Part shown: one piece after another, positions 1 through 64,000 of the stretch | Numbering within the stretch: the stretch's first letter is position 1 | How the letters are laid out: every line of letters starts with the position of its first letter | Source of the DNA: Ruditapes philippinarum | Lineage: Eukaryota | Length of the DNA stretch: 64,000 bases | NCBI RefSeq assembly: GCF_026571515.1 | Contig: NW_026852998.1 | Span: 558,001-622,000 of the forward strand | Reading direction: 5' to 3' | Notes under the pieces: model-generated | What the model was told of the DNA's origin: nothing | What the model saw: the letters and a program-made list of their open reading frames with translations, nothing else | Databases searched by the model: none | Translations under genes and position numbers: made by a program

Positions 1-165
1 TGGAACCTTCAATATTGATAAATCTTAATTTGAGCATCATATTTTTGATTTAAAACCATAAAAAAAATTGTGTTACAGGATCTCTAAGATTGAAAATCAA
101 TTTGTTTTTGAACAACAGCATTTGAAATTTTATTTGTTTTTGGTGAAAATCATTTTGTTTTAATG

Positions 166-1328
166 CAGGGCTCTACAAATCCTATAGTCCGACGTCCGGG
201 ACAACTCTAAAACCACTTGGGACAACTGACAATAAGCAGAAAGTTAGTCCCGGACAAGTCAAATTTTGACAGATGCTAATCTTGGACAACTGTAAAATTA
301 TGTTTACAGCATGGTGCGCCGGTAATCTTCGCCTGAGGCAATCAATCTCAGCAGTTGCTACAGGCAATAAAAATAGATAAAACACTAAATGTTTGATAAA
401 AATCTTAAAGACAAAGTCCAACATTATTATAGACATGTCCAAAACACTATTAAGTCACAGACTTGGTCTTTGAAGTTGATATATTGACACAAGCAGACAG
501 TAATTTGTGCCGTGAATTGAAAATTTGGAATTTTTTGTTTTAGGTTTTTTTTATGAATTCCTAAATGGAAAACAATAATAAAATATCCAAAAAGCATCTT
601 TTATGAACGCATTCGAACATACAATAGTCAAAATAGTATAATTTATGAGGAAAACAGAAAATTTTTCATTTGTCACATATTTTCGCGATGCCGATTTTTT
701 TTATATAAATCGTGAGGCAGTTTTAATCAGTTTAAAGCTATGCAGCAAGTAGAAATATTAAAAATCTTTTGTTACTTATGAATCAAAAGGACTTTTGACA
801 ATGTTAAGATAAATAATGATTTGTAAGTATTTGAATAGTCTAATTCACTATCATATTTTATATTTCCCTACCGGGTAATAATGACTGTCTTTTTCTTATT
901 TACCATGTCCAATGTGAAATGTGGAAACTGAGAGAGGCTATGGTTAACTAGATTCATGTTAGAATAATTTTACTTAAATTTTTAAGGATAAAAATCCAGG
1001 AAAAAAATAAAACTGAAACAAAACATATAGGCCTACACAGGCTATTGAACTTGAACAGTGCTAAAAGGTACCTGGGAAGACAGCTGAACCATCAAAACTA
1101 TTTCAGTTGAAGCAAAATGTTCTATTTTATACTAAATGAAATACTTAATGTAACTTAAAAATATTAAAAGATTAATTGTTTTTACTTCTACTTTGGATAT
1201 ATAATACATACTACGCATACTGAACATTTACTGAGACTTAGACACTTGTAGTCAATTTTGGGACAACTCTATTTTGCTAGGTCAGTTGTCCTGGACAACT
1301 CTATTCCAAAAAAATTTGTAGAGCCCTG
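166..1328. mobile_element. Non-autonomous TIR DNA transposon with CAGGG ends and 5-bp TSD (hAT5-like)
   Basis: 15-bp perfect TIRs CAGGGCTCTACAAAT (166) / ATTTGTAGAGCCCTG (1328). TAATG flanks both sides. Subterminal GGACAAC motifs are repeated at both ends. No transposase ORF. Lies in MAN1A intron 1. Confidence 0.8.
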
Positions 1329-2144
1329 TAATGATAAAACAATTCTTTAATTTCTTATCTGGAAATCTGTATATATTACATCTCTTTACATTTTTTTTCC
1401 CAATTGACAAGCATAAAATTCCCAACCCTCAGTCTGCATTAATGGTGTTGTTAATTTTCTTTGAAATATACACATGTATTTTCCTTTAGAAGAGTTATTA
1501 CTTCAAATTAATCTTAATACAAGAAAACATGAATACAAAAACTATAAACAGAATCTATTCTTCTTTATCCTAAGTGTTCAATAGGCTCACTTAGTTAAAA
1601 TACCGACCATACTGTGAAATTCTCAATTTGGACTTTATAAAATTTTAATCCCAGTTTCATATAACAGTGTTAGTGGCATTCCCAAAATGTTGGTAAAAAT
1701 GACCTGGCAACACTTTACAAATGACTTTTATTTTTCTATATGCATGATTATACTATCGAAACTGTGACTTCAGATAATGTTTTTTTAAGTTGAGAATAGC
1801 CAGAGACATAGATAACTATAGTTACTTTGTCTCTGGTATAGCCTAAAATTTGTCCCATGGTGACCATGGTGACTGGGCAAAAATGTCTGTATCCAAGTTC
1901 TAGAATTTAACTAAACAATCTAACTACCATAATATACCTCTGATGCTTGAAATTCAATAGCTTTACAAAACATGCACATTTTATATTAAATAGAAGTTAA
2001 ATATATAACAGTTATCTAACCTTATATCCGACTTATAAATAAAATTTACTTGACTTGAAGTTGAACAGTTCTTAGCAACAATTTATGTTATATTTAATAG
2101 GTGTTTACAGAAAATATAACGGTGCCATTCTTATTTATAGTTAC

Positions 2145-2753
2145 CTCTTTAATTTTGTCTCTTTTCTGTTTGACATCTGGGTCAGATGGTTCACCTCCTT
2201 GTGTACCATCACCACCTTCATGCTCTTTGTGAACTGTTTCTTTTAATTTTTTTTCTGCCTCCTCCTTCATTTCCATCTCTCTCTGTCGCTGCTGTTCTAT
2301 CAGCTTATCTTTATCTTCTTTTATTTCCTCCTTAAATTTCAAGGTATCATCTTTTGCTAAATTTGCCTTTTCACTTAACTCTTTCAAAGCTTTTTGTTTC
2401 GCAAACTCTTCAGCAATTTTCATATCTAGCTTTGCTTTATCTTCAACTTTGTGAATATCAACATCACCGCCATGATTATCCATATGTCGCATTTGTCCTG
2501 ATGCTCCTTTTTGTCCCCCTGGCATGAATATGTCATCACCAAATATTTGGATCTGTTTTTTCATTTCAGGAACACTTACCCTGTCTCTCAAATCTGGTAA
2601 AAAGAAAAAAGCACCAAAGCAAACCACACCAAATGTTGCAAAAACCAGTAAAATGATATATTTTTCACGCATTCGTAGCGATTTCCTGCTAACTGGTATT
2701 GGCACTCCATTGACATATCTCTGGAAGGTTGGTAGGACACCCGGAGTGGCCAT
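2145..2753 (-). CDS. MAN1A1: Mannosyl-oligosaccharide 1,2-alpha-mannosidase IA/IB (GH47), first coding exon; gene continues left of the window
   Basis: Type II membrane N-terminus (LPTFQRY...REKYIILLVFATFGVVCFGAFFFLPD), charged stem, and GGEPSDPDVKQKRDKIKE, which precedes the GH47 catalytic domain in MAN1A proteins. Phase-0 donor GAG|GTAACT at 2145/2144. Orthology to MAN1A1 versus MAN1A2/MAN1C1 cannot be resolved. Confidence 0.92.
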
Positions 2754-4289
2754 GGTCGCTTAAAAATAAAAGAAAAATAAAGTTATACTTCGTGTCAACT
2801 CCAGTTACTGTCACTCCTAAGACGCTTTCATATCCAATGTAAATTAATGACTGGCAACTTCTGCAAGCGTCTTGGTGAGAAGAAGCTGTTTCCGTCTGGG
2901 GACTGTTTCAAAGTTAATTATGAAATACAAAAACCGCGGAGGAATCCTGAAGTTCGGAACGCGCTATGTCCTGATTCAAGTTGAAATTGAATAAGAATTG
3001 GGCAGGTCAAAATAAGTTTAAAGCCAAGTGCTACTGTATATCAAACCGTATCTAAATATCAAGTTACGAACAGTAATGTTCTGTGTTCTTACAAGTTGAG
3101 CAGGAAACTATAGAGACAGTATTGATATATATGTTTTTTCTTAACTGTATGAAATTATTATTGTTGTATCATGTGCTATGTTCCTAAATGTATAAATAAA
3201 ATTAATGCACAAAATAAAATATTTTCAAAACAAATGGTAATTTTAAAGAGATAGTGTGACCATTAAAACAAACAGTCGAACGGCCTAAGCAGCTCAGAGA
3301 AGCACAGGATCAGAGAAGCACAGGTCTATTGTTTCGGCCTGGACGTTTACATAAACTAAAAAGGTCATTTAAAGTCCGTACATAATTTCTTAAACTACAT
3401 TTAAACACAATAGTGCCTAGTGCTGGTACCGTCGATGAACATGCTGACTGAATGAAATAAAAGATGATATATGTACAGTGAGTTCAAGACAAACGAGGCT
3501 GTTCAAAGTATTTTCATGTATACTATTTGTGTTTGCAAATCGACTTAAAGTACATAAAGATGTGTTTTTGGAAGAGTCACAAAAGATTTTTTGTGTGAGC
3601 CTTTGTTATATGATGATGATTATTATCATTGCATCCCTGTTAAGCTAATACATCTTTTACGTTTATTACAGCCTTTTTCCTAATTATCTTACACGAAAAT
3701 ACATTGGGTAAAAACTTTTATTACAAATTATCTATATAATGCCCCCCCCCCCCCAAAAAAAAAAAAAAAATGTTCTAAACCTTATAATGTTAGATCTACA
3801 TAATTTTTGTATGCGGTATGTTGTTGATTTTCATGACTGTTCTGATGAAGAAGTATTAAAGTCAGAACTAGTGGAATGTGTTGTCTACTCAGTACTGTAA
3901 TTTTTTCATATTTAACAATGATAGATCATGAGATATATGTATATGCTACAAAAGTATTGTACAAAAATATGTTATTTTGAAGTATTACACTCTAAATCAC
4001 ACTTAATTCTCATGTATACATATAAAATTATGCGGTTGGTTATACATAGCTTCTAAGAAACAGCAGTGTATTTCTATTTGAAATACCCTGGAAACAGTAA
4101 TAATGATTTTAATCGACTTTGCTCAATATAGATACCATTTTTCTGAAATATAACCTTAAAGAAAAGATCAGGCATGAAAATGCTTTGCGACATAAAGATA
4201 TAATACATAAAAACCCTTTGTCCTACCTACCAACAAAAGATTAATATCAGTCAGACTATAACATACGTCCTTGATAATATTAAACATTG

Positions 4290-4670
4290 ATATACAGTAA
4301 TTTCGTATGTTATTTGGAACAGTCAAACTGTTGGCCCGGGGTGGAGGGGATAGTGCCGAGGGCAACAGTTCAAAACACTATCCCCAACATCGAGGGATAA
4401 CTGTTTGACTATTCCCAAATCACATATGAAATAACTGTTTTATTACCTGATCAAATACTGTTTCAACAGTACTTGCAGAAGAAAAAAGGAGCAAGAAAAT
4501 AGTTTTGCAAATATGTTAACCTTCAAGGGATATTACTCTATGACGTCAGAGCACGCGAGGGAAACAGTCAAAACTATTAACCGGTCAACAGTTCGCGAAC
4601 TTTGACGTTTTTAGAATTTCAGAAAACAGTAAAAAATACCATATAACGTTTATATAAGGTATGAGGTAAC
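4290..4670. repeat. Palindromic dispersed repeat, possibly a non-autonomous Crypton-like element
   Basis: About 33-bp inverted arms (4300-4332 vs 4399-4432) around a GC-rich centre. Family assignment is only by resemblance. Confidence 0.4.
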
Positions 4671-4730
4671 AAAACTAAATAATTCACGTTAAAAACAGGA
4701 CTGTTATAATCCTTCAAGATATTATATGGC

Positions 4731-5860
4731 TTTTTCATTTTTTGTGTTTTCTGATCGCAGATCAGGAAATACAATGCTGACATTCAATCTCAGGAACAGC
4801 GCTCCCAACAATCCTAACAACAAAAGTAGTTCTCAAAACAGCTTAAAACTAGCGATGTAAAAAAATAGAAATATTTTTATTTTGTTACAAGTATCCAGCG
4901 ATTATAACGCATTCAAAGTTTAAAGTAGCTTTGGCTTATAGAATTGTCAATAAAGGCACAATCACAAATTACGCGGATGAATATCATTTTAATCAGTGAA
5001 AATTGCTCGGATATTTCCGTAAAGCTTCGGATCATTTTGATTAGAATTAAACACCGACTAAATGAACATTTGTTACTTAGACTTTCTGAAATATAAAGTA
5101 AGGATGTTGACTCTATGACAGGGCCGAATTTAGGACAGTCGACGATCGATAATCAATTTCTACAATAAGTAACGGTCTTATACGTTAAGCACCCGATAAT
5201 TTAATCCACGTAAACAAAGCGCTATTTTCTTACACACTTCAGCGCGTATTACACAAATAAATCCGACTGTCGAGTAGTGAAACATTATATACATGTCGGA
5301 CTGTTTTGGGAAGAAGATTTTTGCTAAATTATCTACATCATTGTTAAACAACAGGTTTACCATGAACAAAATATCTCGTAATTTTATAGGATTACAATCC
5401 CCTAATTTAGAAAAATATGTTTTGCTTCAGACTATTCTTATAACTTCCCCGTGGTCCACGGTTTACACGCTCGTTTAAGAAGCCAGAGGTCTGGGGTTCA
5501 AATCCAGTCAAGGCAACTCATATTTTTTGGTGTGTTTTTTAAGTATTTGTAGCGATTTTAACATTCTTTCTTATAGAATAAGCAACGATATGCAAGGATA
5601 AAGTGTGGCTGTCTTAAAATGTACATAAATGATTTCATAATGCAAGTTAGAAACTCTGGTCATGCAAAATTCTTTATGTATCAAACTCAAACTGTTATAG
5701 CAAAAAATCTAAACGCAGGCGCTGCAACTCGGTGCCCTGCAAAATGAATTATACATATATAGTATATCAAAATAAACTTATACAGGAAAATACATACAGA
5801 TACTGTACGATTTAGATTGCAAAGATCAGAAAATACCACAGAGCTTGCAGCCCTTTGATT
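4731..5860 (+). mobile_element. Helentron-associated non-autonomous element (HINE-like) carrying a tRNA-like segment; copy 1
   Basis: Alignable end to end with 32228-33080. 5' TTTTCTGATC..GATCAGGAAA hairpin, matching 3' GATCAGAAAA subterminal IR, 3' GC-rich hairpin then TTTGATT. A-box/B-box segment at 5444-5515. Confidence 0.75.
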
Positions 5861-5915
5861 AAAATGAAGAGCCGTACCATACCGTGCATGATAAGACAAA
5901 ACACGGAGTTAAAAA

Positions 5916-6101
5916 ATGGACGCGGATGAAAGTTACTCTCTAAAAATTGAGGCTCAGGAAGTTATCAAAGAAATTAAATATGCTGTTAAAAGTGTTGAAC
6001 TGTCGAAAATACTTCAAAGTACAGAGGAATGTGTCTACTTCAATATGGAAACCAAGGAGAATCACAAATATACTGTTGAACTCACTCCCAAAGGATTTCG
6101 G
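5916..6101 (+). CDS. GSKIP: GSK3B-interacting protein, coding exon 1
   Basis: EAQEVIKEIKYAVKSVELSKIL...VYFNMETKENHKYTVELTPKGFR matches the N-half of the GSKIP (DUF727) domain. Phase-0 donor CGG|GTTAGT at 6101/6102. Confidence 0.93.
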
Positions 6102-7344
6102 GTTAGTACGGGGACTATCTCAAAGTAATTGAAAACAAACTGCAGTAGTTTCCGTACATTAACAGTCCTCGTACAAACAAGTAGAGATTTTGATGCTAAA
6201 GCATCAAGTCGCCGGATAGAAATATGATTGTATTATCATAAATAAAAGAAAATATCAGTTTAATGGTTCGAGTATAAAGAAAATAGGAACAATAAGTTGA
6301 GTAATGTTTACTCATAAACACGTTTTCATGTACTTGCCACAATTATATCTTTCTTGCTGTAAACTTTGTAAAAGAGTTTTACGCAATAAATTGATGTTAT
6401 GTTATAATAAAACATCATATTTTAAGCAAACTTGCTTAGCAATTTTGTCAAGAAACTGTTATCATTAAATAAGCAAGTATTGTTTGGCAATATTTACCCA
6501 AGACTCAATAATTTTCGGGAGCTGTTTCGTTAGCTTACATAACTTATTATGATTAATGTTAACGATTTTATTGTAAGTATAATTACATGTATAATTATAT
6601 CAATTAATACTGCTCGATGGCCTAGTGGTAAGTATGACGAAGTTGTTACATAGGATATAGTTAACGTTTATTTGCCTTTCAGTGCGATAACTATCAACAC
6701 AAAGATAGTTTATTAGTTTTCTCTGTGTATCCAATACGATTCCGGCCCCTACTGTCATACCGAGATTTGCATACGAAATTACATTGATTTGCAGTTTAAC
6801 CAGCTGCCAACCATTCACAATTTACCTGTATGTCAGTCTTATCAGCCATTTGTTACTATTAATAGATTTTATAACAGTATCATACAACGTTTAGTCACGT
6901 GATTCTGGGAGAAGCTGTTTATAATAAATAAGAAAAAAAAATAGAATAGGTCTCATAACATACAAACAACCAGATAATTTAAAAGTGTAATTTCAAATAT
7001 CAGGCGTGATTTATTTATCATAAAATAGCATTGCTTGACACTTTGAAAAAAAGGAAAACATCCATAAATTTAATGACTGATCCATAGGGATACGTCATTA
7101 ATTCATTTTATAAAAATTGTAATGTTGCTTTTTACGATGTCAATATTTGAATATTTCATTTCATTGAGCAACATTATTGTATGTTTGAAATTTTGAGATT
7201 ACTGAAAACAATTGTAGTCTTTAATTGTTCAGTAATTGTTATGCTTTTATTTTCAGATTTTAATGCCTTCTCCTACCATAGGTATAATATTAAACTGTTA
7301 CAAATATAGTCGCCGGTTTCTACCGGCGACTAATAAATCATATT

Positions 7345-7531
7345 TTACTTTACTTTACTGGAGTTGAGGTCGCAAGACGTCATCGTCTTCTATAACCCCC
7401 CATGGCTTTGTACCGAGTTCTGATCCGGTATGGTGGTATACTGTGTTGCTCCCATGAATTTGTCCAACCTGTTTTTAAAACTGTTAAGTGAAGGAGCATT
7501 CACAACCACTTCTGGTAAATTGTTCCAGTCC
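7345..7531 (-). mobile_element. CR1-clade LINE, 5'-truncated 3' end
   Basis: Minus strand reads DWNNLPEVVVNAPSLNSFKNRLDKFM, a typical CR1 ORF2 C-terminus, followed by a short 3' UTR and a (GTAAA)n tail. Confidence 0.75.
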
Positions 7532-8650
7532 GATCTTTATATTTATGATATTTAAAATTATACTTGATATTTTAATCATAAGAAAATTATATACAGTTAT
7601 AGTTACGATTCATAATCAAAACAATTCTCTCCACACGGATTCGTTCATTGTGAATTTGATTTTGACAGGGTCTTTAATTTCTGTCAAGAATCCAGTATAC
7701 TGGTGCCTCATAGTTCAGTGGTACTTAACTGTTTACACAGACAATAAAAGTTAGAAGAATATAATTCTGGAAAATATGTTGAATATTGTAGGAAAGACAT
7801 GTCAAGTACATAATAGTTTATTCCATTTAATGTTTGCATGTAAGCAATAATGTACACAACATGGCAATTAACACCCATCTACTGCAAAGTTAGTAAAATT
7901 GTGTTCTCGTATTTCCAAGGCAATTACATTTTAAGAGTTTCAAAATGAAAACCAAAAGTAATCTTTATTTTTTAGTATATCTATACTTAGCCTCGTCTAT
8001 TTTCTCCATAGCATTTATCAAATATCTCAATGGTTGTTTAACAGAGTCAATTGTCTTGAAAGGTATGAAAAGTAAAATTAAAATGGCAAAATAATTTACT
8101 TTGCTCTTAATCTGAATAAAATAAGTTTTCCCGGTTGTATATGTAAAATTTGATAATACAGTAAAAAAGTAAAAGTAAAACTACTGACAGGTGCATGAGG
8201 TCTAGGAGTCAGTTGATACTGTTTATGCCTAATACTTTGGAAATATGGGTACCACGGAAATATGAGGCACCAGTAAATGTTTTAAAGCTCCGCAATGGAC
8301 ACAGCAGGTATATATTTTGTAGCAATAAAAAAAAAAGACGAATCTTTTTTTGCTTATATAAGAAGCAATAGTTATTTATTCTTAAATGACAATACACACT
8401 TTTCCATACAAATATTCTCTGATGAAAATCCATGTTGGCAATGTAAATAATAATTCACAGATATCGCCGAAGTTTAACGAGAGCATGAAAATCATAAACT
8501 AGCAGGAAAACCCCATTATAACCAAAGTGCGCAAAGGATTGTGGGTCTGAATCTGACTATCATCCATGTTTGGAGCTTCCTATCTGTTGTGTATATATCT
8601 GTGATAGGGTAAAATGTGGGTCATGTTAGAATTAAGAAATAATATATATA

Positions 8651-9633
8651 CAGTTGACTCTCGGTAACTCGAAATCCAAGGGACTGGGCATTTTACTTCG
8701 AGAGAAACGGAATTCGAGTAAGGTGGATCTGCTGCCATTATGTTGACATTCGTACATGTATATACATGTGCCTGATTGAATGTACAAAGAAGTACGTTTA
8801 TTATTGTTGATAGCGACAATGCTACAATATTTAACCGTTGAAATGACGGTAAATCACTTTCAACTACAAATTATGAACAAAAATATATAATGTAATACAT
8901 GTATATTGATAGTGAAACATAAACACAAACATTCGTAGCAATGACATAAATGCAAGTTTGTCAGTATTCATCAGTAAAGCACATGCTTATAATGAACACT
9001 CATGACATATCATTACAAAAAAGCACAATAACACTTTTATCTCAACAACAATTTATCTAGTATTTGAAGTGAATTGATCATCGGACGAAAAACGAAAGTA
9101 GCAACTATCGTGAACCGAGAGTACATATTAATGTATGCAATATGAAGGAACATTAATTATACAAATGTCATTTACGTTGATAACACACATCTGAGTGAAT
9201 ACCTAGGCTGGTTTTTTACTAACACCTGTCAGAGTGGCACGAGTCTTAATTTTGTTATCTAACTGTGAAAACCAATTAAGTCCTGAAACCGATTAAAGCC
9301 ACTTTTACGACGTGTTAATAATACATGATGACCGGCAATTAAAATTTCTATGGAACGTGTGAATCACAAAAGACAACATCTCACCTTGATGTCGTCGACC
9401 TTTGATCAGTCGGCTGGTTTCACAATTTGACTAATTGAGATGAAAATATGTTGGACTTTAATTGACGGGACCAAATTTTCTTTTCGACTAAACAGGAGTC
9501 TAGGTAAGTCAAAATTTGACCTAAGCGGAGTTAAAATACAAAGATAAAGAAGGAAATTTGACGGGACTTTAGAAATACTTCGACTTACGCGGAATTTTGA
9601 GTAAAGCGATTTTGACTTATTGAGAGTCAACTG
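8651..9633. mobile_element. Tc1/mariner (pogo/Tigger-type) non-autonomous element
   Basis: TA|CAGTTGACTCTC ... GAGAGTCAACTG|TA ends; subterminal GGGAC and TTCGA repeats; no ORF. Confidence 0.8.
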
Positions 9634-10203
9634 TAAATATATAAATCAATAATAGTAAAAAGAGCGATTTATTGAGCGATAAAATCACTGTTTGGAGTTC
9701 AGATGTGAGGAATTATATCACAAGGGCGTACCCCCAAGTGATATAATGATGCGCATCCGAACGATGCGATAAAATCACTGATTTTGATATATTCTACTTA
9801 CTAATCTATTATTGATTTCCAAACAAAGCTAGATTCTGAGATATTTTTGTTCTGGGTCAGAATCTTGTGTCATGTTTGTTCATACACAAAATTGCGTGTA
9901 GGACAATTAGTTGATAAATTAAATCTATAAAGACAATTTTTGTAATATGGTTACTCATTTGATGAAAACAACTAAGTTAATAATAAGTTTTAATTCACTA
10001 TTTTTTTTAACAAAATAAGAACATATTGTATATTGTATTAACATATTGTTAAAGATATTCTTATGCTATATTTATGATGTATTATTTAAAGCATAAATTT
10101 TCTAATTTAATTTATTTTTCCATGATAATGTTACGCTAGTGACCTAGAACTATTAACAGAAACTCCTTGATTTTTAAATTATTTCTTTTTTATTAATTTT
10201 TAG

Positions 10204-10389
10204 TTGGTAGGAACACAATTTGATGTGTTGGACCAAGCAGAAGATGAAAATGCCAAATATTATGAGACAATCTACGCACTGCTTGACTCGATTAGTCCCG
10301 AGTACAGAAATACTTTTAGTGATACGCTTATACAGAAACTTCAAGGCCTTCATAGTATGCAACATGGTGATGGGTCCGAGGACACTTGA
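10204..10389 (+). CDS. GSKIP: GSK3B-interacting protein, coding exon 2 (terminal); spliced protein is 123 aa
   Basis: Polypyrimidine acceptor TTTTTAG at 10203, in phase with exon 1. YYETIYALLDSISPEYRNTFSDTLIQKLQGL is the conserved GSK3-binding C-terminal region. Confidence 0.93.
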   Translation: MVGTQFDVLDQAEDENAKYYETIYALLDSISPEYRNTFSDTLIQKLQGLHSMQHGDGSEDT

Positions 10390-13026
10390 CATCAGACTGG
10401 AAGGACATTGCTGGCTTGATGGTCCCAGTTCCATAGGATAGCTACTGGGCAAGAAATGTGTGTACATGAGCATGCTTTTGTTACACCTGCTTGCTTATAG
10501 AAATGTATCTAGGTAGTGGTGATGGGAGAGGATTTTATGGGAGATGATAGTGATGTTTATTACAGACCAGATGTATACATAGCTAGATAGAAGCATGATG
10601 CTGTATATATCTATCTTATATGGTAATATTGAATTTAAGAACCTTCTTCAAATATCTATTAATATATTAGTAGACATAGTCATTCTTTATGATAGTTCTA
10701 ACTAATTAGTAACTTTTCAACTGGACTTACCAGTATATCTAATGGGGATTTTTTTCTTCAGAACTTTAGTGTAAAAAATTCTTTAGCCTTTCTATTGGAG
10801 ATAATTTAAGTGTAAAAAATTCTTTAGCCTTTCTATTGGATATAATTTATATATATGAAAATACAGAGTTTCTCAATATTTATGAGTAGCCTTTCAAGTT
10901 ACTTTTAAAGAGAGTTTACCATTTTATCCATTTTATAAGTTAGGACAAGAAATTTGCAACTTAACACTATTTGATCAATTTATTTATCAGTGATATTTAA
11001 TGTCTTGGACATGCAAGTCTATATTCAAAGACAGGTGACAGTTATTTTTTATATTAAACAATGTTCTGTCTTATTATTTTATGACCTAGGGTGCTTAAAT
11101 GCTTTAAATGTCATTCATGATTGCTTTGCTTTCCATGTCAAAATAAATACAAGAATTGTTTTTCCCAAATGAAAATGCAGGTATGCTTTCTACTTAGTTT
11201 AAACAAAAATAAGCCTCTTGTCACAACCATTGTGAGATAAATGTACCTGCCTCATATGTAGCACTAAGCATGCTCGGGGCAACAGATCCTACACATAATA
11301 CCAGTGCAGACCAAGATCAGCCAGCACATGGTCTGCACTGTTTCCTATTCAGTATGTATTTTTTTTTTTTTGAATTTAACCCTAAAAATGATGAATGGTT
11401 TTGTCATAATAGAAAGATGGACAAGTCCATTAAATATATTTAGTGTGGTAAGATTTAATTAAATACAACAGTCTCACAATAAGAGGATGTTTGTAGATTA
11501 CAGCATAGAAATAATTCTAGGATTAAATACTGGTATGTTTAGTTTATAGCTTGCTTGCATACTAGAGTACATCTGATTCTTTTTAATCATTTAATGAATA
11601 TAAAGTTGCTGATAGCTTCTTCTTCAATATATTTATTTTCTGCATCATCAACCTTTCCCAGATCAAATTTCATATTAATGTTCCTTGTTATACTTTGATT
11701 TAGATCTGTCCATTCTTTCTTAATTGGATTTTAGTTCCAAAACACAAAACAGGTCAGTCTCTCTATAGATATATCTCCACTAGTTTTAAACTTGGGATGA
11801 TTGTCCCTAGTGCTCAAAAGGTTGAAAGTTGATAATGCCCAGTCAGTATAGAGAAGTTGCTATTTCTGCATATTTTGCATTGTTATTTCTACAAGTGCCT
11901 TAAGGTCAGTTAAACCTTTTTGTTTGTATTACAACATTTATATCAATTGTAACAATTTAATAACTTTTATGAAGATTAAGAAGAGTATGAAAACTTGTTG
12001 TTGCTTTAAAAAATAACAAAGTATAAGTTAATGTAAATTTCTTATCACATAAGTATTAACGCTTAATTACAAATAGAGATTTTTTACAGTTGTTTGTCAA
12101 CCAAGAAAGTTTGGTACTTTTGTTATCGAAGTAATTGTTAAGGTACACAAATGTATTTGAAGACACATTTGACCATAACTTTTTGGTTTGTTTTGAATTT
12201 GTATTCTTCTTTTTGGAATATATATTTTTGAATGCCTATTTATTGAGCATAACTGTGTTTTTTTTCTTTCAAATTACCAAATATTTCTATAATTGTGTTT
12301 ATGATGTAAGGATATATATGGCGTGAAGAAGAAACTATTAATTAAAATGCATGTTAATACTTTAATTGATTATTTAACATTTTCATTTGATGAATATTTA
12401 ATATACTTTTTAACTTTATTTTTCAAGGTAAATATGTAAATAAGTTATTAGACAAATTATTGAATATTGATTGACCTAACTTAGTTACAATTGAATTAAT
12501 TACTTCAAAGTATGACATAAATTAAAACTTAACGTGTTTAAGATCATTTGTAAATCTATTCAGTTAAAACTTTATTGTGTAAGTTTAATTTGGAGAAATA
12601 TCTGAACTGAAGCCATTTACTTTTGAATCTGCCTTTTATAAAACCAGTACAGATGGCGTATTAAGTAACTTATAAAAGACTTTAATAGAGCTTATATAAA
12701 TGATCTTTGACTTGAAAAGCAAATGATTTACTTCACGGAAAATGTAGCAATGTTAGTACATGTACAATAAAGAAAATATTGCCAGTAATTTTTAAATTGT
12801 TGAAATTCTTAAAAATCTAACTTATTTCCTGATTAAAAGTAAATGACTGTTTAATGATTTATATGTTTCAGGTTGACACTAGATTTTGGAATGGATCTTC
12901 ATCTTGTAAATGAATACAGAATATAACAAAGCCAGCATCATCTTGGGTAGATTAGTTCAGGACTGTTTGTATAATCAGAGTAGTGTTATCTTTATCATCA
13001 CATTGATATCAACATCACCATGCTTT

Positions 13027-13765
13027 CATCTTCCCAGTGATATCATCTTCACATTGATATCTTCAACTTCACAATGGTATCATCTTCAACTTCACAGTGA
13101 TATCATCTTCAACTTCACAGTGATATCACCTTCAAGTTCACAATGGTATCATCTTCAACTTCACAGTGATATCACCTTCAACTTCAAAATGATATTACCT
13201 TCAACTTCACAGTGATATCACCTTCAACCACACAGTGATATCACCTTCAACTTCACAGTGATACCATCTTCAACTTCACAGTGATATCACCTTCAACATC
13301 ACAGTGATATCATCTCCAACTTCACAATGATATCATCTGCAAATTTACAATGATATCATCTGCAACATCACAATGATATCACCTTCAACTTCACAATGGT
13401 ATCATCTTCAACTTCACAGTGATATCACCTTCAACATCACAATGTTATCTGCAACTTTACAGTGATACCATCTTCAACATCACAATGATATCATCTTTAA
13501 CATCACAATGATTTCATCTGCATTTTCCCAGTGATCATCGTCTTCAACTTCGCAGTAATATCATCTTCAACTTCACAGTGATATCTTTTCAACTTCACAG
13601 CAATATCATCTTCAACTACACAATGATATCATCTTCAGCTTCATAGTGATATCTCTACAACTTTACAGCAATATCATCTTCAACTTCACATTGATTTCAA
13701 CTTCACAGCGATATCATCTTTGTAATGATATTATCTTCAATTTCACAGTGGTATGATTTTCAACA
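13027..13765. repeat. 23-bp minisatellite (CTTCAACTTCACAGTGATATCAT)n, about 30 degenerate copies
   Basis: Directly visible tandem array, degenerating towards both ends. Confidence 0.9.
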
Positions 13766-14099
13766 TGGCATACTTATCACGTGTAGTGTTTCAAGCAATA
13801 ATGACTCACTCATGCCTACAGTATAGAACCAGGCTAGAACGTCCTTACCATACAGTGTCACATTCTGTTATACTGTTTACTTTTAATGGTAGTATTTGAT
13901 AGTGAAAAATCATTAACTGGCTGTGAACTGATCTTATGTCAAAGTAGGAATATGTTATAGTTCATAGTATAAATTTAGCAAAGTTCTTGAAAAATGGTCT
14001 CTTTAGTAAACTATTAATGTAATGAAACTTATTGTAGATATTGGTTGTAATTTAGTAATCTTACATCAATATTTTCACTCCATATGTAGAGTTTTCAAA

Positions 14100-14940
14100 T
14101 TTTTATGCCCCCACAGAGTGGGAGCATATAGCGTTGCACTTGTCCGTCCGAGTGTCCGTCCGTCTGGCCGTACGTCCCGAAATCTTGTGAACGCAACTCC
14201 TCTTAAACAGGATGGCAGATTTTGCTTAAACTTCCAGGGATGAACAACCTTAATGTGTAGATGGCAGTAAAGGAAGGAATTTTTGCTGCAACCAAATTTA
14301 ACAGAATTATGGCCCTTTGTTGATTTTTTCACTATATACTATGTAGAAATTTTGTGAACGCAACTCCTCTTAAACCGGATGGCAGATTTTGCTTAAACTT
14401 TTAGGGACAAACAACCTTAATGTGTAGATGGCAGTAAAGGGAGGAATTTTTGCTGCGACCAAATTTAACAGAATTATGGCCCTTTGTTGATTTTTTCACT
14501 ATATACTATGTAGAAATTTTGTGAACGCAACTCCTCTTAAACCGGATGGCAAATTTTGCTTTAACTTCCAGGGATGAACAACCTTAATGTGTAGATGGTA
14601 GCAAAGGAAGGAATTTTTGCTTCGACCAAATTTAACAGAATTATGGCCCTTTGTTCATTTTTTCACTATATACTATGTAGAAATTTTGTGAATGCAACTC
14701 CTCTTAAACTTGATGGCAGATTTTGCTTAAACTTCCAGGGATGAACAACCTTAATGTGTAGATGGTAGTGAAGGAAGGAATTTTTGCTGCAACCAAATTT
14801 AACAGAATTATGGCCCTTTGTTGATTTTTAGTTTTCAACTTGTGGCACATGTAGTCCAAAAAATATTTGACCTAGCGTCATAAGATTGACAGAACAGTGG
14901 CGTGTGGGGGCATCCGTGTCCTATGGACACATTTCCAGTT
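14100..14940 (+). mobile_element. HINE/pearl-like element with ~4 x 167-bp internal tandem repeats
   Basis: 5' T-run + TGCCCCCAC subTIR, (GTCC)n microsatellite, units starting at 14187/14354/14521/14688, 3' GTGGGGGCA subTIR + GTGTCC..GGACAC hairpin + CCAGTT end. Confidence 0.88.
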
Positions 14941-17865
14941 TTATTGTTATTGTAATTTTATTTGTAAAAAGAAATCCATTACTGTCTTGAATGTGTAAAA
15001 TGTTGAATAATAGTCATTGCTGTACATAAATGTGGTGACATGTGCTCTTTACAACATAGTGTATATAAAAGTAATAGACATTAATCTAGCCTAAGTTTAC
15101 ATTATGTAGATAAAAGTTATTCATTTTACTGTATTTTTTAGAGAAATATTTGTATTATGTATGTTATATAGATTATAAAAGTGCTAATTTTTGCGTTCAA
15201 AAATTTTAACACTAGTGAATTGATTTAGAGGTCAAGGTCACAGTGCCATTCTGTGTAAAAATTTGTTTCATAAACCCTTTAATTTATTAGGGATGTTCCC
15301 TTATGTCCAGTAGATGCTATATGTTGATTTGAGGTCATCGAGTCAACAGTCAAGGTCATTGTGACATTATGTAAATTCTTTGTCTTACAAAAAACTTTAG
15401 ATGTAGTAAACCTAGTTTATGTAACTTTGTAGGGACATTGTCCTATGGCCTGTAGGAGACCCCTATCAACTGAATTTAAGGTCATAGGCCAGAAGTAACA
15501 AATGAAATATTTGTCTTATCAAGAATAAGAGTTTCTTCAGTCATAGGTTTTTGAAATTTATTTGTTATAATGCTATCGATATATATATGACATATTGATA
15601 CAACACTTTGCTTTTATAAAAAAAAATATGCATACTGTAAGCTTCTAAGTATTCCACTGTGACAGCAAATTAAGTGCAGTCATAAGTGTCCTTTGGACAC
15701 ATTTATAGTATTTTTCTATGAAGATGATAATACTGTAATTTATAATTGCTGTATAAATATATGTAATATTGTTGCATTAAGCCACTATGCAAAGAATTTT
15801 GTTCCAGTGATGTTATGTGATATTTGTCTAGTGTGCTTTAATAGCTTTTCTTTAAAGTTTACAATTTTTTCACGACCGTAAAAGAGTTTGTATCGGTCTG
15901 TTTGTTCAACATTGGTATTGTTTAAAGCATTATTTTACTGGTGAAATATCTAAAGTTACTATTGTCAGTCACATTATTTTAGCTTACAATATCTGACAGG
16001 TGTAAATTACCATGATTATACTAACCTCACTAGCCATTTGTTTTTTCAACATTCATTTAAAGTTTGATGTCTCCTGCTTAGTGAGTTATGGCATTTCAAG
16101 TCCACTGGACTTGACTGGACCGTGCTGATTCAAATAATTTCTTCCATTTTAGTTTAACTCAAAGGGATTAAAAGATTGTTGTTTGTAGCTGTTTATCTCT
16201 TTGCTATATCTCATCTTCCACTGCTGGGTATTTTCAAGCCATTAAATATGTCCCCTGTTCTATGAATCTTCATCTGTCTGTTTAAGCAAAATAAAGCATT
16301 TGGCTATGTTATGGTATAGATTCTGACCATTTTGTCAGACACTCCCTTGATGATAATTCTAGAATTCCCTTAATTTCAGTATAAAATTTAATGAATACCC
16401 TTATTGATGATTTAAGTTTCTGAAATCCCTAAAGGATAGTTTTTGAGTTTAATTTATGACAGTTTTTGAATTCAATTTATGTTTGATTTTGAGTTCCTTT
16501 CAGGATAATCATTCTCAACATAATTAGGTGTATCATTGTTACAATTACAATGCAATAAATTTGAAAATGAAACAAGGTTTGAAAGATAGCAGATTTATTA
16601 ATATAATTACATGTATTTAAAAAGTAAATAATTATATCTTTGATTTAAACATTACACAGGTTTATACATTATAGAAATTATTTACATTAAATTACGTTGC
16701 CAGGTACCAGATAGTAGAATACATATATCCCTCTGTAATATACTAATTACAGTTGTATATGTTGGCTAGAATTCATTACAATTGATTGTCACATTTTATT
16801 TTTTGCATAATAATATGTATCTTATTTTCTGTTCAGCTATTAAAGGAACTCCACTGAGGTAGAAAAAAACATTAAATTTTAATTTCATACATTCTTATAG
16901 AATGGCTATATATATATATGTATTTTATATTATGTTGTATATAGATGAGACTGGATTAAATAAATAAATTAATTAATTAATATACCTATATCACCTGGGG
17001 TACTTAAACTGTAAAGATATGCAAAAAATGAAATGAAAATATACACAGAATTAATTTGAAAACTGTATTTTTGTTTGATTCTTAACCAATTTGATTTAAA
17101 TGTAGTAACTATTTTCATTTTTTAAATATATAAAAAAAATTGTTGTTAGTAAATTGATCTAGAATGCATCAAGTTGAACATTATTGTAATATTAAAAAAA
17201 GTATTTTCAGTCCCATTATGTAAAATAACCATAGTGGAGTCCCTTTTAATATAGATATATTTTCATAGTTGAGTGTTAGTGGCATGATTAAATTGATATA
17301 AGCAAATTTCATTTAGCCATGCTATAATGTCATTATGTGCTAGTTAGTCACTCTTCAATTTTTATACATTACTATATTTTAATTACATTTTTTTCCGTTG
17401 TTATCCATCTTCTAGTGCCTATTGGTTGTGTAATTTCATGTCTTTTATGTAATTTCATGATAAGATGACTATTGTCTTTAAGTATTAACCTTGCTCTGAG
17501 AATGATATGTGCTGTTATTTTGATGTGAGAATATTACATTTCATTATCAGAAAAAATGGGTCTTTACTTACATCTATAGTTAAACCGGAGGTCTACTTGA
17601 TATTAATTAATGTCCTGTGAAACATATTTTGTTGGTTTTATCCACACGCATAATTATCCAGAAATGGCTACATATGACATGATTTTCCTGACTTCAGAAT
17701 TTGAAAAGTACAAAATTTTATTGTACATTCAATGTACCTTTGTACCTGTAAAATACTGAACAGAATGGTTGCTATAGAAATAGAAACATATTTTAGGTTT
17801 AAACAATGAAATGAAGTAAAAGAAAATAAGAATCTAATGTAAAGAATCAGGTCTTGCCCCATAAG

Positions 17866-18050
17866 AGGAGCAATTGCCTAGTGGCTAAGGTGTCTGCCTT
17901 TCAATTCAGAGGTCCTGGGCTTGAGTGCTACTGAAGTCACAGCCGTGTTTTCTTTATGACACAAATAATCGTACGTTTCAGGAAAAAGACTGTTTGATAT
18001 TTATTGCAAGAATTTGTTTCACCGTCAAGCATTAATGAATATGTTGTAAC
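17866..18050 (+). mobile_element. Degenerate tRNA-derived SINE
   Basis: A-box-like TTGCCTAGTGGCTAAGG, decayed B box, non-tRNA body. Confidence 0.45.
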
Positions 18051-20300
18051 TTAACTGTCTTTTTACTATGAAACCAAACATGTATGATCAGCCTTTATTA
18101 GAAGTAAAGATTTTGAAATTAATGTAGGCAGTTAAATTCATACTTTTCCAGTCAAATGTTTCACAAAATGTTTACAAAATATGATTGATATGTTTTAGAG
18201 AGCCTGGTTAATCCTATTAGACAATGAAATGTAGATTTTAATAATAGTGATAATCTGTTTTTGTGATATATATATATTGTATACTGTTGTCTCGTATTTA
18301 TCTGTTTACACTAGTATTTGTGTTATTTTCAGTACTTTTATTCCATATAACATGTTAATTGTTGCTTTTTTATATTTCAAATACATAACTTCAAAAATAA
18401 TTTATTATCATTTTTTGTCCTTATAATGGTAACTATTCTATGCAGTGTTACCTGGAGTTGTACTATGGCTCGGTCACTTGAGTAAAGTCCATATGCTTTC
18501 CTTAAAGCCTTTACCAGATTTCAAGTGAAGTACATCCCAATTTTAAATATCTTTAGCACAAAGTGCGTATAGCATATCTTTTGTAGAAAATATTTCATAG
18601 AAAATATGTAGGAAAATAAGTTTTAAAGATCGTCTGTTCATAGACCAGCGCATAGAAATTTGGTATAGAGCATATTTAATCGTCCTCAACAAAACTTTTT
18701 TAAAAATCGCATAAAAAACCTTGAGTATGGAACTACAGGTGCTCTAGGTTTTAGGTATAAAGCATGTGTCGTTGACTTTGAGTCCTCTATGAAAATTAGA
18801 TTATAATACTAGTACAGCGTGCCCCAGGAGTCAAAATGGTTCAGCCATGGGTGCCATTTTGTTACCTAGATTTATTTAGGCAAAAACAAAACAAAACAAA
18901 AACACACATTTTTAAAAATCATCTGAAACAAAAAGTTCCAAAGTTTACATTTTTGGCATTGCTTTGTGGCAAAAGATATTAATGGTCAAAGAAATCGTGT
19001 ATTACATATCCATAATTAGGTCCTTCTCTGGTATTGCTCTGAAGCTTTTTAGTGAGCACCATCCCTACTTTTTCGTACCACCCGACATTTCTTCCTACTC
19101 TACGAGGTACTGCTTTACTACTTAGTGACAATCATTCCCACGTTCAGCTAGACAGCTCTTATTTAGCATTGTCTAGTAGATTAAATTATAGCAAGCTGTT
19201 TTAGTAAATATTGCCCTTAGAGTCAAATTTATATGTCCACATTTCGATGGCATAAAAACCAAGGAAATGGCTTTTAAAGACTTTTTCCTTGGAAATTTAT
19301 AAGTTATTTATTTAAAACCGTCTATTATATTTCAAACGTATATGAAAGCCTTATTGTCAAAAGTGACCCACCTTTTGCATATGTTTATCTGCATTTCTGA
19401 CTTAAAGGATAGCTATTTAATTCCATAAAGACCTCTTGTTTGTTGATTTGGTTGCACAAACACTAAGCGTTTCCAGTTTCATGAGTAAAGTTGTCAGGAA
19501 AGACCCTTTCCTTTCTGCCATTCTTTGCGTGATTTTACTCACGCGGACAAGGCTACTGCTCCAAATTAATTTCCCGTAGCACGTTCAGGGAAGTGGTTGT
19601 TTTAGTTGTCTATTTATAGAAAACCACATGCGCTATCGACATTGACTGTCATTGAAGTAAAATGGGTTATAATCCGGATTTTCAGGTTTCGAATTATATA
19701 AAGTTGAATTAAATTATTGATATTTTCGGCTAATACTTAATTTTAAAGAGGTAAGAATTGTTTCTTTGGTCGTTGATATACGTACTTAGCAAAATAATTA
19801 CGGCCTTCATATCCATGTACAGTACAGTATTGCTTTAACTGTTTAATACTTTCATATACTTACACATACGCGTCATTTAAGAAGACATAAAAAGGAAATT
19901 GATGAACTACACATGTTTAAGATTTTTGTGACTCTATTATATCATCACATAATCTAATTTCATTTAATTTACGAAAAAATAATTAATAAGAGTCAATGTC
20001 AAGGTATTCTGACGTCTAATTTTTCTATGGAACGCCATTAATGAGTTCTTTACAGTATTACTTTTAAATGGCCATATGTGAAATTTATATAATTTGAAAT
20101 TTCTGTTTAGCGCTGCGCATTATCAGAATTATTTTAACTTTAAAGATATATATATATACATGTAGAAAAATCAATAACGAAAATCCCAGTAATTCATCAC
20201 TTTCAAAGGCCTTGTATAGTTCTGTTGTGCCATTCATTTTAAAATCACAGGTTGGCAATGTAGAAATGACGTTTAAAGTAATTTGCATTTCAGATAGAAG

Positions 20301-21281
20301 ATGTTTTCTAAGTCTTCATCCACGAGAATAACGTGCAAGTTAATACGGAGGTGTTTTACTTCTCAGGTTCAGACATCTACCGCTTGCAGCGTCGGCTGCA
20401 TAGATTCTGTGAACAGATTTCTAGATAAATATGATACATTTATGCTGGATTGTGACGGCGTATTGTGGAGGGGTGATCATATTACTCCTGTAGAAGGAAT
20501 CTCAAAGGCCATAGAGAAGCTTCAGAGTTTAAACAAGCGTGTTTTATTCGTAACAAACAACAGTATTGCTTCACGATTGATGTTGCAACAAAAATTTCAG
20601 AGCTACGGGTTTGATTCATCGTTGGAAAATATATTTGGAAATGGATATATTGCCGCAAGAGTCATTAGAGACGTTCTAAAAGTTAGCGGGAAAGTATATC
20701 TGGTTGGTGGACCCGGCATCAAGTGGGAATTAGACCAGCTTGGCGTAGATAATGTCGGTTTTGGTGTGGACCCTGATAACCCGACAAGTGACGAGCAGGA
20801 ATTACTAAATCATTCATTTGATGACAATATAGAGGCTGTTCTTGTAGGCCATGATGAATACATGAGCTACAATAAAATTTATAAAGCAGCTTCATATATC
20901 TGCGATCCGAGATGTCACTTCATAGCGACCAATAACGTAGAAAAGGGGATCTTTATCGGCGACGGGGTCAATAAACGCCGTATGCCGCTAGCCGGTATGG
21001 TTGTGAACGCTATAACAGAAGTTGCTGGTAGAAAGCCACTGGTGGTCGGGAAACCAAATAGGTTCATGTTGGACTGTATTGTCGGTAAACATTGTGATAT
21101 TGATTTCAGCAGAACTGTTTTCGTCGGTGATCGTCTTCAGACTGACGTAAAGTTTGCTAAAACTAACGGTATTGATTCCGTTTTAGTGTTGACTGGTGTT
21201 GGCAAGGTTGAGGACATCGATAGTAATCCAGAGTTGACACCGAATTATGTGATGCATTCTCTTTCAGACATTGTTCACTGA
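20301..21281 (+). CDS. HAD-IIA phosphatase, PGP/glycerol-3-phosphate phosphatase / chronophin (PDXP) family; paralog 1
   Basis: Motif I DCDGVLW, motif II VTNNS, motif III GKP, motif IV GDRLQTD, then LVLTGV. Single coding exon preceded by acceptor TTTCAG at 20293; candidate 5'-UTR donor GAG|GTAAGA at 19750/19751. Confidence 0.93.
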   Translation: MFSKSSSTRITCKLIRRCFTSQVQTSTACSVGCIDSVNRFLDKYDTFMLDCDGVLWRGDHITPVEGISKAIEKLQSLNKRVLFVTNNSIASRLMLQQKFQSYGFDSSLENIFGNGYIAARVIRDVLKVSGKVYLVGGPGIKWELDQLGVDNVGFGVDPDNPTSDEQELLNHSFDDNIEAVLVGHDEYMSYNKIYKAASYICDPRCHFIATNNVEKGIFIGDGVNKRRMPLAGMVVNAITEVAGRKPLVVGKPNRFMLDCIVGKHCDIDFSRTVFVGDRLQTDVKFAKTNGIDSVLVLTGVGKVEDIDSNPELTPNYVMHSLSDIVH

Positions 21282-22623
21282 TATATTTACAAAATCATTT
21301 TATGTAATTTTACTTCTTTGCAGCTACTAAAAACAAAATTCTCAAAACTTTGAATTCCACATGACTTTTATTTTAATTGTCAAATAGCTGATGTAAATAC
21401 ACTTAACATAATTGATATTTATTAAATCAGGAATACTATTATATGATATTATCTCTTTAGAATTAAAGTATTAATTACTAAACAATATAGTGTTCAGTGT
21501 TGGAACTTCTGTAGCCAGGTCATGTACGTACTTGTTTGTAAAAGTAAACTTATTTATAAGCAGTTCCATCTTATTTTAATCTGTTTATAAGCAGTTCCAT
21601 CTTATTTTAATCATTCGATTTGTTTGATTATTTCTGAACTTCATAAGTACTTAATTCACTTTGAAATTAACTTTATTTAATTATTTTACTTATGAATGTT
21701 TTTACATTATTCAACTTTTCTTTCAAAAATATATTTTAAACAAAATTATGCATTGTGCAGTTTCTTGAAATTATTTCTATATTTTTGAAGTAGGGTCTTT
21801 CAAATAGTATTTCTACTTAAAGACCTTGTTTTAACAAGAAGCCAAATATTTCTACCGGTTGTTACCTATTTATAATAATTTTTCGGTAAAATGTTCATAC
21901 ATTTCCACTGAATTTATGCAAAACTGTTATGATAAATGCATAGCGCTAATATTTTAATGTTTATTGAATATCTAAAATGTAAAAGGTTATTACCGTATGT
22001 AGTATGGCACGTTAGTAAAGAACGCGTCACGTCACTAAGATATAAACCATGTAACACTTATTAACAGTGAAAAAGACCGGATTTCGGCCAGAGGCTATAT
22101 TTAGAACACGGTTTTATGTAATTTTGACCATCGAAACCATTGTTGTATTGTCAGTTGTTCGTGTGACAGGAAGTAGGTAAGATATTTATTGTTTCGAATC
22201 GCTGTCATTTAAATGTAAATCGTAAAATATATTCAATATTAATAACATTGTATACAAATATTCTTCGAAAAATAAAGCCATCGGCAATTAATTTATCTTA
22301 TTTTCAAAGTTCAAAGGAGGTTAGACTAATCAGATCTAGAATGATATAATGATTATTTTAAATGATAATTTTTCTTTCTCTGATCATGATAATTTTTCTT
22401 TCTCTGATCATAGTCTTTCGGCATGCGACAAAACAATTTTTGACTTTTTTGTGTACTATGGAACGCCACTTCCGACTTCTTTTGACTGGTTAACAATTTT
22501 GCCCAGTTGTCAATAGATCTCGTTTTCAATTCTTTAACTTGAACAATCTATTAGCAAATAACCCCATGTTTATGTCATTCCTTATTCATTTCAGATGTTA
22601 GAGGAATTCACGCTAAAAATACA

Positions 22624-23610
22624 ATGTTTTCGAAGTCAATTTCTAGGCACATGACGTATAAAAACGTACGGAGGTATTTTAATTCTGTCTTGAATAATGA
22701 AACTCTGGCTTCTGTGATAAGTGTTGAATGTAAGGACTCGATAGATCGCTTTCTGGACAGATATGATACGTTTATGTTTGACTGTGATGGTGTTTTATGG
22801 AGAAATGATCATATAACACCAATACCTGGTATAAACAATGCAATACAAAAGTTACAATCACTTAATAAACGCATTTTGTATGTAACTAATAACAGCATTG
22901 TATCACGTGATTCGCTGCAACGGAAGTTTCACAGTCATGGATTTGAATCACCTCTAGAAAACATATTTGGCAACGGATACTCGGCAGCCGTTTTCATTAA
23001 AGAGCTTCTAAAAGTGTCTGGAAAAGTTTACCTCGTTGGTGGTGCTGGGATGAAATGGGAGTTGGACCAAGTCGGTTTGGAATCCGTTGGAATGGGCTCG
23101 GATTCAGACACCCCTTCGTCGGATGTTAACGATCTGCTTAAGTATAGATTACATGACGATATCGAAGCAGTGCTTGTAGGTTTTGACGAACATTTTAGCT
23201 TCAATAAGATATGCAAAGCTTCCACGTATATCAGTAATCCACAATGTCATTTCATTGCAACAAACAGTATAGAAAAAGGGACGTTTATTGGTCAAGCAGA
23301 CAACAGACGGCGTATGCCTTTAACTGGCATGATGGTTAATGCAATATCTGAAACAGCTAATAGAATTCCAGTGATTGTCGGTAAACCTAATACAGTCATG
23401 TTTGAGTGTATCAAAAAGAAACACGATATAGATAACAGTCGCACAGTGTTTATTGGTGACAGCCTCAAGGCCGACATGGGATTTGCTAAAACAGTTGGGA
23501 TAGATTCTGCCTTAGTTTTGACAGGTGTAAGTAGTCTGAAAGATTTAAGAGATTGTCCAGATTTGACTCCAACTTACGTCATTAATTGCTTTGCGGACAT
23601 TGTGACATAG
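22624..23610 (+). CDS. HAD-IIA phosphatase, PGP/chronophin family; paralog 2 (tandem duplicate)
   Basis: Same motifs (DCDGVLW, VTNNS, GKP, GDSLKAD, LVLTGV); colinear with paralog 1. Acceptor TTTCAG at 22594; candidate UTR donor TAG|GTAAGA near 22177. Confidence 0.93.
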   Translation: MFSKSISRHMTYKNVRRYFNSVLNNETLASVISVECKDSIDRFLDRYDTFMFDCDGVLWRNDHITPIPGINNAIQKLQSLNKRILYVTNNSIVSRDSLQRKFHSHGFESPLENIFGNGYSAAVFIKELLKVSGKVYLVGGAGMKWELDQVGLESVGMGSDSDTPSSDVNDLLKYRLHDDIEAVLVGFDEHFSFNKICKASTYISNPQCHFIATNSIEKGTFIGQADNRRRMPLTGMMVNAISETANRIPVIVGKPNTVMFECIKKKHDIDNSRTVFIGDSLKADMGFAKTVGIDSALVLTGVSSLKDLRDCPDLTPTYVINCFADIVT

Positions 23611-24420
23611 TTAATATTTTAGCCACCCCATGAAATCACTACATGTTCACGGAACTGACAGACTTAACTGCGGCATGACTACAACAATTATTTGAAGAGC
23701 ATGTTGACTATGCATTTAGTATATTTATTATAAATCTTAACGTTTTAGTTTTAACGTTATTATTATTTTACATAAATGTATATTTTACATTGTTATCTTG
23801 CACGTCCATAGACGCTGTTTGTGACAAGAAAACTCAGGGATATATTTGTTGTATATTATGTTATTCACTCTGAAATTAAGATGATATTCGATACTTGCTG
23901 ACGTACTGGTTACGTGTGCCTGTATTTACATATGTGCATTGTATTTTAAAACTACATTGTTTAACTTTTAAAAATAGATCTATGTGTCTTTATTTTGATT
24001 TATCACCATTAATGTTTTTAAAAAATATTTGTAAATATTTGTGATTGATATTTGAAAGATAATTATAGTAACTTCTTTTAATGGGTATATAGCCCCAATC
24101 CATTTTAAACATGACCAAAGATTCGTATTTTATTCATGACATATGTATGTGTTCAGTTTTTAAAACTACTGTTTTACTCTATTTTAGCAATCAGTGATTT
24201 TGCTTCTGTGATATTCTCAATTTCATTAGAATTATTATATAAACACGTGCAAGAATAAGAATATAATTAAATGAAATGCCTTATTAGGATATATCCATAA
24301 TATTGGACTTGAATTTCCTCTCGTCAAGACCAACAGCTCAATATGGAGATCATTATTGACATCATTACTAAGATGGATTTAAATTATCAAATATGTATAA
24401 AAATATCAATAAGATCTGCA

Positions 24421-24629
24421 NNNNNNNNNNNNNNNNNNNNNNNNNNNNNNNNNNNNNNNNNNNNNNNNNNNNNNNNNNNNNNNNNNNNNNNNNNNNNNNN
24501 NNNNNNNNNNNNNNNNNNNNNNNNNNNNNNNNNNNNNNNNNNNNNNNNNNNNNNNNNNNNNNNNNNNNNNNNNNNNNNNNNNNNNNNNNNNNNNNNNNNN
24601 NNNNNNNNNNNNNNNNNNNNNNNNNNNNN
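24421..24629. other. Assembly gap (N run)
   Basis: 209 N characters. Confidence 0.99.
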
Positions 24630-25050
24630 TAATGTTCAAACTTCTCCAAATATTGATGTTTAATGAACATCTATGTTTGTCTTTGCTCGCCATTTATACA
24701 TTGTAATGACATCATGGGCATATGCCTTATGGAATTAAAGAATAAACTACTATGATAGTCAGCGTCACTGTGTCTTAAAAAGAGAGATACACTACACACG
24801 TATAAACAAACATAATATACTGTATATACAAGCATTTTGTGACGAATAAAAGTATTTTCTGTTAACAATTGTTTGTTGTTTATAATTATATAAATTAGCT
24901 TGTTACTGATGCGATTTTCTTTCTGGAAAACCACGAAAAACGATTTTTTCCTCTGTCTTTTAGAATACGTCAGTTTTTCCATATGGCACTTACCCTGCTA
25001 ACATCATACATTTGACATACCTTTCGATGCAAAGTAATTACAACCATGCA

Positions 25051-26313
25051 TTTTTATCCCCCGCCGATGGAATCGGGAGGGGGATATAGTTTTGGCGTTG
25101 TCCGTCCGTCCGTCCATCCGTCCGTCCGAATTTCGTTTCCGGAGTAGTTCTCTACAACTACTGGCTGGAATTCAACCAAACTTTATGGGAATCATCAATA
25201 TCAAGAGGAGATGCGCATATCGTCGGCTTGTTCCGGTCCGACCCTTTAACTCAGAGTTATGGCCCTTTATTAGTTATGTAGTATGCATATAGAGTAAAAA
25301 TCGTTTCCGGAGTAGTTCTCTGCAACTACTGGCTGGAATTCAACGAAACTTTATGGGAATCATCAATATCAAGAGGAGATGCGCATATCGTCGGCTTGTT
25401 CCGGTCAGACCCTTAAACTCAGAGTTATGGCCCTTTATTAGTTATGTAGTATGCATATAGAGTAAAAATCGTTTCCGCGCTACTTCTCTGCAACTACTGG
25501 CTGGAATTCAACGAAACTTTATGGGAACCTTCAATACCAAGAGGAGATGCGCATATCGTCGGCTTGTTCGGGTCAGACACTTTAACTCAGAGTTATGGCC
25601 CTTGATTAGTTATGCAATATGCATATGGAGTAAAAATCGTTTCCGGAGTAGTTCTCTGCAACTACTGGCTGGAATTCAACGAAACTTTATGGGAATCACC
25701 AATATCAAGAGGAGATGCGCATATCGTCGGCTTGTTCCGGTCAGACCCTTTAACTCAGAGTTATGGCCCTTGATTAGTTATGTAGTATGCATATAGAGTA
25801 AAAATCGTTTCCGCACTACTTCTCTGCAACTACTGGCTGGAATTCAACGAAACTTTATGGGAACCTTCAATACCAAGAGGAGATGCGCATATCGTCGGCT
25901 TGTCAGACACTTTAACTCAGAGTTATGGCCCTTTATTAGTTATGCAGTATCCATATAGAAAAATATTTGTTTCCTCGCTACTTCTCTGCTAATACTGGCT
26001 GGAATTCAATGAAACTTTATGGGATACTAAGAGGAGATGTGCATATAGTTGCCTTGTTCCAGTCAGATACTTATATCTCAGATTTATGGCCCTTGATTAG
26101 TTATGTAGTTTGCATACATCTCATTGGCATTTCCAGATTTTACTATTTAACACAAAGTTATGGCTCTGTTATTGCCCTGAATATTTATCAAGTTCAAAGA
26201 ATATTACTGTTTATGCCATGATTAATATATAAATAAAGCCTTATGTCTCCAGTTGTTGTGTTAATAATAACCAGTACTCGGCGGGGGATATAAATTCAAC
26301 GAATTTGCTTGTT
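25051..26313 (+). mobile_element. HINE/pearl-like element with ~6 x 168-bp internal tandem repeats
   Basis: 5' TATCCCCCGCCG subTIR with nearby IR, (GTCC)n, units at 25133/25301/25469/25637/25805, 3' CGGCGGGGGATA subTIR + AAATTC..GAATTT hairpin + CTTGTT end. Confidence 0.9.
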
Positions 26314-26795
26314 ATAACTTGATAGTTTATAGAAACGAATTGGCTTCTTTTTATCTTTTAGCAAAAGCTAGGTCACCCAACATGACAATACATTAAATAT
26401 TCTGATTAGACTTTATTTTTTCATGGATTTATGTCCTCGTGTTATTTTATTTTCTTTCCGGAACGTCTGTAACAGGTATTTTGCAGTACTAAAAACTTTG
26501 ATGTGTTTTTCTCTTTCCGTGGCAATCTTGGGGTGAAAATAGAGCGATGATTGCTGTTACTTGTTTTCCTTGCCCCTATGATCCAACCATAAAATATTGG
26601 GAGCCAACTGACCAATGAGAATCGTTCTTTGTAATCAAAAATCCGGCTTGCAGTACTTGATTTGCGATGATTCTCCTTTTTAACACGGCCCACACCAAAC
26701 TCAACACATTCAATTTTGTACTATTTTGGCTTACACCTTGGGAAGCAACTTTGGTCACGTGACCACAAAAGTCAACGTACACGGTCAAAATCATA

Positions 26796-27040
26796 TATAG
26801 GTACTAGGTTTCGGGAAAAAATCCTTCTGAAAGGTTTGTAGAACTCATTGAATGTAACGATTTTTTTAACTAGATGTCTCGATTCTAAAAACGTCATTTT
26901 TTCGATGTTACTAAAACATCGGAAAAATGACGCTTTTAGAATCAAGACATCTGCGATAAAAATCGTTACATTTGAAATCTTTGAGTTCTACAATTAAACC
27001 TCTCAAAAGGATTTTTTTATTCCCAAAACCAAGTGTCTAT
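26796..27040. repeat. ~240-bp imperfect palindrome
   Basis: Arms pair outward from CGATGTT-ACTA-AACATCG (centre ~26912): AAACGTCATTTTT/AAAAATGACGCTT, AGATGTCTCGATTCTAAAA/TTTTAGAATCAAGACATCT, AATGTAACGATTTTT/AAAAATCGTTACATT, TTGTAGAACTCA/TGAGTTCTACAA. Confidence 0.85.
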
Positions 27041-28977
27041 GGCCAAAATGAGCCAAAATAGCTCGGCTGAGGTAGAATTTTTGTGTGATTATTTTTCTAT
27101 CGAAAATTCAGTAATTAATTAATTAATTAATTAACCTTAGAGAGCTTTTAAAGGTGTTACTTCTTCAAACATTAGCAGAAGGATTTCAAAACGTCCTGAG
27201 ATGCCTGGTTAAATGAATTTCTAAATCACAGAGGGAGCTAGCATCTACATACAGGTGGCACTGTATTAAACAACTCATCTGCATGATGATTGGTCTGAAA
27301 AAACTAAAACGTCACTAAAATTTACTGAACAAAAATTTAAGGCTTAATTATCATTTAGGTACATTACTATTCTAATAACAGACTGTCATTTATTCATGGA
27401 AAAGCTAAACATAAAACAATATTAATGTTTTATTCAAATGATGATAATAATGACAAAGTTTAAAAGAATCAAAATACTACTTTAATTATGGTTCCAGTGA
27501 AATGAGTTATTTGTTTGTTTGTTTGATTTTTATTTATTTATTTATTTATTATCGTACATTATATCTAAACACGTCTTTTTAAACATTTTTGACGAATTAA
27601 AAGTATGTTATTATTATCTGTAAGTTGTTTACTTTTTACCAGTTTTAGCTTGCAAATACAGTACCGAACAGCACATATACTTTATTTCTGACTCGGGCTC
27701 ACCACCCATCATCATAACACACATATACATGTATATCTATTACAAAGCATGCATCAAGAAATCATGTTATTATGAATTCAATCAGTTATATTCCCATATA
27801 AAGAAATACATACAAAACATGATATAGTTAATTTAATTTATTGAGGATGTCAAAAAAAAGAAAAATAAATTACTACATTAATAATATCATATTGATGTGC
27901 TAATCTACTACATTGTCTCGTCTTTCAAACGATTTGCTACAAAATATTGCCAATTTTCTGATAACCATTTAACAACTGTATGAGTTTGTAAATACTGGGT
28001 TTAGCAATGTAGTATCTTGAAATATATATATATACATACTTCAAAAATCTCTATAAAATGGACATATTAATGAATAAAGTGAAATTCAGCCTCTATATCA
28101 CCAGACATACATATTGTGCATTTTCTTTGACTTTTTTCAATACCCCTATGTCTTTTAGATTCCAAATATAGTTTGTGGGAACCTAATATTATTTTTGCAA
28201 GTATTGATCTGTGTTTGGCATTTTGTAGATGCATGTAGTAGATCTATTTCACAATAATAAAATGTATTGCAGTTGGATAGCTTATTGTCGGGAACCTTAA
28301 ATTCGTTTACACAAAACAAAAGGTATAAGACTGCAAAACAGTAATTAAACAATAACTGACAGTCAATTTACAGTAATTAATGTTCAATTACTAGAAGTTT
28401 ACATCAAATTTTGCAAGTTTATGCAATTGATGAATTCGTTTTGATGACAAAAACAAACATTCGAACGTTTTCCAATCGGATATTCATCACACAAATTCAA
28501 TTGCTTTAATTAAAATGTACTTGTGTTTGTAGATTATCTCTTTTCGTCGTTTCCTTTCATTTTCTCGCATAGCAACGACATAAAAATACTTGACACACCA
28601 ACAGTAAATAGTGCAATAGATACCATAACGTTCGTCGATCGGCAAATAAAAGAATAAAAAAGTTGTATCCTTCTAAAAAGCCGGTTTTTTTCTAACTTTC
28701 AATTGATTTGGCATGATACTTATCATTTTAATTCCATTATTTCTCTATCTATCTATCCGGGTGGAAACGGGTATCGAGACCAAGCAGAAATTTTATACAG
28801 CCAAGCATTCAGAATAAGTATTTCCTTTATATTTAACTGTTGTCTTTTCAAAGTTTTACAAAAGTTTACTCATCAAGAGAGAATATCTAAAATACTTTTG
28901 ATATGTTTATTTGCACCTTATCATGCAAAATCCCTAATTTATTCTAGTCTTTCAGGCACGTTTTCAACGGCACATAA

Positions 28978-30204
28978 TTATCTTTCGGTACTGAAAAGTT
29001 TAATGTGTTTGTTTCTTTCCATACCAACAAACAGCATTGCAGTTTTAGGATGTAGAAAGAGTGATACAGGATTGATTACCTGATCTTTTTCGATCACTTC
29101 CTTTATTCTTTTGCCCCTTTTATCCAACCGTAAAACATTGTTTGACATGAATCCGCTGATCAACACATTGCCTCGACCGTCGTCACATATTCCATACGGC
29201 GATTTAAGCTTGTCATTTTTTATTCTTCGAATTTCATTTCCCTGTAAATCAAGAACTTTTACGTCATCTGCGTCGGTCACAAACACTTCATCTGAGGCGC
29301 TGTTTACAAAAATTTGTCTTGGTCTCGTGAATAATTGTTTTCCGGTGTTGTCGTTGATAACCTTACGTTTTCCATCCATGGCAACAACTCGGACATGGCC
29401 AGGTCCTTCATTTCCTATTCCAGCACAAGCAACATAGAAGTTATCTTTGTGGTAAAAAAGGCCGCGACAAGGTTGGTCAACTTGAATATCCCTTTGAACC
29501 TTTATTGTGTGGTCGTCAACTGTTAGAATTTGGATTCGTTGAGCATCAGTTAATGTTACTGCATATTCGTTTTTCTTGATTTTGCAAAGTCCCCAAGGAC
29601 AACCTCTGCATTTAAGAGCATTTAACACATTTTGTGAGCTATCTAACAGCTTGATTGTCTGATTCCAAAAATCAGCGACAATTACGCTTCCATCTTCAAG
29701 AGCCTGTGTGCTGTAGATATGGTAGGCCAAATATCCGTCCTTTTCGTGCGATATATTTAAGTCACTTACATATGTCACCATGAAGTCTTTATCATCTAAC
29801 GCTTTCACGTTAGGATTTCCCTCTGATTTCATTGTACTCATTAGATCATCAACAGTTATCCCAAGCTGCCGCGTTTCTATTTTAGTTGTGTCTAACATTT
29901 TCTGAGTGTCTGCTATAGTCTCATATATATTTTTAGCACAATCAAGAACTTTTGTTTCATCGTTGATAAGACCAATGTTTGTTCCAAGATGTTCTAAAGT
30001 ATTTACCATTTCTTCTGTCTGTCGCAGCTTCGATAAAGTATTTCTACAATATTCCTTAACCCTATTCCCAATTTGTTTAGCCGTTCGTTCGTATAAAATA
30101 GAGCCATTCTCTGACCCATACTGTAGAGACTCAAGTCTAGATTGTGCAGCTCTAGAAGCAGATTTTCTACTTGAAGCTGACATAGCTGAATACTCTCTGT
30201 ACAT
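28978..30204 (-). CDS. Coiled-coil + NHL-like six-bladed beta-propeller protein (TRIM2/3/71-like C-terminal half, no RING/B-box in this exon)
   Basis: 408-aa uninterrupted ORF. Helical N-terminal ~130 aa, then blade motifs (DGSVIVADFWNQTIKLLD, PWGLC, PRQIFV...EVFVTD, PYGICDDGRGNVLISGFMSNNV). Acceptor-like TTTAAAG sits 1 nt before the ATG. Confidence 0.82.
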   Translation of the reverse strand: MYREYSAMSASSRKSASRAAQSRLESLQYGSENGSILYERTAKQIGNRVKEYCRNTLSKLRQTEEMVNTLEHLGTNIGLINDETKVLDCAKNIYETIADTQKMLDTTKIETRQLGITVDDLMSTMKSEGNPNVKALDDKDFMVTYVSDLNISHEKDGYLAYHIYSTQALEDGSVIVADFWNQTIKLLDSSQNVLNALKCRGCPWGLCKIKKNEYAVTLTDAQRIQILTVDDHTIKVQRDIQVDQPCRGLFYHKDNFYVACAGIGNEGPGHVRVVAMDGKRKVINDNTGKQLFTRPRQIFVNSASDEVFVTDADDVKVLDLQGNEIRRIKNDKLKSPYGICDDGRGNVLISGFMSNNVLRLDKRGKRIKEVIEKDQVINPVSLFLHPKTAMLFVGMERNKHIKLFSTER

Positions 30205-30861
30205 TCTTTAAATAAATGAAATGCACCAATACCATAACATATACCGGTATATTTGTTTAGTTTAAACCATTAGCTTTTATCACAGCTTTAAATGATTTCT
30301 TACGCTTTTATTAAATCTTGTACGAATGCCAAGTGTTTTGAAATTGTTTATGTCATTTTTTTATTTTTATCACATTCACAGACTGGTGTACGTGGTGTCA
30401 CTTGATAAACATATTTATATATACTCGTTTATATTTTACAATTGTTAAAATAAGTTTTTGGAAATGTTAATGAGACGTTTTCAAAAATAAAGATCGATAA
30501 ATATATAGACTTATCTACTTTAAAAACGCACCACTCGTATTTAGTTAGTTTAAACATATCTATTTCAATATTTTACATATTTTACATTTTTATATGTATT
30601 TACATGAAAATGAGAAAGATGGCATGGAACTTTGAACGAATATAATGCTACATTCATATCGTACGTCCTTTTCAATATTGTCCAGAAACTTTAACACTGG
30701 CCGTTTATTTATAAATGGACTGTATTTATACTTCGACATAACAACCCTTTGGACAGACAAGACATTAAAGTAGAACTAAACCTTGACATATAAATGGCAT
30801 TGACCTTAAAGGTCAAATACTTAAATTTTACTTGATTTTTGCTATAACCCTGCTATTTTTG

Positions 30862-30981
30862 TTTGTTTGTTTATTTGATTGAGTTTTTCGTCACACCTAC
30901 ACAGTTTAGGTCATATGGCGACATTCCAGCTTAACTCTTGCAAGAGACCTCAGGTGCCCTTCCGTGCATTATTCAGGCACG
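30862..30981 (-). mobile_element. 3' fragment of the same SINE family as 44378-44562
   Basis: Reverse complement GTGCCTGAATAATGCACGGAAGGGCACCTGAGGTC matches GTGCCTGAAATAATGTACAGAGGGACACCTGAG at 44530; (AAAC)n tail. Confidence 0.65.
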
Positions 30982-32227
30982 TTGTTATAATATATATTAT
31001 ATGAATGGTGGTCTTCATATTTGGACACACCGATCCATCGGACATGACTTCCTCTCATCATTGACCCTGATTCCGAAAGTCAAATTAGTGAATTTTGCTT
31101 GATTTTTTGCTTTGTTACCTATGAATTAAGAAATCAGGAATACTATAATTTAATATTCATATCTGTAAAAAAGTCTAGAATTAAAAAAATTCTTAAACAA
31201 AATAACTTCATTATTGGAATTTCTATAGCCTGGTCATGTGCTACGTACATGTTTGTAGAGTTTTTCACTAAGTGAACTTATTTTAGGAGTTCCATTTCAT
31301 TTTTATCATTCAATTTGATTGATTATTTCTGCTCTTCTTAAGTATTGAATTATCTTTACTAACTATAGTTACGCATGACAAATTTAACATTATTCAACTT
31401 TTCTTTCAAAACTTTTTTTTTAATTTACAGACGATATTAAATGAGAGCTGATTCAATACTGAATTTATTGAACGAGTTTTGTAAAATTACATTATGCGAG
31501 CCTCTGTTTAATCTATGCGAATATATGTACTCTATTTATCAAATAACCAACATAAGAACTGTTTATGTACAATGAAAACAATCCTTTTTTGTTATTGACG
31601 CGTCTTTAGAGAAACGCTTTAGGATATGCTTGTTTAATGTTTTCACTTTTATTCAGAGTAAACTGAGTGCACGGGTGTATATTGTTTATCTCTCTTAATA
31701 ATTCAACAGTGTTAGTGTTTTTCCTGCGTATTGAAAAACAATCAGCTAACAATATTTTCCAGATCATTTTCATGTAATTTAATAAATTCGTTTCCGTGAA
31801 TTAATTGTTGCTATTCTTTCATAAAGTGTTTTCTCTAGAGATCCAAGTGCAAAACAAAAGTGCATATGTTTGAGTGGCCTTTGTTCCCATCGCTGTTCCT
31901 TTTTTATTCTGGATATATTTACTATCAAAGTAAATAGTTATTTTTTTTAGAGTAAGTTGAAGTGATTTCAATAAAGATGGATGTAGGAATCTAGTATCTA
32001 TTTTATCGGGAAAATTGGGAAATTTTAAATTGAATGTAGACCAAGATCATGTGGATGGAATGTTTGTAGACATCTTAAGTAACTTAAATAGTGTCTTTCT
32101 CTACATTTTCCGGAAAGTAATTGAGGAAGTCTTAGTCATCTCGAATAAAAATAGGTTTTTAATATGAGGTCTAAAAGCGAGGGTTCAAAGGTAAAAGGTT
32201 ATAACTGCCATTTTTGCTGAAATCGAC

Positions 32228-33080
32228 TTTTTATGTTTTTGTATTTTCTGATCGTAAGATCAGTAAATACATAGCTAACATCCACGGTCTAACACAAAAT
32301 TTCCTTACAGTCCTAACAACGCAAAGTAGTTCTCACTCATAACTGCTTAAAAACCAGCAATTTAAAAGAAAGAATAATTTTTAATGTAGGCATTTAACAA
32401 ATTACAGTGCATTAAAAGTTTAGATTAGTCAATAGAAATATGAGGTTACAATCACAAATTTCGCGGATGAATATCTTTATAACCCAATGAAAAATGTTCG
32501 GCTATTTCCGTAAAGCTTCGGATTATCATGAATATCATTTTAATCAATGAAAATGCTATTTTTAGCTATGTCGATTAATGAATACTCCAGAGCGTAGTAC
32601 ACAAATAAATCTGACTGTCGAGTAGTGGAATATATACATGTCGGACTGTTTTGGCGAGAAGATTTTCGCTAAATTATTTTCATCAGTGTTAAACAACAGG
32701 TTTATCGTGAACAAAATACCTCGAAATTAATAAGGATTGCAAACACGAAATGGAAATTCTCAATTTAGAATTACATAATGTATTCGTTTTTATTCAAGGT
32801 ACATATGTATTACTTCGCCGTGGTGCAGAGGTAAGCGGTCTCGTTGAGGGTGTGAGAGGCCTATGGTTCAAATCCTAGTCGAGGCAATTATATTTTTTTT
32901 CATGCAAAATTCCATATGCATCAATCTCAAACTGTTATAGAAGAAAATCAAAACGCTGTCGCTGCGTAAGATGAATTATAGTATATAAAAATAAACTTAT
33001 ACAGGAAAGTACATACAAATAGTCAGTATGATTTAGATTGCAAAGATCAGAAAATACCATAGAGCTGCAGCCCTTTGATT
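32228..33080 (+). mobile_element. HINE-like element with tRNA-like segment; copy 2, nested in the Sola transposon
   Basis: Homologous to 4731-5860 with the same termini; sits ~50 bp inside the left end of the Sola element. Confidence 0.75.
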
Positions 33081-33410
33081 TATAATGTACTTATTGTCCT
33101 TTATGTTTGGCGAAAATATTATATAAATATTCAATCCTTATAAGGGCAAAACATTAAAAAGTATTTTGTAATAACTTTTTTTCTACAAATTATGTAGGGG
33201 TAAACGGTGCTAAGTGTATTTATGACCTGTTGTTTACTTGTTGTTCCACATGTTGTGAAGAATCTGTAGTGGAAAAAGGTTATAACTGATTTTATCACCT
33301 TTTTCCTCTGACACAATACTGCATTCATACAGTTCACAGGCACTATCTGTTATCTCTTTTCCCAAGAAATTTATCTTGTAGATTTAAATGCAGCGAGAAT
33401 ATAACCGAAG

Positions 33411-35005
33411 ATGAAAGACAGAAAATATTCAGTACATACTGGTCAATGGGTGATTACAAAAGTCAGAGGCAATTCATTTGTTTCCATGTTGCCAATAAAG
33501 AACCAGAAAAGGTATCTAAACAGAGAAGAAAACAAAGAACTACTTCAAATTCGTTTTTCTTCACAGTTGGTGGCAAAATGGTTAGAGTGTGCAATGACTT
33601 TTTCTAAAAACTCTCGATGTCGGTTCCAAAACAGTTGCAAACGCAGTTAAGCACAAAGTGGCAGGGTTATATGTTGGAAATGACAAGAAAGGGAAAGCTG
33701 TGCCTGGAAATAAAACAAAGAAATATCACAGATCATTTGTAAAGAAACACATCGAAAGCTTTCCGACTTTTGAATCACACTACACACGAAAAGACTTCAA
33801 CAGGAAGTATCTAACGCAAGATTTAAGTATAAGACGAATGTACTCACTGTATGTAGAAAAATGCAAAGGACAAAATAGAAGGTGTGTTTCAGAGTCTGTA
33901 TACAGAAACATTTTCTGTACAGTATATAACTTGTCTTTCTTCCATCCTAAGCAAGATCAATGTCCACTCTGCAATCTGTATGACACTTTGAGAATGGAAG
34001 ATAGACTAGATGAGGCAACAAAAGCAAAATATCAGGCACACCAAGAAAGAAAAAAACAATGCTAGAATGGAAAAATCAGCCGATAAAGAACGGACAAAGA
34101 AAGATCCAAAGTTTTCTGTGTCGGCATTTGATATCCAGGCTGTATCGCCAAACACCATGCAGTTTAATTGGTGAACTTTATTACAAAAGAAAACTGTGTT
34201 GTTACAATAATTATTTGTCATTCTATGAACTGGGAAATGGTAACGGGACTTGTTATCTTTGGGATGAGACACAGGGGAAACGAGGCTCGTGCGAAGTAGG
34301 AACTTGTGTGTACTTGTGTGTTACTGCTGATGCAAGTAAGACATCTGTTATTGAAGAAGTGACATTATATAGTGATACATGTGGGGGAGCGAATCGCAAT
34401 CAGTTTGTTGCAAGTTGCTTAGTTCACTGTGTCCAGTATATTCCTCACATCAAGTGTATAAACCACAATTTACTCGAAAGTGGTCATTCAGAAATGGAAT
34501 GTGATTCCATACATGCATCTATCGAGCATGCAAAAAGCCTCACAAAAGTACAGGTTCCATATCAGGGGGAAACAGTTATATCATAAGCACGCCGGAAGCA
34601 ACCATATATTGTCGTTCTAATAAAATACACTGACATACTAGATTACAAGTTGTACAAAGAACAAAACTTTGGCTCAATGAAATTTGATGTTGATGGAGAA
34701 CGTGTTAATTGGCTGAATATAAAATGGATTCAAGTTCGTAAAGACAAAGAAATGAAAGAATACAGTATTTTTGTGAACTATGGTTTTTGATGTGAGTTCA
34801 ATGCAGAAGAAGAGCAGAAGCAAAGAAAAGTCTCTTAAGGCTCTACGAAAGGCTTATACAGAGAAACTCTCAATATATGCTGCAAAAAAAAGCTGATTTT
34901 ATGTCTCTGGGACAATTCCGAATGAGTACGAATCATATTACGAGTCATTGCCATGCAGCAAATCTATAAAACACAAACTGTTATTGAGAGTGAAGAAAAT
35001 GAGTG
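33411..35005 (+). pseudogene. Frameshifted Sola1-type DDD transposase
   Basis: Motifs spread over several frames: ESHYTR..YL..DLSIRRMY, FFHPKQDQCPLC, AFDIQAV, YYKRKL, WDETQGKRGSCEV, YSDTCGGANRN, GHSEMECDSIHASIE. Frameshifts near 34060 and 34145 and stops downstream. Confidence 0.85.
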
Positions 35006-35774
35006 AACTTCATGGAATAATTAATGACAAACATTCACATTTTGTGACAGTAGTCTTTATTTACTTAACTATGATATGGGTCACTAATATCCTTAATTGC
35101 TGATGTCTGGGGTATGTTTGACTTCAATTCGATTATATACCAGAGAACATTCAAAATAAATGAAAATTTGTAAACTTAGATTTTAGTGCGTATTTTCCTA
35201 ACTTTTTAGTTATCAATTATTCTGTAGAATCTAAATATTGAGCAGGTATATATTTCATATTTCTATGAATGAAAATTGTCAATTTTGTGTTTGAGTATTA
35301 TTGTGCATGTGTGTTAATGACATTACGTAAGGTTCTTCAAAGTAAGGACATAATTAATAAATTTGCAACAGTAACAATTACTGCAACATCTAAATTCTTT
35401 TCAGAGGAACAAGGCTATAAATATCTGTAAAATGATATTATTTTGATCTTAGAACTTTAAAACAAAACATAATTACAGTGTTTTATCAGCACCAAGCAAG
35501 GTAAACTAAACAAAATATGACCTAACGTAGTCAACAAATATGGGAGAATCAAAATTGTTATAAGAATATTACGGAAAATAAAGTTGTATTAAAATATATG
35601 GTTTTTTGCGTTTTTCTCGAAATATTGAAAATGGCAGTTATTACCTTTTACCTTTGAACCCTCGAAAGGTGGCTAAGTCTCTATGTTACACTGTTAGGTC
35701 CCCATACAATATGTCTAAACTTTTATATCATCTAGTGCAGAAACTTTAATATATTTTAATTTATTCGAGCTTAA

Positions 35775-36224
35775 TTCCTACTTTTAAACAAACTCACGAC
35801 AAGGCTGAACTACTTGGATATATTTTTTGAATATTTAATGTGTGGTCGTTGACTGTTAGACTTTGGATTCGTTGAGCATCATGTAATGTTACTCCAAATT
35901 CGTTTTTGTTCAAACGTCAACCTCTACATTCAACAGTCGACACGTTTGCGAACATCTATGAGTTTTATTTCTTTGTTCCAATAGTACCAATGCTCGTCCC
36001 TACTTGTTCTAAATTTTTCACCATTTTTCCTGTTTGTCGATCGAAGTTTGTTCAATGTATAACCGGAATATTCTTTGACCACAGTTCCAATTTGTTTAGC
36101 ACTTCGTACAAATAGCATAGAACCAGTAACTGATTCAAGTCGTACACAATCTAGTCTAGTTCGTGCAACTATAGCTGCAGATTTTCTACTTGGTCCTAAC
36201 ATTGCCGATTACTCTTTGTACAGT
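35775..36224 (-). pseudogene. Decayed, internally deleted duplicate of the NHL-like gene
   Basis: 36224-35950 aligns with 30204-29930 (SAMLGPSRKSAAIVARTRL vs SAMSASSRKSASRAAQSRL). 35910-35780 aligns with 29577-29455. ATG changed to CTG, early TAA, frameshifts. Confidence 0.82.
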
Positions 36225-36998
36225 CTAAAATGACAGATTTAATGTTTGTCACTAGAACAATCGCAAATTGTTAATTTAAAAATTTAAAGTTGTAAAAAGC
36301 TTTTTTTGTTTGCTTTTTGATAACGTTCATCCTGAAAACGTCGAGTTTATTATATACTTATGAATGAAATATTGAGAAATATTGATGAAATAAAATGCGT
36401 ATTTTTATTTTCCGTATTTTCACTGTAAAAATTTATTTTTCACTGGTATTTTCCGTATTTTCACTGGTGTCTTGCCGGACTACTTTCTTCTAAATTCAGC
36501 TAATAAACAAAATTAAAAGGGAACTCTTTCTATTCATAGGCTAAATGAAGAAAAAAAGTATATAATAAACAGAAAATTCAAGTTTTTTCCATAAATACAG
36601 GATTTATTTTCATTTTGTGGTAAGAAAATTATCATATATCACTCGTGGCTACTGCCACTCGTGAAATATTTATTTTCAAACCAGTCGATGAAAATAAATC
36701 CTGTGTTTATAAAAGAAACTTGAATATCCTCTATATATTGACTTTCTCTGTCTGAAAATTTAGGATTATGCCATGCCGACTCAAAACTTTCTCTATATCA
36801 TGTCATCATTTTTCAAAGATTTATAACATATCGAAAAGGTTGTCGAATAGCTTTATCACTTAATTATATGAAAAGGTTGCGGGTATATGTACACACTATA
36901 ATCAATGTTGTTTTGCTTAAAAGCTAAAATGCAAAGAGTAACATGGGACAAAACGCCTAACTTAAGCATCTTTCTATGATGAACCCATACATATTTAC

Positions 36999-37090
36999 CT
37001 ACACTACTCTACACTGAGCTACAGTACTCCAGCTGTGGGCAAACACATCTGTGGTGTTTCTAAATTCAAAATTACGCCATTTACGTGTTC
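36999..37090 (-). promoter_or_regulatory. Candidate non-coding leader exon / promoter for the NHL-like locus
   Basis: YY1-type AAATGGCG at 37082-37075 followed by donor TAG|GTAAAT at 36999/36998 on the minus strand. Motif-only evidence. Confidence 0.35.
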
Positions 37091-37829
37091 AAATGTTGAA
37101 TTCTTAAAGCCGGTGCTAGAGGGCGTGAAAGTAACTTGAACTTTCCATTACCGTCCATGAACAGGCTCAACCAAACCAAGCCTGCAACTTTTTCAATTTT
37201 GTCGTTTTGTGCGTTCTTGTGTGATTCTGTTTTTATCTGTTTTGAAGATATTTTTCTTGGGATGATTTGTTTTATAAAATTAAACAGTTTTGGTAAATGT
37301 CGTTACAAACGATATATGGAGAGCCTTAAACTTAAAGAAAGAATTTCTATCTGTAATTATGAAAAACAGTGTTCAACAACAAAAACAAGACGAATAACAC
37401 TGTAGAAAAGATCACAGTCACAATAAGAGCAGCCGCGGATAGGTTTTCTTTTGTCCCGAGCAAGTGTAGGCATCGGACTCACTCCCTCCTTCCTCAGTTA
37501 CTCGTACATGTACTTATATTGCGTCATACGAATGAGAATTAAAGCTTTACATGTTTACATTTGTAGAGAGTCTTCGGTAAAAACTGAAACTGTGTCTTAA
37601 AGAATGATATATTAAACTCAAGTATAGTCGTGTTCTCTTTTTATAGAAAGGAATATTTATCATAGGCATAAAAAATACAGATATCTGAAGATTTTTCAAG
37701 ATTTTACAGTATACCTTAATTGCAAAGAAATCTTTTTCATGACTTTCTTATAGATCTACTTCCACATAATAAAACGGAAATGAGTGTATTACCTCAAATG
37801 GGCGTGCTGCCTAATGTTACCCTTTTTAA

Positions 37830-38725
37830 ACTTTAAGTAGTACAAAACAAAGTTGTTCGTTATATTCATGGTTATTCCTCTAGAAAATCATTGAAAGTTA
37901 TTGATTTTAGCAGTATTGGGTGGCTTAATATAGAAAATAGAGTCATACAGTTAAGACTCAATCATGTACACAAAATATTTAATAAAAAGTGTCCATCTTA
38001 TATGTATGATAACTTTTCTTTAAAGTCTGTTCATTGTTATAATAGTAGAAACAGTGTAGGGAACTTTCATATACCCCATGTTAATAGTTTTACAAAAAGT
38101 ACATTTTTTACCAGGGTATTAGGGATTGGAACATGCTCCCACTTGATATTAAAAAGGAAAGTAACTTTTTTAACTTTAAAAAGAAAGTAAAAGCTGAACT
38201 AAGCAAAAATATGAAACAATTTGAACAAGCTGATTTTATTTTGATAAGTTTTAGAGATAATTGTTTTAATCAATATAGTACATGTTTTATATAAATGTAT
38301 CTTGTGATTGGTTTTGTGATATATATAAATAGATATCTTTCATTGGTGTGATAACTAGTCATATTCATAGTATTATTCCTGCAAATATGTGATATATGTA
38401 ATTAACATAATGTGCAATAGAAAATAATATTATTTGATATCAGTCCAGTAAATCATCTCTAAGTATGGACCTGAATGCCATTTCTCAAGAAAATATATTC
38501 TTTACCATCAAAGGACCCCATTGGAAATAAGTTCTCTATTTTATATCGAACTTTCATGGGTTATCCTGTGTTGTATATATTGTCTTGAAGTCAACAAGAT
38601 CTTGATTTAATTATGAATGTAAAGTTATTATTTTTCAATTTAATTACTGTGTTAAAAACAATGTGATAGATATATCTGTGATAAATTGTCTAAATTTGTT
38701 TTGTAATATGACATATATATACACA

Positions 38726-38763
<38 letters not shown>
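37830..38763 (+). mobile_element. L2/Crack-clade LINE, 5'-truncated
   Basis: VVQNKVVRYI...IGWLNIENRV...KIFNKKCPSYM...HCYNSR, then after a frameshift GIRDWNMLP..IK...FKKKVK; 3' UTR; (AATC)n tail at 38727-38763. Confidence 0.82.
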
Positions 38764-39069
38764 CCCTTACAGTACAGAATAGAATAGAACAAAACTATGA
38801 TACTTACGATACTTATGACGATCTTGGAGTAGATGAAGGCTAGTTTCCACCAGCCTTAAACTCTTTCATGAAGAATTGGTTTTATCTGATGGTTTTCGGT
38901 ATCAATATAAATATAACTCACTAAGGTCATTCCTATCTCGGTACCACAATTTGTCCAATTTATTTGACGTGACGGATTTTTATAGTGGTGTTCATCTATT
39001 AAAGTGAAATCGAATATCAGTACTTAACCACTCATTTTGCGAATTTAATTATTATGCTAATTTCGCAGA

Positions 39070-39112
39070 AACACCGTTTCCGGGTATTTACTTCCGGGTT
39101 TAACATGGCGCA
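39070..39112 (+). promoter_or_regulatory. Probable core promoter of the SCI1-like gene (tandem ETS-type sites + YY1-type site)
   Basis: TTTCCGGG / ACTTCCGGG / AACATGGCG cluster 50-90 bp upstream of the ATG at 39162. Confidence 0.55.
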
Positions 39113-39161
39113 AAATTTGATTTGAGTTGAATCAACCGACTTGCTTTTTATTTGATTCAAA

Positions 39162-42100
39162 ATGGATCTATTCAGGTATTTTTACAAATAAAAAATTGTT
39201 TAACATAATACATGATTTTCAAATTTACCCAAAAAGACATTTTGCATAACTTTACTCTCTCCTGGTTAAAAAAATATCTGATTATCCATTTTCTCCTGTT
39301 CTCATCATGCTTGTACTGTACATGTTGTAGATTCGTGTCTCTTATTTTGAAATATCGCATATGTGCCAACAATTAATATGAAAAAGGCAAAGCCTCAAAG
39401 CGAGCTCGATTTATTTTTTACCTTGAAAAAGAATGCAATAATCGTTCATTTTTATTTTACATTTTCCGTTTTAAAATTGTCATTTGGTATTTTATACACT
39501 ACTTCCGTTTATTTTGGTTCCCTGTCCCTCTATGGTGAAAATGTAAGTGCACAGGACACCAGTCTACGCTTCCGTTTTCAACCAGAATACATTGGTTTTT
39601 ATCGTTATCTTGTAATTCGAAAAGTTGCGATTTGTCGATTCAGAATTTCAGTACTTCGGACGAAAGTTTTCAAAACCATCATCTAGCAGGTACTCGCTTT
39701 ACCGTAAAGCTCACTTTGCGAGCAGGCCCTTTGGGCCAGCTCGTCGAGCTCGCTACTAAACTGAAATTAATATGAAAAAGGCAAAACCTCAAGGCAAGCT
39801 CTATTTTCTTTACCGTGAAATAGTAATATGAAAAAGGCAAAGCCTCAAAGCAAGCTCGATGTACTTTTAACGTGAAATAGTATGAAATAATCGCTCATTT
39901 TTATTGGATTTAACTCAATACAGGATTGGAGCAGTACCTGTAGACGCTTGCAGAAATCATAATCACAAATTGAAAATAGACAAATATCGTTTTTTTTCGC
40001 CGATTTTTACATTTTTCATTCATTATCTGACATAAATCGGTGTGAAAAGATGAATTAGACGTTATAAAGTTCATTCCGCTGGGTCGAAAAGCAAGATTTT
40101 AGCATTTTATAGTTCAAGCGCCTTGTCCGGTATATACCGGAATACGGTATTTAGTGTGGTGCTCCAATCCTTTTTTTAGTCACACTCATTTTTATTCCGA
40201 GTGCGTGTGACGTCACAAGTACTGTGTTAAATATGGCTATATATATTCACTCTATAATTTTCAAGCGAAATAAAGATTATTAAAAGTGAAATAAATGTAA
40301 AACTTTACACGTTTGCGACATTAAAATAGCGAACTTGATTTGATTGTTTTGCACGTGCTGTTTGGCGCTACATTGTGACGTCACGTAAACAATACTTTAA
40401 ACGTCTGTACAGCGTTAAGACTGAATAAAAGATATTGGTGTTCGGATAAATTTTCTTAGTTCGGCCATTTTCGTTCATTCACAACAAAATTTGACCAAAA
40501 AATGTTTTTATTTATCAGATTTTTCAAACAAAATGGCGCCTTCAATGTGAAAGCTTCCGTTATTCTGGTTCCCTGTCCAATTATGGTTCCCATAGACGTA
40601 CGCGGGTGACCAGTCTACACATCCGTTTTCAGTCAGAATTCCTCAGTTTTTATCGTTATCTTTAAATTCGAAAAGTTGCGAAAGTTTTCAAAACCATCAC
40701 TTTGCAGGTACTCGCGTTACCGTAAAGCTCGCTTTGCGAGCAGGCCCTTTGGGCCAGCTCGTCGAGCTCGCTATTAAAAAACTATCGTTCATTGTTATGG
40801 CTAGCTACTTCTTTTAAACTTTGTTTATTACGCATAATACATGTATATGACATAAACAGAAAGAAAAATATTTGGTTGCTGTCACTTTTGTGAGAATTAT
40901 TTCCCCTTTTTCATGTTTATACAACACATAAATTAAGATGTATATATATTATATTTTGCTTTCAGATTTAAATTTTCACTATCAACACTTACCGGTATGA
41001 AAATTTATAAAACATGGATCAATTTTATAATTCTTTATGTTTTTTAATATAAAAATTCCTCATAAGCTGTTATTTCAATGATCCGGGTTAAACTTAGTTT
41101 GATGCTTAGTTTGCTATTAGTTACTTGCCCCTTCACTGCTTTAAAATGTTGCCAAATAATATCAATGCAGGTAAATACTGAATAGGTCATTTTAGCAACC
41201 TCTCAGGAACAAATGTACAAAATGTATTACATATTTTCGGTTTATTTATATTATGTTGTAATAGATCAAAAGTTTTCATCAGTTTAGTTCAATTTTGTTG
41301 TTGTTTATTTCCATTATAGATCTAAGAAGCGAGATGTTAATCAGGCATCTTTAGAGGATGATGTGGGCCTCCAGAAAAAGCACCATGGTTTGTCAGGATC
41401 ACTAGATGATCTATTAGATATTGGAAAGGATGATGATGATGTCCTTGGTACAGCCTCAGAGAATACAGCCTCAGAATCAGGTAGATTTAATATTACTTAT
41501 ACCATTTCTTATTTCACATAGTTCTGAATGTTTTTGTGTTGTCAGATTCAATAAGTAAATTTTTAGTTATTACTACATGTATATTAGTTTATAAGAATTT
41601 AAGTTTGATTGTTTTAGAGGCCAGTAGCTTATTTAAACACTCTTGAATCCATTTCTGGAACTAACCAGTCCTAAGCATAAGGTGTAAAATCTATTGCTCA
41701 CAGAAACAAGGACTTGCCCCTGATAGGGTATGAATCCATGCAGCCAGCAATCCTTAGATTTCTTGTCCGAATCATTAACTGCTTGGCCACGCAGCCACTC
41801 TGAAAGTTATTGACAAGTCATATTTAAATTTAGAATGCCATGCTGTTTATTTTATTCTTTCAGTTTCAAATGAGGAAAACTTCATTTCAATCTGTATTTA
41901 TGAGGTGGCTGTAAAGTATAGTTAATATAAGTTAGTATCTATAGTTGTATGCATGATGCATACTATGTGTAGACTTTGTTTATGATAAACAGAATTTGAA
42001 TGCATAACATTTCATGTGAAGAAATTAATTCATTTAAGATTTTAAACTTTAAAAGGAGTATTGTTAAGATTTTGTTCTTATATTGATTTATAGATGATGA

Positions 42101-45100
42101 TGATAATGATATTAATAAAGCAAGTAAAAAACAAAAGGCTTTTGCCAAAATTTCAATCAAGCGGGCCAAGCAGAAAGAGAAGGAGCAGAGGAAAAAGACT
42201 GAGAAAAGTAATCTTTAATGTCACTTATTTCATATTTTGATTTAGTTCAGTATTAAGTGTATAAAGCTATATTCCCTGCTGCCTGGCAGCAGTTTACAAG
42301 ATTTATGTTTGAGTTTTGAAAAAAAAAGAGTTACTCCAAAATATTTGTATGACAGATATACATTTTGTATGCTTGTATAGATATATTTTTATATTTCCTA
42401 ATGTGCATGAAGTCTTTGCTAAATGGTTAAAACCCTACTTAAAATATCTGCATAATATTTTGTTCCAGAACATTTTATTCTGTTTATGTGCAGTATTCAT
42501 GTTTGTTAATTTAAATAACTGAAACTTTCTATGATACAACTCTTCAGATAATCAACATATTACCAAGCTCTACGTATCGGTTGTAATTTTATGTGACTAA
42601 ATATACAAATTTCAATTGTCTAAAATTGATGTTATATCATCAGTTTTATTAATATTATTAATATTTATAAGATAATTATGCCATAAGTTGTTATAATATA
42701 TTTAATGCATTTCAGATTTAATATCTATGGAAGATTTCCTTGGTAAACAGACAGAATTCAAGATGTGGCTTTATGAAGAGGTATAAATGAATTATCAACC
42801 ACAATTTATATAAAAAATACTTATTTAGTTTCTGGATAATGCAAAGGCTGTCACACTTTGGTTAAGGTATGCATGCAAGTTGGTATCTCCAAAACAACTG
42901 GAACTTCACACACTTAGATAATAGGATGTCACTGTTCAAGGTACATAACTCAGTTAGTAACTCTTGCATGGATTTTGACAGAGGTATGACCCTTTGTCAA
43001 CTTAGAAAATTCTTCATCAACAAGGCTCTTGTTTAACTATCTAGTACTGGAATAGTCAAGCACTTTGTTCTACTGACAGTACTTGTTCTTAATATGAATC
43101 ATTCTTTGAGTCTCATCACCAATGATATGGATATGTTTCTCCACCCCCCCCCCCAAAAAAACTTACAGGCTCTTTACTGTACCAGACACATGTATATTGT
43201 TCTGTAGTTGTTTTTTAAATTGAATTTTCTAGCCTGCTTAATGCTATGATAAATGAAGTTGACAACCTTTGTCCATTTTATAGAATAAGAGGTAAACTAG
43301 CATAATTTAGTAAACTTAAATGTTAGTTAATAGATATATTTAAACTCTTACTCAGCTGCAACCAAGAGTGAGTAGCATTTGCTTCCACCGTAAAACTTGG
43401 TCAGGATGCACATCCATACAGTCTGGCCAAGCTCCATACTGTTTGTTTATCATCTTTAAATTTCCCTAACTATATAATGGAAAGTTTGAAGAAAAGGAAC
43501 TGGACAAGTTCATTTTATGAAATTCACCAGACTAAATAGTAATTAAATGATATGTTAAATTATATTGTACAGAAAAGCAAGAATGCTGGAGAAATGTCAT
43601 CACCAAAATTGAAAGCTCATTTTAAACAGTTTGTGAGATTATGGAACAAGAAGAAACTGGCAACAGTAAGTACTTAAAAAGCAGCCTTCATCTTTTCTAA
43701 AGGTGAAATATCGATTCATATAATTATCAGATCAAAAGAATTAAGGTGGAAAATGAAGTTTACAGACAACAAAATACATAAACAATATGTAAACCCCTTG
43801 ATACCTCTAATCTAACGGTTCGCTCTCTAACTTTAAATGAGTAAAGGGCCTGGGGACGATTAGTTTCCCAATCTTCTGATTTTAAAAACGACCTCACATA
43901 CATATGCATTATAAATAGCTCTCCGGATGCTGTTTTGAAGAAGGCTTAACAGTGATATGATGCACATTTCCATTATTAAATTACTGAAATAATTAGTTGG
44001 AAACAACACAAAATTGTTTTTCCAACAGAAAATTAAAGCTGAAGGCCGCTTTAATATCTTTTGACAAGAGCTATTAGTAGATACATGGAAATCTTTGTAT
44101 AGCAACATCGTTTGGTAGACAGAAATGTTGGTTGCTGCTGAGAGTTGTTGATCGACAGATGTCAAAACTATATTGTTAAGTCTTACTTTGGGTAAAAACG
44201 ATACTGTTTTAACTTTTTGTACAGAGGTGACTGGTCTATAGAGGGTCGCTCTGCAAATCTTAAGCTGTACTTGAATGCAAAAATAATATCATAAATATGA
44301 CAGGCTTTTAAAAGTCAGCCAATCAATCAAATAGACCAGTTAGGCTGTCAAAGTCAGGGTGTTTATTTGACCTGAGACCTTGAGGCTTCAGTGGCTGAGT
44401 GGATCTAGGTTAACTTCAATCGACTTTCCTGTCATCGCTGTAGGTTCGAGCCGCACAAGCCTTGTCGAGATTCTGCATGTGAGAAAGTTAGTTTACAGAA
44501 CGTCAGTGGTTCTACTCAGGTGCCTGTTTGTGCCTGAAATAATGTACAGAGGGACACCTGAGCACTGACTTGACACAGGGTGTATCACATAGTGAAGGTT
44601 ACAGTATTTTTATATGAAACCAGAACTATATTTATTCTGAATTAATTTTTATGCAATTTCTCATAAATTTTGTAACTTAATGAAACGCCTTTAAACTAAA
44701 AAAGGACCATCAAAATTATATGCTTTCTACATGTATTTATAGAAATATTACCGATGTTCAACTTTGCCAGAGAGTCCTGCTCCTCTGACACCTCAGAAGT
44801 TTAACTTTCTGTCAGATGAAGTAACTGAAGGAGGGAGTCCTCTCTTCCATGATCAGGACAGTGAAGCTCCTGAAAAAGATGTTCTAGCATCGCCATTTGT
44901 CACATTTGGCAAGACACCACCAAAGGTGTTCAGATCAAAGAAATTTCAGTTTTTTGGTTCTTCTGGGTCATCTAAGGAAGTTGCACTTGTAAGTTTTTTC
45001 ATCAGATTTTGTTCTTAAAAGTTTTCTCTAAGCATTTTAGACACATTGTTTAACAGTAAATGGTTTAAGCCAGCAAATTTGTCTTCTTTATTTTAACTTT

Positions 45101-48100
45101 TGAACTGCTTATTTGTGATACTTGATTCCAATGTTTTAAGATAGACAACATGCAAACCTGGCATTTCAGGCTCCCTGATTTAAGGTCAAGGTCACAGTAA
45201 GAGGTCCTTGGTTCAACCTAGAATTTCTTGTTTGTCTTGTAACTTTTGAGCTGCTTAACAGATATTAATATTACATGGGTCAAATGTTTAACTCTGAGAC
45301 AATTTATAAACTCCACCTGATTGTTATTAACTTTCTTGTCCAATCAAACTTTTGAACTACTTAAAGGATGTTGATGATACTTTGGCAGAGCAAGCATTTG
45401 AGGCACCACATTATCATAATAAGGTCAAGGTCTTAGTTTATAGTCAAATATTTTAGTCATTTATTTTGTATCCACCCTTCGTCTCTCAAACTGTTATTAT
45501 TAATTTATATTCTTAGTTTAAATTTCATTGAGACAGAAAAAGCATTTTCTATGATATGTTTCAGGTGGGGTTCTATCTCACTTGAAATATTACTTTTTAA
45601 CCAGGTTTTCAACGAAAACCGGGTTATTGTAATGCCGAAGTCGGCGGGCGTCAACTTTTGGTTTCCGCTCAATAACTTTAGTTTGCTTTGGCCTATTGAC
45701 ACCAAACTTGGTGTGTAGGTAGCTTATATCAAGAGGCAGCTTGGGATTGCTACCCAGGTGTCTGTGATCAAGGTCAAGGTCACTGTTACTAAAAATAGAA
45801 ATTCAGTTTCCGCTCAATAACTTGAGTTTGCTTTGGCCTATTGACACCAAACTTGGTGTATGGATAGCTTATATCAAGAGGCAGCTTGGGATTGCTACCC
45901 AGGTGTCTGTGATCTAGGTCAAGGTCACTGTTACTAAAAATAGAAATTCAGTTTCCGCTCAATAACTTGAGTTTGCTTTGACCTATTGACACCAAACTTG
46001 GTGTATGGATAGCTTATATCAAGAGGCAGCTTGGGATTGCTACCCAGGTGTCTGTGATCTAGGTCAAGGTCACTGTTACTAAAAATAGAAATTCAGTTTC
46101 CGCTCAATAACTTGAGTTTGCTTTGGCCTATTGACACCAAACTTGGTGTATGGATAGCTTATATCAAGAGGCAGCTTGGGATTGCTACCCAGGTGTCTGT
46201 GATCAAGGTCAAGGTCACTGTTACTAAAAATAGAAATTCAGTTTCCGCTCAATAACTTGAGTTTGCTTTGGCCTATTGACACCAAACTTGGTGTATGGAT
46301 AGCTTATATCAAGAGGCAGCTTGGGATTGCTACCCAGGTGTCTTTGATCAAGGTCAAGGTCACTGTGACTAAAAATAGAAATTCAGTTTCTGCTCAATAA
46401 CTTGAGTTTGCTTTGGCCTATTGACACCAAACTAGATGAATGGGTAGCTTATATCAAGAGGCAGCTTGGGATTGCTACCCAAGTGTCTGTGATCAAGGTT
46501 AATGCATTTAGTTTTCATGTTGTAACTTGAGTTTGCTTTGACCTTTTGACACCGAACTTGCTGAGTGGCAGCTTTGGATTGCCACTCAGATATCTGGGAG
46601 CAAGGTCAAGGTAATTTGCTTACAATAGAATTTTCAGTATCTACTCAATAACTTCAGTGCATTTTGACCTATTGATTGCTGTCACATCAAAACTAGGTCG
46701 TTGAAAACCTGGTTTTCGTCGCATTGCGGCGCTTCTTGTATCCCATTAAATTTTCATTCTAACATATACTGGCCTATATTGGGTGTGTTAGTTTGATATG
46801 TTTATTTTGTTATCATTGTAATGTTAATTTGCTTAGAGCTGTCATTGATAGAGACAATATCGATGTATCGTTCATATTTTTCTGCCAATCAATAATCGAT
46901 ACACATTTGAAGAAAACGATAAATATTATTATTTAAATATTTATTAATTATGAAAATGCGATCAAAACATATACAAAAACAGATGACTATGTCTAACACT
47001 AAGTTGTATTTACATTATGGACGTATTTTATATTGTAATGACAAAATATGATCAGAAAAAAATCATGCAGAGGACACCTATAAACAAGGCACAACATATT
47101 TGTATGAACAGAACATGTATTTTACTAAAATCATTTAAAGGGGTATAAAAATGAATTATATACAAGAAATTAGGAGTCAGTAGTTATTTATATATTGGTG
47201 TATCACTGATATTTGTATTTCAATATCGATGTACGGTCAATATGCTTTGCACTGAATCAATGACAGCTCTAATTTTGTTATCATATGTTATGTTTATTTT
47301 GTTATGTTTTGTTTATTTTTTGTTTTAGTTATCTGTTGCGCCCATAGGTTCCCCACAAGTTGTACAAATGGAAAAAGAAAATATTTCTAAAGAACAGGTA
47401 TATGTAGTTTAAATTTTAATGCTTTTACTTTGTTCAGAAATCTCCTTATTTAGAAAAGAAGAATGACTTTTTATGCCATTACTTGATTTTGTTATCATAA
47501 AAAGGGGACAGTACTCCATGGATTACCTTGAACTTGTTTGTGGTTTATTTGATTTATTTTATTTTAGACTTTAATGTGCAAAAGACAGTTGAATAGTTTG
47601 TTTACTGGTTCTGTTTATATTGCAAATACACTTAGGAAGTTAAAACTTTACAAAATTAAGCAAATAATTGTGGAAAAAAGTCTGGCAAGACTACTATTTA
47701 GAATTTAACATTTTAAAGTTTAAATCTTAACTAAATTTCAGGCTTTAAAGTTTATTGATATGGGTTTAGAAGAAAGTTTCTTAAAATGAATTTTGTGTGA
47801 TTACATACAGCCATATTCATCCTTCTTGTTTTATGTTGATATTTTTCTTATTTCCTCTAAAGATATCACCTTGTCCATCCTTAAGTCTGTCGAAAATGGG
47901 GTCATATCATAACTTTTGTTGTTCTTTTATCATAAGACAATATTGTGCGTGCAAGATTGAGTTCCTTGAATGTTCACAGACACAGGCTGAGTCAATCAAC
48001 CTAAAATGGATTTTATTTTTCGGTATGGTCGATGACTTTGTGATGTTAAAATGACTTGGCACAGTCAAGTGTACTGCATGTAAGATCAGGGTGGACAAGG

Positions 48101-51100
48101 TCAAGGTTACATAAAGGTCAAAGGCCAAACATGGAATAATTTTTTCTGGGTTCTATCCTTTATTCCTTGATGGGTTTTAAAATTACAAGGCATAAATGTT
48201 CACCATTGGGATCCAAGTCAAATTCTATTGTCAAGAGTAATCTTACAGGGCATAAATCATCTTTTGATAATAAAAATGATATTGATGCTTTTTGTAAAAG
48301 TCTTGTTAACACATTATTATTTATGTCTGCAGGTAAAATTTGTTATTTTCAGATATTACTATATAGTGTTATGATAGTATTAGTGAATATAAGTCATATA
48401 CAATAATGTCAGCTTTTGTTTTAGTACCAGGTACCAAAGCTACGCAAAAAGAAAGAATCTGGCGATGACATTCAGAAAATGTAAGTATATTCAACAGCAG
48501 AGATAACTAACTACCTATGTCATAAATAAAGAGCCAGAACAGCTTTCTTATGAAGTCTGACCAGGCTCTATACTCTATACTGATGATTGCTCAGTTTTAT
48601 TGTTTTGATACTAAAATCTTTAAAACCAACAACGGACAGGTCCAAATTAACAGCTGGACATGTTCATTGTACATAGTTGACCAGTGTCTGGATCTTATGC
48701 CCAATATAATGTGTATATTTATATTGTATATTTATATAAACATTTACTGTTTTAAAACTCTTATAGTTAACCTACTTAATTATGGGAAATAAAGTCCTTT
48801 AAATGAAAGTCATAAAAATTAGGATTAAGATAGAAAAGCAAATGTTCTGCCGAGAGATGACCAAATATTTTTAACATCAGCATAAAACCCAACCAAACAT
48901 GTCAATGATCTTTTTTAAGTCTCAGTATTAAACTGTTTACTTATTGCAGGCTGTCCAGCGTCCCTAAAATTCCTAAAAAATCCTAATTTTTTTCAGTATG
49001 GCTAATATTCCTAAAAAAAATGAAAAATTCAAAGGGAATTCCTAAAAAAGCCCTATTTTTTCACTTAAATTCCTATTTTTTTTATCTTCTGTGATAAACA
49101 TATTGCGAAACAACCATGTTTCAATCACAACCTAAATTCGAACAGTCAGTGGAGCTGATGTCATGTCTGACTAAATTGCATAAAGTCACATGTTGTATTT
49201 ACTTCAACTCCTGCAGAAATGTACTTGATAAATTGTCAGATGTTATCATAAAAATAATAAGAAACTGTTTGTTTTAAATGGAACAATGAAAATTGTCTGA
49301 CTTTGACTATATCAAAATTGTCACCTGTTTAAAATTTTGATAAAAAAAATTTCCAAGGAAGTTACATTTTTATTGGCTACAGAGTTTTACCATTTACCTC
49401 AGTCTTAGGTGTATTCAAAGCAACTTTTTACATGATGTACCACTGAATTTCATCAAACTTTATGTAGGGGTCCTTATTAATAAAATCTTAATTTGTAATC
49501 AAGTTATTTTCAAGTGATGACTGTATAACAGATCTTTTGTAAGTGATACCAGCTGGTAGATCTAGACAAGTTTCAATATTTGCTAATTATAAAGTGGGTA
49601 AAGTAAACTGGCAGTAATTATTGGATGCTTTAACCATTTTGCTACCCAATTAGCATACTAAGAAGTGACACCTTCAGCTACCCTTTTTGTACACATTAAC
49701 ATGTTCTGAACACATGCTATAACATATAGTGTAAGTTTTTTTTAATCTGGAAAAAAAAACTGTCGAAAATCATTGAAAAAGGTGATACTGTTGTGAAATT
49801 TTCTACAATTTTTAGTAGCCTGATTTATCATGAACAAATTCTTCATAGGAATATATACCCTGCTGTTTGAATTTAAGTTTTAATATTCCTGGGAATGACT
49901 TGAGTGGGTCATATCGTTTTTATTGTTTTTTAAGAAAGATCAAGACTTGTTGAAAATGTACCAACCTTAAAATAAATAAATGTTGATAAGAAAATGCATT
50001 TATAGCTAAAAGCTAAAATAAATTTAAAGCATTATTTCCCCTTCCATTTATTATTGGCTAATCATAGCTTAACTAATTGAATATAAGTTGTTCCGGTAAA
50101 CTTATAACTTTGAAAATGTTTTCATTCTAGTTATGTTTTAATGTAGTTTTTCAGCTCTTTTTAAAGGCAGTTGACCAGTGAATCCATTTCTTCACTGGTG
50201 ACTATGGAATACTGGTAACACCTCTACTATAACCGAACTAGAACATTATTTGTGAGTTACTTTTGTGTCAAATATGCAAATTTGAGTCCATATTATGGTC
50301 TTTTGAGGCCATAATTTAGTTATAAAATTTCAAATTTTAGCCCTAAAATTTCTTTTGTTTACCCTAAAATTCCTAATTTTAGCCCTAAAATTTCTTAAAA
50401 ATTGCCCTAAAATTTGCCCTAATTTTTTGTCAGAAGGTGCTGGACAGCCTGTTATTGTCCCCCGCCTTTTCGAAGAAAAAAGGGGGATATAGAAATAGGC
50501 TCTGTCCGTCTGTCTGTCTTTCCGTCGGTCTATTTTGGGTTTAGGGGCTATATGACAGTAAAGAGAATAGGTTCATTCTGTGATCAAAGAGTTTATGGGC
50601 TGGTAGCCCTTAAGAAAACAAAGAAACTAACAAAGAAAATAGCCTCTAAACCCAAAATGTTGGAACGTCTGTCCGTCCGTCACACTTTCGTGTCCGGTCC
50701 ATAACTTTGTCATTTATTAAAGGAATCTGAAATAACTTGGCACTAATGTTTGTTATAATAAGACGATGTGTCATGCGCAACAACCAGACCCCTACCTCCA
50801 GGGTCAAGGTCGCACTTGCTCATTCAAGGTCAACATTGTCTATTTGAGGGTATATGTCGTGTCCGGTACATAACTTTTTTATCTTTTAAGGGATTTTGTA
50901 AATACTTGCCACAATTGCTCACAATAATGAGTAGATGTGTCATGCGCAACAATCTGTCACCTACCTCCAAGGTCAAGGTCACACTTGGAGGTCAAAGATT
51001 AACAAAGTCTGTAACAGGGTATATTTCGTGTCCGGTCCATAACTGTCATTTATCAAAGGAATTTGAAATATCTTGGCACAAATGTTTGTTATAATAAGAC

Positions 51101-54100
51101 GATGTGTCATGAGCAACAACCAGACCCCTACCTCCAGGGTCAAGGTCGCACTTGCTCATTCAAGGTCAACATTGTCTATTTGAGGGTATATGTCGTGTCC
51201 GGTCCATAAATTTTTGTGCCCCCACTTTAGTGGCTGGCATTTAGATTTACCCTTGTCCTCGGTCCATCCGTTCTCTTTTGTGTCGCACGTAAATCAAAAA
51301 GTATTTGACCTAGAGTCATGAAACTTTACAGGAATGTTGATCAGCATGTGTAGTTGTGCACCTGGGTAGTTTCATCTGGATATTTTTAGTATTTTTAGAG
51401 TTATTGCCCTTGACTTAGTAAAATTTTGTAATTTTTCAACGTGTGTTGCATGTAACTCAAAAGTATTTGACCTAGAGTCATGAAACTTTACAGGAATATT
51501 GATCAGCATATGTAGTTGTGCACCTGGGTATTTTCGTTTGGATTTATTTAGTATTTTTAGAGTTATTGCCCTTGACTTAAATTTTTTTTTGTAATTTTCA
51601 ACTTGTGTTGCATGTAACTCAAAAAAGATTTGACATAAAGTCATTAAACCTTATGGGAAGGTTGCTCAGCATATTTAGTTTTGCACCTGGGGTTTCGTGG
51701 ATTTATCCAGTATTTGTTATTTCCCTTGACTTAGTAAAAACCATTTCATTATGATGTTATTTGTTCCTTGAGTGCTTGAGTTAGAATCAACCAACTTTAC
51801 AGGAATAATGATCAACATCACTAAATTACAGAAATAATGATTCACATCACTGTGAAGCTATGCAACTGAGACTTTGCATGTGGATTTTTTTCAGTTTTGT
51901 TAGAGTTATTGCCCTTGACTTACAGAAGTATAAATTTGCAATTTTCAACTTGTTCATGCATAGCTCAAAAGGTATTTCACTTGTAGGCCTGAAAGTTTAC
52001 AAGAATGTTGGTCAGCATGTGTACGTATGCGCCTTGGGGTTTGCTTGTGGATTTATTCAGTATTTGTAAAGTTCTTGCCCTTTACTTAGTAAAAGATTTT
52101 TAGTTTTCAAAAAATATTAGACCTAGAGTATATGTTACATGGTATATTTTATGTCCCGTCCATAACTTCTTCATAGAACAAGGGATTTTGAAAATATTTG
52201 GCACAAATAGTCACAATGATAAGATGATATGTCATGTGTAACACCAGTGTCCCTACCTCCAAGGTCAAGGTCACATGTAGAGGTCAAAGATTAACATAGT
52301 CTCTTAGAGGGTATATTTTGTGTCCCATCTATAACTTTTTCATAGTTCAAGGGATTTTGAAAATACTTGGTACAAATAGCTACAATAATAAGACGATATG
52401 TCATGCACAACACCTGGACCCCTACTTCCAAGGTCAATGTCACACTAAGAGGTCAAAGCTTAACATTCTTTTTTTTTCTTTAATAAATTTATTGTTGCAT
52501 TTGCAGATCTAGCATTGATCATAATTTTGGACTGAAAGTCCTTTAATCCATACCTCAATCTTTTTAAATAGCACAATTTTATGCTTCATATAAAACTTCC
52601 CTTGAAACTTGAAACTTTTTATTTAATTAAACGCCTGTTTCTATTTAACAATATTCAACTGCGTTGTACAGTACATATAAATAATAAGAATAAAATTGTG
52701 AATGCATGAGAATATGTGGATCAACATCAAGTGAAATAAAAGCTTTTACATACAATTCCAATTAACATATTTTTAAAAAATTGCAGAGACCATGAAATGA
52801 TAAAACTGATTGATATACATGTAGCATGAGATAAGATTATGTACATACATGTAACTTGATTACAAATAGATTAAAAAGAATAAAACATTCATTTACATTG
52901 CACATTCATCACACTGTCAGTTATCAGTTATACGTTACTCATGTTTATCTCAATTCAGATTTTAAAATAGTGATTCAAACTTTCTGAAAAAATGTGTTTT
53001 AAGATTTCTCTTAAATACATCAATATTCTTAGATTGTTTCAACTCTAATGGCAGCGGATTCCACAATTTTGGACCAATAGTTCCAAAACTTCTGTCACTA
53101 AATGTTTTTCTTTTATTGAATGGAATAATGTAGCAGTTCTCAGAGGTTTTAGCTGAACGTAGTCGGGTATTTGGTACTTGTTTGGTTAGGAGTCCAGAAA
53201 GGTATTTTGGAGCATGACCGATTGAACAATTGTATACAAAAAGTCAAAATTTTATATTCGATTCTAGATTTGATGGGCAGCCAGTGAAGGTCGAACAGTG
53301 CTTGCCTTGAACTGTCAAATTTCTTTCGTTGCAGAACTAACTTAGCGCACATGTTTTGAATACGTTGCATTTTTTTCAATTCAAAATCGGATACACCATA
53401 AAGAATGACATTGCAATAATCCAAGTGTGACATTACGAGTGCTATAACTAGTATTTCAGCTGCTTCTTTGGTGAGGTATTTTCGGATACGTTTTATTCTA
53501 AGATAGTTTAACATTGCTGTACGGCACTTTCGTTTGACATGTTCCTTGAAATTTAGTGTTTGGTCTAGAAATGCGCCTAAATATCTAATGGACTCCTCGG
53601 AGTTGATCTTATCTCCGTTAATACAAATGGATTTTAGGTGACACTTTTCGAGTTGTTGAGAACTTCCAAATGTTATGAACTCTGTTTTCGATGAGATCAT
53701 CTTGAGTTTATTAGCGTTCATCCAGTTCATCCCCGAGGCGGGGGACGTTGGTAACTGTTACAAATTCTTGTTAGGGGAGAAATTGTGTAAGCAACCAGAG
53801 AGCTTAGCCAGTGCAGCCTTGGTATGGTATTCCAAGGGTCTTGGGGTTCGAGTCCTGTTAGATTGACATTTAAATTACAATTTGTATTTCAACATTAAAT
53901 TTTATAAAGACAAGTACACAAGTAGCTCTTGATATGAATTTTGTAGTATAAAAGATTATTACATATCATTGATGTATTTTATACTTTTCAGGCCTAGAGG
54001 TGCTACTCCGTACAAGGTTTCAATGTTTCCATGGGTATCAACAGAAGTAAGCGAGAATGACCAATCAGATGATGTTGATATTTGCTCTACAGCTACTCCT

Positions 54101-56242
54101 CCAAGTTTTAACCTACAAGAGGAGGAGGAGTCTTGGCCTCCGCCACCCTCAGATAGCGAGTTACTAGGTGAACACACAACAAGAACTCATGATTCACCAC
54201 ATGTACCTCCACCCCCTCCTCCTAGAATGGGAAGTCTGAAGAAAAGGGAATGTACTTCAAACTCTCCAAAACTGGCTGGTAACTATGCAGATCCGTATGA
54301 TAAACTTCCAGATCCACAGTCTAAACAGAGACTTGTTACTTCTCATTATCAGGACCCTGTAGACTGTGTTCCTCTTGTAAAACAGAGAACCATTCCGGAA
54401 GATGCTAAACTTGTTCTCCAGAATTTGGCAGGAAATGATGAACCAGATTTGAGTTTGTATTCTAAACCTGTGAAAGAGAAAAGATTAAGCAAAGAGGAAT
54501 TGGAAGAACTTTATGCAAAACCTCTCAAGAAAGCAAAAAGAAATAATATTGGCAGTCTATCAGAAGGTACAGAAAAGCCTGAGCCAGTCTCTGGTGAACC
54601 AAGTGATTTGTACAATGAAATAATGGAACATATAAACAAAAGCAGTTCAGAAGACACTAGTAAGATAACAAGTTTTAAACCCGACCCTGATTATGAAACA
54701 ATTGATGAGTGTCTTGCCAAGGTTAACAGTGAATCCAGTGAAAGTAAAGGCCATATTAGGGAAGTTAAAGATGATACAAGGAAAGTAAAAGATATGATGG
54801 ATAAAAGTGGAGAAGAAGGTACACAAAAGTTTGCTACAATTTCACGGTCAAAGAAAATGAGGGTAATGGCTGCTTCAACTGAGAAAATCTATGAAACCTA
54901 CCTGAGTCTAGGAAGGAATGCAAACCCTTTCAAAGGGAAAACGGATATCCCAAAATTACCAGACACAGCTTCAGACTTTAACTCTGGTCCCTTTACACAT
55001 TCCTTGAAGTTGAAATCTAAATCTCAACCAGACATTTCATTCAGTGAAGGACTTCAAACATTTGATATAGATATGAACAAAGACCAGGATCACTTAAGTT
55101 CTGTTCCTCAGTTCAGCTCTTTCAAACCAATTGAAAATAACAAAAGCACACATAAAGATAGGAATGAAAATAAATTGAAAGACAGCGGAAGAGCTAAAAG
55201 TTACGAGGATGGTTTAAGGAACATAGAAGAGCCAAGAACACCAATTATAATGGCCACACCATCATTTGATTCTCTCTGTAATGTGACACCTCTTAGTTGT
55301 AAATCTTTTTCATCACATAGCTTGCCAAATAAGTCTGGGTCATATGAGAGCTTGTCTTCCCAAAGTCACATGTCAACCTCAACTAATTCAAGCCTTTCAT
55401 TTGGCCCAGATGATAAATCTGGCTCACTTCAGAGCTTGCATTCTGACAAATCACTTTCACCAGTAAAAGAAGAAGAGGAATTTGATCAATGCATGGATGC
55501 AAAGAATGAGTTAAAAACTAAAGTTGAATTACTTGGAAAACAAAATACGAAAAGTCTGACACATGAACCTGTGGACTCTGTGAATGGTGATTTTGAATCA
55601 GTTAAAACAAATGTTGTTCCTTTGACCCCAGGGAAAATAAGTGCTCTAAAACATGGAATAGATTTATCAGTGTATCTACTGAAACCTGCAAAACAAGATG
55701 ATAAAAGTAAAGAAAATGTCCCTGAAAATGAGAAGACTTTGCAGACAACATTAGACAGCCATGTGCGAAAACCTAAAAAGACTGGTGAACCTCTTGTCAA
55801 TCAGAAACTGTTTGATAACCAATCAAGGTTAGCTATAAAAGATAAATTGTCTGGGGTGAAGACCAAAGTTGATGTAGGGAAGTCCTCTTCAAGGAAGGAA
55901 ACAGAGAGGCGACATACTGTACAAACAGTTCAAGATATCCCTGTAAAATATGAAGATGCCATGACCGTAACTAATGCGGCAAAAAGTAGAAAGGGTGAGA
56001 CTGTTTTGTATGGAAAGTCAAAGTTTGAAGAAGGTTTTAATGGAAGTGATGAAAGCTTGCATTGGCCAGATAGCAAGAGACATTGTGGAGATAAGAAACG
56101 TATGTTAACTGTAGATGACCACTATCTTGAGACTGATCTTGATAAAGTGATCACTGATAAAAGCCGGAGGTCAATGAAGAAAAGTAAAAGTCACAGTGGT
56201 TTTGATACAGGCACTAGTACAGTTGTAACAGATATCTGGTAG
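39162..56242 (+). CDS. Nine-exon gene, 1022 aa: SCI1-like helical domain plus long disordered tyrosine/proline-motif tail (uncharacterised)
   Basis: Exons 39162-39175, 41320-41480, 42094-42207, 42716-42780, 43573-43665, 44743-44988, 47329-47397, 48425-48480, 53992-56242. All introns are GT-AG, phases 2,1,1,0,0,0,0,2 are consistent, and the total of 3069 nt is one open frame. Confidence 0.8.
39372..40775 (-). mobile_element. Tandem array of a HINE-like element (two long copies plus an extra terminal fragment) in intron 1
   Basis: The ~70-bp GC-rich end GCAGGTACTCGC...GAGCTCGCTA occurs at 39687 and 40705. The other end AATATGAAAAAGGCAAAGCCTCAAAGC occurs at 39375, 39769 and 39825. SubTIR GCGAGCTCGA at both ends. 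Confidence 0.72.
41320..41480 (+). CDS. SCI1-like gene, exon 2
   Basis: TTATAG| ... CAG|GTAGAT; open frame SKKRDVNQASLEDDVGLQKKHHGLSGSLDDLLDIG... Confidence 0.78.
41612..41800 (-). mobile_element. tRNA-derived SINE (CORE-like body)
   Basis: Minus strand: GTGGCCAAGCAGTTAA A-box-like head, GGATTCATACCC decayed B box, TTGTTTCTGTGAGCAA...CTTAGGACTGGTTAGTTCCAGAAATGGATTCAAGAGTG body. Confidence 0.55.
42094..42207 (+). CDS. SCI1-like gene, exon 3 (acidic then Lys/Arg-rich, NLS-like)
   Basis: TTATAG| ... AAA|GTAATC; 114 nt, phase 1-1. Confidence 0.78.
42716..42780 (+). CDS. SCI1-like gene, exon 4 (first half of the SCI1-like domain)
   Basis: TTTCAG| ... GAG|GTATAA; NLISMEDFLGKQTEFKMWLYEE. Confidence 0.8.
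43573..43665 (+). CDS. SCI1-like gene, exon 5 (second half of the SCI1-like domain)
   Basis: GTACAG| ... ACA|GTAAGT; KSKNAGEMSSPKLKAHFKQFVRLWNKKKLAT. Confidence 0.8.
44378..44562 (+). mobile_element. tRNA-derived SINE (bivalve-type)
   Basis: A box GTGGCTGAGTGG, B box GGTTCGAGCC, body shared with 30862-30981. Confidence 0.7.
44743..44988 (+). CDS. SCI1-like gene, exon 6 (KYY end of domain, then SP/TP-rich segment)
   Basis: TTATAG| ... CTT|GTAAGT; overlaps ORF 44764-45018. Confidence 0.82.
45594..46739 (+). mobile_element. HINE/pearl-like element with ~7 x 145-bp near-identical tandem repeats
   Basis: SubTIR AACCAGGTTTTCAACGA / TCGTTGAAAACCTGGTT; units at 45661/45806/45951/46096/46241/46386; 3' CGTCGCA-TTGCGGCG hairpin + CTTGT end. 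Confidence 0.9.
46834..47271. mobile_element. hAT-type MITE (TAG ends)
   Basis: 16-bp TIR TAGAGCTGTCATTGAT / ATCAATGACAGCTCTA; internal ATCGAT repeats; degenerate 8-bp TSD (AATTTGCT/ATTTTGTT). Confidence 0.72.
47329..47397 (+). CDS. SCI1-like gene, exon 7
   Basis: Long T-rich acceptor TTTTAG| ... CAG|GTATAT; 69 nt, phase 0-0. Confidence 0.72.
48425..48480 (+). CDS. SCI1-like gene, exon 8
   Basis: TTTTAG| ... AAT|GTAAGT; the phase-2 end fits the acceptor at 53991. Confidence 0.75.
48947..50451. mobile_element. Non-autonomous TIR transposon with CAGG ends and 6-bp TSD (hAT6-like)
   Basis: 13-bp TIR CAGGCTGTCCAGC / GCTGGACAGCCTG; TTATTG on both flanks; clusters of CCTAAAA/CCTAAT subterminal repeats. 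Confidence 0.8.
51211..52135 (+). mobile_element. Second HINE-like element nested in the host array
   Basis: New 5' end TTTTTGTGCCCCCAC interrupts a host unit; different ~165-bp tandem unit; 3' end not recognisable. Confidence 0.68.
52601..53730 (-). mobile_element. L2-clade LINE, 5'-truncated (RT C-terminal region + 3' UTR)
   Basis: WMNANKLK..SKTEFI...RYLGAFLDQTLNFKEHV...SHLDYCN..LYG...QRIQN..AKLV...LHWLPIKSRIEYK; frameshifted tail WNPLPLEL..FKTHFF; 3' (GTTTCAA)n tail. Confidence 0.9.
53992..56242 (+). CDS. SCI1-like gene, large terminal exon 9 (low-complexity, probably disordered)
   Basis: Acceptor TTTTCAG at 53991; ~750 open codons in AT-rich DNA; S/K/E/D/P-rich; no folded domain recognised. 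Confidence 0.88.
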
Positions 56243-57599
56243 CAATATGAATCTGGGTTTAGTGAATTTCAATTTTATTGTTTTTGAAGGTTAAGATTGG
56301 GCGGCCCACAGTCAGTATCAAGTTCAGTCAGTTTGCACAGACATGCAACCTGGCTTGGCATTTTTTTTGGCCGCAAGGCTCTGAACTCTCACTACTTTAA
56401 ACCATTTCCCTGTAGAAATAGGTAGACTCCACATCTATTTTTAGATTGAAAATGTAGCTTCAATGTATTGGTATGTTTGGGACAAATATATGTGTAATGA
56501 ATTGTTGGTTTTTTGTGTGCCTTACTAGTATCTAATATAATGTTAATATTTAAGGCTGTCTCAATATCATTTATCATATAAATTTATTTAAGATTCAGTA
56601 GCTTTATGCCTAAAATAACAAGTTTCAATTGGGAAGATAGTTTGGTAAAGGGGGTGTATTTCCCTATTAAGCATTAATCGGTTTGTTTCTTAAAGTTAGC
56701 TGGGACACAATATTCTGTCCCAGCTTAAAGGCATGTTGAGAGCGTCATATATGAGCAAGTTTTTTCTTTCAGTAGAAATGGCAAACATATGTTTTATAAT
56801 GTTGTAATTATTGATCGACATTGTATGAGGATATTACTGGAATAAAAAAAGCACTGAATGTATACAATTTATGGTAAAGGTAGCACAATGTAAAAGAAGT
56901 GGTAGTTTAACTTCCATACATAATACTATATTTATTGCCAAAATGCAAAAGATTGGCAATGAGTGACTATGGAATTAAAATATTTTCGAAAAATAAAAAT
57001 GATATATTTTGGCTTATTGGTTTGGGCCTTTAATGTATCCATTTAGGTACAATATTGTTTTCATGATAAAAATATGAATTTTGAATTGTTCAAATAATTT
57101 GTTTATCCATAATGTTTAAGTAAGGGATATTTTTTTTGTTTCTTTATTTAATTGATCTTTTAAAAGCGGGTATAAAATAGTCAGTGTTGTGACTTGTTTT
57201 TTTTTCAGTTATTGTATTTGTTAAGGTATCATAGTTATGTAATCATAATGTATATAAAACTGTATGAAAACCTCTGTCTCTGTTTTACAGCATGTACATT
57301 TGTAACTATGCATGTATATTCTTTGCTTTTTGATGTTGTGCATCTTTTATATATATTTCTGTATATAAAGACATCAAAATCTGAAATATGTTGTTTTGTT
57401 CATGTTGGGCATCAATCTTTTATGGAAAAAAAGAGTGGTTTAAAGAAATATCTTCCAACACCTGCAGGAACTGAAAGTTACAGTCTTAACCACAACAAGT
57501 ATAGAGCCAAGCCTGTCTGACCAGGTGCTTTACTGTCTGTATGGCAGGTAGATCAATTCTATATTGATGTTCAAATCCTTTGAATGGACAGCAGATCTG

Positions 57600-58480
57600 T
57601 TACAAAAGTTTGGGTGGGTATATAGGAGTCACCTGGTGGTTGGTCAGTCCAGCATTTTCCTTGTCCGGAGCTTGAAGAACTTGAAGACTAATGGTTGGAA
57701 TTCAATACAACTTCATACAATGGTCAAGCACATTGAGAGGAAGTGCAGTGCACAAGAACCATAACTCCATCTTGACTAATTACAGAGTATTTGACCTTTG
57801 TTACTTTTCCTTGTCCAGAGCATAACTTGAAAACTACTAGTTGGAATTCAATACTATTTCATACAATGGTCAATATATTGAGAGGAAGCCCAGTGCACAG
57901 AAACCATAACTCTTTCTTGACTCATTTAAGAGTTTTTGCCCTGTGTTATTTTTAATTGTCCAGTGCACAACTTGAGAATTCAATGAAACTTCATACAATG
58001 GTCAAGGGCAGTGAGATGAAGTGCAGTGCACAAGACTTATAGTTGGAATTCAATACAACTTCATACAGTGGTCAAGCGCGATGAGAGGAAGTGCAGAGTA
58101 CAATAACCATAACTCAATCTTCAGTATTTGTAGAGTTCTTGCCCTTTGATCATCATTTTCCTTGTCCAGTGCATAACTTAAAAACTAATGTTTTGGAATT
58201 CAATGCAACTTCATACAATGGTCAAGCGCAATGAGAGGAAGTGCAGTGCTCAAGAAGTGCAACTCTTTCTGGACTTTTTACAGAGTAATCCAATGAAACT
58301 TCATCAATGGGCAACCACATTGAAAGGAAATGCAACATACAAGAACCACAACTATCTTTAATTGCCCACAACCATAACTATATTTCAATTGTTTTACAAG
58401 GTATTCTGTTACTAGTAACTTCCTCATTTCCAAAGCAGTCTTGCTGGGGTATTAATCACATTTAGTGATAGTTCTAGTTC
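57600..58480 (+). mobile_element. Degenerate HINE/pearl-like element with ~150-bp tandem units
   Basis: Repeated GAATTCAAT..AACTTCATACAATGGTCAAG..GAGAGGAAGTGCAGTG; 3' GGGGTATT + ATCAC..GTGAT hairpin + TCTAGTT. Confidence 0.75.
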
Positions 58481-58562
58481 AAATCTGTTTATAAATAAGG
58501 AAAATGTGAAATTTCTTGAATTTTCAAAAATTAATTAAACAGATTTTATATGTCCGCGTTCC

Positions 58563-59434
58563 ATTTTTATGCTCCCCGAAGGGTGAGCATATAGTCGCCG
58601 CTTTGTGCGTCCGTCCCCTTTTCTTGTCCGGGCCATAACTGAAACAACAAGAGGTATCAACATGAAACTTTGTAGGTAGATAGATCACATTGAGTAGGTG
58701 TGCAGTGCACAAGAATTGTAACTCTGCCTTGCCTAATTTTTAAATTATTGCCCTTTGTTTATTTTACACTTAGAACTTTGTCCGGGACAGAACTCCAAAG
58801 TATAAGAGATATCAACATGAAACTTTGTAGGTAGATAGATCTCGTTGAGTAGAAGTGCATTGTTACAGAATCATAACTCTGTCTTGCCTAATTTTGGAGT
58901 TATTGCCCTTTGTTAATTTTGTCCGGGACGTTACTCTAAAATTATAAGAGATATCAACATGAAACTTTGTAGGTAGATAGGTCTCATTAGGTAGAAGTGC
59001 AGTGCTAAAGAACCATATCTCTGCCTTGCCTTATTTTGAAGTTATTGCCCATTGTTTATTTTTACTTTTTGCCTTTTGTCAGGGACATAACTCTAAAACT
59101 ATAAGATATCATCATGAAACTTTGTAGGTAGATAGATCTCATTGGATAGAACTGCAATGCTAAACAACCTTAACACAGCCTTGTCTAGTTTTAGAGTTAT
59201 TGCCCTTTGTTCATTTTTACATTTTGAATTTTACCCGGGACACAACTCTGAAGCTATAATCATCACGAAACTTTATAGGTAGATAGATCTCATTGAATGG
59301 AATTGCAGTGCAAAAAATAAATAATAACTCTGCCTTGCCTAATTTTGGAGTTTTTGCCCTTTGTTTATTTTATTATACTTGCCTGTGTCCAAAACCTTCT
59401 CGGGGAGCATCACCCGGTTCAACATGTTCTTGTC
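58563..59434 (+). mobile_element. HINE/pearl-like element with ~5 tandem units of ~145-160 bp
   Basis: SubTIR ATGCTCCCCGA / TCGGGGAGCAT; GTCC microsatellite; repeated CATGAAACTTTGTAGGTAGATAGATC. Confidence 0.85.
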
Positions 59435-59639
59435 ATTTATATTGAGAGAATGATTACAAGAATTTTCATGACAAATTAAACTAAAAATTTTGACCATTCG
59501 CCTGATAATATTCACTAATTAAGAGAAATGTGTTCTAAAATTTTTAGATGACGAATGCCAACTCGTGTAGATTTGGTTCTGAAATGCAAATGGGTTTGGT
59601 ATTGTATCACCCATTATGTTTTGTGTCAGTCGCGGAAAA

Positions 59640-61260
59640 AAGCTTATCCAACAGAAAACGCTTTGGCCTGAAGTCCTAAGATTTGGTGTGAAGGTTAGTC
59701 ACGACTTGTAGATGATCCTCTATTGATTTTGAGGTCTGTCAGCCATACAAAAACCTTGTCCGACCAGTAAGTAGTAGTAATATATAAATATATAGTATAT
59801 ATTTCACACACATACGTATACATACAAATATATTCTAACAACTTGCCAAGTTTGAAGAAACTGTTGGAACAGTTTTAATATTGCTTATAATATCAAAATT
59901 TAGAAGGACTTGACCCGTTACTGCACTAAGGTTATTGCTATTATTATGTCTACATGAAAACTCCCGAACGCCGATAACAAAAGCAAAACATTATCGTTCA
60001 TGCGTGATTTATTTGCACTTTATACATCTATAGTCCAAATGATAACCGAATTCTCAGCAAAATTAATACTTTAAACGTCATGAGTTGATGATTAATTTGT
60101 GCAATTAAAAGTGCAGATATACTTTTTTAACTGTTAGAGATGCTACCGCAAGCAATTAAATGGACTTTTTAGGCTCAACGCTGCTGTGAACTTAGCATTA
60201 TCACGTCTTGATCAAGTGGCTCAAACAACATGATAAATAATTCCTTTGACAAATGGGATAGATACTTAAGAAATCTGTAACTTTTGTTTGTTGTATTTAT
60301 TGATGTTTTATTCGTGGGCAATTAAGGCCTACCACCACCAAGGTAACTTAATTATTTCTAAGTTACAAATGTTGCATTTTGTTTTCTGCTTGTGACTATA
60401 AAAACTGTCTGATTTGTTCTTCGAACTGGTTACGTTTGGTTTGTTGCCAGTTTTAAATACATTAATAGGCTAATGAAAGTGCCAAGATGAAGTGTCAAGT
60501 TTTCAAACAAAGGGTACCGATATTGCCCCGGGAACAAACTTAAATTTCTATCCGCCCCAGCCCCATAAACCAATAACTAGACAACACTTAGGCCTACAGA
60601 CCTAAGATTATTTGTGGAGGTTGTCATGGCTAGTAGGTGACCGTATTGGTTTGAAAGTTTCTTTCACCTTGGCCACAAAAAGCTGGTTTGACCATTAACT
60701 AAAGAATGTAGACCTACAGTCAGATTATGTTATCTGGTGTATATAATAGGGTCATTAAATTAAACGTCTATCTAACCAAAGCCTTGTCCGTAAAAAACTT
60801 TCCTTTCTAATAACTAGAGAACTATAAGACCTTCAGTCCTATTAGGATTTGATATGGACGTTGGTCATGACTAGAATATGGCCCTCTTGATATTGGGAGG
60901 CTATAGTCATGTCTAGTAGATGACTTCAAATGATTGGGTTCAACCGTGGCTTTGGCTATGAAAAGCTTATCTAACCAATCATAACATAACGCTTAAGAAG
61001 TCTACAGACCTAAGACTTGGTGTGAAGGGCGACTTGACAACAAAAAACTTTCCCAGCCAATAAGGAGAGAATGCTTCCGCATAATGTCCCAGGATTTGTT
61101 GTGGTAGATGTTGATGGGCTAGTAGATGACATATTTTAACTCAGAGGGGTCAAATATACGGCCTCCTACTAGCTTGTCCGACCAATATTTAGATAATGAT
61201 TTTGCCTACAAGTCGAGACTGATCATAACTACTAAACCAATAGATGACTATTGTTTATTC
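59640..61260. repeat. Old, fragmented tandem-repeat remnants (CCTAAGA..TGGTGTGAAGG..CATGACTAGTAGATGAC family; related pieces at 15225-15500)
   Basis: Recurring degenerate motif at ~59670, 60595, 60830, 61005, 61090. Confidence 0.5.
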
Positions 61261-61511
61261 CTTTTTGTCATGTTGGCCTGAAACAAGAATTTAATATTTC
61301 TTTTACAGAATACACCTTAACATGTAATATGTTCTTATAGTTGTGCAATGTGGACACAGTATCAAGGTCCATATGTTACCATATTAATAAGACTTCTCTT
61401 TAAAACATTTGCAAATAACACGACGATTTTAGCGGCTATGCATGTATCTTTAACTATTGAAAATACTAATGCGGTATTGTCTGAAGCGTAACATTTCTTT
61501 ACTATATTTAG

Positions 61512-63062
61512 TATGGAACGCCGTGACTGTCTTATGTAATCAATGTTTTTTTTTATCTTGTGAAACGATGATATTATTTTGTCGTTTGAGCATGTTAACA
61601 TGTGCAATTTACATCATGTCTTGTCAAAAGAACATGCTAACATGTACAAACAGCATGTTAACTTGTCAAATTATTATGATGACATGTGCAGACAACATGC
61701 TAACTTGTCAAAGTATCGTGATGACTTGTGCAAATGACATGGTAACTTGTCAAAGTATAATGATGACTTGTGCAAATGACATGGTAACTTGTCAAAATGT
61801 ACTGATGACTTGTGCAAACGACATGTTAACTTGTCGAATTATTGTGATGACATGTGCAAACAGCATGTTAACTTGTCAAAGTGTCATGATGACTTGTGCA
61901 AACGCCATGTTAACTTGTCAAAGTATAATGATGACTTGTGCAAACGACATGTTAACTTGTCGAATTATCGTGATGACATGTGCAAACAGCATGTTAACTT
62001 GTCAAAGTATCATGATGACTTGTGAAAACAGCATGTTAACATGTCTGATAACTATGATGACTTGTGAAGACAACATGTGAACTTGTCAAAGAATCGTGAT
62101 GACTTGTGCAAATGACATGTTATCTTGTATCATGCTGACATGTCAAAACGTACTGTTAAATTGTCAAAGTCATGATAACTTGTGCAAATGCCATGCTAAC
62201 ATGTCAAAATTCCATGATGACATGTGTAAACAGCATGTTAACTTGTTGAATTATCGTTATGACATGTGCGTACAGCAAGTTAACTTGTCCAAGTATCATG
62301 ATGACTTGTGCAAACTACATGTTAACTTGTCCAAGTATAATGATGACTTGCGCAAATGCCATGCTAACTTGTCAAAATTTCATGATGACATGTGCAAACA
62401 GTATGTTAACTTGTCAAATCATCGTGATAACATGTGCAAACAACATGCTAACTTGTCCAAGTATCATGGTGACTTGTGAAAGCGATATGTTAACTTGTCA
62501 AAATTTCATGATGACATGTGCAAACAGCATGTTAACTTGTCCAAGTATCGTGATGACTTGTGCAAATGCTATGTTAGCTTGTCAAAATATGATGACTTGT
62601 GCAAACGACATGTTAACTTGTCAAATTATCATGATGACTTGTGCAGACAACATGTTAATTTGTCAAAAAAATCGTGATGACTTGTGCAAAACACATGTTA
62701 ACTTGTTAAGGTATTATGAGCATGTCATCACGATAATTCGACAAGTTAACATGCTGTTTGCACATGTCATCATGAAATTTTGACAAGTTAACACGTCGTT
62801 TGCACAAGTCATCATGATATTTTGACAAGTTAACATGTCGTTTGCACAAGTCATCATGATACTTTGACAAGTTAACATGTTGTCTGCACATGTCATAATG
62901 ATTATTCGACAAGTTAACATGCTGTTTGAACAAGTCAGCATTGTCTTTAGACAAGATATGATGTAATTTGCACATGTTAATATGCTTAAATGACAAAATA
63001 ATATCATCATTTCACAAGATAGCAAAAACATTGATAGCATAAGACAGTCACGGCGTTCCATA
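61512..63062. mobile_element. Foldback-type TIR element with 42-bp tandem repeats in both arms, TA-flanked
   Basis: TATGGAACGCCGTGACTGTCTTATG ... CATAAGACAGTCACGGCGTTCCATA; ~120-bp unique inverted ends, then 42-bp arrays in opposite orientation meeting at ~62710. Confidence 0.88.
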
Positions 63063-64000
63063 ATTTAGCGTCTCCATTATCTATCAATATCGCAAGGAAT
63101 GTGTGGATGACATGTCACTGAGTTCTTTACTATTTGTTCTTCATCATTTGTTACAATTTACAGATTGCACCTGCATCAAATCCGGGAACAACCGGTACAT
63201 GACCCGTACTATGCAACCCAACATTGTACATGAATTTTACAAAAAAGTATGTTCAGGGCAGAAGAAAAAGGTCAAGCTTGCGGTTATTTATCAATATAAC
63301 AATTGACTGATTATCTAAATAAAGTTATTTAATGTACATGTAAACTGGCCCATGACATGTGTTGTATTTTAATTGGTATTTTCGAATTCTCCATATAGAA
63401 CTTTGTCATTAATTTAAAATGGGTAAAAGCAGAAGCCCAAAGGAAGGTTGTTTGTTGGCTTTCTTCACTTTATACAAGACGTCGCTTTGAATGTATCGAC
63501 GCTTTTGGTTGGCAGCGAGAAAGTCCAGAAAAGATCACCGACAGAAAATGTTGTATTTAATTAACTAGAAAAAAGGTGTTGTGGTACAGTACGTGTTTAT
63601 TACCGTAGACTTTGACTAATTCACTTGATAGATAAATATATTTTCTATTAAAAATGAATCAAACATACCCACACTCCTCGCCCCCCCCCCCCCCCAACTT
63701 TCGAGTAAAACGTTTTAGTTATATATTGCTCATTGACAGAATAAAATTCCCCGATTAGCCATCGACATTTGTTGTTTTTTTCAACATTTATCTCAAATCT
63801 AATTGAATAAACTCCTTTTTACCTGCAAACCCGAATACTTTACCATTTGAACTTTAAAAATTAAAATATTCTAAGGTTCAATCATGCACATTGAATTATA
63901 GTTTTATATATGCAAAATTCATTCCACATATAATGTACAGTCTTCGTTTAAGTGTAAGTCACTCTGGTACATAAGGCCTGACTCGGACTTACCCTAACAC

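What the first reader, a model, noticed from the sequence alone, without database searches (positions are those of the whole stretch)
39162..56242. Novel architecture: SCI1-like domain fused to a ~750-aa phosphotyrosine/SH3/14-3-3-type scaffold tail
Seen: one continuous 1022-aa frame. After the domain come SP/TP sites (ESPAPLTPQK, KTPPK), poly-Pro (WPPPP, PPPPPPR), clustered tyrosine motifs (YADP, YQDP, YSKP, YAKP, YNEI, YETI), basophilic sites (KSKSQP, RAKSYE, RRHTV, KSKSHS) and an acidic YLETDLD...TDIW end. Known: YxxP repeats are Crk/Nck/Abl SH2 docking sites in Cas/Dok-type adaptors, and plant SCI1 is a small nuclear protein. Inference: an animal-specific fusion coupling an ancient nuclear cell-cycle/RNA-processing module to tyrosine-kinase signalling. 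This is the best candidate for an undescribed system in the window.
Basis: partly seen in the sequence, partly recalled or inferred. Interest (0 to 1): 0.75.

Follow-up and report, generated by a model that had tools for sequence, protein, structure and literature searches.

The report
Clam SCI1 protein with WAVE-binding motif
A real, spliced clam gene encodes a relative of the plant nuclear protein SCI1 that has grown a long tail predicted to be unfolded, and it carries a six-letter motif, kept from amphioxus to snails, that likely docks it on the WAVE complex that builds branched actin.

Summary
Nine GT-AG exons give a 1022-aa protein identical to an uncharacterised RefSeq clam protein, and single RNA-type contigs join the domain exons to exon 9. 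The domain is Pfam SCI1_hairpin. The tail is predicted disordered, and its Tyr/Pro motifs are conserved islands in related bivalves.

Two corrections. (1) It is probably not a fusion. Deuterostomes, sponges and a placozoan have a 300-390 aa form, and the long lophotrochozoan forms look like internal expansions of that gene: an annelid keeps the ancestral C-terminal helix. (2) The YxxP cluster and 14-3-3-type sites are specific to one bivalve clade. Only one Abl-type site and an ETD[IL]D motif are mollusc-wide.

It is in 37 of 38 named bilaterian homologs and 0 of 19 sponge, placozoan, fungal or plant ones. It matches the WIRS motif by which protocadherins bind the WAVE regulatory complex. Best reading: a soluble WAVE-complex ligand built on an ancient, probably splicing-associated module, with tyrosine-kinase docking sites added in molluscs. 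No binding was tested.

The parts
39162..39175 (+). Exon 1 (start codon)
   Evidence: GT donor; translation equals P0021
41320..41480 (+). Exon 2, acidic/Ser-rich N-terminus
   Evidence: RNA contig variants at 41362 and 41410
42094..42207 (+). Exon 3, Lys/Glu-rich helix (aa 67-96, 42117-42206)
   Evidence: AlphaFold2 helix H67-96; a similar basic stretch precedes the hairpin in short forms
42716..44754 (+). SCI1_hairpin domain (PF27660), aa ~99-153, spliced from exon 4 (42716-42780), exon 5 (43573-43665) and the start of exon 6
   Evidence: two helices H101-121 and H129-151
44743..44988 (+). Exon 6: end of hairpin, SP/TP sites, degenerate copy (KFNF) of the ancestral YKWKF motif, WIRS-type motif
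   Evidence: the KFNF correspondence is by position and eye, the island test was weak (2 of 24)
44896..44913 (+). FVTFGK, aa 201-206: WIRS-type motif predicted to bind the WAVE regulatory complex; flanked by SP and TPPK
   Evidence: 37 of 38 named bilaterian homologs, 0 of 19 others, 24 of 20000 shuffles; in a pLDDT<50 segment; same form as PCDH10/18 FSTFGK and PCDHA FITFGK (PMC10318009 Table 1)
47329..47397 (+). Exon 7, skipped in isoform X2
   Evidence: 125-nt gap in the X3 contig
48425..48480 (+). Exon 8, begins with Tyr255 (YQVP, a fifth YxxP)
   Evidence: Y[QEL][IV]P in 11 of 28 mollusc-type long forms
53992..56242 (+). Exon 9, 2251 nt, disordered tail of about 750 aa and stop
54134..54226 (+). 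Proline-rich motifs WPPPP and PPPPPPR (candidate SH3/WW/EVH1 ligands, class recalled)
   Evidence: poly-Pro kept in 18 of 20 orthologs
54284..54523 (+). YxxP cluster: YADP, YQDP, YSKP, YAKP; LYSKPVK and LYAKPLK fit the Abl consensus
   Evidence: Y and +3 P kept in 18, 19, 15 and 18 of 20 orthologs; [ILVM]Y[AST]xPx[KR] in 22 of 28 mollusc-type long forms against 0.25 expected; consensus from PMC4532999
54611..54904 (+). YNEI, YETI and the invariant KIYETYL island
   Evidence: Y kept in 14, 18 and 20 of 20 orthologs
55019..55033 (+). KSQPD, best candidate 14-3-3-type site (consensus recalled)
   Evidence: SQP kept in 20 of 20 close orthologs; 0 of 24 distant long forms
55625..55687 (+). Conserved 21-aa island (aa 818-838), function unexplained
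   Evidence: short predicted helix H820-826
56123..56143 (+). YLETDLD; ETD[ILF]D is a mollusc-wide motif near the C-terminus, partner unknown
   Evidence: 19 of 28 mollusc-type long forms against 0.1 expected
56180..56239 (+). KSKSHS ... TDIW end; possibly the remnant of the ancestral terminal motif ending in W
   Evidence: SKS and T-x-I-W kept in 20 of 20; only pteriomorph ends score as the ancestral end, the clam end does not

Best explanation
[quoted passage not shown] Shown: gene structure, splicing, domain identity, motif conservation, distribution. Predicted: disorder, three N-terminal helices, no hydrophobic membrane segment. Inferred history: step 1, an ancient 300-aa eukaryotic protein (basic N-terminus, hairpin, YKWKF, ELxPK block, terminal helix); step 2, gain of FxTFGK in the bilaterian ancestor; step 3, the region between that motif and the C-terminus expanded in lophotrochozoans; step 4, molluscs fixed one Abl-type site and ETD[IL]D; step 5, heteroconch bivalves multiplied the YxxP and basophilic sites. 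Inferred mechanism: the motif binds the Sra1/Abi surface of the WRC; kinases phosphorylate the YxxP sites, which recruit Crk/Nck-type SH2 adaptors; the C-terminus (class I PDZ-type end in many relatives, T-x-I-W in bivalves) places the complex; the hairpin supplies a further, unknown partner or nuclear targeting.
For: FxTFGK is in 37 of 38 named bilaterian homologs (28 FSTFGK, 6 FVTFGK, 2 FGTFGK, 1 FITFGK; Watersipora has only ISSFGQ) and in 0 of 19 named sponge, placozoan, fungal and plant homologs; 24 of 20000 shuffles of the clam protein give it. It lies 41-108 aa after the hairpin. Its flanks are not conserved: outside positions -2 to +8 no residue exceeds 13 of 36. It fits the published WIRS definition and lies in a disordered stretch, as that motif requires (PMC10411975). 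It equals the PCDH10/18 and PCDH-alpha motifs (PMC10318009). Non-membrane WIRS proteins exist: Non-stop/USP22 (PMC6693919) and TgWIP, which combines WIRS, proline-rich regions and phosphotyrosines (PMC12691643). Abl-type site in 22 of 28 mollusc-type long forms. Class I PDZ-type ends in 10 of 31 long forms against 3 of 58 motif-less homologs. Expansion: the Owenia end matches the ancestral terminal helix (16.3 bits, E 1.5e-05 among 32 proteins); the ends of Mytilus, Argopecten and two unnamed forms are the best window in their proteins for the ancestral 14-mer. Highest hydropathy window 0.96.
Against: No binding, phosphorylation or localisation data. All patterns were chosen after seeing the sequences, and related species are not independent. 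A consensus WIRS can be idle in cells (HSV-1 gE, PMC8209697: title and passages). Short deuterostome forms carry the motif beside an otherwise ancestral, basic protein, and plant SCI1 is nucleolar and speckle-associated, so the motif may serve a nuclear partner. The YxxP excess is absent from 23 of 31 long forms; chiton, Lingula, Biomphalaria and Tubulanus have no YxxP at all. Only 1 of 32 long forms matched the ancestral terminal helix, the clam's own end ranks 132 of 1009 windows, and the pteriomorph scores lean on the terminal W. Bilaterian monophyly in the domain tree is weak (69/90).
Confidence: 0.5

Rival explanations
1. The protein keeps the ancestral nuclear, spliceosome-associated job of the SCI1 family. 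FxTFGK binds a nuclear partner (or nuclear WRC), and the tail is a regulatory or condensate-forming extension.
For: Plant SCI1 is nucleolar and in speckles and binds CDKG2, cyclin L, RH35, U2A', NKAP and CACTIN (PMC13552211 passages; PMC9013909 passages). The hairpin is the best-kept part of the protein and the N-terminus is net basic. Short deuterostome forms keep both the motif and the ancestral YKWKF motif, most also the ELxPK block. No separate short mollusc copy appeared among 49 hits, so the long form may carry the old job.
Against: Long forms have lost the ELxPK block and eroded YKWKF. They gained Abl-type tyrosines and PDZ-type ends, which are typical of cortical proteins (generalisation from established knowledge).
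Confidence: 0.25
2. One reading: a true fusion of a nuclear SCI1 module to a separate Cas/Dok-type adaptor tail, coupling RNA processing or the cell cycle to tyrosine-kinase signalling across animals.
For: The tail is one large exon behind a 5.5-kb repeat-rich intron. YxxP excess and conserved islands in heteroconch bivalves.
Against: No donor family found. Short forms in deuterostomes, sponges and a placozoan. Ancestral C-terminus retained in Owenia. No SH3, PH, PTB or FAT domain, and only three confident helices. Tails of other molluscs share only 3-4 short motifs.
Confidence: 0.1
3. The tail is a fast-evolving disordered expansion whose motifs do not add up to one pathway; the WIRS match is a conserved site for some unrelated cytoplasmic partner.
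For: Tail length runs from about 300 to 2200 aa; many named sites are clade-limited; Tyr926 and Tyr946 are kept in 0 of 20 orthologs and the Y of RAKSYE in 5 of 20.
Against: The match is to the six-residue form used by several protocadherins, not only to the loose consensus. The Abl-type site is kept at a similar place, 119-263 aa after the motif, in bivalves and gastropods.
Confidence: 0.15

Closest known systems
[quoted passage not shown]
   Same: Helical hairpin domain near the N-terminus behind a basic region; plant SCI1 also binds a 14-3-3 protein (PMC9013909).
   Different: Tobacco SCI1 is 154 aa. The clam protein is 1022 aa with FxTFGK, YxxP and poly-Pro motifs; FxTFGK was absent from all 16 named plant and fungal homologs.
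Short animal homologs (amphioxus, hemichordates, echinoderms, sponges, Trichoplax; all uncharacterised)
   Same: Hairpin; FxTFGK in the 14 named deuterostome records; terminal W in many.
   Different: About 250-390 aa; they keep YKWKF and mostly the ELxPK block and terminal helix; no Abl-type tyrosine (0 of 16) and no ETD[IL]D (0 of 16).
WIRS-bearing WRC ligands (PCDH10, PCDH18, PCDH19, PCDH-alpha, Robo1; Non-stop/USP22)
   Same: Same hexapeptide form in a disordered region.
   Different: Most known ligands are transmembrane receptors; this protein has no hydrophobic segment and no homology to them outside the motif.
TgWIP (Toxoplasma protein), as a functional analogue
   Same: Non-membrane protein combining WIRS, proline-rich regions binding Nck/Grb2, and kinase-phosphorylated tyrosines (PMC12691643 passages).
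   Different: A parasite protein acting on host cells; sequence homology was not tested and is not expected; it has no reported SCI1 domain.
Cas/BCAR1-type docking proteins
   Same: Clustered YxxP motifs, the Crk SH2 consensus (PMC5043372).
   Different: BCAR1 orthologs have an SH3 domain, 6-25 YxxP motifs and a FAT-like domain; the clam protein has 5 YxxP and neither domain.

Membership tests
SCI1_hairpin family (PF27660) | Match to the family profile | tested here: met
   Precomputed PF27660 on the clam protein and orthologs; atlas hits share SCI1_hairpin; a profile of the clam-type domain retrieves 400 proteins at E<=0.001, including ones later named as fungal. The model is not in the local Pfam copy.
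SCI1_hairpin family (PF27660) | Two-helix hairpin fold | tested here: met
   AlphaFold2 helices 101-121 and 129-151, block pLDDT about 60-75, 7-sequence alignment; prediction only.
Plant SCI1 (functional sense) | Nuclear/nucleolar location, binding to CDKG2, RH35 and spliceosome factors, inhibition of proliferation | not testable with these tools
   Features from PMC13552211 and PMC9013909 passages.
WIRS-type WRC ligand | Consensus hydrophobic-x-T/S-F-x-x | tested here: met
   FVTFGK at aa 201-206; definition in PMC10411975 and PMC8096436.
WIRS-type WRC ligand | Motif in an unstructured region | tested here: met
   Within segment 149-345 with pLDDT<50; low pLDDT from a shallow alignment is a proxy for disorder.
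WIRS-type WRC ligand | Conserved across orthologs | tested here: met
   37 of 38 named bilaterian homologs; flanks variable.
WIRS-type WRC ligand | Motif-dependent binding to assembled WRC | not testable with these tools
Cas/BCAR1 adaptors | N-terminal SH3 and C-terminal FAT-like domain | tested here: not met
   No Pfam family at E<=0.1; no beta structure and no confident C-terminal domain in the model.
Cas/BCAR1 adaptors | Substrate region with 6 or more YxxP | tested here: not met
   5 YxxP in the clam, 4-6 in most close orthologs; range 6-25 from PMC5043372.
Dok adaptors | N-terminal PH and PTB domains (recalled) | tested here: not met
   No Pfam match; the N-terminus is the SCI1 hairpin.
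Abl substrate / Crk-Nck SH2 ligand | I/V/L-Y-x-x-P/F consensus | tested here: met
   LYSKP and LYAKP; consensus in PMC4532999; conservation.
Abl substrate / Crk-Nck SH2 ligand | Tyrosine phosphorylation and SH2 binding in cells | not testable with these tools
   No phosphoproteomic data were examined.
14-3-3 client | Conserved basophilic pS-x-P site (consensus recalled) | tested here: inconclusive
   SQP kept in 20 of 20 close orthologs, upstream basic residue variable; not found in 24 distant long forms.

The most novel reading that the evidence does not exclude
An undescribed family of soluble WAVE-complex ligands arose at the base of Bilateria, when an ancient splicing-associated SCI1 protein gained a protocadherin-type WIRS motif. 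Molluscs then rebuilt its C-terminal part into an Abl/Crk phosphotyrosine scaffold. No vertebrate, arthropod or nematode member turned up among the named hits, which would explain why it is unstudied. It would be a direct physical link between an RNA-processing module and Arp2/3 actin control.
Probability: 0.35. Interest if true: 0.75.

Novelty: new variant of a known kind. Interest (0 to 1): 0.55.

Why it matters
Known WIRS ligands are mostly membrane receptors. A soluble ligand kept across deuterostomes and lophotrochozoans would be a missing regulator of branched actin in invertebrates. It would also be a clean, staged case of a nuclear protein being rewired by short-motif gain: hairpin in eukaryotes, WIRS in bilaterians, pTyr sites in molluscs, a motif cluster in one bivalve clade. 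The key claim can be tested with one peptide pull-down against human WRC. If the motif is idle, this is an ordinary lineage-specific disordered protein.

Tried and rejected
Pfam scans of exon 9, exon 6, 7 full-length close homologs and 41 further homologs gave no domain in the tails. The only hits were an HLH in the Pinctada model, probably a merged neighbour gene because the family's usual end lies at its aa 709-722, and weak low-complexity hits.

Sequence searches of the PDB with the domain profile and the short-form profile gave nothing below E 0.4. Fold searches with the full-length model gave only generic helical matches (best Z 5.5; Foldseek none at E<=0.001). The domain was not folded alone, so this says nothing on fold novelty.

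No listed run is on record as RNA ('no RNA holder listed'); the intron-free contigs are the evidence.

The 146-row tree did not finish its careful search; the quick tree needed 4 changes for the motif against 32.4 in shuffles. A loose basophilic pattern R-x(1,2)-S/T-x-x-P was no commoner than chance (22 of 28 against 22.05). Fifteen of 20 heteroconch tail islands were found in 4 or fewer of 24 distant long forms.

No vertebrate, tunicate, arthropod, nematode or cnidarian name appeared. Only 20 of the 146 new representative hits were looked up directly, some more were named, and the atlas lists only large clusters, so absence is not shown.

That the WIRS-binding surface is animal-specific is recalled from Chen et al. 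2014, which I did not read; the search did not confirm it.

Literature: 'SCI1' with 'WAVE regulatory complex' gave 0 papers; 'FSTFGK' gave 1, on protocadherins; none of the 15 listed of 4,059 papers held SCI1. The library holds only CC-licensed PMC papers and bioRxiv. No supplements were opened. Earlier scan notes: nothing found.
Full report
1. Observation. The window is a eukaryotic, intron-rich sequence. Nine exons on the + strand between 39162 and 56242 have GT-AG borders. With the exon 8 acceptor at 48425 they give 1022 aa, identical to stored protein P0021, an uncharacterised Ruditapes philippinarum RefSeq protein (XP_060573008.1). A second isoform skips exon 7. Contigs of four public runs from four studies were laid on the locus. 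In X3 one contig covers exon 6 and exon 9 with exactly the 125 nt of exons 7 and 8 between them, and 165 nt beyond exon 6, which fits exons 5 and 4. In X1 one contig holds 840 nt before exon 9, against 818 nt for exons 1-8. The splice rows themselves were crowded out of the joint table by repeats, so the linkage is read from lengths and depths. Independent gene models in six other bivalve genera also join domain and tail. Exon 9 is therefore part of the same transcript.

2. The domain. Sources annotate PF27660 on the protein, which the atlas names SCI1_hairpin. AlphaFold2 on a 7-sequence alignment gives a long helix at 67-96 and a hairpin at 101-121 and 129-151; 909 of 1022 residues have pLDDT under 50. 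No solved relative was found by sequence or fold.

3. The family. A profile of the domain found 400 representatives at E<=0.001, 37 at <=1e-10, and 150 were listed. I looked up 20 of these, and a search with nine short forms named more (49 hits). Molluscs (20 named genera, from bivalves, gastropods and a chiton), the annelid Owenia and the brachiopod Lingula have long forms of 709-2442 aa. A bryozoan and a nemertean have 501 and 433 aa. Amphioxus, hemichordates, echinoderms, two sponges and Trichoplax have short forms of about 250-390 aa that resemble the fungal ones, with YKWKF, usually an ELxPK block, and a terminal helix. In a tree of 52 named domains cut before the motif, molluscs form a clade (98/90); the 36 bilaterians are one side of a branch with weak support (69/90). 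No short mollusc paralog appeared among the 49 hits, and no vertebrate, arthropod, nematode or cnidarian name, but these searches cannot show absence.

4. Expansion rather than fusion. The tail matched no family, and its sequence relatives were long forms of this family or unnamed tail-only records. Owenia ends with the ancestral terminal helix after about 750 extra residues (16.3 bits, E 1.5e-05, the only clear hit among 32 long forms). The ends of Mytilus, Argopecten and two unnamed forms are the top-scoring windows for the ancestral terminal 14-mer; Saccostrea ranks second. The clam end does not score (rank 132 of 1009), and the test leans on the final W. The simplest history is growth and turnover of the region between the motif described next and the C-terminus. 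This is inferred.

5. At aa 201-206 (44896-44913) the clam has FVTFGK. F-x-[TS]-F-G-[KR] occurs in 37 of 38 named bilaterian homologs and 0 of 19 named others (3 non-bilaterian animals, 14 fungal, 2 plant records). Among the 146 other listed representatives, 31 have it and 115 do not (58 of those are at least 250 aa). Shuffles of the clam protein give it 24 times in 20000. The pattern was defined after seeing it and relatives are not independent, but it persists in both deuterostomes and lophotrochozoans inside flanks that share almost nothing. Papers define the WIRS as hydrophobic-x-T/S-F-x-x in unstructured sequence, binding a surface formed by Sra1/CYFIP and Abi (PMC10411975 and PMC8096436, passages). 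A review table lists FSTFGK for PCDH10 and PCDH18, FITFGK for PCDH-alpha and FATFGK for PCDH19 (PMC10318009, passages with part of Table 1). Twenty-eight of the 37 homologs carry FSTFGK itself, and Potamilus carries FITFGK. Non-membrane precedents are Non-stop/USP22 (PMC6693919, passages) and TgWIP (PMC12691643, passages). A caution is HSV-1 gE, whose consensus motif bound in pull-down but, by the paper's title, does not function in recruitment (PMC8209697, listing and passages).

6. The tail motifs. Against 20 close orthologs (6 named full-length, 14 unnamed tail records), mean tail identity is 0.40 and Tyr is the best-kept residue (0.68). Y plus the +3 residue is kept in 18 (YADP), 19 (YQDP), 15 (YSKP), 18 (YAKP), 11 (YNEI) and 17 (YETI) of 20; the poly-Pro in 18; SQP, SKS, LETD and the final W in 20. 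Against this, Tyr926 and Tyr946 are kept in 0 of 20 and the Y of RAKSYE in 5. Further out most islands vanish: KSQPD, RRHTV, KSKSHS and ATPSFDSL were found in 0 of 24 distant long forms, and a YxxP excess at p<=0.05 holds in only 8 of 31 long forms. Among 28 mollusc-type long forms (20 named, 8 unnamed), three motifs persist: [ILVM]Y[AST]xPx[KR] in 22 (0.25 expected), ETD[ILF]D in 19 (0.1), and a Y/F...W motif at the start of the tail in 14 (0.16). None occurs in 4 other lophotrochozoans or 16 short forms. The first fits the Abl consensus I/V/L-Y-x-x-P/F (PMC4532999, passages) and the Crk SH2 consensus pYxxP (PMC5043372, passages). Ten of 31 long forms end in a class I PDZ-type motif (definition recalled) and 12 in T-x-I-W, against 3 PDZ-type ends in 58 motif-less homologs. 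There is no hydrophobic segment.

7. How it most likely works. I commit, at 0.5, to a soluble scaffold that binds the WAVE regulatory complex through FVTFGK and, in molluscs, is phosphorylated by Abl/Src-type kinases to recruit SH2/SH3 adaptors, with the C-terminus placing it. The SP and TPPK sites around the motif could tune binding; that is speculation. Binding to WRC alone I put near 0.65. The main rival (0.25) is retention of the nuclear splicing-linked role reported for plant SCI1 (PMC9013909 and PMC13552211, passages); the two could coexist in a shuttling protein. The role of the hairpin in the clam protein is unknown; my guess is that it still binds a conserved nuclear partner.

8. Comparison and novelty. 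It is a member of the SCI1_hairpin family by profile. It is not a Cas or Dok protein (no SH3, FAT, PH or PTB), though it may work like one in its tail. It meets the sequence criteria of a WIRS ligand, with binding untested. The proteins are annotated only as uncharacterised or under low-complexity names. I found no paper linking SCI1 to the WAVE complex (0 papers) in a library limited to CC-licensed PMC papers and bioRxiv; no supplements were opened. Each part is a known kind; the combination and its staged history appear undescribed. Verdict: real gene, new variant of a known kind, interest 0.55.

Noticed in passing
window 20298-21278 and 22555-23607 (+): Two tandem, apparently intronless HAD-family phosphatase genes (Hydrolase_6 plus Hydrolase_like), 63% identical over 328 aa.
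   Followed up: partly
window 28981-30207 (-) and 35933-36208 (-): A 409-aa frame with weak NHL/beta-propeller hits and a shorter related copy, 53% identical over 58 aa; looks like TRIM/NHL-type gene fragments (family guess from recall).
   Followed up: partly
window 2097-2759 (-): Frame whose start looks like the first exon of a type II membrane protein, recalled as resembling Golgi alpha-1,2-mannosidase; no Pfam hit.
   Followed up: no
window 52962-53757 (-) and 37837-38190 (+): Frames that read like the C-terminal end of non-LTR retrotransposon proteins (by eye; no relevant Pfam hit); the first lies inside intron 8 and is covered by contigs in the laid runs.
   Followed up: no
window 45661-46499, 50688-52466, 57678-59372, 14179-14829, 25133-26116: Tandem arrays with periods of 142-169 bp; also 42-bp arrays at 61620-62984 and a 23-bp array at 13059-13705. 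Those at about 50.8-52.1 kb and 57.2-57.8 kb draw very high contig depth.
   Followed up: no
P0035 (Pinctada model): The family's usual end lies at aa 709-722 and is followed by an HLH domain at 800-853; probably two neighbouring genes merged by annotation.
   Followed up: partly
window 55625-55687 and 54884-54904 (+): Two nearly invariant tail islands in close orthologs (aa 818-838 and KIYETYL), each with a short predicted helix; no explanation found.
   Followed up: partly
P0157 (Corticium, sponge): At the place of the bilaterian motif the sponge has a near-miss lacking the second Phe; a possible precursor or decayed form.
   Followed up: no
window 48425 and 48431: Two in-frame AG acceptors 6 nt apart at exon 8; the upstream one adds the Tyr of a fifth YxxP and is the one implied by the RNA contig lengths.
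   Followed up: partly

Follow-up and report, generated by a model that had tools for sequence, protein, structure and literature searches.

The locus examined here, within a 64,000-nucleotide stretch of Ruditapes philippinarum DNA (the window), raises the question of whether three small exons encode, once spliced, a domain of SCI1, a protein that the literature consulted presents solely as regulating the development of flowers (PMC9013909; PMC11720235; PMC13552211). Our answer, which we hold at a probability of roughly 80%, is that these exons encode the PF27660 hairpin in a single-copy, expressed clam gene belonging to an old eukaryotic family, and we propose that its protein acts by docking in the nucleus. 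The RefSeq gene model, the Pfam 38.1 family, and PF27660 tags are already public; what is new is the uncharacterised clam member.

The gene and its transcripts

The RefSeq protein of LOC132730938 (P0001) is 999 residues long in isoform X2, and tblastn of this protein onto the window placed all of its coding exons, with canonical ag/gt borders throughout (Table 1). The gene comprises nine exons and eight introns in AT-rich sequence (about 30-38% GC in the window). It lies on a large contig amid animal genes, and its introns carry animal-type repeats; in a SINE-like intronic repeat, ARAGORN found no tRNA. The sequence of exon 1 agrees with the N-terminus of the protein, and the transcript contigs begin with bases that fall outside exon 2. 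At the other end of the gene, the open reading frame at 53969-56239 is 100% identical to the protein. The cassette exon, located by tblastn of P0002, is left out of isoform X2, but the orthologues of Mercenaria, Mactra, and Dreissena contain it.

Table 1. Exons of LOC132730938, in coordinates of the window.
Feature	Position	Strand	Content	Placed by
Exon 1, coding part	39162-39175	+	ATG GAT CTA TTC AG, then gt donor; MDLF and 2 bases of Arg5	
Exon 2	41320-41480	+	Acidic/Ser-rich N-terminal segment, residues 5-58	tblastn and spliced contigs
Exon 3	42094-42207	+	Acidic run, then Lys-rich segment (37% K+R)	
Exon 4	42716-42780	+	Start of predicted hairpin, NLISMEDFLGKQTEFKMWLYEE: short turn helix and helix 1	
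Exon 5	43573-43665	+	Predicted hairpin loop and helix 2, KSKNAGEMSSPKLKAHFKQFVRLWNKKKLAT	
Exon 6	44743-44988	+	End of predicted hairpin, KYY (44743-44751), then QKFNF aromatic motif, then FVTFGK	
Cassette exon, 69 nt, in frame	47329-47397	+	LSVAPIGSPQVVQMEKENISKEQ, with ag/gt flanks	tblastn
Exon 7	48425-48480	+	YQVPKLRKKKESGDDIQK and 2 bases of Met	tblastn
Exon 8	53992-56242	+	Tail of about 750 aa, ending ...VVTDIW and stop	ORF and tblastn

Exons 4-6 splice in frame to exactly the 54-residue peptide quoted in the initial annotation, which corresponds to residues 99-152 of the RefSeq protein. Introns interrupt the coding sequence of the domain in phase 1 ahead of N97 and in phase 0 behind E118 and behind T149. 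The borders of exon 4 read cag/ATTTAATATCT...GAAGAG/gtataa, those of exon 5 cag/AAAAGC...GCAACA/gtaagt, and the acceptor of exon 6 tatag/AAATATTAC..., giving the translations LISMEDFLGKQTEFKMWLYEE for exon 4, (KSK)NAGEMSSPKLKAHFKQFVRLWNKKKLAT for exon 5, and KYYRCSTLPE... for exon 6. The end point first assigned to the domain, 44760, does fall inside exon 6, but it coincides neither with the end of the hairpin at KYY nor with the end of the exon. The description of the domain as hidden is apt insofar as exon 4 is missing from the list of open reading frames and exons 5 and 6 appear only within frames of 41 and 84 amino acids, but not insofar as a RefSeq model exists.

Public runs were aligned to positions 41250-45150, and support for the junctions comes from assembled contigs, not raw reads. 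All four junctions in this region (41480 to 42094, 42207 to 42716, 42780 to 43573, and 43665 to 44743, each GT..AG) are present in one spliced Logan contig from each of two runs, X7 (2020) and X9 (2018), which belong to separate studies, so that the proposed splicing is borne out by independent transcripts. The raw RNA-seq runs X21 and X23 cover the exons thinly, and no junction reads were listed at such depth. Most population variants in exon 6 are silent, with eight of ten synonymous and nine at third codon positions, and the frame is therefore under purifying selection. Within the sensitivity of an exon-wise profile search, the clam genome holds one locus only, matching the profile in exon 4 at 42715-42780 and in exon 5 at 43570-43665 (E 6.6e-5).

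Sequence and predicted structure of the domain

Several lines of sequence evidence support the assignment of exons 4-6 to the SCI1_hairpin domain and of the clam gene to the SCI1 family. PF27660.1 (SCI1_hairpin in Pfam 38.1, a name taken from the Atlas output) is precomputed on the LOC132730938 protein and on its orthologues in Mercenaria, Mactra, Mya, and Dreissena. Taking residues 95-172 of the clam protein, unbroken from RefSeq, as the domain query, a profile of 78 columns from five bivalve domains (A1) was searched with HMMER against 1.84 billion proteins, yielding 311 matches at E<=1e-3, of which 35 reach E<=1e-10; the 311 include Wolffia and, at E 2.9e-6 in that collection, Salvia SCI1-A. 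In the reverse direction, a profile made from 19 plant-type sequences only recovers the clam protein with 50.7 bits (E 1.5e-8 at Z=1.84e9), against a best score of 8.3 bits among 2000 shuffled animal proteins. Profile searches thus connect clam to plant and plant to clam, and together with the PF27660 tag they uphold the family identity that had been suggested from a sequence pattern. Pfam scans of exons 3-6 singly (E<=10) and of five full-length bivalve proteins returned no relevant match, but the library scanned lacked the PF27660 model, and the empty scans are therefore not evidence against the domain. A match to SR-25 (PF10500) in 2 of 11 short animal members (E 1.5e-4) was weak and was taken as compositional.

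In an alignment of 36 animal, fungal, and plant sequences, five residues (W20, F41, F44, N49, and L53) are invariant and a further three (E16, L21, and W48) are conserved in at least 90%; the clam has all eight, and its domain fits the core pattern EF..WL ... F..FV..WN...L...YY. Exon 4 contributes the W, E, and L of these columns, while exon 5 contributes F, F, N, L, and the near-invariant W.

The domain as modelled comprises about 55 residues that would form a pair of amphipathic helices with a short loop between them, a K-Y-Y turn at the end, and a Lys-rich helix ahead. In the 78-residue segment, and with this alignment as input, AlphaFold2 places helices at residues 7-10, 14-25, 34-49, and 55-59, with mean pLDDT of 87-91 in 10-residue blocks over residues 11-50. 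The full-length model is confident only at about residues 63-150, where it predicts a Lys-rich helix (67-96) and a hairpin (101-119 and 129-146) that agrees with the domain model; its block means climb from 59 (residues 61-70) to 84-93 (residues 71-120), and 827 of the 999 residues have pLDDT below 50. The models thus confidently predict a helical hairpin in an otherwise disordered protein. Searches of the PDB found nothing meaningful by sequence (with the clam protein and the A1 and A2 profiles), and by fold Foldseek gave no match and VIA-align a best Z of 3.9. A Lys-rich segment upstream of the domain had been noted as a family trait, and exon 3 indeed encodes one, which is likely to be a nuclear localisation signal.

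The hairpin and its Lys-rich lead-in are the best-conserved and the sole confidently folded part of the clam protein. Identity of the hairpin to Mercenaria, Mactra, Dreissena, and Sinanodonta is 94, 89, 78, and 71%, respectively, against 70, 51, 42, and 23% for the tail. The tail, which makes up 75% of the protein, is predicted to be almost wholly disordered (pLDDT below 50 for most of it), and it contains motifs common to bivalves: a poly-Pro run, LYAKP, IYETYLS, TPSFDSLCNVTPLS, GIDLSVYLLKP, RRHTVQT, YLETD, and a C-terminal IW.

Relatives in plants, fungi, and animals

The clam and plant proteins have the same hairpin (37% identity over 70 residues, P0140) with the same invariant W/F/F/N/L, a Lys-rich segment directly upstream of it, and an aromatic motif about 12-16 residues past the YY. 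They differ in what follows: plant SCI1 (about 150 residues; 154 in PMC9013909) ends just past the aromatic motif, whereas the clam protein continues into its disordered tail and, at six times the length, is not a small protein. The aromatic motif itself varies, being H-x-W-x-I/F in plants, YKWKF in fungi and deuterostomes, and QKFNF in the clam, with F in place of the plant W. Stretches rich in K and R precede the hairpin in plant, fungal, and animal members, and the common layout is an acidic/Ser-rich region, a Lys-rich region, the hairpin, and the aromatic motif, to which animals add FxTFGK.

Opisthokont members come in two sizes, with fungal proteins of about 300 residues and marine invertebrate proteins of either about 300-430 or 700-2400 residues. 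The short ones (about 300-430 residues) include Branchiostoma LOC118416126, Strongylocentrotus LOC763426, and proteins of Holothuria, Saccoglossus, and Priapulus, as well as of the fungi Calcarisporiella and Choanephora. Like the clam protein, they have the PF27660 hairpin and an N-terminus that is acidic/Ser-rich and then Lys-rich; they carry a YKWKF-type motif and, in the animals, FSTFGK. They also have GPxLP-type repeats, an ELAPKATGxEAKxEK module, and a C-terminal AKEKAKMxALLExARA...ALW module, all of which the clam lacks. The C-terminal modules are common to the proteins of about 300 residues in fungi and deuterostomes and are absent in plants, while in molluscs a long, distinct tail stands in their place. 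The long members are lophotrochozoan (Mercenaria LOC123551840, Mactra, Mya, Dreissena, Sinanodonta, Saccostrea, Mytilus, Haliotis, Aplysia, Pomacea, Liolophura, Owenia, and Lingula) and resemble the clam protein in having the hairpin near the N-terminus, at about residues 60-190, and a long tail. Bivalve orthologues align over their full length, with 68% overall identity between clam and Mercenaria, but across the long members the tails (about 700 to 2440 residues) keep their sequence only within classes. Automatic names of long members, such as 'mucin-12-like', 'futsch', and 'lysine-specific demethylase 9-like', are misleading.

Among the 150 of 311 A1 matches that were listed, those with names include proteins of gastropods, a chiton, Owenia (an annelid), Lingula (a brachiopod), a bryozoan, a nemertean, echinoderms, hemichordates, and amphioxus, and A1 matches also include early-diverging fungi. 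Two word-index searches, seeded with the amphioxus protein and with a profile of the short animal members, extended the list to sea urchins (S. purpuratus among them), sea stars, Priapulus, oysters, Mytilus, and Mucoromycota, every one of these relatives carrying PF27660. Neither the word-index searches nor the named A1 matches listed (about half of the 150 are unnamed) included a vertebrate, arthropod, nematode, cnidarian, sponge, or choanoflagellate member, so absence from these groups is only suggestive. If the family is indeed missing from vertebrates, insects, and nematodes, this would explain why its animal members are unstudied.

The initial annotation knew of no characterised animal member. 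This holds for the literature searched, in which no animal SCI1 member is described, the papers containing the SCI1 phrase or AT1G79200 all concern plants, and no paper was found on PF27660, SCI1_hairpin, or the matching InterPro and PANTHER identifiers. Membership as such is already on record, since the PF27660 tag sits on dozens of animal proteins in the public collection and a Holothuria protein is named 'Style cell-cycle inhibitor 1'.

In a maximum-likelihood tree of 50 domains and 65 alignment columns, in which many forks lack resolution, all 32 animal sequences fall on one side of a branch with support of 93/95, and the plants group together (100/99). Molluscs, echinoderms, and hemichordates each cluster. 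The grouping of the animal sequences favours vertical descent over contamination or transfer.

Possible function and competing explanations

Plant SCI1 is a nucleolar and speckle protein that restrains pistil cell number, is degraded at mitosis, and binds a 14-3-3 protein (PMC9013909; PMC11720235; PMC13552211), and its partners include CDKG;2, which is homologous to CDK11, as well as cyclin L, RH35 (a helicase of the DDX41 type), and proteins associated with the spliceosome (PMC9013909; PMC13552211). Its localisation, partner binding, and inhibition of proliferation are known for tobacco and Arabidopsis only (PMC9013909; PMC11720235; PMC13552211), and in the literature searched we found no mapping of the part that binds partners. 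For the clam protein, we infer localisation, partners, and any effect on proliferation from plants only. The Lys-rich segment would bring the protein into the nucleus or nucleolus, where the hairpin would dock it on a conserved partner, possibly a CDK11-type kinase (CDKG;2) with cyclin L, a DDX41-type protein such as RH35, or spliceosome-associated proteins, and the disordered tail may carry lineage-specific short motifs. Strong constraint on the Lys-rich lead-in, the hairpin, and the aromatic motif makes nuclear docking the most economical reading, and we regard nuclear entry followed by docking on an SCI1-type partner as the most likely mechanism, though at somewhat less than even odds. The role may have shifted in the clam, whose protein is so much longer than plant SCI1 and lacks the C-terminal modules of fungi and deuterostomes.

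Such a shift could go further. The hairpin might be a mere anchor or self-association module in a protein dominated by its long tail, for example a scaffold in signalling or in the cytoskeleton with no connection to splicing or cell-cycle control. The sheer share of the tail, its bivalve-conserved motifs, and the missing C-terminal modules are what such a scaffold would lead one to expect, but the greatest conservation is found in the hairpin and its Lys-rich lead-in, and the aromatic and FxTFGK motifs are common to the short members; both observations suggest that an ancestral N-terminal function has been retained, and we consider the scaffold explanation unlikely, although it is the strongest of the alternatives.

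The remaining alternatives concern whether there is an SCI1-family gene here at all, or a working one. Because the domain is short and Lys-rich, amphipathic helices could in principle resemble SCI1 by composition or chance, but we reject this as extremely improbable given the distance between the plant-only profile match (E 1.5e-8) and the scores of shuffled proteins (at most 8.3 bits), the invariance of the aromatic and Asn positions, and the precomputed PF27660 tag. Equally improbable is that the sequence is a contaminant or was recently acquired by horizontal transfer from a plant or an alga, such as one in the clam's food. The characterised members do all come from plants, but orthologues occur in many animal phyla, the tree roughly tracks species with animals apart from plants, and the clam gene has eight introns with animal-type repeats on a large contig with animal genes. 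A decaying locus, with exons that are spliced yet yield no working protein, might account for the low RNA depth on the exons in the runs examined; we think this very improbable, since the reading frame runs unbroken through every exon, bivalves show strong conservation of the hairpin, exon-6 polymorphism is mostly synonymous, and an in-frame alternative cassette exon is conserved.

The presence of the hairpin, under clear constraint, in clams and sea urchins as well as in amphioxus and early-diverging fungi suggests that the function of the SCI1-family domain is general to eukaryotes rather than specific to plants, plausibly at the interface of splicing and the cell cycle. A more specific history can be offered only tentatively, and we would sooner bet against it than for it in its entirety: the SCI1 hairpin may have been present already in the ancestor shared by plants, fungi, and animals as a nuclear adaptor tied to CDK11/cyclin L, DDX41, and the spliceosome, kept in marine invertebrates, missing in vertebrates, insects, and nematodes, and rebuilt by lophotrochozoans into a disordered scaffold of 700-2400 residues. 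With both the gene model and the Pfam family publicly available beforehand, the present finding is of modest practical value. For work on plants, it marks the hairpin as the part to map for partner binding, and for work on animals, it points to a conserved, unstudied family of predicted nuclear proteins of which none was found in the usual model animals. If the hairpin is indeed an ancient adaptor, its role would have to be sought in clams, oysters, or sea urchins.

A probable alternatively spliced exon in the SCI1_hairpin gene

The 69-nt cassette exon of LOC132730938 is missing from isoform X2 (P0001, the 999-aa RefSeq protein) while the orthologues of three other bivalves, Mercenaria, Mactra and Dreissena, keep it, and from this comparison of sequences we infer that the exon is probably alternatively spliced.

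Features in and around the SCI1_hairpin gene
Feature	Position	Strand	Description
HAD-type phosphatase ORF, 326 aa	20301-21281	+	uninterrupted; Hydrolase_6 plus Hydrolase_like, E about 1e-21
HAD-type phosphatase ORF, 328 aa	22624-23610	+	uninterrupted; Hydrolase_6 plus Hydrolase_like, E about 1e-21
Run of N	about 24400-24640		assembly gap or masked stretch
ORF, 408 aa	28978-30204	-	uninterrupted; weak NHL / beta-propeller signals only, under Pfam thresholds
Shorter ORF	35930-36202	-	related-looking to 408-aa ORF
SINE-like dispersed repeat, ~180 bp	44380-44565		intron 5
Tandem arrays	45661-46499; 50688-51213; 51279-51739; 52141-52466		within introns of the gene
Cassette exon LSVAPIGSPQVVQMEKENISKEQ	47329-47397	+	69 nt, in-frame, ag/gt borders
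Antisense ORF, 193 aa	53149-53730	-	last intron, immediately 5' of exon 8
Long ORFs in repeat region	61457-63061	both

Repeats and other open reading frames

The very high RNA depth at 44394-44655 in all four runs is accounted for by the SINE-like dispersed repeat of intron 5; an initial search of the clam genome gave 2577 candidate copies, the scored ones being 75-86% identical, and ARAGORN found no tRNA within the repeat. Among the intronic tandem arrays, one has a 145-bp unit repeated 5.8 times at 97% identity, and the others have 162-169-bp units in 2-3 copies at 75-84%. The 193-aa antisense ORF, for which Pfam gave no match at E<=1e-3, is possibly a transposon remnant. The long ORFs near the window end, built on one strand by Met/Cys/Thr-rich repeats (…MLTCQSIMMTCAN…) and accompanied by HVNLSKYHDDLCK repeats in other frames, belong to a tandem DNA repeat that is open in several frames. 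The two HAD-type ORFs are neighbours and look like a tandem duplicate pair.

Additional modules in short SCI1_hairpin proteins

Among proteins encoded elsewhere than in the window, the short SCI1_hairpin members from animals and fungi (P0053, P0046, P0202-P0206, P0054 and P0213) have additional modules in common, namely GPxLP-type repeats, ELAPKATGxEAKxEK, LMGGxDDF and a C-terminal AKEKAKMxALLExARA...ALW, matched by no model in the Pfam copy scanned. The 1050-aa SCI1_hairpin protein of the annelid Owenia retains the last of these modules at its end.
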